NCBI GenBank assembly: GCA_046542505.1
Contig: JBKHBH010000020.1
Coordinates: 1-29,496 of the forward strand
Source of the DNA: Thermovirgaceae bacterium
Lineage (GTDB): Bacteria > Synergistota > Synergistia > Synergistales > Thermovirgaceae
Length of the DNA: 29,496 nucleotides
Direction: 5' to 3'
Shown: one piece after another, positions 1-29,496 of the stretch
Layout of the letters: each line of letters begins with the position of its first letter
Position numbering within the stretch: position 1 is the stretch's first letter
The notes under the pieces: model-generated
Databases searched by the model: none
Told to the model about the DNA's origin: nothing
Seen by the model: the letters and a program-made list of their open reading frames with translations, nothing else
Program-made: the position numbers and the translations under genes

Positions 1-615
1 GATCCCATACTTGACCCCTTCCCTTTCGGCCTTGCGGAATCGCTGGAAAGGTATGTCAGCTTCAGGAATCGGCACCCGTCGGTAAAAATGCTCATGGGCA
101 TCGGGAACCAGACGGAACTGGTCGAAGCCGATTCAACGGGGATCAATGCATTTCTGGCAGCCGTCTGTGAAGAGCTGTCCATTGAAGCGGTGCTGACGAC
201 CTCCGTCATATCCTGGGCGGCGGGGGCTGTGAAGGAATTTGACCTGGCCCGACGTCTCATGGCATGGGCAAAACGTGAAGGAAGTGTCCCGAAGTATGCC
301 GGTGCCGGACTCGTGACATTGCGTGATTTGCCCCATGAGATGTTTGCAGAGGAGGAATTGTTCCAGATGCACAAGGCGTTGCGGGACAAGAATTACAGGA
401 TTTTCGTGACGCCTCCGGTTCTGTGTGTCTTTAACCGTGACGTTTTCATAAAGAGTGAATCGGCGAAAGAGATTTGGGAACAGTTGAGTGATCTGGATCC
501 TTCTCATGCCTTTTATCTGGGCCGGGAGCTGGAAAAGGCCGAAACAGCCCTGAAACTCGGCAAGCGCTATGTCCAGGACCAGCCTTTGGACTGGGGGTAC
601 GCATCGAAATCATGA
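1..615 (+). CDS. Dihydropteroate synthase-like H4MPT biosynthesis protein (Orf20-type), 5'-truncated by window edge
   Basis: Frame 1 is open from base 1: DPILDPFPFGLAESLERY...MLMGIGNQTELVEADSTG and C-terminal HAFYLGRELEKAETALKLGKRYVQD, typical of Orf20/DHPS-like proteins of C1 clusters. The ATG at 88 is internal. Confidence 0.85.
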   Translation, partial: DPILDPFPFGLAESLERYVSFRNRHPSVKMLMGIGNQTELVEADSTGINAFLAAVCEELSIEAVLTTSVISWAAGAVKEFDLARRLMAWAKREGSVPKYAGAGLVTLRDLPHEMFAEEELFQMHKALRDKNYRIFVTPPVLCVFNRDVFIKSESAKEIWEQLSDLDPSHAFYLGRELEKAETALKLGKRYVQDQPLDWGYASKS

Positions 616-1172
616 TCATCGAGACGATATTAAGTACGCGGGATGAAAAGGGCATGCCGAATTTTGCTCCCATGGGAATTGAACAGACTCCCTCCGGCTG
701 TGTGACGGTCCGCCCTTTCAGGACAAGCCGGACCTGGCGAAATCTTTGTTCCGATTCTTTTGCCGTCGTGAACGTTGTCGAGCCGGCATTGCCTTTCGTT
801 TTGTCCGCGCTGGGGTCCCTGGACCTTCCGACCTTCCCGGCGAGGAAAATACCTTGCATGGTGCTCCAGGCGGCATCGCGATGGATGGAGCTTGAACTCG
901 CAGGCCGAAAACAGGATGAGCATCGGGGAAATTGCCTGTTCCGGGTCGTCCACGAAGAGGGACTCCGGTTTTTCCAGGGTCATAACAGGGCCAGGTGTGC
1001 CCTTGTCGAAACGGCAATTGCGGCCACCAGGATCCATGTATTCGGCAAGGACCCATTCTGGAGCGAGTTTTCCAGGGCTTGCACCCTGGTGGAAAAGACC
1101 GGTGGTGAAGAGGAAAAAGAGGCTTTGCTGATCCTGAAGAATTGGGCGGAGGGGTTCTGTGAAAGTTTGTGA
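612..1172 (+). CDS. DUF447 family protein (H4MPT cluster associated)
   Basis: MIIETILST..PNFAPMGI, PFRTSRTWRNL, HNRA..ALVETAIAATR, VEKTGG. ATGA overlap with the upstream gene. Confidence 0.8.
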   Translation: MIIETILSTRDEKGMPNFAPMGIEQTPSGCVTVRPFRTSRTWRNLCSDSFAVVNVVEPALPFVLSALGSLDLPTFPARKIPCMVLQAASRWMELELAGRKQDEHRGNCLFRVVHEEGLRFFQGHNRARCALVETAIAATRIHVFGKDPFWSEFSRACTLVEKTGGEEEKEALLILKNWAEGFCESL

Positions 1173-2148
1173 AGTGCACTCCCACTCGCGTTTACATCTC
1201 GGATTCCTGGACCTGCACGGAGGTCTCGGGAGGAAGTACGGAAGCATCGGAGTGGCTCTGGAAAAGCCGTGCATGGTTCTTTCCGCGTCAGAGTCCCCGT
1301 TCCTGGATGTCGAAGGCGATGACGCCGGAAGGGCCCGGGCGTATGCCGAGCGGTTCTACGCTCACTGCAATCTGCCGGAAGACAAACGCGCCCGATTGTC
1401 TTTGAAATCAGCGCTACCGGCGCATGTTGGACTCGGTTCGGGCACGCAGCTTGCTCTCACTCTGGGGACGGCGCTCAAAATTCTTCATGGATTTGAGTAC
1501 ACCACGGGGGAACTGGCCCTGATGATGGGCAGGGGCAAACGTTCCGGCGCGGGAATCGCCCTTTTCGACAAGGGAGGGTTAGTCCTGGACGGGGGACACG
1601 CGACAGGGCGCTCCAGGAATGTCCCTCCTGTCTTGTGGCAGGAAAAACTTCCTGGGGACTGGCTTTTTGTCGTGGCCATCCCTGATGCTCCCTGCGGCAA
1701 GAGCGGTGAAAAAGAGAACGGGGCCTTCAGGAATCTTCCGGAGCCATCCCCCGAGAGCGCCGGCCAGGTATGCCGGCATGTCCTGATGGGCCTGATTCCC
1801 GCAATACGGGAAAGGGACATCCAGGCCTTCGGCCGGTCTCTCACTGCCATTCAAAGAATCGTGGGCGACTGCTTTTCTCCCGCACAGTCCGGGCGTTTTG
1901 CCTGCCCCTTTTCGGAGAAAGTCATTTCCATGTTGCGTGAAGGAAATGCAGCCGGTGTCGGACAAAGCTCCTGGGGGCCCACGGTATATGGCCTGGTGGA
2001 GGGGAAAAGCGCAGCCGACGAATTGGCGGCCTGGGTGAAAAGGAAAGCCACTGGGCTTGGCAATGTCGAGGTCTTCGTGTCAGCGGCGGCAACGAGGGGC
2101 GCATGGTGGAAAATCGAACAGCAAAGGGGGAGCAGCCATGGAGATTAA
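1159..2148 (+). CDS. mptG: Beta-ribofuranosylaminobenzene 5'-phosphate (RFAP) synthase
   Basis: SRLHLGFLDL, GHMP-like HVGLGSGTQL, GRGKRSGAGIALF..GGLVLDGG, GQSSWGP. GTG start after GGAGG. Confidence 0.92.
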   Translation: MKVCEVHSHSRLHLGFLDLHGGLGRKYGSIGVALEKPCMVLSASESPFLDVEGDDAGRARAYAERFYAHCNLPEDKRARLSLKSALPAHVGLGSGTQLALTLGTALKILHGFEYTTGELALMMGRGKRSGAGIALFDKGGLVLDGGHATGRSRNVPPVLWQEKLPGDWLFVVAIPDAPCGKSGEKENGAFRNLPEPSPESAGQVCRHVLMGLIPAIRERDIQAFGRSLTAIQRIVGDCFSPAQSGRFACPFSEKVISMLREGNAAGVGQSSWGPTVYGLVEGKSAADELAAWVKRKATGLGNVEVFVSAAATRGAWWKIEQQRGSSHGD

Positions 2149-3046
2149 CGGGGTCGAGATAGCGGATACCTTTGCCGAGGCTTTCGGCATGTGGGCGACA
2201 CGGTTTTGCATTACCGCCGCCGATGAACATTGGCTGGAGGCTGCGGCAAAAAGCGTTACCGGATTCGCTACTTCCGTCATCGGCTGCGGGTGCGAAGCCG
2301 GTGTAGAAGGGATGGTCCCTGCCAAATCCACTCCGGACGGCCGTTTGGGAGTTCATGTTTTGCTCTTTGTGCCTTCGAGAAAGAATATGGAAAAACAACT
2401 GGTGGGACGAATCGGGCAGGCGGTCATGACTTGCCCCACTACGGCCTGCTTTTCCGCAATGGAAGGCAGTGAGAGAGTCCCTGTAGGGGCATCCCTCAGA
2501 TACTTCGGTGACACCTTTCAGGTAAGCAAGGTCGTTGACGGGCACAGGTACTGGCGTGTGCCCGTAATGGAGGGTGAATTCGTCATATCCGATACCTTCG
2601 GGATACAGAAAGGGGTCGGGGGAGGGAACTTCCTGATTGTCGCAAGGGACCCTGCTTCCGCGCTCGGCGCCGCAAGGGCTGCCGTGGAGGCGATGGAACC
2701 ATTGAAAGGAATCATCCTTCCCTTCCCGGGAGGCGTGGTCAGGAGCGGAAGCCAGGTAGGATCCAGATATTCCTTTCTGCCGGCGTCTACGAACGTGGCG
2801 TATTGTCCTACCCTGAAAGGCCTTGTCGGGACGGATTTGCCGGAAGAGGCGAACTCGGTCCTTGAAATCGTCATCGACGGTATTGATGGCCCTTCCGTGG
2901 AAGAAGCCATGAAAAGGGGGATACGCGCCGCCTGCATGGACGGCGTTCTGCAGATAACGGCGGGGAATTACGGAGGAAGTCTCGGAGAGCATCTTTTCCA
3001 TCTGCATTCCCTCCTGGAGGCTCAGGTCGACCCGCGGACACCGTGA
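2138..3046 (+). CDS. fhcD: Formylmethanofuran:tetrahydromethanopterin N-formyltransferase (Ftr/FhcD)
   Basis: MEINGVEIADTFAEAF, ATSVIGCGCEAG, TPDGR, CPTTACF, GGGNF, PFPGGVVRSGS, LEIVIDG, ITAGNYGG. Start moved to ATG 2138 (GGGGGAG RBS). Confidence 0.95.
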   Translation: MEINGVEIADTFAEAFGMWATRFCITAADEHWLEAAAKSVTGFATSVIGCGCEAGVEGMVPAKSTPDGRLGVHVLLFVPSRKNMEKQLVGRIGQAVMTCPTTACFSAMEGSERVPVGASLRYFGDTFQVSKVVDGHRYWRVPVMEGEFVISDTFGIQKGVGGGNFLIVARDPASALGAARAAVEAMEPLKGIILPFPGGVVRSGSQVGSRYSFLPASTNVAYCPTLKGLVGTDLPEEANSVLEIVIDGIDGPSVEEAMKRGIRAACMDGVLQITAGNYGGSLGEHLFHLHSLLEAQVDPRTP

Positions 3047-3094
3047 TGCGTCGCGGGGGAAAGAAGGATGAAAAATGTCTGTAGGTGATAGGCA

Positions 3095-3964
3095 ATGACG
3101 GAGAAAAGCCAGACTAAATATCTTCCGGCAGAAGAAACTCCATCGGAAGCGGTCTTTCTGGAGTACCTCCTCAAGGAACCGCTTCCCGTGGAAGCTCCGG
3201 CGCTGACGCCGGACAACATTCTGGGAAAAAGCGAAAAGGAAATCGGCAAGATACCGGTACTGGCAGGAAACAGATGGCAACCCCTCGGCGAGGTGTTCAA
3301 AGTGACCCGTCGGGGTGATGAAGCTCTCGTCATTTCAGGTGACCTGAAACACGTCAAGAGGATCGGGGAAAAGATGCGAGGAGGGCTTCTTGTTCTTAAG
3401 GGAAGCCCGGGCATGCATCTCGGTGAAAGCATGGGAAACGGAAAAATCCTTGTGGAGGGGGACCTCCCCGACTGGTGCTGCTGCAACATGCAGGGCGGAC
3501 TCGTCATGGTGAGGGGTGGCGCAGGCAACATGCTGGCTGCGGCTTTGCCTGGCGAGACGCGTGGCATGCGTGGCGGCGTCGTGATAGTGGAAGGAGATAC
3601 GGGAATCCGGACGGGAGAGGCCATGCGCCGTGGACTCATAGCCGTTGGTGGGGCGACGGGGGAATTTGCCGGGGCAAGGATGGTCGCAGGAACTTTGGCC
3701 GTCTTCGGGCGAATCGCCCGAAGGGCCGGAGGAGGTATGAAGCGCGGTACCATCATGGCTATTGGAGGAGTCGATGAATTGTTGCCTTCTTTCAGGAGGA
3801 GCTGCTCCTTCAGGAGCCCCTTTATAGAAATATATCTTAAAAAACTTCAATCCCTGGGCCTTCCGGTCGGGAAAGCCCTTTCAGGCGGGTTTTTCGCCCG
3901 CTGGTTGGGCGACGTGACCTCTTCCGTCGGGAAAGGGGAGATCCTGGTATATGAAGGCGCTTAA
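3095..3964 (+). CDS. fhcC: Formylmethanofuran dehydrogenase / formyltransferase-hydrolase subunit C (FwdC/FhcC)
   Basis: PVEAPALTPD N-terminus, GXGXG beta-helix repeats (IGEKMRGG, LGESMGNG, GMRGG, GEAMRRG, GGMKRGT) and C-terminal GD..GKGEIL. Confidence 0.92.
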   Translation: MTEKSQTKYLPAEETPSEAVFLEYLLKEPLPVEAPALTPDNILGKSEKEIGKIPVLAGNRWQPLGEVFKVTRRGDEALVISGDLKHVKRIGEKMRGGLLVLKGSPGMHLGESMGNGKILVEGDLPDWCCCNMQGGLVMVRGGAGNMLAAALPGETRGMRGGVVIVEGDTGIRTGEAMRRGLIAVGGATGEFAGARMVAGTLAVFGRIARRAGGGMKRGTIMAIGGVDELLPSFRRSCSFRSPFIEIYLKKLQSLGLPVGKALSGGFFARWLGDVTSSVGKGEILVYEGA

Positions 3965-4898
3965 CGAAAGGGCATCGCTTTTGGTGGATGAAATGATTCA
4001 AAGAGCTGAAGAGCTTGACGTAACGGTTCATGTGACCGGGGAAGGGGCACGGGTTATTGACGCGGGAGTCGAAGCATCCGGATCCCTCGAGGCGGGCCGG
4101 CTTTACGCCGAGGCTTGCATGAGCGGTCTCGGAAAAATCTCCTTTATCCACTACAGTGAAGGCGGTCTTGCCGTGCCGGGCCTGTCTGTTACGGTCGCAA
4201 AACCTGTTCTCGCCTGTTTGGCTTCACAGTATGCAGGCTGGCAGATCGCCGATGACGGCTACTTTGCCATGGTATCAGGCCCCGGGCGCATCCTCCGGGG
4301 AAAAGAACCCCTTTTGGAGGAACTCGAATATCGCGAAGAGACGGGCAAAGCCGTCCTGCTTCTTGAAAGCGACGAGCTTCCTCCGGGGAATGTCGTCCGG
4401 AAGGTGGCGGAGTCGTGCGGCGTCGTATCTGAATCGCTCTTCCTTGTCGTGGCGCCGACCCGTTCGGTCGTGGCGTCCGTACAGGTTGCGGCGCGTGTCG
4501 TGGAAACGGGCATGCACAAGATGCACGAATGCGGCTTCGATGTGACTTCCGTCATGACAGGATGGGGAGCCGTCCCCCTTCCGCCGGTGGGTTCAAATAC
4601 CCTGGAAGCCATGGGATGGACGAACGATGCCGTTTTGTACGGAGGAAGTGTCTGGTACGGTGTCCGGACCGACGACGATTCCATCCTGGAAGTGCTTGAA
4701 AAGCTTCCGTCGTCGGCGGCGAGAGATTTTGGAACGCCTTTTGCGAAGCTGTTCAAACAATATGACGGCGATTTTTACAAGATAGATCCTCTTTTGTTCA
4801 GCCCGGCGCGAATCATGGTCAACAACCTTTCGACGGGCAAGGTTTTTCACGCAGGAGAATTTGCCACCAAGATCCTGAAGGAGGAATGGGGGCTTTGA
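3951..4898 (+). CDS. mch: Methenyltetrahydromethanopterin cyclohydrolase
   Basis: IDAGV, ACLASQYAGW, SGPGR, APTRS..SVQVAARVVETGMHK, TNDAVLYGG, DFYKIDPLLFSPA. Confidence 0.96.
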   Translation: MKALNERASLLVDEMIQRAEELDVTVHVTGEGARVIDAGVEASGSLEAGRLYAEACMSGLGKISFIHYSEGGLAVPGLSVTVAKPVLACLASQYAGWQIADDGYFAMVSGPGRILRGKEPLLEELEYREETGKAVLLLESDELPPGNVVRKVAESCGVVSESLFLVVAPTRSVVASVQVAARVVETGMHKMHECGFDVTSVMTGWGAVPLPPVGSNTLEAMGWTNDAVLYGGSVWYGVRTDDDSILEVLEKLPSSAARDFGTPFAKLFKQYDGDFYKIDPLLFSPARIMVNNLSTGKVFHAGEFATKILKEEWGL

Positions 4899-5797
4899 GA
4901 GCAGCCATCCTCGGCAGAATGGACGGGTGGCATGTACAGTCACTGAGGCGGGCGCTTTCCGGCCGCGGGATAGAAAGTTCCTGCGTTGCCGCCACCCGCC
5001 TTGTTTCAAGATGTGCCACGGCCAAGCCTCCCTTAGAAGCGGCCGGCGAGGATCTGTCCGGCTGCGACCTGCTTTTTGTCCGCTCTGTTCCTGGTGGTTC
5101 ACTTGAGCAGGTCATCTATCGCGTGGATTCTCTTCACAGGCTTCAGGGACTGGGCGTTCGGGTGATCAATTCCGCTGCGGTGATAGAGCGGACGGTGGAC
5201 AAGCTGTACACTCTTTCCGTACTTGAGGATGCGGGCCTTCCAGTTCCCGCCACCGTAGCCTGCGAACGGTCTGAGCAGGCCATGGAAGCTTTTCTTTGTC
5301 TCGGAGGCGACGTGGTGGTCAAACCCCTTTTCGGTTCGGAAGGCAGGGGCATGCTTCGCGTATCCGACCCCGATCTTGCCTACAGGGTTTTTTCCGCCCT
5401 TGAGCAGAATCGATACATCTATTACCTTCAGGAATACCTGCCGCATGAAAACAGGGATTTTCGCGTTTTCGTGGTCTCGGGAAAATCCCTGGGCGTCATG
5501 CAGAGGGATGGAACGGAATGGCGTTCCAATGTGGCTCGCGGGGCCCGCGTAGCCCGGGCCGAAGCGGTGCCGGAGATAGAAAGCCTCGCTCTTGAGGCCG
5601 CCGCCCTGTTTGATGCGGATTATCTCGGCGTTGACGTCATCAGAGTTGAAGACGGCCGCGTCATGCTGCTTGAAATCAACGGGATTCCCGGCTGGCGAGG
5701 GTTTCTCAAGGCCACGGGAATCAACGCCGGAGAGGTGCTGGTCGAAAGTGTTCTCAACGAATCATGCTGCAGGCGAAAAAGGAAGGGTTTTTTCTGA
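4895..5797 (+). CDS. RimK-family ATP-grasp glutamate ligase (Orf5/MptN-like)
   Basis: GSLEQVIYRVD, IERTVDK, KPLFGSEGRG, YLQEY, WRSNVARG, EINGIPGW. TTG at 4895 is better spaced from AAGGAGG than ATG 4886. Confidence 0.88.
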   Translation: MRAAILGRMDGWHVQSLRRALSGRGIESSCVAATRLVSRCATAKPPLEAAGEDLSGCDLLFVRSVPGGSLEQVIYRVDSLHRLQGLGVRVINSAAVIERTVDKLYTLSVLEDAGLPVPATVACERSEQAMEAFLCLGGDVVVKPLFGSEGRGMLRVSDPDLAYRVFSALEQNRYIYYLQEYLPHENRDFRVFVVSGKSLGVMQRDGTEWRSNVARGARVARAEAVPEIESLALEAAALFDADYLGVDVIRVEDGRVMLLEINGIPGWRGFLKATGINAGEVLVESVLNESCCRRKRKGFF

Positions 5798-6668
5798 GCG
5801 GGACGTCCTCTGGGCGGCGCAGATCGCCTGCCAGCTTGAGGTGTCCGCTGACAAACCGGGCAATGTCACCTATGGCAAACCATTCGAGGATGTCTCCGTC
5901 GAGCAGTTTCTGGCGAGCGCCTTTGCGATCGGGCCGGCTTTTTCAAAGGCGTGTTCCTCAAGGACGGGACAACTTGTTCTCGAGGCTGTACGAGATACGA
6001 AAATCCTTGCCGGTTTCAACACAAATCTTGGCATCGTGCTTCTGCTGGCGCCGCTGGCAAAGGCGGCCCTCCGCAAGGAGGAAGGGACCCTGCGGGAACG
6101 CCTGTCCCTGGTGCTCAGGGAGACTGATGAACGAGACACGCAGGATGTCTATGAAGCCATCCGGCTGGCATCTCCGGGCGGGTTGAAAGAGATGCCCCGC
6201 TACGGGGTTATGGGCCCGATACCGAAAATCGCTTTGATGGAAGCCATGGCCGAAGCCTCGGCGTGGGATTCCATTGCAGCCGAGTATTGCAGTGATTTCA
6301 AGATCGTCTTCACCTTTGGACTTCCCGCTTTGGAACAGGCAAGGCACAGAATACCCCGAATGAGGGAGGCCGTGACCCATACCTTTCTTACGCTTCTCTC
6401 AGAAGTGCCCGACACGTTGATTTCGAGGAAGAACACCCCTGAAGCCGCACAGAAGGTTTCCCTGATGGCACGGGATGTGCTTGAGGCCGGAAGCGTCATG
6501 AGCAGAAACGGACGCAGCATGATCCATGAAATGGACCTTTTTCTGCGGGACGACCGAAATGCACTGAACCCGGGAACGACGGCGGACCTTCTTGCCGCCG
6601 TCTTGTTTATTGCCGTTCTCGATGTTCTCGACAGGCGAGATCTTCCTGAAACGCTCGCAGGATGGTAA
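5748..6668 (+). CDS. CitG-like triphosphoribosyl-dephospho-CoA synthase family protein (Orf7-type)
   Basis: ACQLEVSADKPGNV, NTNLGIVLL, YEAIRLASPGGL, PDTLISRK, NPGTTADL. Probable GTG start at 5748 after GAGGTG. Confidence 0.85.
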   Translation: MFSTNHAAGEKGRVFSERDVLWAAQIACQLEVSADKPGNVTYGKPFEDVSVEQFLASAFAIGPAFSKACSSRTGQLVLEAVRDTKILAGFNTNLGIVLLLAPLAKAALRKEEGTLRERLSLVLRETDERDTQDVYEAIRLASPGGLKEMPRYGVMGPIPKIALMEAMAEASAWDSIAAEYCSDFKIVFTFGLPALEQARHRIPRMREAVTHTFLTLLSEVPDTLISRKNTPEAAQKVSLMARDVLEAGSVMSRNGRSMIHEMDLFLRDDRNALNPGTTADLLAAVLFIAVLDVLDRRDLPETLAGW

Positions 6669-7792
6669 CTGTCATGGCGGGTGACACCAGGCAGTTTCCT
6701 GAAAAAGTCCTGATCTACGAGCATTTTTCGGCCGGCGGGATGGATCGGGGAAAGGATTCGGAGTCTTTGGCCGCCGAGGGCTTGTGCATGGCCGGTGCCC
6801 TGTTCTCCCATTTTATGAAGTCAGAAATGACAGTCCCTTGTCTTTTGCTCAGGAAAGAACTGCTTCATGCCATTCCCGATGATCAAAGGAAGTACATCCT
6901 CCCGGCTTTTCCCGGAAAAGCCGAAGAGCTCCTGTTTGAAGAATGCCATGGCGGAATGACTGTCGTCTTGATCGCTCCGGAGACAGGAGGGCTTTCGACG
7001 CGTTTGGCGAAGGATGTGCAAAAAGCCGGTGGATCCCTTCTCGGATCCGACCCTGAGACGATTTCTCTTGCATCGAACAAGGCATGGCTTCTGCGACGTC
7101 TTGTAGATGGAGGGGTTCCCTGTGTCCCCTCGACCGTCGTGTCGTGCACCGAAGACGCGCGTGAAGCGGCCGATAAGGCCGGGTATCCCGTGGTAACAAA
7201 GCCGCTGAGAGGGACCGGTGGAGAAGGCAGCGCACTGTTGAAATCCGAAAAGGAACTTGAAAAATATTTCAGGTCAGTGGAGGGCAATCATGCAGGACAG
7301 TTGGTCCTGCAGCCTTTCGTGGAAGGATTTCCTGCCAGCCTTTCCATACTTGCCGGCAGGGGGGGCGCCCTGCGTCTCGTCTCGGTGAACCGGCAGGATA
7401 TTGTGCAGGAAGCGATTGAGGGAAACCCGCCTCTTGACGGTTTCCGCTATGCTGGAGGAATGACAGGCCTGTCCGAAAAAAATGACCCCCGCATAAGGGT
7501 TACTGGAATGAGGGGCCTCGAGCGGCTTGCCGAAAAGACAGTCGGAATTCTGGGCGGCCTTTTGGGGTATGCCGGAATCGACCTGATCATGACCGAAAAC
7601 GGCCCTCTTGTCCTCGAGGTCAACCCGCGAATGACGACGCCTCTGGCGGTTCTCGCCCGGCATGTCGGGTGGAATATGGCCGACGTCCTGGTTGATGCCT
7701 GCGTGTCCGGAAAAATCCCCGAAAAGCTGGCGGTCCCCGTGACGGCTTTTGTAAAGGAGAATATGACATGGCCGACGCCCCCGAAAAAATGA
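6662..7792 (+). CDS. mfnD: ATP-grasp tyramine/tyrosine--L-glutamate ligase-like protein
   Basis: LIYEHFSAGG, SLAAEGLCM, LIAPETGG, KP..GTGGEG, SVNRQ, GYAGIDL, LEVNPRMTT. Lies beside mfnF and mfnE. Confidence 0.8.
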   Translation: MVTVMAGDTRQFPEKVLIYEHFSAGGMDRGKDSESLAAEGLCMAGALFSHFMKSEMTVPCLLLRKELLHAIPDDQRKYILPAFPGKAEELLFEECHGGMTVVLIAPETGGLSTRLAKDVQKAGGSLLGSDPETISLASNKAWLLRRLVDGGVPCVPSTVVSCTEDAREAADKAGYPVVTKPLRGTGGEGSALLKSEKELEKYFRSVEGNHAGQLVLQPFVEGFPASLSILAGRGGALRLVSVNRQDIVQEAIEGNPPLDGFRYAGGMTGLSEKNDPRIRVTGMRGLERLAEKTVGILGGLLGYAGIDLIMTENGPLVLEVNPRMTTPLAVLARHVGWNMADVLVDACVSGKIPEKLAVPVTAFVKENMTWPTPPKK

Positions 7793-8808
7793 TAATCGGA
7801 TGGGACATTGGAGGTGTCGGAAGCAAGTGCGCGGCCGTCACGCCGGATGCCGGTTTCGTTGCAGCGAAAAGCGAACCCTTCGAAATATGGAAAGGACCGC
7901 AAGAGCTGGGTTGCGTCCTGAAACGGCTCGCCTCCTGTTTTACCCCGTCTGAAGCCTCGATGGGCATAACCATGACCGCCGAGCTTTCGGACTGTTTTTC
8001 GTCAAAACGGGAAGGAGTGCGTTTTGTCCTTGAAGCCTTCGAGAGGACGTTTCCCGATACGCCCATGTGGTGCCTCTCGGCGGGCGGGAAATGGGTGCGG
8101 CTTGCGGAGGCCGTGAGGGTCCCTGACGAATTTGCGGCGACGAACTGGGTGGCTGCGGCACAGGAAATGGCGAGGCTTTTGGGTGACGGCGTCTGGGTGG
8201 ATGTGGGCAGCACGACGACGGATATCATCCCTTTCAGAAACGGGATTTCCTGCGCCCTGGGAAGAACCGATACGGACCGGTTGCGCTTCGGGGAACTCCT
8301 TTATACAGGAGTCATCCGTTCGAACCCCAATACGATGGCCCGATGGGTGCCCTTAAAGGGCAACTGGCACCGTGTGGCCGATGAATATTTCACCGTCATG
8401 GCGGATTGTTATCTGTTATTGGGTGAGATAAAAGCCGAAGAATATGCCATCAGACCGCCTGACGGAGGTCCGGTCAGCGTCGAAGGCGCCTCACGTCGCC
8501 TTGCGAGGCTGGTTTGCGCCGATCCGGACATGGTCTTTTTGGATGATCTTTTCCTCCTGGCGAAATACCTTCGCGAACGCCAGATTGAAAGGATCGTCGA
8601 AGCACTCTGCCAGGTGAGCAGCCGCGAAAACGTGAAACCTGTTGTCGTGGCGACGGGAATCGGGAAGTTTCTGGCCGAAACGGCGGCCGAAAGACTCGGT
8701 TTCTCAACCATTGATGCCGGGTCGGTGATACCTGAAGACTGCCGGGGGCAGTTTCCCGCCTGGGCGGCCGCGCGGGGTGTGCTTTTGTCGAAAGGAGAGG
8801 ACATGTGA
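7768..8808 (+). CDS. mfnF: Hydantoinase/oxoprolinase-like methanofuran biosynthesis coupling enzyme (MfnF/Orf9-type)
   Basis: IGWDIGG, TMTAELSDCF..KREGV, ATNW, VDVGSTTTDIIP, GELLYTG, RRLARLVCAD. Confidence 0.88.
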   Translation: MADAPEKMIIGWDIGGVGSKCAAVTPDAGFVAAKSEPFEIWKGPQELGCVLKRLASCFTPSEASMGITMTAELSDCFSSKREGVRFVLEAFERTFPDTPMWCLSAGGKWVRLAEAVRVPDEFAATNWVAAAQEMARLLGDGVWVDVGSTTTDIIPFRNGISCALGRTDTDRLRFGELLYTGVIRSNPNTMARWVPLKGNWHRVADEYFTVMADCYLLLGEIKAEEYAIRPPDGGPVSVEGASRRLARLVCADPDMVFLDDLFLLAKYLRERQIERIVEALCQVSSRENVKPVVVATGIGKFLAETAAERLGFSTIDAGSVIPEDCRGQFPAWAAARGVLLSKGEDM

Positions 8809-8809
8809 C

Positions 8810-9451
8810 GTGAAGGTCGAGGTAGTCCTAAAATTTGGTGGAAGCCTCGAGCGTAACCCGACCTTCCCGGAGATTTGCAAATGGACAGGTCGTTCTCTTC
8901 GGAGCGAAAAGGCCGTTATCATGCCTGGTGGAGGAAGGTTCGCCGACGTCGTTCGTGTCTGTGACAAACAGTGGGGGTTGAACGCGGCGACATCGCACTG
9001 GATGGCCGTCCTCGCCATGGAGCAGTTTGGTTATGTATTGGCCGAAAGAATCCCCGATTCCGTCACCTCGCGAACGGAAACAGACATTGCCCGGGCCCAT
9101 GCCGCAGGAATTCTCCCGGTTTTCCTGCCCGTTGCCTGGCTTCGAAAACAGAGGGATGTCCCTGAAAGCTGGGATGTGAGCTCCGACAGTATCGCCTGCC
9201 TTCTTGCCGCAGGGCTGAGAGCTTCGAGACTGGTACTCCTCAAGGACAGCCTTCCCGAGGAAGCACGCAGCGGGGAAGATCAAACCGAGGACGTCTTGCG
9301 GAACCTTGCGTTGGGTGGGTGGGTGGACCCCATGTTCACACGTTTCCTGTCTTCCTGGCGGGGCGAAGCCTGGCTTTGTGACGGAACGAAAGGCCTGGCC
9401 CTGGGGACCGAAGTCAGATGCGGGGGGAACAGATGTCTTCGCCTTCAATGA
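8810..9451 (+). CDS. mfnE: Amino-acid-kinase family 5-(aminomethyl)-3-furanmethanol phosphate kinase-like protein
   Basis: VLKFGGSL, PGGGRFADVVR, HWMAVLAMEQFG, SWDVSSDSIA. GTG at 8810 follows AAGGAGAGG. Confidence 0.85.
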   Translation: MKVEVVLKFGGSLERNPTFPEICKWTGRSLRSEKAVIMPGGGRFADVVRVCDKQWGLNAATSHWMAVLAMEQFGYVLAERIPDSVTSRTETDIARAHAAGILPVFLPVAWLRKQRDVPESWDVSSDSIACLLAAGLRASRLVLLKDSLPEEARSGEDQTEDVLRNLALGGWVDPMFTRFLSSWRGEAWLCDGTKGLALGTEVRCGGNRCLRLQ

Positions 9452-10169
9452 GTCTTGCGATCTCTTTCGTCCGTTCAAAAGAGAACCTGCCCGAACGCCC
9501 GCCCTCACACAGGGCTCCCCTGAATCCCAGAAAATGAGGTTTCAGGCTCAGAAGACGGGCAATGTCACCGGGCCCTAGCGATCCGGCCAGTGCCGAAAAG
9601 AGACCGGCTTCGGAGCATGATGCGAGGAAGACCTCGATTTTTTTGAAGGAAAGAACGTCGGGAAGCCTCCTCCCCGACATTTTGTCGAAGGTGTCAAGCA
9701 GGCACCCGGCGGCGCCCGCCGAAGCGGCGGCAGCGGGAATTTCCAGAGGATCAACGCCGCTGAAGTCTTTTGCATCAGCATAGGCCCCGGCGACCAGGGC
9801 CGTTTTTGGACAGTGGTCCGCCAGGGCCGAAGCCGTGGCTTGCAGTAAAAGAAAGACCTCTTCCGTCGTTTTTGTTCCCAAAAGGCCCACCTTGATGATT
9901 GTCGCACCGGCTTTTGCCGCCCCGAGGGCCGCAAGGGCGGCTGTTCCGGGAAGGTAAGGCATGTCGCCTATGGCTGCACTAAGATGAATTTCTTTTGGGA
10001 TAACTTGTCGCACCGATGCGATAACCTTGGGTGATGCTGCTCCGAGGGCTCCCTCGGCGGGGTTCTTGACGTCTATTACGGAAGCCCCGGCATACAAGGC
10101 TTCCTTCGATTCCTCTGCCGAAAGCACCGTTGCAAGGAAGGCGGTTTTCTCGGGAAAGAGAGTTTTCAT
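9414..10169 (-). CDS. mfnB: (5-formylfuran-3-yl)methyl phosphate synthase (DUF556)
   Basis: GASVIDVKNPAEGALGA, SAAIGD, IKVGL, YAD, LLDTFDK, ALAGSL, GFRGALC. Confidence 0.93.
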   Translation of the reverse strand: MKTLFPEKTAFLATVLSAEESKEALYAGASVIDVKNPAEGALGAASPKVIASVRQVIPKEIHLSAAIGDMPYLPGTAALAALGAAKAGATIIKVGLLGTKTTEEVFLLLQATASALADHCPKTALVAGAYADAKDFSGVDPLEIPAAAASAGAAGCLLDTFDKMSGRRLPDVLSFKKIEVFLASCSEAGLFSALAGSLGPGDIARLLSLKPHFLGFRGALCEGGRSGRFSFERTKEIARLIEGEDICSPRI

Positions 10170-10906
10170 ACCTCAATCTCCGAAATGTCTTTTCTCGTCA
10201 GCCATTGTTCGTGCAGCGCACTTGCCGTAAGTATGCCCGCTACGCCCGCCCCTTTGAGTCCGGCGAGTTCATCATGTGAGCGGAGACCTCCGCCGGCAAA
10301 CAGCCTGATTTCAGGTGCGGCCCGAAAGCAGCGTCGCAAAAGGTCTGTGGGCAGCCCCTTCCTGGTTCCCACACCGTCCAGGGTGAGAAGTATGATATCC
10401 CTCCAGCCTTTTTGGGCCAAAAGATCGACGCCTTCTTCAACGGGGCTGTTGCGAAAGGGGGAGTTTTCAGGCGTCAAAAGGACGCCGTTTTTTATGTCGA
10501 GGCTGAAAACCATTCGGTCTGTCGGGCAGTCTGAGGTAATTTTGTAGAAATCCCCGGGGGTCTCAAGCGTTTCGGACCCGATGACGGCCTTGCAGTTCGG
10601 CACATTTTCGAGGAGAAAGAGTACTTGTTCCACCGTTCCGGTGCCTGCGTCTATCCAGAGCGTAACGCCGGTCGTCTTCTGCAGGTCTTTCAGGATGGAC
10701 AGGTTGTCCCCATCTTTTTGCAGGGCGTTCAGGTCCGCGACGTACATATCCTTGTTTGCCGTAATTCCCAGAAGGATCTCGGCGACGTGCAGAGGATCAG
10801 GGGAATCTATTATCGCGCTTTTTATCGGACGGTACCGGTCTCTTTCGCCCTTGTACCCGTGAACGACCACTCCGTCCAGAATGTCCAAAACAGGAATGAT
10901 TTGCAT
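10166..10906 (-). CDS. HisA/HisF-related TIM-barrel protein of C1 clusters (Orf17-type)
   Basis: MQIIPVLDILDGVVVHG..GERDRYRP, YVADLNAL, IGSETL, FSLD, VGT..G, AGGGLR, ASALH. ATG 10906 is 10 nt from GGAGG. Confidence 0.85.
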   Translation of the reverse strand: MQIIPVLDILDGVVVHGYKGERDRYRPIKSAIIDSPDPLHVAEILLGITANKDMYVADLNALQKDGDNLSILKDLQKTTGVTLWIDAGTGTVEQVLFLLENVPNCKAVIGSETLETPGDFYKITSDCPTDRMVFSLDIKNGVLLTPENSPFRNSPVEEGVDLLAQKGWRDIILLTLDGVGTRKGLPTDLLRRCFRAAPEIRLFAGGGLRSHDELAGLKGAGVAGILTASALHEQWLTRKDISEIEV

Positions 10907-10957
10907 CGTTGTCAAACCTCCGGAAGCATTTGTATCTTTTGCAATGGTGCCTGCCCT

Positions 10958-11362
10958 TCAGTGTTTGACCGCTTCAGGAGAAAAGCCCGGGCCCGCAGCT
11001 TCGGCGTCCTCACGGTGGATGACAACGGAAGACGTAGCCGTTTCCCATACCTGGACGGAGTACAGAGAACAGTTCTCGTGGCTGATTCTTCCGTCGATCT
11101 GGTTCCAGATCCAGAGCGCGATGCGTTCGGCCGTCGGCTGGGAGATCACATCGTTCAGATAGGCATGGTCCAGGTATGACAGGGCGTGTGTCTTGACGAG
11201 ATCCTTCAGGGCGAGAAAATCCATGACCATGCCTTCTGCACCGGGCATTCCCTCAAGGGTGATCTCGAGCCTGTAGGTATGCCCGTGCAAGGCTTCGCAT
11301 TTGCCGTGGTACTGCTCAAGCTTGTGGGCCGCGTCAAAGGTGAATTCCTTTTTCAGAAACAT
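10958..11362 (-). CDS. queD: 6-pyruvoyltetrahydropterin synthase / QueD family (COG0720) protein with hybrid CExxHGH motif
   Basis: FTFDAAH, GKCEALHGHTY, GMVMDF, LDHAYLND, PTAERIA, VWET. ATG 11362. Confidence 0.88.
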   Translation of the reverse strand: MFLKKEFTFDAAHKLEQYHGKCEALHGHTYRLEITLEGMPGAEGMVMDFLALKDLVKTHALSYLDHAYLNDVISQPTAERIALWIWNQIDGRISHENCSLYSVQVWETATSSVVIHREDAEAAGPGFSPEAVKH

Positions 11363-11549
11363 GGGTGACACCCTTTCATATGGTTGCGGGACGAAAAACC
11401 GCAAAATTCCCTGTTGGGGTGTAAACTGTCCCCGCGGACGAAGAATCTGTATATTGAAAAGAAGCCGGATTGTATTATACCCCCAGAAACCGGGCTGGGC
11501 GAATGCCCCCGGATGTCCGACGAGGCTTCATGTTGCAGAGGTGAAAGGT

Positions 11550-12320
11550 ATGCTCGGTGCCATTGCCGGAGATGTAATCGGTTCAGTCTACGAGAACAAC
11601 CCCGTGAAAGGGCTAGAATTTCCCCTTTTTTCAGAGGATAGCCGGTTCACAGACGATACGGTTCTCACTGTCGCGCTGGCGGATTGTCTGCTTCATGGGG
11701 GGGACTATGGTGAATACATGAGCCTTTACGCGAAACGTTTCCCCGATGCGGGGTTCAGCCGGGCCACCCTGTCCAGGCTCCTCGGAGGGGGCACAGGCCT
11801 GCCGGATAGCTACGGCAACGGGGCCGCCATGCGTTCAAGTCCCATAGGGTGGGCTTTCGATGATGAAAACAAGATAGTTGAGGAAGCGGAAAAGAGTGCC
11901 CGTCCTACCCACAGGCATGATGAAGGAATAAAAGGAGCACGGGCTGTGGCTTTGGGAGTTTTCTGGGCGCGCAAAGGAGTTTCCGGTGAGGAGTTCTTGA
12001 GTCTGATGTCCGAGTGGACCGGTTACGAACTAAAACGGTCCCTGGAAGAGATTCGCCCTTCGCACCGTTTCGACGCCACGGCCCCGGGAAGCGTTCCGGA
12101 AGCCATACGCGCCTTTTTCGAAGCTGAAGGGTTCGAGGAAGCCGTATGTTACGCTGTTTCCCTCGGGGGTGACGCTGATACGCAGGCCTGTATCGCCGGC
12201 GCCCTGGCCGAAGCCCGATTCAAAACCGTGCCGGAGCAGATTGCAAGTGAAGTACGGAAACGTCTTCCTGCTGAATTTCTTGAAATTGTTGATGCCTTTG
12301 AAAAAAAATGGGGTCCCTGA
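11550..12320 (+). CDS. ADP-ribosylglycohydrolase (DraG/ARH family)
   Basis: MLGAIAGDVIGS, FTDDT, SYGNGAAMR, GGDADT. Start moved to ATG 11550. Confidence 0.9.
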   Translation: MLGAIAGDVIGSVYENNPVKGLEFPLFSEDSRFTDDTVLTVALADCLLHGGDYGEYMSLYAKRFPDAGFSRATLSRLLGGGTGLPDSYGNGAAMRSSPIGWAFDDENKIVEEAEKSARPTHRHDEGIKGARAVALGVFWARKGVSGEEFLSLMSEWTGYELKRSLEEIRPSHRFDATAPGSVPEAIRAFFEAEGFEEAVCYAVSLGGDADTQACIAGALAEARFKTVPEQIASEVRKRLPAEFLEIVDAFEKKWGP

Positions 12321-12331
12321 GGGAACGGATC

Positions 12332-12371
12332 TTGTGCAATATAGTGTTACGACTTATCATAAACGTAATAC
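12332..12371 (+). promoter_or_regulatory. Sigma70-like promoter (TTGTGC-N17-TATCAT) overlapped by a NikR-like operator GTGTTAC-N14-GTAATAC
   Basis: -35 at 12332-12337 and -10 at 12355-12360. Palindromic arms at 12344-12350 and 12365-12371 span 28 bp with one mismatch. Confidence 0.6.
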
Positions 12372-12397
12372 ATATTTTCCTGTCTGGAGGGGTTCCT

Positions 12398-13537
12398 GTG
12401 AAAGGTAACGTTTTTCTCAGGCGTACAGTTGTCGCGCTTTTTTTGACAGTGATATTGTTTTTGCTTTCAGGAGGGCAGTCACTTGCCAAAGGGACGACGG
12501 TGGAGATTACCGATGCATGGGGACGCCAGGTCGCGGTACCTGCGGAAGTGAACCACGTCATCTGCTCCGGCTCTGGTTGTCTGAGGTACCTGGTGTACCT
12601 GCAGGGTCTTGACCTTGTCGTCGGTGTCGACGATATGGAAAAATCCCGCTCCAAGTTTGATGCCAGACCCTATTTCCTTGCCCATCCGGAACTTCGTGAC
12701 AAACCACTTTTTGGTGAATTCAGAGGACATGATAACCCTGAGCTTATCGTAAACCTTGATCCCCCGCCCGATGTCATTTTCAAGACCTACGGAAAAATGG
12801 GATACGATCCCGATGAGCTTCAGGCGAAAACGGGAATACCCGTGGTGGTTCTGAACTACGGGAACCTTACCTATGGAAGAAAGGACATGTACGAGGGCCT
12901 TTCGATCATGGGAGAGGTTACCGGAAAGACAAAGCGGGCAGAGGAAGTCATCGGATTTTTTGACAGTGCCATTGAAGACCTTGACCAGCGAACGGCCAAT
13001 ATCCCCGGTGAGGAACGCCCTACCTGCTACGTCGGCGGGATCGCCCACAAGGGGCCTCACGGTTTTCCCTCGACGGAACCGTCATACCCTCCTTTCGTTT
13101 TTACCAATGCAAAACATGTGGTGCAGGAGGGGGAAAAGGGGGGAAATAGCCTCCAGCAGGTGACTGTCTCGCGGGAAAAGATCCTGGAATGGGATCCGGA
13201 GTATGTTTTCGTCGACCTGTCCACTCTGCAGGCGGGAAAAGAGGCGGGAGCGATGGACCAATTGCAGAATGAAACATGCTATCAGGTCCTTTCCGCGGTG
13301 CAGGAGGGGAAGGTATACGGTGTCCTCCCCTTCAACTGGTACACGACGAATTACGGTTCCGTCCTTGCCAATGCCTATTTTGTGGGCAAGGTTCTTTATC
13401 CGGAGCGGTTTGAAGATGTGGACCCCGCCGAAAAGGCTGACAAGATCTATGAGTTCCTTGTGGGAAAACCGGTTTTCAAAGATATGAATGACCTCTTTGA
13501 GGACCTGGCCTACAAGAAAATAGACCTGGATGCCTGA
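12398..13537 (+). CDS. ABC transporter substrate-binding protein (FecB/BtuF, TroA-like helical backbone)
   Basis: Signal peptide, ITDAWGRQV..P, VVGVD, PDVI, VSREKILEWDPE. GTG 12398 after GGAGG. Confidence 0.88.
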   Translation: MKGNVFLRRTVVALFLTVILFLLSGGQSLAKGTTVEITDAWGRQVAVPAEVNHVICSGSGCLRYLVYLQGLDLVVGVDDMEKSRSKFDARPYFLAHPELRDKPLFGEFRGHDNPELIVNLDPPPDVIFKTYGKMGYDPDELQAKTGIPVVVLNYGNLTYGRKDMYEGLSIMGEVTGKTKRAEEVIGFFDSAIEDLDQRTANIPGEERPTCYVGGIAHKGPHGFPSTEPSYPPFVFTNAKHVVQEGEKGGNSLQQVTVSREKILEWDPEYVFVDLSTLQAGKEAGAMDQLQNETCYQVLSAVQEGKVYGVLPFNWYTTNYGSVLANAYFVGKVLYPERFEDVDPAEKADKIYEFLVGKPVFKDMNDLFEDLAYKKIDLDA

Positions 13538-13610
13538 ACAGGAGAACGCTGAAGAGGAACTTCGCTTAAAACCGGAAGTAAAGGCCCGTTCCCCAAAACG
13601 GAGGTATGAC

Positions 13611-14681
13611 ATGCATCTCGAAGAAGGTTCCGTTCCTGAAGCATATACGAAATACATCAGCGGAAAGATAGCCTTTTTGGTTATCGGTCTGGGCGTGCTT
13701 GGCGTGCTGGTGGTGTTTTCCGTTTCCGCAGGCTCCATGCGCATCCCGGCGATGGACGTCCTCGGGACGCTGATGTTTCGGCACCTCTCCGATCGACTTG
13801 ATGCGGTTGTGTTCAACATCAGGCTGCCGCAAGTACTGACCGCCGTTATTGCCGGTGCAGGGCTGTCAGTTGCGGGAGCGGTCATGCAGGCTGTTTTGGG
13901 GAACCCCCTCGCTTCCCCTTATACTCTCGGCATATCTCAGGCAGCCGCCTTTGGGGCTGCCTTTTCCGTCATGATCATGGGGTCTGGAGTCATGCTCAGT
14001 TCCGCCGCGGACGCCGTTAAAGTGGTGCAGCCGGGAATCACGGCGATTGCGGCCTTTATCGCCAGCGTGGCGGCAACGGGGACGGTCATTCTGGTGGCGC
14101 ATGTCAAAAAAGGTGCCCCTGAAGTTATGGTGCTTGCGGGGGTGGCGCTGGGGTCGCTATTTACGGCGGGAACGATGTTTCTCCAGTATTTCGCCGATGA
14201 CGTTCAGCTGGCGGCCATGGTGTTCTGGACTTTCGGCGACGTGGCCAGGACCGACTGGAAAGAACTGGGAGTCATGACGACTGCGACAGGTGTCACCATC
14301 CTCTTTTTTATCTTCAACGCCTGGAACTTCAATGCCGTGGACGCCGGTGACGAGACGGCTCTCAGCCTGGGGGTGCATGTCCGCCGCGTGAGGTTTTCCG
14401 GAATGTTCATAGCGTCACTGGTGACGGCCGTTATTATTTCATTTGTCGGTATCATCGGCTTCGTGGGACTGGTCTGCCCTCACATGGTCAGGCGGATCAT
14501 TGGCGACGACTACCGTTTCCTGATTCCAGGTTCCTGCATCATGGGGGGAATCCTTCTTCTGGCCGCCGATACCGCAGCGAGGCTTGCCATGGCGCCGAAG
14601 GTGCTTCCTGTGGCTGTTCTCACATCCTTTGTCGGTGCGCCGATGTTTCTTTACCTGATCATCAAGGGGTACAGAAAATGA
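13611..14681 (+). CDS. ABC transporter permease (FecCD/BtuC family)
   Basis: IRLPQ, MQ..LGNPLASPYTLGIS, GDETALSLGV, GIIGFVGLVCPH. ATG 13611 after GGAGG. Confidence 0.92.
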   Translation: MHLEEGSVPEAYTKYISGKIAFLVIGLGVLGVLVVFSVSAGSMRIPAMDVLGTLMFRHLSDRLDAVVFNIRLPQVLTAVIAGAGLSVAGAVMQAVLGNPLASPYTLGISQAAAFGAAFSVMIMGSGVMLSSAADAVKVVQPGITAIAAFIASVAATGTVILVAHVKKGAPEVMVLAGVALGSLFTAGTMFLQYFADDVQLAAMVFWTFGDVARTDWKELGVMTTATGVTILFFIFNAWNFNAVDAGDETALSLGVHVRRVRFSGMFIASLVTAVIISFVGIIGFVGLVCPHMVRRIIGDDYRFLIPGSCIMGGILLLAADTAARLAMAPKVLPVAVLTSFVGAPMFLYLIIKGYRK

Positions 14682-15430
14682 TTCTTTCCGTGAACAACGT
14701 CCGGTTCAGCTACAAGAGCAGGCCTGTCTTGAACAGGGTAAGCTTTGCCCTCAAGAGAAACGAGCTTTTGGCTATACTTGGCCCTAACGGTGTAGGCAAG
14801 ACGACCCTTCTCAAATGTATTAACGCCGTGTTGAGACCCCAGGGTGGAGCCATTCTTGTAGCCGACAGGGATTTGCTTTCCCTGTCGAGAATGGAAATCG
14901 CGCGGTATATTGCTTATGTGGCCCAGAAAACGGAAGCAGGCCGCCTCACGGCCTTCGATGCAATTCTTTTGGGCCGGAGGCCCCACATTCGCTGGAAAGT
15001 AGGCGGGAATGATCTGAAGAAAGTTGATGCCATTATCAAAACCTTCGGGTTGGAAGACCTCTCTTTGCGGTTTCTCGATGAAATGAGCGGCGGGGAACTG
15101 CAAAAAGTCAGTATCGCCCGCGCCCTCGTCCAGGAGCCCGAGGTCCTGCTTCTGGACGAACCTACGAACAGTCTTGACCTGAAAAACCAGCAGGAAATCC
15201 TCGAAACAATCCGCCATATCGTGACAGGACACGGCATGGCGGCCGTTATGACCATGCACGATCTCAATTCGGCGCTGCGGTTCGCCGACAAGGCGCTGTT
15301 TATGAAAAACGGGGAAATTTATGCGGCGTCGGAGAGAGCGGAGATTACCCCCGAGGTCGTCGAAGCGGTATACGGGCTGCCCGTCACCATCGAACAAGTC
15401 TGCGGACACCCGGTCGTCATGCCGCTATGA
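14678..15430 (+). CDS. ABC transporter ATP-binding protein (FepC/BtuD-like)
   Basis: Walker A GPNGVGKT, MSGGE signature, LLLDEPT, HDLN. ATGA overlap. Confidence 0.94.
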   Translation: MILSVNNVRFSYKSRPVLNRVSFALKRNELLAILGPNGVGKTTLLKCINAVLRPQGGAILVADRDLLSLSRMEIARYIAYVAQKTEAGRLTAFDAILLGRRPHIRWKVGGNDLKKVDAIIKTFGLEDLSLRFLDEMSGGELQKVSIARALVQEPEVLLLDEPTNSLDLKNQQEILETIRHIVTGHGMAAVMTMHDLNSALRFADKALFMKNGEIYAASERAEITPEVVEAVYGLPVTIEQVCGHPVVMPL

Positions 15431-15851
15431 GGAGTGTCCAGCGGTTGTAGTCTCCAGAAGCCTCGGGCGGGTCGAGGATTTCTTTGACTTCCAACCGTCT
15501 TTTCCCGGCCGGACCTTCCCATTCGATCACGTCGCCGACGATGTAGCCCGGGAGGGCCGTCCCCACCGGTGCCAGGATCGCAATTTTCCCTGCGGCACTG
15601 TCGGTTTCTTCAGGGAAAAACAGGGTGCAAACGGATTCGGTGTTCGAGTACAGGTCAACGAGTGAGACAGTGGAGTTCGTGGTGATCAGGTCTTTGGGTA
15701 TATCCTTCGCCGGGGCCATCACAGCCTTTTTTTGCTTCCCTTTTTCCCTCCAGTCAGGGACAATTTCGTGTTCCCGAAGGTCTCGAGTTTCCTGAAAGTT
15801 CTTCAGGCGTTTCAGGGCAGAATCAGTGATACATATTTTCTGTTCGCTCAA
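15417..15851 (-). pseudogene. rnk: Rnk/GreA-like nucleoside diphosphate kinase regulator, degenerate
   Basis: DIPKDLITTNSTV, IAILAPVGTALPGY.VGDVIEWEGPAG.RRLEVKEILDPPEASGD match the Rnk C-domain. Several consensus positions deviate. Probable TTG start; 3' end overlaps the ATPase gene. Confidence 0.55.
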
Positions 15852-16017
15852 GTTTTGCCACAGGCTCCCTGGTTTTTGTCTGGAAGAGGTTTTCCTTTCT
15901 TCGCGGGGGGGTTTCTGGTACAGGGTTCTATCAGAAGACGAAGCATGAACGTATAGTTTTACAGCTGCTTTGAAAAAGCATGGACTCCACACGGGGCGCT
16001 CTGTGGGAAAAAATGAC

Positions 16018-16038
16018 TTTTGAATAATCGTTTCAAAA
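16018..16038. promoter_or_regulatory. Palindrome TTTTGAA-N7-TTCAAAA, possible operator in the divergent rnk / S66 peptidase intergenic region
   Basis: Perfect 7-bp arms in an AT-rich intergenic region. No cognate regulator identified. Confidence 0.25.
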
Positions 16039-16156
16039 AATTGCCACATAAAAAAGAACGCATTGGAAATGCCTCAAAAAGCGGCTCCCGATGCAGGCGG
16101 GCTGCGTGGTATCCTTATTTAAAGGAATTTTCTTTCAAAAAAGAGGTGAAGACATT

Positions 16157-17092
16157 ATGTTGAAGCCCAGGGCTTTGGTCACCGGCGATGTGATCGCCCT
16201 CGTATCCCCTTCAAGCCCGTCTCCGCCTGAATCGTTTGACAAAGCAAGAGCCGCCGTTGAGGGGCTCGGCTTCAGGGTCAAGCCCGCGCCCGGCTGTCGG
16301 GAAGCTCTCGGGTATCTTGCTGGACCGGACGAGGTCAGGGCCCGGGATATCAACGAGATGTTTGCTGACCCGGAGGTCAAGGGGATTTTTTGCCTGCGGG
16401 GAGGAGACGGCGCAACGCGCATCCTTGACCGGATTGACGCAAGAACCGCTGCACGTAATCCGAAGGTCTTTCTCGGATATAGCGATATTACTGTTCTTCA
16501 CGCTGTCCTGAACAAAAAGGCAAAACTCTGCACCTTTCACGGGCCCATGCCGGCCAGCGATTTCACGAGAAAAACCTTTTCAGGGTACGTCAGCGAGAAC
16601 CTGCTGAAGGCACTCTGCAAGGTGGAGCCACTCGGCGATATTCACCCCCATGATTCGAAACCTCTCCTGGAAACCCTGGTGCCAGGTGTAGCCGAAGGGG
16701 AGCTCGTCGGCGGCAACCTGGCCCTGGTATGCTCCCTTCTGGGAACTCCCTGGGAGATCGACACGAGGGGAAAAATTTTGATACTCGAGGATACAGACGA
16801 GCCCCCCTATCGCATTGACAGGATGTTGACACAGCTCCGCCTGGCAGGAAAACTGCATGAGGCGGCAGGAATCTTCCTGGGGCAGTTCACGAATGTCAAG
16901 CCGAAAAATCCGAAGCGCACCTTTACGCTACGGGAAATCTTCGAGACTGTAGTCGCCCCTGTGGGAAGGCCGACGCTTCTCAACGGATGTTTCGGGCATG
17001 GAGACTACAAGGTGACTCTTCCGCTTGGGGCAAGAGCGCGGATCGGCGGCGATGTCCCGCGGTTTACTATTCTCGAGGCTGGTGTTTGCTGA
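16157..17092 (+). CDS. Peptidase S66 / LD-carboxypeptidase (LdcA/MccF family)
   Basis: RGGDG, GYSDIT (catalytic Ser), GGNL, ILED..E, FGHG (His). Confidence 0.92.
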   Translation: MLKPRALVTGDVIALVSPSSPSPPESFDKARAAVEGLGFRVKPAPGCREALGYLAGPDEVRARDINEMFADPEVKGIFCLRGGDGATRILDRIDARTAARNPKVFLGYSDITVLHAVLNKKAKLCTFHGPMPASDFTRKTFSGYVSENLLKALCKVEPLGDIHPHDSKPLLETLVPGVAEGELVGGNLALVCSLLGTPWEIDTRGKILILEDTDEPPYRIDRMLTQLRLAGKLHEAAGIFLGQFTNVKPKNPKRTFTLREIFETVVAPVGRPTLLNGCFGHGDYKVTLPLGARARIGGDVPRFTILEAGVC

Positions 17093-17174
17093 GGTCCTGC
17101 AGCACGCCGGACAATTCAGCAAGGGAAGGGAAAGAAGCTTTTTGAAGGAACAGGACAAGATTGGGGGAATCAGG

Positions 17175-17954
17175 ATGTCCATGGAAAAAATCGTTATCGA
17201 AAAGGTCCAGGATCAGGTAACCTATGTCACCCTCAACCGCCCCGAAAAAATGAACGCCTTTGACACCTCACTGGCGGATGAGCTTAACCGGGCGTTTCTC
17301 GAGGTCGACACCGATGAGGGTACCAGTGTTGTCATCGTAAAGGGAGAAGGAAGATGTTTTTCCGCGGGGATTGATTTGAAAGAGCTTGGTGAAAAAACGG
17401 CCATGGAATACCGGGAATGGGTGGAGGCCATGGAACGCCCGCTTTTTCAGATTTCCAGGATGAAAAAACCGGTCATAGCCCAGGTTCACGGCGTGGCAGC
17501 CGCGAACGGACTCGGCCTGGTGGCCTCGGCTGACCTGGCGGTCGCTTCCGAAGGGGCGCGTCTGGGGCTCACTGCGATCAATGTGGGAATGAATTGCGTC
17601 GGGCCCGTTCTCCCCGTGTTGCGCAGCGTAGGGAGAAAACGAGCGCTGGAATTCCTCCTGACGGGTCGACTCGTCCCGGCGGGCGAGGCTCAGGAGATGG
17701 GTCTCCTCAACAAGGTTGTTCCTGAAGAAGAGCTGAAGGAAGCGACACTGGAACTGGCGCTTGTGCTTGCCAAAAAGGGGCCCGTCGCCCTGGAGCTCGC
17801 CAAGCGCGCCTTCTACATGGCGGAAGACATGCCTTATGAAAAACAGTTTGCCTATATGAACGAGGTTTTCGCAAGGCTTTGCACGACGCAAGACGCGAAA
17901 GAAGGCGTTCAGGCCTTCTTCGACAAGCGGGATCCCCGTTGGAAGGGATGCTGA
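17175..17954 (+). CDS. Enoyl-CoA hydratase/isomerase (crotonase) family protein
   Basis: TLNRPEKMNA, FSAGIDL, KPVIAQVHG, DAKEGVQAF..KR.P.WKG. Confidence 0.9.
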   Translation: MSMEKIVIEKVQDQVTYVTLNRPEKMNAFDTSLADELNRAFLEVDTDEGTSVVIVKGEGRCFSAGIDLKELGEKTAMEYREWVEAMERPLFQISRMKKPVIAQVHGVAAANGLGLVASADLAVASEGARLGLTAINVGMNCVGPVLPVLRSVGRKRALEFLLTGRLVPAGEAQEMGLLNKVVPEEELKEATLELALVLAKKGPVALELAKRAFYMAEDMPYEKQFAYMNEVFARLCTTQDAKEGVQAFFDKRDPRWKGC

Positions 17955-17975
17955 GGCGACGGATTTTCTGAACCG

Positions 17976-18737
17976 TTAGCCTGCGGTGGCCGTCGTCCGT
18001 TCCGGCGAAATCTCGAAATCGCAGACGAGCGGCAGATGATCCGAAAGAGACGTCTTGGGGACATCAAAGCTGGTGATCGACACGTCGGGGCTCGACAACA
18101 GGTAATCGAGCCTGCGTCTGGGGTTATGTGAAGGATACGTCGGCCGCCCCTCGGCGTCTGTGTCTCTGAGCCCCGCTTCTTCCATGAGCGGGACCAGTTC
18201 TTTTTTTCCCTTGAAGGTGTTGAGGTCTCCTCCGAGGAACATGGGGCCTTCAATGGTGCGCGCGTGCCTGGCGAGTTCCAGCATTTGCTCCTTTCGTGCC
18301 GCCTTCCCAAGGGAAAGGTGTGCCAAAGTGACGGTAAACCCCTCGAACTGTGCCTCGAGGAAGGTTCGCTTCATCCCTCGGGAAAAGGAATGTTCCCTGA
18401 CTGATTTCAGCGGCATCCTGGATATTATGGCGTTTCCCTGGGACCAGAGAATCGGGAGGTCCCTGAGAACCGACCCCTTGTGATATTTACAGGCAAAGGC
18501 GTGGTGCCAGCCGTTTTTTGCTGCCAGTGTTCCTGCCTGGCAGCGCCCGAAATTCCTGTAGGAACCGTTGTCGACTTCCACAAGGCAAAGGACATCGGCG
18601 TCGAGCTCGTCGAGGAAGGACCAGATGCGCTCGGCGGAAACGACAGAAGAGCGGAAGTATCCGGAGAAGGGGACCGGCAGATGGAAATCGAGGCCGGTGC
18701 CTGTGCCGTACCTGATGTTGTAAAGGGCAATTCTCAT
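17976..18737 (-). CDS. Endonuclease/exonuclease/phosphatase (EEP) family protein
   Basis: YNI, DVLCLVEVD, GNAIIS, HLSL, GDLN, TYPS..P.RRLDY, SDHLP. Start uncertain (18737, 18746 or 18752). Confidence 0.88.
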   Translation of the reverse strand: MRIALYNIRYGTGTGLDFHLPVPFSGYFRSSVVSAERIWSFLDELDADVLCLVEVDNGSYRNFGRCQAGTLAAKNGWHHAFACKYHKGSVLRDLPILWSQGNAIISRMPLKSVREHSFSRGMKRTFLEAQFEGFTVTLAHLSLGKAARKEQMLELARHARTIEGPMFLGGDLNTFKGKKELVPLMEEAGLRDTDAEGRPTYPSHNPRRRLDYLLSSPDVSITSFDVPKTSLSDHLPLVCDFEISPERTTATAG

Positions 18738-18910
18738 GTTTTTCATCTCCATGGGACCAGCGGAAGGACCCGAGCAGAACTGGAAGGTCTTTTGTGACTT
18801 CAAGGTCCGTAACCATTATACTGCAAACGGGTGTTCCTGTTGTTTTCCCGCAAAAAACTGGTAACATGACAGGTAGAAGGAAGTATCTGCTGAACTGGGA
18901 GGTGAAGGGA

Positions 18911-19363
18911 ATGAAAAAAGTCCTTGTTGCAATTGATGGAAGTGAAGTCAGTAAAAGCGTGATCGAATACGCGTTCCATTACGCTGCAAGGGAAAAGGAT
19001 GCCCGGATGATCTTCTTCCACGTTATCGAGTCTTCTGAAACAAGAGAATTGAATGTCCCCGGACATACGGCACATGTACCCCCTTCCGTTGAAGATGTTA
19101 AAAAATATTTTGAGGAGTTCGTTCGTGAGGTCCGTGATTCATCCGGTTATGACGTTACTTCCTACGATGTCGAGGTCAGGCATGGCGTCAACTATGAAGA
19201 GATAATTAATTACGCCGAAGAAAACGATGTTTACATGATCATGATAGGACACAGACGGTTGAGCAGGCTCAAACGCTTCTTCCTTGGAAGCGTCGCCGCA
19301 AAAGTTGTGGTTCACGCACCGTGCAGCGTCTTTGTGTACAGGCCCAAAGATCTGGGGGAATGA
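18911..19363 (+). CDS. Universal stress protein (UspA family)
   Basis: MKKVLVAIDGS, IMIGHR, FLGSVAAKVVVHAPCSV. Confidence 0.93.
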   Translation: MKKVLVAIDGSEVSKSVIEYAFHYAAREKDARMIFFHVIESSETRELNVPGHTAHVPPSVEDVKKYFEEFVREVRDSSGYDVTSYDVEVRHGVNYEEIINYAEENDVYMIMIGHRRLSRLKRFFLGSVAAKVVVHAPCSVFVYRPKDLGE

Positions 19364-19388
19364 AGCGAGGAAATGTTACAGAAGATGG

Positions 19389-19427
19389 AAGGGGAGGGGG
19401 TATACCCCCTCCCCTTTTTCTTGTTTT
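19389..19427 (+). terminator. Intrinsic terminator after usp
   Basis: Perfect 28-bp palindrome AAGGGGAGGGGGTA/TACCCCCTCCCCTT followed by a T-rich tract. Confidence 0.8.
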
Positions 19428-19520
19428 CTGCGAAAGGGCTCAATCCAGATGGTACACTCTAGGAGAAAGGCCTTTGGTGCAGGAAAGATGAAACGATCTT
19501 CAGGAAAAGACGGTGATAAG

Positions 19521-20549
19521 ATGAAACCTGTGAACGCAGTGATCTGGGGTCTTGGATCCATGGGGATCGGTCTGGCGCAAATGCTTTCCCAAAAAAATGG
19601 AATTCAGGTGTGCGGCGCCATTGACAAACAGCCGGAAAAAGTCGGCAAAGCTCTTTCGGCCTTGACGGCTTCCCACGACCATGATGATATCCGTATCGTG
19701 GAAAACCTGGCGGAATGTCCCCTGGATGATGCCGATGTCGTGCTGTTGGCCACGGCGTCTCATGTGAAAGACGTTTTCCCGCAGGTCATGGAAGCTCTCT
19801 CAAATGGGCTCGACGTTATCACCACGGCCGAGGAAATGGCCTATCCCCGACCGTCTGAACCGGAACTTTGCAAAAAAATGGACCATCTTGCAGTGGGACG
19901 GGGCCTCCGCGTGCTTGGTACAGGTATCAATCCGGGGTTTGTGATGGATCTTCTCGCCGCGATGCTGACCGCTCCCTGTACGGAAGTGAAAAGAATCAGG
20001 GTCACCAGGACGAATGACCTTTCTCCCTTCGGTCTGACGGTCCTGAAGGAGCAAGGTGTCGGAATGACCGCAACAGAATTCCGGCGCGGCGTGGAAGTTG
20101 GAACTGTGGAAGGCCACGTTGGATTTGTCCAGTCGATCCATATGATTTCCGATGCATTGGCCATGAATGTCGATCGGATCGAACAGTCTCGTGAACCGAT
20201 CATTTCTTCCGTTTACCGTGAGGAAAAAGGCATACCAGTGAGGCCGGGCATGGTCGCCGGGTGCCGGCAGACAGGCCGGGGATATCGGAAAGATGAATGT
20301 GTTATAGAACTCATTCATCCCCAGCAGATCCATCCGTGGATGGAAAACGTCGAAACTGGGGACTTTGTCGAGATCTTCGGCACGCCCGACATTACCATGA
20401 GCATAAAGCCGGAAATCCCCGGTGGTTTGGGTACAGCAGGGCTTGTCGTGAACTCGATACCACTTGTCCTTTCGGCCCGGCCGGGCCTTTTGACAATGCT
20501 GAACCTGCCGGTTCCGACGGCGTTCACGGCTGGTTTCCCGTCGAGGTAG
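19521..20549 (+). CDS. ord: 2,4-diaminopentanoate dehydrogenase (ornithine oxidation)
   Basis: IWGLGSMG, TTAEEMAYP, LGTGINPGFVMD, NDLSPFG..V.KEQGVG, GHVGF..SI, HPQQIHP, IKPEIPGG. Confidence 0.85.
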   Translation: MKPVNAVIWGLGSMGIGLAQMLSQKNGIQVCGAIDKQPEKVGKALSALTASHDHDDIRIVENLAECPLDDADVVLLATASHVKDVFPQVMEALSNGLDVITTAEEMAYPRPSEPELCKKMDHLAVGRGLRVLGTGINPGFVMDLLAAMLTAPCTEVKRIRVTRTNDLSPFGLTVLKEQGVGMTATEFRRGVEVGTVEGHVGFVQSIHMISDALAMNVDRIEQSREPIISSVYREEKGIPVRPGMVAGCRQTGRGYRKDECVIELIHPQQIHPWMENVETGDFVEIFGTPDITMSIKPEIPGGLGTAGLVVNSIPLVLSARPGLLTMLNLPVPTAFTAGFPSR

Positions 20550-20593
20550 GTTTTGGCATCGGCAGGCTTCTGGGCTGTATGGATCAATGAAAC

Positions 20594-20621
20594 TTGACAA
20601 AACTGACCTGTAGGGGATAAT
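20594..20621 (+). promoter_or_regulatory. Sigma70-type promoter of the DEAD-box helicase gene
   Basis: TTGACA (20594-20599), N16, GATAAT (20616-20621). Confidence 0.65.
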
Positions 20622-20721
20622 TAACCGGTTGCCATGAAAGGGCATGCATTCAAGAGGGCGCCCCGTGCATAGGGCGCTATTTTTGTGTCTGCCCATAAAA
20701 TACAGGAGGAAAAACAGTTTG

Positions 20722-22440
20722 ATGAATGAAACAGGTACCGCCCTTTTTGAAGGTATTGGAACAGAACTGGCGCAGAGGCTCGGAAAAAGGGGATTCACGG
20801 GTTTTACTCCCGTTCAGGAAGAAGTTCTCCAGCTTGAAGATCACAAGAAAGATATGATCGTCCGGGCCAAGACCGGTTCGGGAAAGACCCTGGCTTTTCT
20901 GCTCCCGCTCTATGATGAAGGAAGATTGCAAAAGGGTTCCGCCCGGGTTGTCATCCTTTCGCCAACACGGGAGCTCGCCCAGCAGACGGCAAAGGAAGCA
21001 AAGTGGCTGGCCAGCGGTCAGGATATCGAAACAGCCACTCTGGTAGGTGGTATGGATATGTCCACCCAGATCAGGGATCTCAGAAAAGGGGCCTCGGTCA
21101 TCGTCGGAACGCCTGGCCGGACGCTGGATCACCTCAAAAGAGGAACTCTCGACGTTTCGGCCGTCCATACCGTCATCCTTGATGAGGGTGACCAGATGCT
21201 CGACATGGGATTCAGGGAAGAGCTCGAGGCCATACTGGAATCGGCCAAATCACGGGAGCGGACCTGGCTTTTTTCGGCGACGATGCCCCCGGAAATGCGG
21301 AGGCTCTTGAAGAAATATCTTACGGAACCGCGGTTCCTTTCCCTTGTGGAAGAGGGACAGCAGCATTCCGAAATCAGGCACAAGGTTTACCAGGTTCCGC
21401 AGAGGAAGAAAATTGAAGGCTTGATAAACGTCCTGCTGTGGGAAAATCCGGAAAAGGGACTGATATTCTGCCATACGAAGGCGGAAACAGGTGATATATC
21501 GAGGCGCCTGGCGGAAGAAGGCTTTGCGGCCCGCTGCCTTCACGGCGATATGACCCAACGTGAGCGAAACACGACCCTGTCGGCCTTCCGTAATGGCCAC
21601 ATCGCCTTGCTCGTGGCGACCAACGTGGCGGCCAGGGGGCTCGATGTTCCCGAGATCGAAAAAGTAATCCAGTTCGGCTTGCCCGACGATATGGAGACCT
21701 TTACCCACAGGAGCGGCAGGACAGGGAGGGCCGGTGAAGAAGGTGAGAACATCGTCGTTCTCTGTCCTCGAGATGCGGCGAAATTCAGGGGGATGATCCG
21801 GCGGACGGCGGTTGAGGCTGAATGGCTCAAGGTCCCCGACGGAGAGGAAATAAAGCGGAAGCATCGCCTCAAAAGACAACGTAACTTCACTGGAGAGGAC
21901 GGCGCCGAGCCGGCGGAAGACATTCGTGACTGGGCCCGGCGGCTTCTTGAAGAAGAATCCCCCGAAATGCTTGTTTCGAGGCTCCTTGAGCAAATCGACA
22001 AGAACATGCCTGGAGGGTACGAGCTCAAAGAGGAGCTTGAGAGAGACCTGTCCCGGAAAAATACGCAAAAGAGGAATTTCGAAACCTCGGCGCCTAAAAG
22101 ACAGAAAAGAATGTCGCGAAGCTCCTGCACGGCCGTTAAGCTTGGCCTCCTTTCTTCGAAGGACTGGAATGTCGGAAGAGTCCTGAGCGGCATCTGCAAT
22201 GCTCTCGATGTAAGCAGCAAGGATGTGGCAAAAATCGATATCCAGGGAGATTCTGCGAAGGTGGAGCTCATGCCGGAAGCGCTGGGCAAGTTCCGTGCAG
22301 ACTCCCGATCACTGCAAAAATGGGGGTTCACTAAAGAGGACGTTTCAGGGTCGGGAAACAGAAAGGCCTTTTTGGGGCAGGGAAAAAGAGAACAGCGGAG
22401 GACTGTCAAAAACCGCAGGGACAAGCAAAGGACATATTAA
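20722..22440 (+). CDS. DEAD-box RNA helicase (DeaD/CshA-like, probable DbpA-type C-terminal domain)
   Basis: TPVQ, AKTGSGKT, PTRELA, GTPGR, DEGD, SAT, ARGLD, HRSGRTGR, basic tail. RBS AGGAGG; start at TTG 20719 or ATG 20722. Confidence 0.93.
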   Translation: MNETGTALFEGIGTELAQRLGKRGFTGFTPVQEEVLQLEDHKKDMIVRAKTGSGKTLAFLLPLYDEGRLQKGSARVVILSPTRELAQQTAKEAKWLASGQDIETATLVGGMDMSTQIRDLRKGASVIVGTPGRTLDHLKRGTLDVSAVHTVILDEGDQMLDMGFREELEAILESAKSRERTWLFSATMPPEMRRLLKKYLTEPRFLSLVEEGQQHSEIRHKVYQVPQRKKIEGLINVLLWENPEKGLIFCHTKAETGDISRRLAEEGFAARCLHGDMTQRERNTTLSAFRNGHIALLVATNVAARGLDVPEIEKVIQFGLPDDMETFTHRSGRTGRAGEEGENIVVLCPRDAAKFRGMIRRTAVEAEWLKVPDGEEIKRKHRLKRQRNFTGEDGAEPAEDIRDWARRLLEEESPEMLVSRLLEQIDKNMPGGYELKEELERDLSRKNTQKRNFETSAPKRQKRMSRSSCTAVKLGLLSSKDWNVGRVLSGICNALDVSSKDVAKIDIQGDSAKVELMPEALGKFRADSRSLQKWGFTKEDVSGSGNRKAFLGQGKREQRRTVKNRRDKQRTY

Positions 22441-22452
22441 AAGCGAAAAATA

Positions 22453-22499
22453 GGCAAACAGAAAAAGAAGGCCTCTGAGGCCTTCTTTTTCTGTTTGCC
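22453..22499. terminator. Long perfect inverted repeat / intrinsic terminator after the helicase gene
   Basis: GGCAAACAGAAAAAGAAGGCCTC-T-GAGGCCTTCTTTTTCTGTTTGCC, with 23-bp perfect arms. Confidence 0.85.
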
Positions 22500-22601
22500 G
22501 TATCTTGTTTGTTGTTTAGGCCACGTGGCGGTGAACGAACCAGATGGCAAAAGTGTCGAAACGACTCGATTCAGGGAGAAACAATTATTGGAGGGATCAA
22601 A

Positions 22602-23258
22602 ATGATCCTGGCTTTGCATTCAAGTCCTGTCCAAAAGGGCAATCTGGAAAGCATGGTGCTTCGGATCGCTGAAGCTTCAGGGATTTCTTTCGAAATGATA
22701 CGTCTGTCGGACCTGGATATAAAACCCTGCAAGGGGTGTCTCGAGTGCACAAAGACCAGGCGTTGCATTCATGATGACGACATGTCGAAACTTTATGATC
22801 AACTCGAAAAGGCCGAAGGATTTGTCATTGGTGGTGTCAATTACAACGACCGCCTGAACGCCACAGGTCACCTTTTTCTGGAGCGGTTGTATCCTCTTTA
22901 TCACCATGAGCCTGTTTTCAGGGGCAAGCCAGTGGCCATAGCTGCAGTGGGTGGAGAAGACCCAGCGCCGGCGTCGCAAGACCTCGAGGATTACCTCGAA
23001 AAAATCTGGTGCTTCGACATCACGGGCCGGGTTTCTTTCAAATCGGGAATATATCCGTGCTTCTCATGCGGCTTCGGGACAAAATGTCAGGCGGGAATGC
23101 CTTCGCTGCACTGGTCACCGGAAAAATTTGCGGCTTTCAGGAGAGTAAGCACAGGCCTTTTCCACAGGTTCGAGGATGACGGAAAGACGGCATCCCTTTG
23201 CAACAGGATAGGGCGATCCCTTGGGTTTGCCGTAAGTGATCGTCGGGAATCGTGCTGA
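22602..23258 (+). CDS. Flavodoxin-like NAD(P)H-dependent FMN reductase / iron-sulfur flavoprotein
   Basis: SSP..GN, IKPCKGCLEC.....C..DDM (Isf-type Cys motif), FLERLY, GKP. Confidence 0.82.
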   Translation: MILALHSSPVQKGNLESMVLRIAEASGISFEMIRLSDLDIKPCKGCLECTKTRRCIHDDDMSKLYDQLEKAEGFVIGGVNYNDRLNATGHLFLERLYPLYHHEPVFRGKPVAIAAVGGEDPAPASQDLEDYLEKIWCFDITGRVSFKSGIYPCFSCGFGTKCQAGMPSLHWSPEKFAAFRRVSTGLFHRFEDDGKTASLCNRIGRSLGFAVSDRRESC

Positions 23259-23278
23259 TATTTTCAAAATCTCCCGAC

Positions 23279-24496
23279 TCAGGCATCTGTGATGCTTTCG
23301 GTTTCTTTACGGGGTTGAAAGGTGACGCCGAAAAGAGCTGTCAGGGGGATGGTTAAAAGCAGCCCCGCCGTTCCCGCGAGACCCCTGACGATTTCTTCAG
23401 CCACAGCCGGGTTGTTCAGCAGAGCCATCGGAACGGGTTCCGCCTCGGTGATCAGAAGGGCAAGAACCAGCGAGTTCCCGAAATAGGCAAACACCAGGGT
23501 GTTGACCATGCTGCCGAGCACTTCCCGCCCCACGTTCAGGCCTGACTGAAAAAGGTCCGCAGAGGGGATGTCGGGGTTGTAGTCTTTCATCTCCGCCATG
23601 GATGACGTGACCGATATGGCCACGTCGAGGACGGCTCCGGATGCGCCGATAATGATTGAGGAAAGGAGGATTCCCCTGAGGTTGAGTTCGGGCAAGGTCG
23701 AGGCGAGAAGCGAACCGTTTTCCGTTGAAAGGCCCGACAGGTCCAGCAGGATGACCGAAAACCATCCGAAAAGAAGCGCCGACGCACACCCCCCCAAGGC
23801 TCCAAGAAAAGCCGACGGCCAGCAGCTTCTCCTTCTCAGGACCAGGATTACCGTAATCACAACGACCCCGGCCACGACCATGACGGTCAATACCTGAGGT
23901 GACTGCCCTCTCAAAAGTCCGGGGAGCAGAACCTTTATGAGGATGACGAAAGACAACAGCAGGGCAGAAAGCGCCCGCACGCCGGCACCTCCGGCGACAA
24001 GGCAGAAGAATGCGGCTGAAGCGGCCAGGATCCCCACGAGAATCGGTGCCCTGAAGAGGTCTGTTATGAAATAGACTCGTTTCCCGTCCTCATAGTCATT
24101 GAAGGACAGGACGTAATGCTGTCCTGTTTTGAGATCAATGCCGGAAGTATCAAGGTGTTCGACGCGGACGGTGGCTGATGACCCTTTCTTTTCACCGCTC
24201 AAATGCAGGATCTGGATGTCAAGCTCCGTTGTTTCCCATGTACCGAGAACTTCTGTGGACTCCGACGTTTTCTCCACCGGGGTGAAGTTTTTGAGCTCCA
24301 CTATCCAGCTGTCTTCCAGGGGCCATTGTTCGAGCATGACGTTGCGAGCAAGGGTTGTCGAAATGAATCCCACCACCACAGCAAAAACAAGCATAAGGAC
24401 AAATCGTGCAAAAATCCGGAATTTCAAGGGGAGATCTCCTTTCACTTTTTTGTGTCCAGTAGGCTGAAGACCCGTATCCAAATATAACGCTTCCAA
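23279..24496 (-). CDS. YibE/F family membrane protein
   Basis: IIGASGAVLDVAISVTSS, GLNVGREVLGSMVNTLVFAYFG, EEIVRGLAG..GLLLTIP, multiple TM segments. Start uncertain. Confidence 0.85.
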   Translation of the reverse strand: MEALYLDTGLQPTGHKKVKGDLPLKFRIFARFVLMLVFAVVVGFISTTLARNVMLEQWPLEDSWIVELKNFTPVEKTSESTEVLGTWETTELDIQILHLSGEKKGSSATVRVEHLDTSGIDLKTGQHYVLSFNDYEDGKRVYFITDLFRAPILVGILAASAAFFCLVAGGAGVRALSALLLSFVILIKVLLPGLLRGQSPQVLTVMVVAGVVVITVILVLRRRSCWPSAFLGALGGCASALLFGWFSVILLDLSGLSTENGSLLASTLPELNLRGILLSSIIIGASGAVLDVAISVTSSMAEMKDYNPDIPSADLFQSGLNVGREVLGSMVNTLVFAYFGNSLVLALLITEAEPVPMALLNNPAVAEEIVRGLAGTAGLLLTIPLTALFGVTFQPRKETESITDA

Positions 24497-24547
24497 AAGA
24501 AGAGTATACCGGGAAGCAGTGCAAAAGCACCAGAAATGTTGCGGGAT

Positions 24548-25096
24548 TTAAAGGAAGAGATCTAGGAGCTGACGCTGGTAATGAGTGAGTTCGAGAAGGG
24601 AACACTTCGAAGCGGGATAAATCTCAAAGTCGTCCGGGAAACAATCTGAAAGGATTTCACTTGTCCCTGTTTCTGGGGAATGGGACATCAAGTCTCGGGA
24701 CGGGACCAGATAAATGCTGCGGATCGTCCACGCAGAATAAAAACCGGAAGAGCCCCCCTTGCGGGAATCCCGTCCGCCTATGAAAAGAAAATAATCTGTT
24801 TTTGGGCACCTTTGAATAAAAGAGGAAAAGCAATCTGCGGGAACACGTGCGATCTGCACAGAAGCACCCTTAAGGGGGCCGTCTGCAAATATGCCGGATA
24901 GAAACGGGCATGAGGTTGATTCTTCAAGACCGATGTTCAGGACACACGAGCAGACAAAGGCTGCCACATATTCAGCCCTGGCCTTCATGCCGATGAGATG
25001 TGCAATCTCTAGTTCTGAGTAGTTTTTCAGGGCAAGGAGATCCGACAGTCGTCGCATAGCGTCTTGTTTTGCGTCGCATTTCCTGAGCTCATTCAT
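24548..25096 (-). CDS. Hypothetical protein, possibly with a degenerate PD-(D/E)XK-like fold
   Basis: 182-aa ORF with a GAGGG RBS and an AT-rich upstream region containing TATAAT boxes on the minus strand. Confidence 0.65.
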   Translation of the reverse strand: MNELRKCDAKQDAMRRLSDLLALKNYSELEIAHLIGMKARAEYVAAFVCSCVLNIGLEESTSCPFLSGIFADGPLKGASVQIARVPADCFSSFIQRCPKTDYFLFIGGRDSRKGGSSGFYSAWTIRSIYLVPSRDLMSHSPETGTSEILSDCFPDDFEIYPASKCSLLELTHYQRQLLDLFL

Positions 25097-25383
25097 TTTT
25101 CCCTCTTTGGCTTTATCAATAACCTTGTCGATGTGAGGGTCTTCTTGATTATAGATTATTAATCTCGCAATGAGATCATACCCTTTTTTTATGATTATAA
25201 CAAGATGAGTTTAAAGGTCTCCTGTTTTTTATGAAATGAGTAAAGCAAAACATACCGGTTTTAGGGTGAAGTGCCTCAAGTGCCGCGTCCAGTCCCAGTG
25301 GTAAGGAAGAAACAATCAAAACTGCGGACAGGACCGATGCAGGTGGCTTCTTCCTTGTCTGCGGAAGCATCCGGTGGGTATTG

Positions 25384-25419
25384 AAAGAGGAGCAGGCCCG
25401 CAGTGAAACAGCCCGCTCC
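25384..25419 (-). terminator. Probable intrinsic terminator after wrbA
   Basis: Minus strand GGAGCGGGC...GCCTGCTCC followed by TCTTT, 12 nt after the stop. Confidence 0.5.
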
Positions 25420-25431
25420 ATGTAGTCCCGT

Positions 25432-26076
25432 TCACGATGTCAGTTTTTTCAGCATTTCTTCCCGGTTTTCGGCCATTGTAGAGGCGAGAAGGGCGATGTA
25501 TTTTCCCTGAAACCGGGCTCCCGCCAAGTCAGTCTCGGAGGGCTTTCTTTCCCCGGCTCCTCCGGCTATTGTAGAGGCGCCGTAGGGGCTTCCGCCGACG
25601 ATAGCGCTATTGTCTGTCTGGCCCGCAAAGGTGTAGGGGAGACCGGCTATGACCATGCCATGGTGCAGCAGGGTGATGTGGAAACTCAGAATGGTGGACT
25701 CCTGCCCTCCATGCTGGGTACCGGAGCTGGTGAATACGCCCCCGACTTTGCCGACGAGGGCCCTTTTTTGCCAGAGTCCGCCTGTGGCGTCCAGAAAAAA
25801 CCGCATTTGGGCGGCCATATTCCCGAAACGCGTCGGTGTTCCGAAGAGGATGGCATCAGTGTTTTCAAGGTCCTCGGGCGTTGCCTTCGGGATGTGGGCA
25901 AAGGATTTCTGCGCCTCGAGGGCCCCCATTTTCTGGAGAACTTCCTGAGGGAGAGTTTCAGGAACTCTCTTGATGTAGACAGTGGTGTCGGGGATTTCAC
26001 GGGCACCTGCCGCTGCAGCCTCGGCCATGGCATATATGTGTCCATATGTGGAGTAGAAAAGAATCAGAACTCTCAT
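25432..26076 (-). CDS. wrbA: NAD(P)H:quinone oxidoreductase WrbA
   Basis: FYSTYGH, RVPET, FGTPTRFGNM, TQHGGQESTI, GGSPYGA. Confidence 0.95.
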   Translation of the reverse strand: MRVLILFYSTYGHIYAMAEAAAAGAREIPDTTVYIKRVPETLPQEVLQKMGALEAQKSFAHIPKATPEDLENTDAILFGTPTRFGNMAAQMRFFLDATGGLWQKRALVGKVGGVFTSSGTQHGGQESTILSFHITLLHHGMVIAGLPYTFAGQTDNSAIVGGSPYGASTIAGGAGERKPSETDLAGARFQGKYIALLASTMAENREEMLKKLTS

Positions 26077-26201
26077 GTATACTTACCTCCGTATATTTGC
26101 CAGGATGTCATGGTCTTATGATACCATCTATGTGAAGCAGCGATAAGGTTTTGTGTTTCGGTGAATCGGCAGCTCCGTCATTCCCCTGAGCGGTTGTGCA
26201 T

Positions 26202-28085
26202 TCATCTGCAATGTGTCTGGAGGGAATGTGCTTTCATGAGCTTTTTGCGCTCGGATTCGTCCAGGACGGACTTACGGATTCTGACGGAACGGGGCGTGAC
26301 CTCCACGAGTTCATTCATGGCGATCCACTCGAGGGCCTTTTCCAGCGTCATCTCGCGGGGCACGTCCAGCTTGATCCCCTGTTCTTTCGTCGATGCCCGG
26401 TGGTTGGTCATCTGTTTTTTCTTCGCGGGGTTACAGATCATGTCACCCGGGCGCGAGTGTTCGCCGATGACCATCCCCTCGTAAACCCTGTCCATGGGAC
26501 TGATAAAAAGGACACCTCGCTGCTGGAGGTTCTCCAGCTGATAGGCCGTGGCGATGCCCTTTCCCATGCTGATCATGGAACCCCTTTCCCGGAAGCGTAT
26601 TTCACCAGTCCATGGACCGTATCCGTTGAAGGAAGACGACATGATGCCCAGTCCTTTCGTGTCCGTCAGAAACTCGTTCCTGTATCCGATAAGACCCCGG
26701 GTCGGAATCTGGAAATCAAGTCTGACGAGCCCGGTTTGCAAGTTTTGGAGTCCCGACATGCGTCCTCTTCGGCGGGAAAGTTTTTCGAATACCACGCCTT
26801 GGAATTCCTCAGGAATGTCTATTGTCAGCACTTCCATGGGTTCGTATATTTTCCCTTTAAGAGTTTCCGTAATTACTTCCGGTTTTGAAACGCAGAATTC
26901 CAGACCCTCCCTCCGCATCTCCTCTATGAGGATGGCAAGGTGCAGTTCTCCACGTCCGGAGACCTTGACGCCGTCTGGTCGTCCCAAGTCTTCCATGTGA
27001 AGGGCCACGTTGGATTCAAGCTCCCGTTCGAGCCGGCTTTTGAGCTGCCTCAGCGTGATGGCCTGGCCTTCCTCACCGGCGAAGGGACTGTTGTTGACCA
27101 GGAAAAGCATGGAAACCGTTGGTTCCTCAATCGAAAGCGGCGGGAGTGTCACCGGTTCTTCAAGACTGGCGGAGAAGGTATCGCCGATGTTGATCTCAGC
27201 TGGTCCGGAAACCCATACGATATCACCTGCCGTAACTTCTTCGACCTCCACTCGGTCGAGCCCCCTTGTGACCCACAGTTGGGCTGCCTTTTCCGTGAAA
27301 ACCCCGGTCGCTTCCCAGGGCCCGTCCTGTTTTCCGGAATCGATCCATCTCGAAGTGGTCCGGACAAAGACTTCGCCCTTTTTGAGGTTTCCCTGGAGTA
27401 CTTTTCCGCAACCGATCCTGCCGATATATTCGTTCCATCCAAGGGTGGACACCTGCATGAGAAAAGGTCCTTCCATATGGGCCTTCGGCGGGCGGACGTG
27501 ATCGATGACGGCATCGAGCAGGGCATCCATGCCGTTTCGTTCATCCTCCTCGAGATCTTCCACGGCCCAGCCTTCGAGGCCGGATCCGTAGACAACTGGG
27601 AAATCCGCCTGCTCGTCGGAAGCGCCGAGCTCGATGAACAGGTCGAAAGTCCTGTTGAGAGCGTTGGCGGGATCGGAGCCAGGCCTGTCAGCCTTGTTGA
27701 TGAAAACCAGGGGCGTCAGTCCGATCTTCAGGGCATGCCGCAAGACGTAACGGGTTTGCGGCATGGGGCCTTCGTTGGCATCGACAAGTAGGAGCACGGA
27801 ATCGACGGTGGATAAAACCCGTTCTACTTCACCCGAGAAATCTGCGTGACCGGGGGTATCTACGAGGTTGATCAGATGCCCTTTCCATTCGACGGTACAG
27901 TGTTTGGACCGGATGGTGATGCCCCGTTCTTTTTCGATCGTTCCGCTGTCCATGACCCGTTCGGCGACCCGGGCGTTGTCCCTGAAAACCTTGGCGGCCT
28001 TGAACACGGCATCGATCAGCGTGGTCTTTCCATGATCGATATGGGCAATGACGGCAATATTCCTGATCTTTTCGACTGGATGCAT
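26202..28085 (-). CDS. typA: Translational GTPase TypA/BipA
   Basis: [61 protein letters not shown] 28085. Confidence 0.96.
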
Positions 28086-28465
28086 TGATTTCTCACATCT
28101 TTTTTCCGGATGTCCCGGGGATTTGGGATGAAGCAAAAAAAGCATCATATTACTCCGGACCTGTTGCGTCAAGAAGACCGTGGTCTCGACGCCTGCTCGA
28201 AAACAGGCCAAAAGGGTGGCCAAACCGATCGGAAGTGCTTCTTTGAGAAAACTGTTTTCGAGGAGCTAAAGAAGCAAAAAGATCAAGAAGCGGGCAGGTT
28301 CCTTTATTTCCAGTACAGCCTTGTAGAAGTGATAAAATGTTAACAGTAACGTTGTAATGATTTGAGGGAGTGAAAACGGCGTAATTTCAGGTTTGGTTGG
28401 AACTTTCGGTATAAGCGTTTTCTTTTTTTGCGGTTTTCCAAATAACGGCAAGGGAGGGTGATCAC

Positions 28466-29056
28466 ATGATTCGGAAGATGGCAGTGCTATTCGTGGCGGT
28501 GCTGATTTTGGCCGTTTGTACCTGTATGGCGCCAGCGGCGGAATTTATGGCTGACATGGTCATCAAGAGCGCACAGGGCGGAGAAATGCCGGGGAAGGTT
28601 TTTGTCAAGGGACAGAGAATGCGGCAGGAAATCGAAACGCCCCAGGGAGAGCAGGCGATGATACTGGACCCGGCGAAGAACATTCTCTATGTTCTCATGC
28701 CCGGAGCCCCCGTCTATATGGAGGTGGAGAACAAGGAAACGAGCGTGGTGGCCCTTGATGAAAACCAGACGCTCGAGTCCCGTTTCGAAGGGGAGGCAGA
28801 AGTGACCCATGAGGGTGTCGAGACCATTGAAGGGTATACCTGCGACAAATACTTCGTCGTTTTCCACGACCCGGAAATGGGAGAAAGCACCATCTGGGTA
28901 GCTGAAAAGATCAACTTCCCCATCAAGATCCATTCCAAAAACCCAAAGGATACCGTAACAGTGACCTATAGCGACATCAAGGAAGGTCCGGTGGACGATT
29001 CTTTATTTTCAGTTCCATCGGACTACCAGAAAATGGAGTTTGGTGTGTCGGGTTGA
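28466..29056 (+). CDS. Secreted DUF4412-like (LolA-like fold) protein
   Basis: Signal peptide ending APA-AEF, AEFMADM, GKVFVKG.RMR.E, G.ETIEGYTCDKY, DDSLFSVPSDY. RBS GGAGGG. Confidence 0.75.
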   Translation: MIRKMAVLFVAVLILAVCTCMAPAAEFMADMVIKSAQGGEMPGKVFVKGQRMRQEIETPQGEQAMILDPAKNILYVLMPGAPVYMEVENKETSVVALDENQTLESRFEGEAEVTHEGVETIEGYTCDKYFVVFHDPEMGESTIWVAEKINFPIKIHSKNPKDTVTVTYSDIKEGPVDDSLFSVPSDYQKMEFGVSG

Positions 29057-29079
29057 GATGAGTTTAGTCACGTCAGAGG

Positions 29080-29128
29080 AAAGGGCTCCCGGATGTATAG
29101 ATGCGACCGTTACCGGGGGCCCTTTTTT
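29080..29128. terminator. Probable bidirectional terminator between convergent genes
   Basis: AAAGGGCTCCCGG...CCGGGGGCCCTTTTTT stem with flanking A and T tracts. Confidence 0.6.
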
Positions 29129-29171
29129 GTGTTCGACGCACAGGGTGATGCTCGGGTGATCTCCCGGCGGG

Positions 29172-29285
29172 TTATTCATGTCTGAGGGCATCGACAGGAT
29201 TGAGACGGGACGCCTTCCATGCGGGGAAAAAACCGAAGAAAATGCCGATCGCAGCCGAAAAGCCAAAGGCAAGTATGATTGAAAA
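29172..29285 (-). pseudogene. 3' remnant of a MacB/FtsX-type ABC permease gene cut off by IS insertion
   Basis: Manual translation: [37 protein letters not shown], the characteristic MacB C-terminus. Homology stops where the IS sequence begins. Confidence 0.85.
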
Positions 29286-29496
29286 GGTGATTACTCAACA
29301 TCTGGCACGAAATCACACAGGAACTGGCAGAGTCTATGAAAAAGGTCGTGTTGCCTATAGTTATACCTGAACTCCAGCTCCTTGAAAGACAGAGGGAAGA
29401 ATTTTTCTCAAGACGCCATGGTGTTTTATCAACCGCTTCTGGGCGAAACTCCAGAATCCCTCCAGCCCGTTGATATAGACCTTGCCGCTTGAGAAA
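29286..29496 (-). mobile_element. IS1595-family element, right end with frameshifted DDE transposase C-terminus (runs off the window)
   Basis: Manual translation: FSSGKVYINGLEGFWSFAQKRLIKHHGV, then a +1 shift at the A5 run (29402-29406), then FFPLSFKELEFRYNYR...DFVPDVE* (stop 29291-29293). N..E.FW and KE.EFRYN are IS1595/ISXO2 signatures. Putative terminus GGTGATTACTC at 29286. Confidence 0.85.

Follow-up and report, generated by a model that had tools for sequence, protein, structure and literature searches.

The closest described counterparts of the locus analyzed here are the archaeal Fwd-Ftr-Mch trunk, represented by Methanothermobacter wolfeii FwdABCDFG (PDB 5t5i) and M. kandleri Ftr (1ftr) and Mch (1qlm); the formaldehyde-oxidation module of methylotrophs (Fae, MtdA/MtdB, Mch and Fhc), represented by Methylorubrum extorquens (PDB 6s6y and 1lu9); and the lar operons of the nickel-pincer nucleotide cofactor, with LarB, LarC1/LarC2, LarE and LarA racemases. 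Synergistetes have already been named as carriers of H4MPT and methanofuran (MFR) genes, including retention of fwdD and afp (Chistoserdova, 2016; PMC5020050), and Acetomicrobium hydrogeniformans OS1 has fwdABCDE, mch and ftr (PMC6025917). Our locus comes from the same phylum and holds the same core genes, so that the occurrence of such genes in this kind of host is less novel than our first-pass annotation of the sequence had implied. Locus anatomy, a lar/orphan module, a link to FolD loss and a function are not given in the available text of those two reports, and our literature search found no paper showing a function of H4MPT/MFR genes in Synergistota, in agreement with the earlier statement that no demonstrated function was known in such anaerobes. 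What looks new is a fused nickel-pincer module with an orphan protein that tracks Mch, together with a link to folate.

The locus shares with the archaeal trunk FwdA, B, C and D, Ftr, Mch, an MptA-type GTP cyclohydrolase and an AfpA-like flavoprotein, but it differs in that the FwdF/G polyferredoxin genes are absent from it, the dehydrogenase is an NADP-type MtdA where the archaeal counterparts are the F420-dependent Mtd and Hmd, Mer was not found, and the HPPK, fused to MptA, is bacterial (FolK type), as is the host. With the methylotroph module it has in common the orf-type cofactor genes (dihydropteroate-synthase-like, DUF447, CitG-like and MptG), an MtdA-type dehydrogenase (304 bits to M. 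extorquens MtdA, 1lu9/6tge) and coexistence with a folate route of FTHFS and an Fch-like protein, whereas Fae was not found and the host belongs to a lineage of strict anaerobes.

Gene content and assembly of the locus

The window, i.e., the whole 29,496-nt stretch of DNA that was analyzed, starts at a contig end, inside a gene, and carries 14 intact, contiguous ORFs at positions 1-11404 (11 on the + strand and 3 on the - strand), all of which match the families originally named for them in Pfam and NCBIfam searches. That set had been described as a near-complete island; the gene set is genuine, but the description understated the locus, as the missing half, including fwdA, fwdB, fwdD and mtdA, sits on contig C140 of the same genome. 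The joined locus spans ~24 kb and ~27 genes and is distributed over contigs C104, C140 and C38, in that order, with its right half in the window. It reads larE, then larB-larC1-orphan 598-aa protein-larC2-mtdA-ATP-grasp-fwdDBA-folK/mptA-afpA, followed by the window genes. This order rests on a match between the last 89 nt of C104 and the first 89 nt of C140 (5 mismatches), on a gene split between C140 and the window, and on synteny in a Thermovirgaceae MAG (L006), which is collinear from fwdD through the right-flank ABC transporter, and in a complete congener (G004), where larE, larB-larC1-mtdA-mptA, PTPS and ABC genes lie on a single contig.

The split gene encodes a dihydropteroate-synthase-like (MptH/orf20-like) protein, with its N-terminal part at the end of C140 (10247-10777; TIGR00284 positions 4-105, DUF6513) and its 3' part at window positions 1..615 (+; TIGR00284 positions 286-497, PF14251). 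About 230 nt are absent between the contigs, and in the related loci L005 and L006 a single gene contains both parts, separated by ~231 nt. Further pterin-related genes in the window encode a DUF447 protein conserved in H4MPT gene islands (612..1172, +; PF04289 71.5 bits, PF20766 40.4 bits), collinear in six related loci; MptG, the beta-ribofuranosylaminobenzene 5'-phosphate synthase (1159..2148, +; TIGR00144 163.9 bits vs. cut-off 113.5, NF040726 182.8 bits), which catalyzes the first committed step to H4MPT; a CitG-like (orf19-like) triphosphoribosyl-transferase family protein (5748..6668, +; PF01874 238 bits), whose GTG start at 5748 is inferred and whose relatives align from query residue 61-77 on; and a PTPS/QueD-family enzyme (10958..11362, -; PF01242 120 bits, TIGR03367 100 bits vs. 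cut-off 89).

Three C1-transfer genes stand together. Ftr, the formylmethanofuran:H4MPT formyltransferase (2138..3046, +; NF002554 427.9 bits vs. cut-off 297), scores ~298 bits to M. extorquens FhcD (6s6y_D) and to M. kandleri 1ftr alike; FwdC, subunit C of formylmethanofuran dehydrogenase (3095..3964, +; TIGR03122 246.9 bits vs. cut-off 130.65), scores 124-133 bits to FwdC/FhcC chains of solved structures; and Mch, the methenyl-H4MPT cyclohydrolase (3951..4898, +; TIGR03120 389.7 bits vs. cut-off 228.8), scores 311 bits to M. kandleri 1qlm.

Assignments among the remaining genes, most of them related to methanofuran synthesis, are graded. The MfnF-type "probable H4MPT-linked C1 transfer pathway protein" (7768..8808, +) exceeds the cut-off of TIGR03123 (308.1 bits vs. 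244.1) and falls below that of NF040623 (MfnF; 180 bits vs. 520), and MfnB, 4-(hydroxymethyl)-2-furancarboxaldehyde-phosphate synthase (9414..10169, -), matches PF04476 with 225.8 bits and NF002575 with 193 bits, below the cut-off of 304. For four proteins the best matches lie under equivalog cut-offs and assignment is at the family level only: a RimK-family alpha-L-glutamate ligase, MptN-like (4886..5797, +; TIGR00768 176.3 bits vs. cut-off 143.4, NF040720 (MptN) 227 bits vs. 350); an ATP-grasp_3 ligase, tentatively MfnD-like (6662..7792, +; PF02655 94.5 bits, NF040722 (MfnD) 58 bits vs. 400); an amino-acid-kinase family protein, tentatively MfnE-like (8777..9451, +; PF00696 35.3 bits, NF040622 (MfnE) 62 bits vs. 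300), whose position 3' of MfnF is conserved in L005 and L006; and a HisA/HisF-related barrel protein (10166..10915, -; PF00977 106 bits, TIGR00734 129 bits vs. 180). Since no archaeal-type MfnA was found above cut-off in the profile search (36.6 bits vs. 299), completeness of the methanofuran pathway is not established.

To the right of the island, an ADP-ribosylglycohydrolase family gene (11550..12320, +; PF03747 116 bits), divergent from PTPS, travels with the island and is collinear in L006. Window positions 11400-12510 have no DNA match in congener G004, and at the protein level the alignment with that congener covers only 32 residues, in the upstream portion of the long ORF, where this stretch overlaps the opposite-strand PTPS gene. 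The FecCD-type ABC transporter that follows (binding protein, permease and ATPase; 12308..15430, +; PF01497, PF01032, PF00005) is present with or without the island, and in G004 80% identical DNA adjoins PTPS. Profile matches also bear out the flanking ord (NF040740 450 vs. cut-off 400), wrbA, FMN_red flavoprotein, DeaD-type helicase and TypA genes.

A Synergistota host had been suggested from the window, and this is upheld: the closest Mch loci are from Synergistaceae and Thermovirgaceae MAGs, and TypA has its nearest named relatives in the Thermovirgaceae and Synergistales (74-75% identity), which places the uncultured host in the Synergistales, probably in the Thermovirgaceae. These housekeeping genes also bear on whether the island could be a decaying relic or mis-binned archaeal DNA without function in this bacterium. 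Loss does occur, as congeners are without most of the island; nevertheless the ORFs are all full length relative to the profiles, the window contig bears bacterial housekeeping genes with Thermovirgaceae as nearest named relatives, the island does not stand out from the genome in GC content (0.57 vs. a mean of 0.553, sd 0.022), and relatives from several families, with proteins 40-77% identical, preserve the gene order, making this explanation very improbable.

The formylmethanofuran enzyme and the direction of the trunk

All three subunits for which a genome search had been proposed are present on C140: FwdB (TIGR03129 499.9 bits vs. cut-off 327.8), FwdA (TIGR03121 678.6 vs. 392.75) and FwdD (PF01568 47.7 vs. 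26.8), in the company of an Mpt_N match (99 bits), the HPPK-MptA fusion (TIGR00294 290.6 vs. cut-off 220) and the AfpA-like flavoprotein gene. Against the archaeal chains 8rja_B and 5t5i_B, FwdB reaches 390 and 386 bits, compared with 44 bits against FhcB of M. extorquens (6s6y_B), and it keeps the N-terminal Cys cluster and an SVCHGP motif, the latter aligned with 5t5i Cys118, the tungsten ligand. FwdA likewise scores 488 bits to the archaeal chain vs. 351 bits to FhcA. The enzyme is thus of the redox-active archaeal Fwd type and not the Fhc hydrolase of methylotrophs; because the B subunit is not the truncated, metal-free FhcB, and an Fe-S domain and FwdD are present, the last step is predicted to be redox chemistry to CO2 and not hydrolysis to formate. 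In one relative (G026), the island also has MobA-like and FdhD genes.

We favor, with moderate confidence and from gene content, a function as a trunk from methylene-H4MPT to CO2, probably run oxidatively, for which the locus encodes a complete archaeal-style gene set together with its own cofactor synthesis. MtdA would interconvert methylene-H4MPT and methenyl-H4MPT with NADP, Mch would interconvert the latter and formyl-H4MPT, Ftr would pass the formyl group between H4MPT and methanofuran, and FwdABCD, a tungsten/molybdenum pterin enzyme, would interconvert formyl-methanofuran and CO2 plus methanofuran, coupled to ferredoxin. All four steps are reversible in archaea; the direction, for which we draw solely on physiology, is probably oxidative. 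Run this way, formaldehyde-level carbon would be converted to CO2, yielding NADPH and low-potential reduced ferredoxin, beside a folate route ending in formate and ATP. No ferredoxin, polyferredoxin (FwdF/G) or hydrogenase genes were found in the locus. Elsewhere in the genome, which is a MAG of 93.5% completeness in which every "not found" is provisional, there are two [NiFe]-hydrogenase-like large-subunit genes, and no [FeFe] hydrogenase was found. Two features support the amino-acid-fermenting setting proposed earlier: the ord gene of the window and a hut operon located on C16.

Reductive use, in which Fwd would reduce CO2 with reduced ferredoxin and the trunk would supply methylene-H4MPT as an electron sink or for serine, glycine, purines and thymidylate, amounting to part of an archaeal-type methyl branch that lacks acetyl-CoA synthase, appears unlikely to us. 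In its favor, methanogens reduce CO2 with B and D subunits of this type, fermenters need electron sinks, methylene units could go to the two SHMT copies and GcvT, and, with FolD not found, the cell would profit from another way to reach the methylene level. However, neither Mer nor CdhC/acetyl-CoA synthase had a match in the genome, leaving no methyl or acetyl outlet; methylene-folate could already be made from formate via FTHFS and MtdA; reduction of CO2 to formyl-MFR demands very low-potential electrons that a fermenter could otherwise vent as H2; and biosynthetic transfer from methylene-H4MPT demands an H4MPT-using SHMT or GcvT, which is hypothetical here.

Distribution, dispensability and the folate pool

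Of 201 Synergistota, 21 carry Mch; they represent 8 of the 13 coded families, and gene order is conserved. The other five genomes of the genus (completeness 72-99%) are all without it, so that this life style does not require the trunk. This patchiness (one of six genomes in the genus) and the ending of the pathway at the methylene level would suit detoxification only, in which the trunk removes formaldehyde from demethylations and has no energy role, as has been proposed for formaldehyde in non-methylotrophic Burkholderia. We regard this as improbable, as Fae had no match in 41 genomes (relatives including the host's own), an operon of >20 genes, encoding a W/Mo enzyme plus two pathways for cofactors, would be a high price for detoxification, and a redox-active Fwd in place of a hydrolytic Fhc points to electron conservation. 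The lack of Fae and the Fwd-type B subunit also agree with the initial view that the host is not a conventional methylotroph. That view was to fall if the host were a methylotroph or planctomycete with mtdB and fae; a dehydrogenase of the MtdA type does lie on C140, but Fae was not found and the host is neither.

The complete congener G004 is without Mch. At its syntenic site none of the fwd, ftr, mch and mfn genes aligned, and exactly mtdA (70.5% identity), mptA (58%) and PTPS (72%) are retained there. The host genome contains FTHFS, GcvT, two SHMT copies and an FchA-like gene within the hut operon, while FolD, present in 178 of 201 Synergistota, was found neither in it nor in congeners G002 and G004. 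A second role of MtdA, on folate, may thus exist. We give about an even chance to a partial rival in which MtdA is the methylene-tetrahydrofolate dehydrogenase of the cell, replacing FolD, and folK-mptA and PTPS make folate pterin, so that only the remaining genes would be H4MPT/MFR-specific. M. extorquens MtdA is deposited as a bifunctional H4MPT/H4F enzyme, and a FolD match is absent from 11 of 21 Mch-positive Synergistota (3 of these inferred from a family tally, f12, of 0/4) vs. 12 of 180 Mch-negative ones, in counts where kin are not independent and 5 of the 11 belong to one genus. Against it, FolD is kept in 10 Mch-positive genomes, and substrate specificity is not something that sequence can give. 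As the rest of the island would be left unexplained, the proposal complements the oxidative trunk and does not replace it; within that trunk, MtdA, and perhaps folK-mptA and PTPS, would probably also serve the folate pool, given that FolD was not found in this genus.

The lar module and its orphan protein

At the head of the locus are LarE (215 bits vs. cut-off 150), LarB (269 vs. 175), LarC1 (202 vs. 90) and LarC2 (53 vs. 50), with larC split into two ORFs. All four are components of known lar operons, but the gene between larC1 and larC2 here is not a LarA but encodes a 598-aa orphan, and the operon runs straight on into mtdA and fwd. Neither this module nor the folate link was visible to the first-pass annotation.

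Neither Pfam nor NCBIfam has a match to the orphan, and structural comparison gave nothing convincing. The orphan tracks Mch in two phyla: 17 of the 19 genomes with an orphan match also have Mch, and the matches in the two Mch-less genomes are homologs at 42-43%. Entry into the oxidative trunk would not be via Fae but by spontaneous condensation of formaldehyde with H4MPT or through the orphan, and this conserved protein of no known fold may be the missing entry step of the pathway.

Extent, order and host of the island

ORF listing combined with Pfam and NCBIfam scans confirmed every gene identity that the first-pass annotation had proposed for positions 1-11404 of the window, which is the entire contig C38 of a Thermovirgaceae MAG (G000; 2.14 Mb in 142 contigs, 93.5% complete). 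The plus strand carries the C-terminal part of a DHPS-like gene, DUF447, MptG, Ftr, FwdC, Mch, an MptN-like RimK ligase and a CitG-like gene, and the minus strand carries MfnB, a HisA/F-related barrel and PTPS; an MfnD-like ATP-grasp_3 gene, MfnF (TIGR03123) and an MfnE-like kinase lie in the same interval. Curated cut-offs were passed by Ftr, FwdC, Mch, MptG and TIGR03123, with MfnD, MfnE, MptN and the HisA/F-related protein being best matches under equivalog cut-offs. The flanking genes claimed earlier (ord, wrbA, an FMN_red flavoprotein, a DEAD helicase and TypA) were likewise all present in the Pfam/NCBIfam results.

The island is about twice the size visible in the window. FwdA and FwdB were found on another contig of this genome, C140, which encodes on one strand the LarC1 His-rich tail, a 598-aa orphan protein, LarC2, an Mpt_N dehydrogenase, a second ATP-grasp_3 protein, FwdD, FwdB, FwdA, a FolK-MptA fusion, an AfpA-like flavoprotein and the N-terminal part of a DHPS-like gene. 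The DHPS-like gene is thus split, its N-terminal part ending C140 and its C-terminal part opening the window. In a related Thermovirgaceae MAG contig (L006), found by tblastn of island proteins against related loci to be collinear with the island from fwdD to the ABC transporter, a single gene holds both DHPS-like parts, spaced by about 231 nt, and C140 therefore continues into the window with about 230 nt missing. A third contig, C104, ends in 89 nt that differ at 5 positions from the 89 nt with which C140 begins; no exact end-overlap between contigs was found, and this overlap appeared only when mismatches were permitted. C104 carries LarB (269 bits, cut-off 175) and LarC1 (202 bits, cut-off 90), with LarE (215 bits, cut-off 150) on the strand opposite to them. 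The order C104-C140-C38 is independently supported by the closed genome of a congener, G004, because its syntenic site keeps that order on one contig (larE; larB-larC1-mtdA-mptA; PTPS; ABC transporter).

At window 11550-12320, transcribed divergently from PTPS, lies an ADP-ribosylglycohydrolase-family gene whose position next to the island is the same in L006; only a 32-residue stretch aligned in G004, where window 11400-12510 had no DNA match. We know of no role for it in the H4MPT or methanofuran pathway. An Rfam search over C140 and the window returned no matches at gathering score and hence no riboswitch lead. DNA of window 2138-6668 was present in six runs from two studies, labelled as microbial mat and hypersaline lake metagenomes, with runs X2-X4 of the second study sharing 0.20-0.38 of its words and run X1 perhaps being the source sample; no RNA run was among the matches listed for this segment.

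The suggestion that the host belongs to Synergistota was upheld by TypA, whose nearest named relatives are from Thermovirgaceae and Synergistales (74-75% identity), followed by Synergistaceae, Fretibacterium and Aminobacterium (69-70%). The closest Mch loci come from MAGs titled Synergistaceae and Thermovirgaceae, at 63-68% identity, and then from an Anaerolineales MAG (53%). The amino-acid-fermenting lifestyle proposed from the flanking genes also fits, given a hutI-FchA-like-hutU operon in addition to ord. The GC content of the island, 0.57, is within the range of the genome (mean 0.553, sd 0.022).

Type and span of the C1 trunk

Both Ftr (NF002554, 427.9 bits versus a cut-off of 297) and Mch (TIGR03120, 389.7 versus 228.8) exceed the curated equivalog cut-offs by which the H4MPT/methanofuran C1 pathway is recognized. 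The formylmethanofuran dehydrogenase/hydrolase subunits A (TIGR03121, 678.6 versus 392.75), B (TIGR03129, 499.9 versus 327.8) and C (TIGR03122, 246.9 versus 130.65) do so as well, and a methylene-H4MPT dehydrogenase was matched by PF09176 at 99 bits. Of these, the B subunit is the feature separating the archaeal redox enzyme (Fwd) from the methylotroph hydrolase (Fhc), and it assigns the enzyme to the Fwd type. FwdB scored 390 bits to 8rja_B and 386 bits to 5t5i_B, both archaeal, whereas its alignment to FhcB of methylotrophs (6s6y_B) reached 44 bits and covered residues 55-367 only. Residue-by-residue alignment to the two archaeal chains showed that it retains the N-terminal [4Fe-4S] cysteine cluster and the active-site Cys-His. 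Its SVCHGP motif aligns with Cys118 of 5t5i_B, the tungsten ligand. FwdD is present (55-59 bits to solved FwdD chains), FwdA scored 488 bits to archaeal chains versus 351 to FhcA, and the island of a relative (G026) also contains MobA-like and FdhD genes, in keeping with an enzyme that uses a molybdo- or tungstopterin. Mch scored 311 bits to the M. kandleri chain, while Ftr scores were equal for the archaeal and methylotroph kinds. By these bit-score contrasts to solved chains, on which the comparison of Ftr and Mch is likewise based, and by the retained residues, the enzyme is of the redox-active, archaeal Fwd type and not an Fhc hydrolase. The FwdB profile also matched an ORF of 1394 aa elsewhere in the genome that is interrupted by a single in-frame TGA (G000:C35:18387-19148, minus strand), which looks like a selenocysteine formate-dehydrogenase-type protein.

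The dehydrogenase, with 304 bits to MtdA (1lu9/6tge), is of the methylotroph MtdA type, a name that NCBI already gives to its homologs in Synergistales, Chloroflexi, Acetomicrobium and a Desulf- organism. The combination of an archaeal-type redox Fwd with a bacterial NADP-dependent MtdA makes the locus a mosaic in kind. It differs from the methylotroph Fae-MtdA/B-Mch-Fhc module, whose short FhcB, without metal-pterin and Fe-S, is not matched here, and from the archaeal Wood-Ljungdahl/methanogenic C1 pathway, whose Mer (TIGR03555) and acetyl-CoA synthase CdhC (PF03598) gave no matches in the 93.5% complete G000. That the organism is not a methylotroph of the conventional type, as first proposed, agrees with the matching of Fae (TIGR03126) in none of 41 genomes including G000, using a profile that did match in two archaea as a control. 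Because Fae, Mer and CdhC are all unmatched, the trunk would span only methylene-H4MPT to CO2. In the genome of the Anaerolineales MAG with the same island (G209), two neighboring Fae-like matches were observed (G209:C20:8317-10216), within ORFs of 503 and 530 aa, so that the absence of Fae is not a general trait of the anaerobic bacteria that carry such islands. For cofactor synthesis, MptG, MptA, the DHPS-like protein and MfnB/F are at or near their cut-offs and MfnD/E are weak; nothing in G000 exceeded the cut-off for archaeal MfnA.

Most plausibly, the trunk oxidizes formaldehyde-level carbon to CO2 in a fermenter. Such oxidation would yield NADPH and low-potential ferredoxin, and the electrons could be vented via [NiFe]-type hydrogenases, for which two large-subunit-like genes are present in G000; the folate route, by contrast, ends in formate and ATP. 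Against this stand the facts that no electron carrier is encoded within the locus, that a search of G000 for an [FeFe] hydrogenase was negative and that the five other genomes of the genus dispense with the trunk. The same enzymes could be run reductively, which we regard as unlikely, and a role confined to formaldehyde detoxification seems to us quite improbable. In its bacterial form the pathway is of the archaeal redox-active type, with CO2 and ferredoxin as its end, and no Fae, Mer or acetyl-CoA synthase accompanies it.

Folate enzymes and the reduced congener locus

FTHFS was present in 40 of the 41 genomes, and G000 also encodes GcvT and two SHMT genes. The latter are both full length (C49:37882-39009 and 60293-61420) and lie among several amidohydrolase/hydantoinase-like genes; one of the two may use methanopterin. 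No FolD (PF02882) turned up in G000, in G004 or in another congener, G002, nor in any of five genomes of genus g15 or four of family f12. Across 201 Synergistota sampled, FolD was detected in 178 and Mch in 21. No FolD match was obtained in 11 of the 21 Mch-positive genomes (8 listed and 3 inferred from the family tally of 0/4 for f12) and in 12 of the 180 Mch-negative genomes, counts that ignore kinship, with 5 of the 11 belonging to one genus and several being incomplete MAGs.

The closed G004 genome has neither FolD nor Mch, and no fwd, ftr, mch or mfn genes aligned at its syntenic locus; at exactly that site it keeps mtdA (70.5% identity), mptA (58%) and PTPS (72%). Since the full gene order is common to other genera and families, we interpret the G004 state as what is left of a full island after reductive loss. 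The retention of these three genes in a closed genome that has lost each H4MPT/methanofuran-specific block suggests that MtdA, and perhaps also the pterin genes, serve folate too, a sharing that would follow the loss of FolD. Methylorubrum MtdA works for folate too. The PDB entry names the Methylorubrum enzyme bifunctional. The reduced locus itself (L045; G004:C1:1709001-1725000) is a natural deletion series with four blocks gone, namely orphan-larC2, ATP-grasp-fwdDBA, afpA through the hisA/F-like gene, and the ADP-ribosylglycohydrolase.

The orphan protein within the lar genes

The 598-aa orphan (C140:537-2333) lies between larC1 and larC2 and had no Pfam or NCBIfam match. At least 757 clusters of relatives with 62-94% identity were found, every named one being a "hypothetical protein", in Synergistales, Aminithiophilus ramosus, Anaerolineae/Chloroflexota, Clostridia (Gracilibacter, Desulfoscipio) and Thermoleophilia. 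No Pfam family exceeded its cut-off in 13 divergent relatives, the one PGM_PMM_I match reaching 18.4 bits (cut-off 22.5). A profile search of 1.84 billion representatives returned 214 matches at E<=0.001, comprising about 15 full-length clusters and otherwise fragments, with no bridge to another family. The AlphaFold model is mostly helical (pLDDT 78, pTM 0.84), and its low-confidence loops coincide with the most conserved glycine-rich motifs. Searched whole, as one piece, the model had no Foldseek match in the PDB at E<=0.001. The best hit of a wide VIA search with the whole model was to a designed protein (Z 5.6), and the ESM Atlas gave no lead (best feature score 0.75). McrA, with a VIA Z of 4.2, scored level with noise.

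The genes around the orphan suggest a link to the nickel-pincer nucleotide cofactor. The arrangement in G000 is larE and, separately, larB-larC1-orphan-larC2; another genome, G034, has larC1-orphan-larC2, and the Anaerolineales locus L008 has larE-larB-larC in the same island. Twelve of the 201 Synergistota carry the orphan and 11 of these also have Mch, the exception being a 43% homolog; in the class of the Anaerolineales MAG it occurs in 7 of 201 genomes, 6 of them with Mch, the exception being a 42% fragment at a contig end. The converse fails, with 10 of the 21 Mch-positive Synergistota having no orphan. In G004 it is gone along with the H4MPT-specific genes, and larB and larC1 remain.

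According to a 2024 study (PMC11796402), larBCE occurs without larA in about 15% of genomes, where a cofactor user other than LarA has still to be found. Literature on the nickel-pincer cofactor together with methanopterin includes an annotation review on Haloferax. A strongly conserved orphan that splits larC, stands at the head of the C1 operon and is almost confined to holders of Mch ties in with the question of the non-LarA user. It may tentatively be the first non-LarA nickel-pincer-nucleotide enzyme, acting on methanopterin-bound C1 units, although we consider this rather doubtful. Such an enzyme might be the missing entry step in place of Fae, or might act between the methylene and methenyl levels in a step that transfers hydride or is linked to H2, where it would be the nickel equivalent of Hmd, an iron enzyme. 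If true, the island would define a new anaerobic bacterial C1 route common to Synergistota, Chloroflexota, Clostridia and Actinomycetota.

For a decade, the literature has pointed out that the role of H4MPT/methanofuran enzymes in bacteria that are strict anaerobes but not methanogens is a gap. The island had been put forward as unusual for its host, a view that holds in part: PMC5020050 already describes carriage of these genes, including fwdD and afp, by Synergistetes, and PMC6025917 reports fwdABCDE, mch and ftr in Acetomicrobium hydrogeniformans OS1. The accompanying statement that no function had been demonstrated stands for the phylum in the portions of the literature available to us, including PMC11921371 and PMC11201294. 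Islands of this kind are thus known, and the features we did not find in print are the fused lar/orphan module, the residue-level diagnosis of the Fwd type, the FolD pattern and the reduced congener locus, which make this a variant worth follow-up. Work by Adam et al. in 2019 and by Chistoserdova in 2013 may be relevant to where these genes come from and how they are distributed. Carriers such as Aminithiophilus ramosus and Acetomicrobium hydrogeniformans are in culture, which makes the biochemistry open to testing.

A second candidate protein, DUF2193 (PF09959, E 4e-238), was observed at L027:4302-5849 in G026, and in relatives it lies immediately upstream of mtdA. It occurs in 16 of the 201 Synergistota, G000 not being among them, and in 14 of the 16 genomes it is accompanied by Mch, for the most part no more than about 13 kb away on one contig. 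Kinship of DUF2193 with the orphan was rejected (hhalign probability 0.2). A 2025 report (PMC12375889) describes an archaeal DUF2193 protein that binds Fe-S, with its role still unclear. The orphan, DUF2193 or both are present in 19 of the 21 Mch-positive Synergistota.

Follow-up and report, generated by a model that had tools for sequence, protein, structure and literature searches.

A COG0720 enzyme at the edge of an H4MPT island in Synergistales as the probable shared pterin step for folate and H4MPT

The COG0720/PTPS gene of the window (the whole stretch of 29,496 nucleotides analysed here) is best explained as encoding a resident PTPS-III-type enzyme, which probably provides one trunk step for both folate and H4MPT and is not specific to methanopterin. 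We give this reading a probability of about 0.6. The window is contig C38 of a Synergistales MAG of 2.14 Mb (142 contigs, 93.5% complete). In the proposed route, the genome's only GTP cyclohydrolase, which is an MptA-type domain in a fusion with HPPK, would act first and open GTP. The PTPS would most likely cleave the side chain of a dihydroneopterin phosphate, whether the triphosphate, the cyclic phosphate or the monophosphate, to yield 6-hydroxymethyl-7,8-dihydropterin. This step would replace FolB/MptD and perhaps MptB. FolK, encoded beside FolP, would then pyrophosphorylate 6-hydroxymethyl-dihydropterin for folate, and the HPPK domain of the HPPK-MptA fusion would supply the MptH-like synthase, together with the RFAP synthase product, for H4MPT. 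The position of the PTPS gene at the head of a HisA-like/MfnB-like pair would go back to an old supercluster in which pterin genes and the H4MPT/methylofuran island lay together.

For the pterin half of bacterial H4MPT, borrowing of folate intermediates has been assumed and genes have not been assigned one by one. The present locus offers a testable scheme, in which the island provides an MptA-HPPK fusion, a CExxHGH COG0720 enzyme lies outside the island or at its edge, and no aldolase is encoded. In the passages of one paper that deal with COG0720, CxxxHGH denotes QueD, ExxHGH denotes PTPS-III and CExxHGH denotes hybrids (Zallot et al. 2016, PMC5041015). According to the same passages, PTPS-III is a COG0720 subfamily that bypasses FolB in the folate synthesis of Plasmodium and various bacteria, and the PTPS-I/III hybrids (CExxHGH) act in folate and queuosine synthesis (PMC5041015, summarising Phillips et al. 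2012). These passages also state that PTPS-III members participate in H4MPT synthesis in specific Archaea, and the number cited for that statement seems, by the article's own table, to belong to another paper (Zallot et al. 2016, PMC5041015). In Synergistetes, one paper notes H4MPT/methanofuran genes, Afp and fwdD (Chistoserdova 2016, PMC5020050), and a passage on Acetomicrobium notes H4MPT/methanofuran genes including fwd/mch/ftr (PMC6025917). A sequence-only reading of the window was not aware of any description of such a linkage; to call it undescribed is too strong in view of the archaeal statement in PMC5041015. For Bacteria, no description of a COG0720 or 6-pyruvoyl gene linked to methanopterin was found among the papers searched, and an earlier mention in older island papers is possible. 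What may be new here is a CExxHGH PTPS as a candidate H4MPT feeder in Bacteria; what had already been stated, in those passages of PMC5041015, is the PTPS-III link in Archaea.

The genes of the window that bear on this reading are the following.

10958..11362, minus strand: COG0720/PTPS gene, 134 aa, ATG start, TGA stop, motif C22-E23-A-L-H26-G-H28
10166..10915, minus strand: HisA/HisF-related gene, orf20-like (PF00977 106 bits; TIGR00734 129 bits, below cut-off)
9414..10169, minus strand: MfnB-like (orfY-like) 4-HFC-P synthase homologue (PF04476 225.8 bits)
8777..9451, plus strand: amino-acid-kinase family gene, MfnE-like (orf22-like), convergent with the MfnB-like gene
7768..8808, plus strand: H4MPT-linked C1 transfer pathway protein, MfnF-like (TIGR03123 above cut-off)
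6662..7792, plus strand: ATP-grasp gene, orf19-like, weakly MfnD-like
5592..6668, plus strand: CitG-like (orf7-like) triphosphoribosyl-dephospho-CoA synthase homologue
4886..5797, plus strand: MptN-like ATP-grasp glutamate ligase (orf5-like)
3951..4898, plus strand: methenyl-H4MPT cyclohydrolase Mch (TIGR03120 above cut-off)
3095..3964, plus strand: fhcC, subunit C of the formyltransferase/hydrolase complex
2057..3046, plus strand: fhcD, formyltransferase
1159..2148, plus strand: beta-RFAP synthase (MptG-like)
612..1172, plus strand: DUF447 protein (PF04289 and PF20766)
1..615, plus strand: C-terminal part of a dihydropteroate-synthase-like protein (MptH-like; TIGR00284)
11550..12320, plus strand: ADP-ribosylglycohydrolase-family gene, divergent from the PTPS gene
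12308..15430, plus strand: ABC importer, with Peripla_BP_2 binding protein, BtuC-like permease and ATPase

The PTPS reading frame (11362..10958, minus strand) is intact. An upstream TTG at 11404 would extend the product to 148 aa, but the alignment with relatives begins at M1 of the 134-aa form, which favours the shorter version. In a profile search, the protein matches the Pfam PTPS family PF01242 with 120.5 bits against a cut-off of 22.4, and the match covers the whole domain (residues 3-117, profile positions 2-120 of 121). The motif reads K-C22-E23-A-L-H26-G-H28 in the 134-aa frame, exactly as had been reported from the sequence alone, and it contains both the PTPS-I/QueD pattern CxxxHGH (C22-x3-H26-G-H28) and the PTPS-III pattern ExxHGH (E23-A-L-H-G-H). 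Other conserved residues are H13, D65-H66 and E107. The best solved-structure matches are QueD chains, 2oba with 65 bits and 4ntm with 63 bits, from P. aeruginosa and E. coli, and H13, C22, H26, H28, D65-H66 and E107 all align with their counterparts in these chains. We take the histidines to be zinc-binding and the Cys, Asp-His and Glu residues to be catalytic. In contrast to the window protein, QueD has a Gly (KCGRLHGH) at the position of Glu23, and the genomic context of QueD is missing around the window gene.

The nearest named relatives come from Synergistales/Thermovirgaceae MAGs at 66-70% identity. G-K-C-E-x-L-H-G-H is found in 43 of the 43 Synergistales PTPS homologues taken from fetched loci, and the CExxHGH of the window protein is, given this conservation, no chance feature. 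None of the 43 copies has lost the catalytic Cys, even though QueC is lacking in the order, and a pure PTPS-III reading does not explain this. As a curated family for the island-linked copies, the PTPS-related domain model TIGR03112 was rejected: the window protein reaches 26.6 bits, short of the cut-off of 69.35, and the planctomycete COG0720 paralogues described below do not match it either.

The window protein passes the NCBIfam QueD equivalog TIGR03367 with 100.6 bits against a cut-off of 89.25, and automatic annotation as queD is therefore to be expected, as the sequence-only reading had foreseen. This makes the locus a clear example of how gene pipelines will name QueD in a lineage without the queuosine pathway. 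Taken at face value, the score would make the enzyme a genuine QueD that produces 6-carboxy-tetrahydropterin for preQ0/queuosine, and the CxxxHGH cysteine, the QueD structures as closest solved matches and a TGT gene in the host genome agree with such an assignment. However, TGT alone fits salvage, and neither QueF nor QueC is found in the host genome; for QueC there are merely weak N-terminal PP-loop matches of 19-33 bits, of which some, at least, belong to LarE-like genes. Within the window, queC, queE and queF are likewise absent near the PTPS gene. Across the 151 Synergistales genomes surveyed, host included, QueC exceeds its cut-off in one, against 125 with PTPS. Since QueC and QueF are not found in the host and QueC is confined to 1/151 in the order, a true QueD is very unlikely here and scarcely tenable. 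The signature motif is identical to that of the PTPS-I/III hybrids, with the difference that the host lacks a QueC or QueF match, and the second duty of the enzyme would here be H4MPT rather than queuosine.

The preferred reading of a shared folate and H4MPT step is based above all on the pterin genes of the host genome. There is one COG0720 gene. No match was found in this genome for FolB, for MptD (PF04038) or for FolE, and for MptB-like proteins there are only partial matches of 28-35 bits to TIGR00295. We take TIGR00295 to represent MptB; over its cut-off it matches only two methanogen controls. At 93.5% completeness in 142 contigs, the absence of FolB, MptD and MptB has the meaning of "not found" and not of proof. 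Folate genes are present, with FolP and FolK on contig C31 and FolC on contig C97. The sole GCH-IB match is a 498-aa HPPK+GCHY-1 fusion, whose GCH-IB domain reaches 290.6 bits with the MptA equivalog TIGR00294 (cut-off 220) and 150.5 bits with FolE2 (cut-off 215). The genome thus holds two HPPKs, one FolP and one MptH-like synthase. Its H4MPT island encodes MptH-like protein, RFAP synthase, AfpA-like protein, Mch and FhcABCD, without an aldolase. In the pterin branch, the island provides the first step (MptA domain) and the late steps (HPPK domain, MptH-like synthase) and none between, so that a PTPS-III-type shortcut is the only visible route. Because there is no FolB, MptD or MptB-like hit and a single COG0720 gene, no source of 6-hydroxymethyl-dihydropterin other than the PTPS is visible. 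As the host also makes folate (FolP, FolK, FolC), this enzyme would have to serve both cofactors. The earlier proposal that it replaces MptB/MptD or FolB for H4MPT thus stands in so far as the PTPS is the only candidate in sight and none of the three was found, and falls in so far as the enzyme is common to folate and not dedicated.

The window protein resembles PTPS-III in its ExxHGH motif, in a genome where FolB and MptD are not found and FolP, FolK and FolC are present, and in the clustering of its relatives with the folate/pterin genes GCH-IB, HPPK and FolP. It differs from PTPS-III in that it retains the QueD Cys (CExxHGH) and in its partner, which is an MptA-type domain fused to HPPK inside an H4MPT island; in the window itself, the neighbours of PTPS are H4MPT/methylofuran genes. 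The host shares the MptA-type cyclohydrolase with the archaeal MptA/MptB/MptD/MptE route. As with the archaeal PTPS-III members, MptD is not found and the candidate that would make 6-hydroxymethyl-dihydropterin is a COG0720 protein. The differences are that the host is bacterial, that a bacterial-type HPPK fused to MptA replaces MptE, that there is no MptB-like match, and that the PTPS is common to the bacterial folate pathway. Archaeal MptA makes the 2',3'-cyclic phosphate; if the fused cyclohydrolase does likewise, an MptB-like step might still be needed before the PTPS could act. If it is true that the PTPS takes the MptA product directly, the known archaeal route would be two steps shorter.

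The arrangement of the window itself invites a stronger claim. PTPS comes first in a co-directional unit with the HisA-like gene and mfnB, as had been seen in the sequence. The likelier start of the HisA-like gene is ATG 10906, which has GGAGG before it, and the alternative is TTG 10915; the distance from the PTPS stop is 51 nt or 42 nt, respectively. The HisA-like and MfnB-like genes overlap by 4 nt. No terminator-like site is predicted on the minus strand between the PTPS and HisA-like genes, and the three genes may be co-transcribed. The plus-strand island genes converge on MfnB-like, HisA-like and PTPS. Together, the genes found comprise the bacterial H4MPT/methylofuran island set, with mch, fhcABCD, RFAP synthase and orf5/7/19/20/21/22/Y-type genes, and those of the window are intact open frames scoring over curated cut-offs. 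The remainder lies on contig C140, in the order MtdB-like, ATP-grasp, FwdD, FhcB, FhcA, HPPK+GCH-IB fusion, AfpA-like and finally the MptH-like gene, which is cut by the contig end after its N-terminal part; the C-terminal part of this gene begins the window. Because genome G068 carries the same C140-plus-window gene order on one contig, C140 very probably abuts the window start. On the other side of PTPS, the ADP-ribosylglycohydrolase-family gene occurs only in island-bearing versions of the locus, and the ABC importer flanks PTPS in family f1, with or without the island.

A tightly spaced co-directional trio headed by PTPS could be taken to mean that the enzyme is an mfnB-operon gene that arrived with the island and is specialised for H4MPT. 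The same PTPS-HisA-MfnB order is found in G068, in G088 and, with FolP inserted, in G049. This recurrence speaks for the sequence-only reading. A dedicated enzyme is nevertheless highly improbable. The gene is the sole COG0720 member in a genome with FolP, FolK and FolC and without a FolB match. In a PTPS tree of 41 rows, the window copy falls with those of island-free genomes in its own genus (support 97/88), which keep the gene at the same place and beside the same ABC transporter. A second, apparently resident PTPS locus in G068 was considered and rejected: it lies on contig C51, where the locus is without the island. This contig is 99.8% identical over 11.9 kb to the genome of another species (G051) and is for this reason probably a binning contaminant.

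The distribution in the order points in the same direction. PTPS is present in 125 of the 151 Synergistales genomes and GCH-IB (GCHY-1) in 124, compared with 15 for mch and 6 for MfnB; FolB occurs in 19, with none in the 18 genomes of family f1. In 95 of 122 genomes, PTPS has a GCH-IB gene no more than 3 kb away on its contig; the 122 are those with a high-scoring PTPS and leave out three with low-scoring matches only. FolP directly follows PTPS in G093, G030, G024, G033 and G049. The partner cyclohydrolase passes the FolE2 equivalog in four of the four standalone forms tested, and the MptA equivalog in four of four HPPK-fused forms (host and three relatives). The PTPS tree matches the families, i.e. 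taxonomy, and the four island-linked copies require at least two label changes, so they are not one clade. The claim of an H4MPT-specific member of an mfnB unit does not survive these counts and pairings. The taxonomy-following tree, the order-wide spread and the pairing with folate genes mark the gene as a resident, vertically inherited one for a putative folate-type PTPS-III.

These same data raise the question of whether H4MPT is involved at all. The gene could be a folate-only PTPS-III that stands by the HisA-like and MfnB-like genes through an accident of history. In that case, either an unrecognised enzyme of the island would supply the H4MPT pterin, or production of the cofactor by the island would have ceased. 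The excess of PTPS over mch and MfnB, the tree, and the common PTPS-FolP and PTPS-GCH-IB pairs all suit this possibility, as does the presence of island genes of unknown role (DUF447, CitG-like, HisA-like). Linkage to the island is also irregular. PTPS lies at the far island end in 4 of the 15 mch-positive genomes (the window's genome G000, G068, G088 and G049), and a PTPS-FolP pair lies about 3.6 kb before the MtdB-like gene in 2 (G033 by tblastn, G055 by coordinates). In 8 of the 15 (G007, G017, G008, G018, G028, G036, G044 and G144), PTPS lies on a different contig or over 0.5 Mb from the island, which means that linkage is not required, and in G027 no PTPS match was found. PTPS is hence near the island in 6/15 and is no universal island member. 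Set against this, the island's own HPPK domain and MptH-like synthase both need 6-hydroxymethyl-dihydropterin, the host genome yielded no further candidate enzyme, the island genes are intact and above curated cut-offs, and H4MPT clusters of planctomycetes contain a CExxHGH paralogue. On this balance we regard a role in folate alone as unlikely, and retain the enzyme shared between the two cofactors as the preferred explanation.

The history of the island is consistent with an old association of pterin genes with H4MPT genes. In 13 of the 15 mch-positive genomes, one contig carries both HPPK-MptA and mch, about 5-6.5 kb apart; in the two exceptions, G000 and G144, the two genes are split by contig ends. 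The order MtdB-ATPgrasp-FwdD-FhcB-FhcA-HPPK_MptA-AfpA-MptH-DUF447-RFAPsyn-fhcD-fhcC-mch-MptN-CitG is found in families f1, f5, f8 and f9, and in the G008 island AfpA-like has no tblastn match. In island-free congeners of the host (G029, G057), the MtdB-like gene is followed by HPPK-MptA and by PTPS in convergent orientation, next to the same ABC transporter. This layout suggests that the ancestor had the island and that two deletions, not two insertions, took place. One clade of the HPPK-MptA tree (100/99) unites the family-f1 copies with that of G049, and the island-free lineages sit on long stems (0.71 and 0.5), which would fit relaxed or changed constraint after island loss.

Two other histories were rejected. 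Insertion of the island between a resident HPPK-MptA and PTPS is at odds with island genes that also lie upstream of HPPK-MptA in four families and with the MtdB-like gene that island-free congeners retain beside HPPK-MptA. Given these upstream genes (MtdB-like, ATP-grasp, FwdD, FhcB, FhcA) and the kept MtdB-like gene, loss fits better. A mobile module, for which island-linked PTPS or HPPK-MptA copies should form clades of their own, is not supported, since the two trees require 2 and 4 label changes, respectively. In the PTPS tree as well as in the HPPK-MptA tree, the contigs of G049 look like DNA of family f1, and the four PTPS-HisA-MfnB cases may accordingly represent one lineage.

Planctomycetota provide a second, independent test case. 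Among 201 genomes of this phylum, mch is found in 12, all of which have MfnB and QueC and 6 of which have FolB. Each of the 12 carries at least two COG0720 genes, a copy of 97-126 bits and a longer one of 72-87 bits. The longer copy has C-E-R-[LV]-H-G-H in 12/12 and passes no specific NCBIfam model. It lies directly 3' of the CitG-like orf7 in 9 of the 12, and in G351, G279 and G334 it is part of mch-orf5-orf7-PTPS-SDR-MptH-like-PabB-like. This linkage to orf7 ties a CExxHGH COG0720 gene physically to H4MPT genes in a second phylum, and it supports the general idea of the sequence-only reading more than the window does. With the G334 long form as query against the 201 genomes, the best 12 matches (44-100% identity) are exactly the 12 mch-positive genomes, and 36 further Planctomycetota genomes match at no more than 40% identity. 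The 12/12 co-occurrence with mch is no independent statistic, since these genomes are kin. The long form shares with the window PTPS the CExxHGH motif and the linkage to H4MPT biosynthesis genes. It differs in its length (151-178 aa), in an insertion, and in being only 24-39% identical to the window PTPS over partial alignments. It is furthermore a second copy beside a QueD-like one in QueC-bearing genomes, whereas the window PTPS is single.

Both phyla together allow a bolder reading, which we hold tentatively as a possibility: a CExxHGH COG0720 enzyme may be the general pterin step of bacterial H4MPT synthesis, taking the MptA-type product, be it the cyclic phosphate or the monophosphate, straight to 6-hydroxymethyl-dihydropterin with no MptB or MptD, as one shared enzyme in Synergistales and as a dedicated long form in Planctomycetota. 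In Synergistales, this would correspond to an ancestral supercluster MtdB ... HPPK-MptA ... PTPS. In Planctomycetota, it would correspond to the long form behind orf7, beside a pteridine-reductase-like SDR, MptH-like and PabB. The kept Cys would, in such a scheme, act in H4MPT-pterin chemistry rather than in queuosine.

The QueD-type cysteine is conserved in all 43 PTPS copies (COG0720 genes) examined across the order Synergistales, and QueC scores above the cut-off in only 1 of the order's 151 genomes. The CExxHGH motif, which is also found in the PTPS of the window, is therefore not predictive of a queuosine function in Synergistales. In families f3, f4 and f10 of the order, a divergent second COG0720-like gene is present in part of the genomes, with open reading frames of approximately 175-250 aa and scores of approximately 41-44 bits (57.5 in G010). 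Examples of low-scoring COG0720-like matches are:
Genome G090, contig C51
Genome G031, contig C14
Genome G146, contig C41
Genome G138, contig C1, position 2381184

In the window's own genome (G000), a further pterin gene of the H4MPT island lies outside the window:
Contig C140:8256-9752 (locus L009:949-2445), HPPK-MptA fusion of 498 aa, joining a bacterial-type HPPK to an MptA-type GTP cyclohydrolase IB

The fusion sits between FhcA and an AfpA-like gene in the island on C140, and the distance from mch to the fusion is approximately 5-6.5 kb in 13 of the 15 mch-positive Synergistales genomes. Many island-free genomes of the order still carry the fusion. In two of these, G029 (L060) and G057 (L061), which are congeneric with the window, a MtdB-like gene lies immediately upstream of the fusion, PTPS is convergent, and the fusion has a long branch (0.71). 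Their arrangement resembles what would be left after an ancestor that carried the island had undergone two deletions. In the mch-negative genome G024 (L107, family f5), HPPK-MptA, an AfpA-like flavoprotein, PTPS and the folate gene FolP are all co-directional; an Afp-type reductase is retained alongside folate genes in a genome that lacks mch.

Two features lie beside PTPS in the window:
11550-12320, + strand, ADP-ribosylglycohydrolase-family gene, flanked by PTPS and the ABC importer
12308-15430, + strand, ABC importer (Peripla_BP_2, BtuC-like permease, ATPase)

The ADP-ribosylglycohydrolase-family gene is found at the locus in island-bearing G000, G068, G088 and G049 and has no match in the island-free versions of the locus (G029, G057, L010, L012 and L013); it may be part of the island or of cofactor synthesis. 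The importer adjoins PTPS throughout family f1, whether the island is present or absent, and its matches to models of putative F420-0 and B12 transporters fall below the cut-off. Contig C51 of G068 (L054) is 99.8% identical over 11.9 kb to contig C2 of G051 (L068) despite the different genera assigned to the two genomes, and is probably a binning contaminant. Contigs C45 and C95 of G049 cluster with family f1, while the genome is filed under f5.

In Planctomycetota, a CExxHGH paralogue is followed directly by an SDR gene and then by MptH-like and PabB-like genes at three loci:
L094:10260-11042, SDR gene
L095:4425-5240, SDR gene
L096:8180-8962, SDR gene

Pteridine reductase is the best specific similarity of these SDRs, with scores below the cut-off. 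Because Afp/DmrA is reported missing in Planctomycetes (PMC5020050), the SDR is a candidate dihydromethanopterin reductase.
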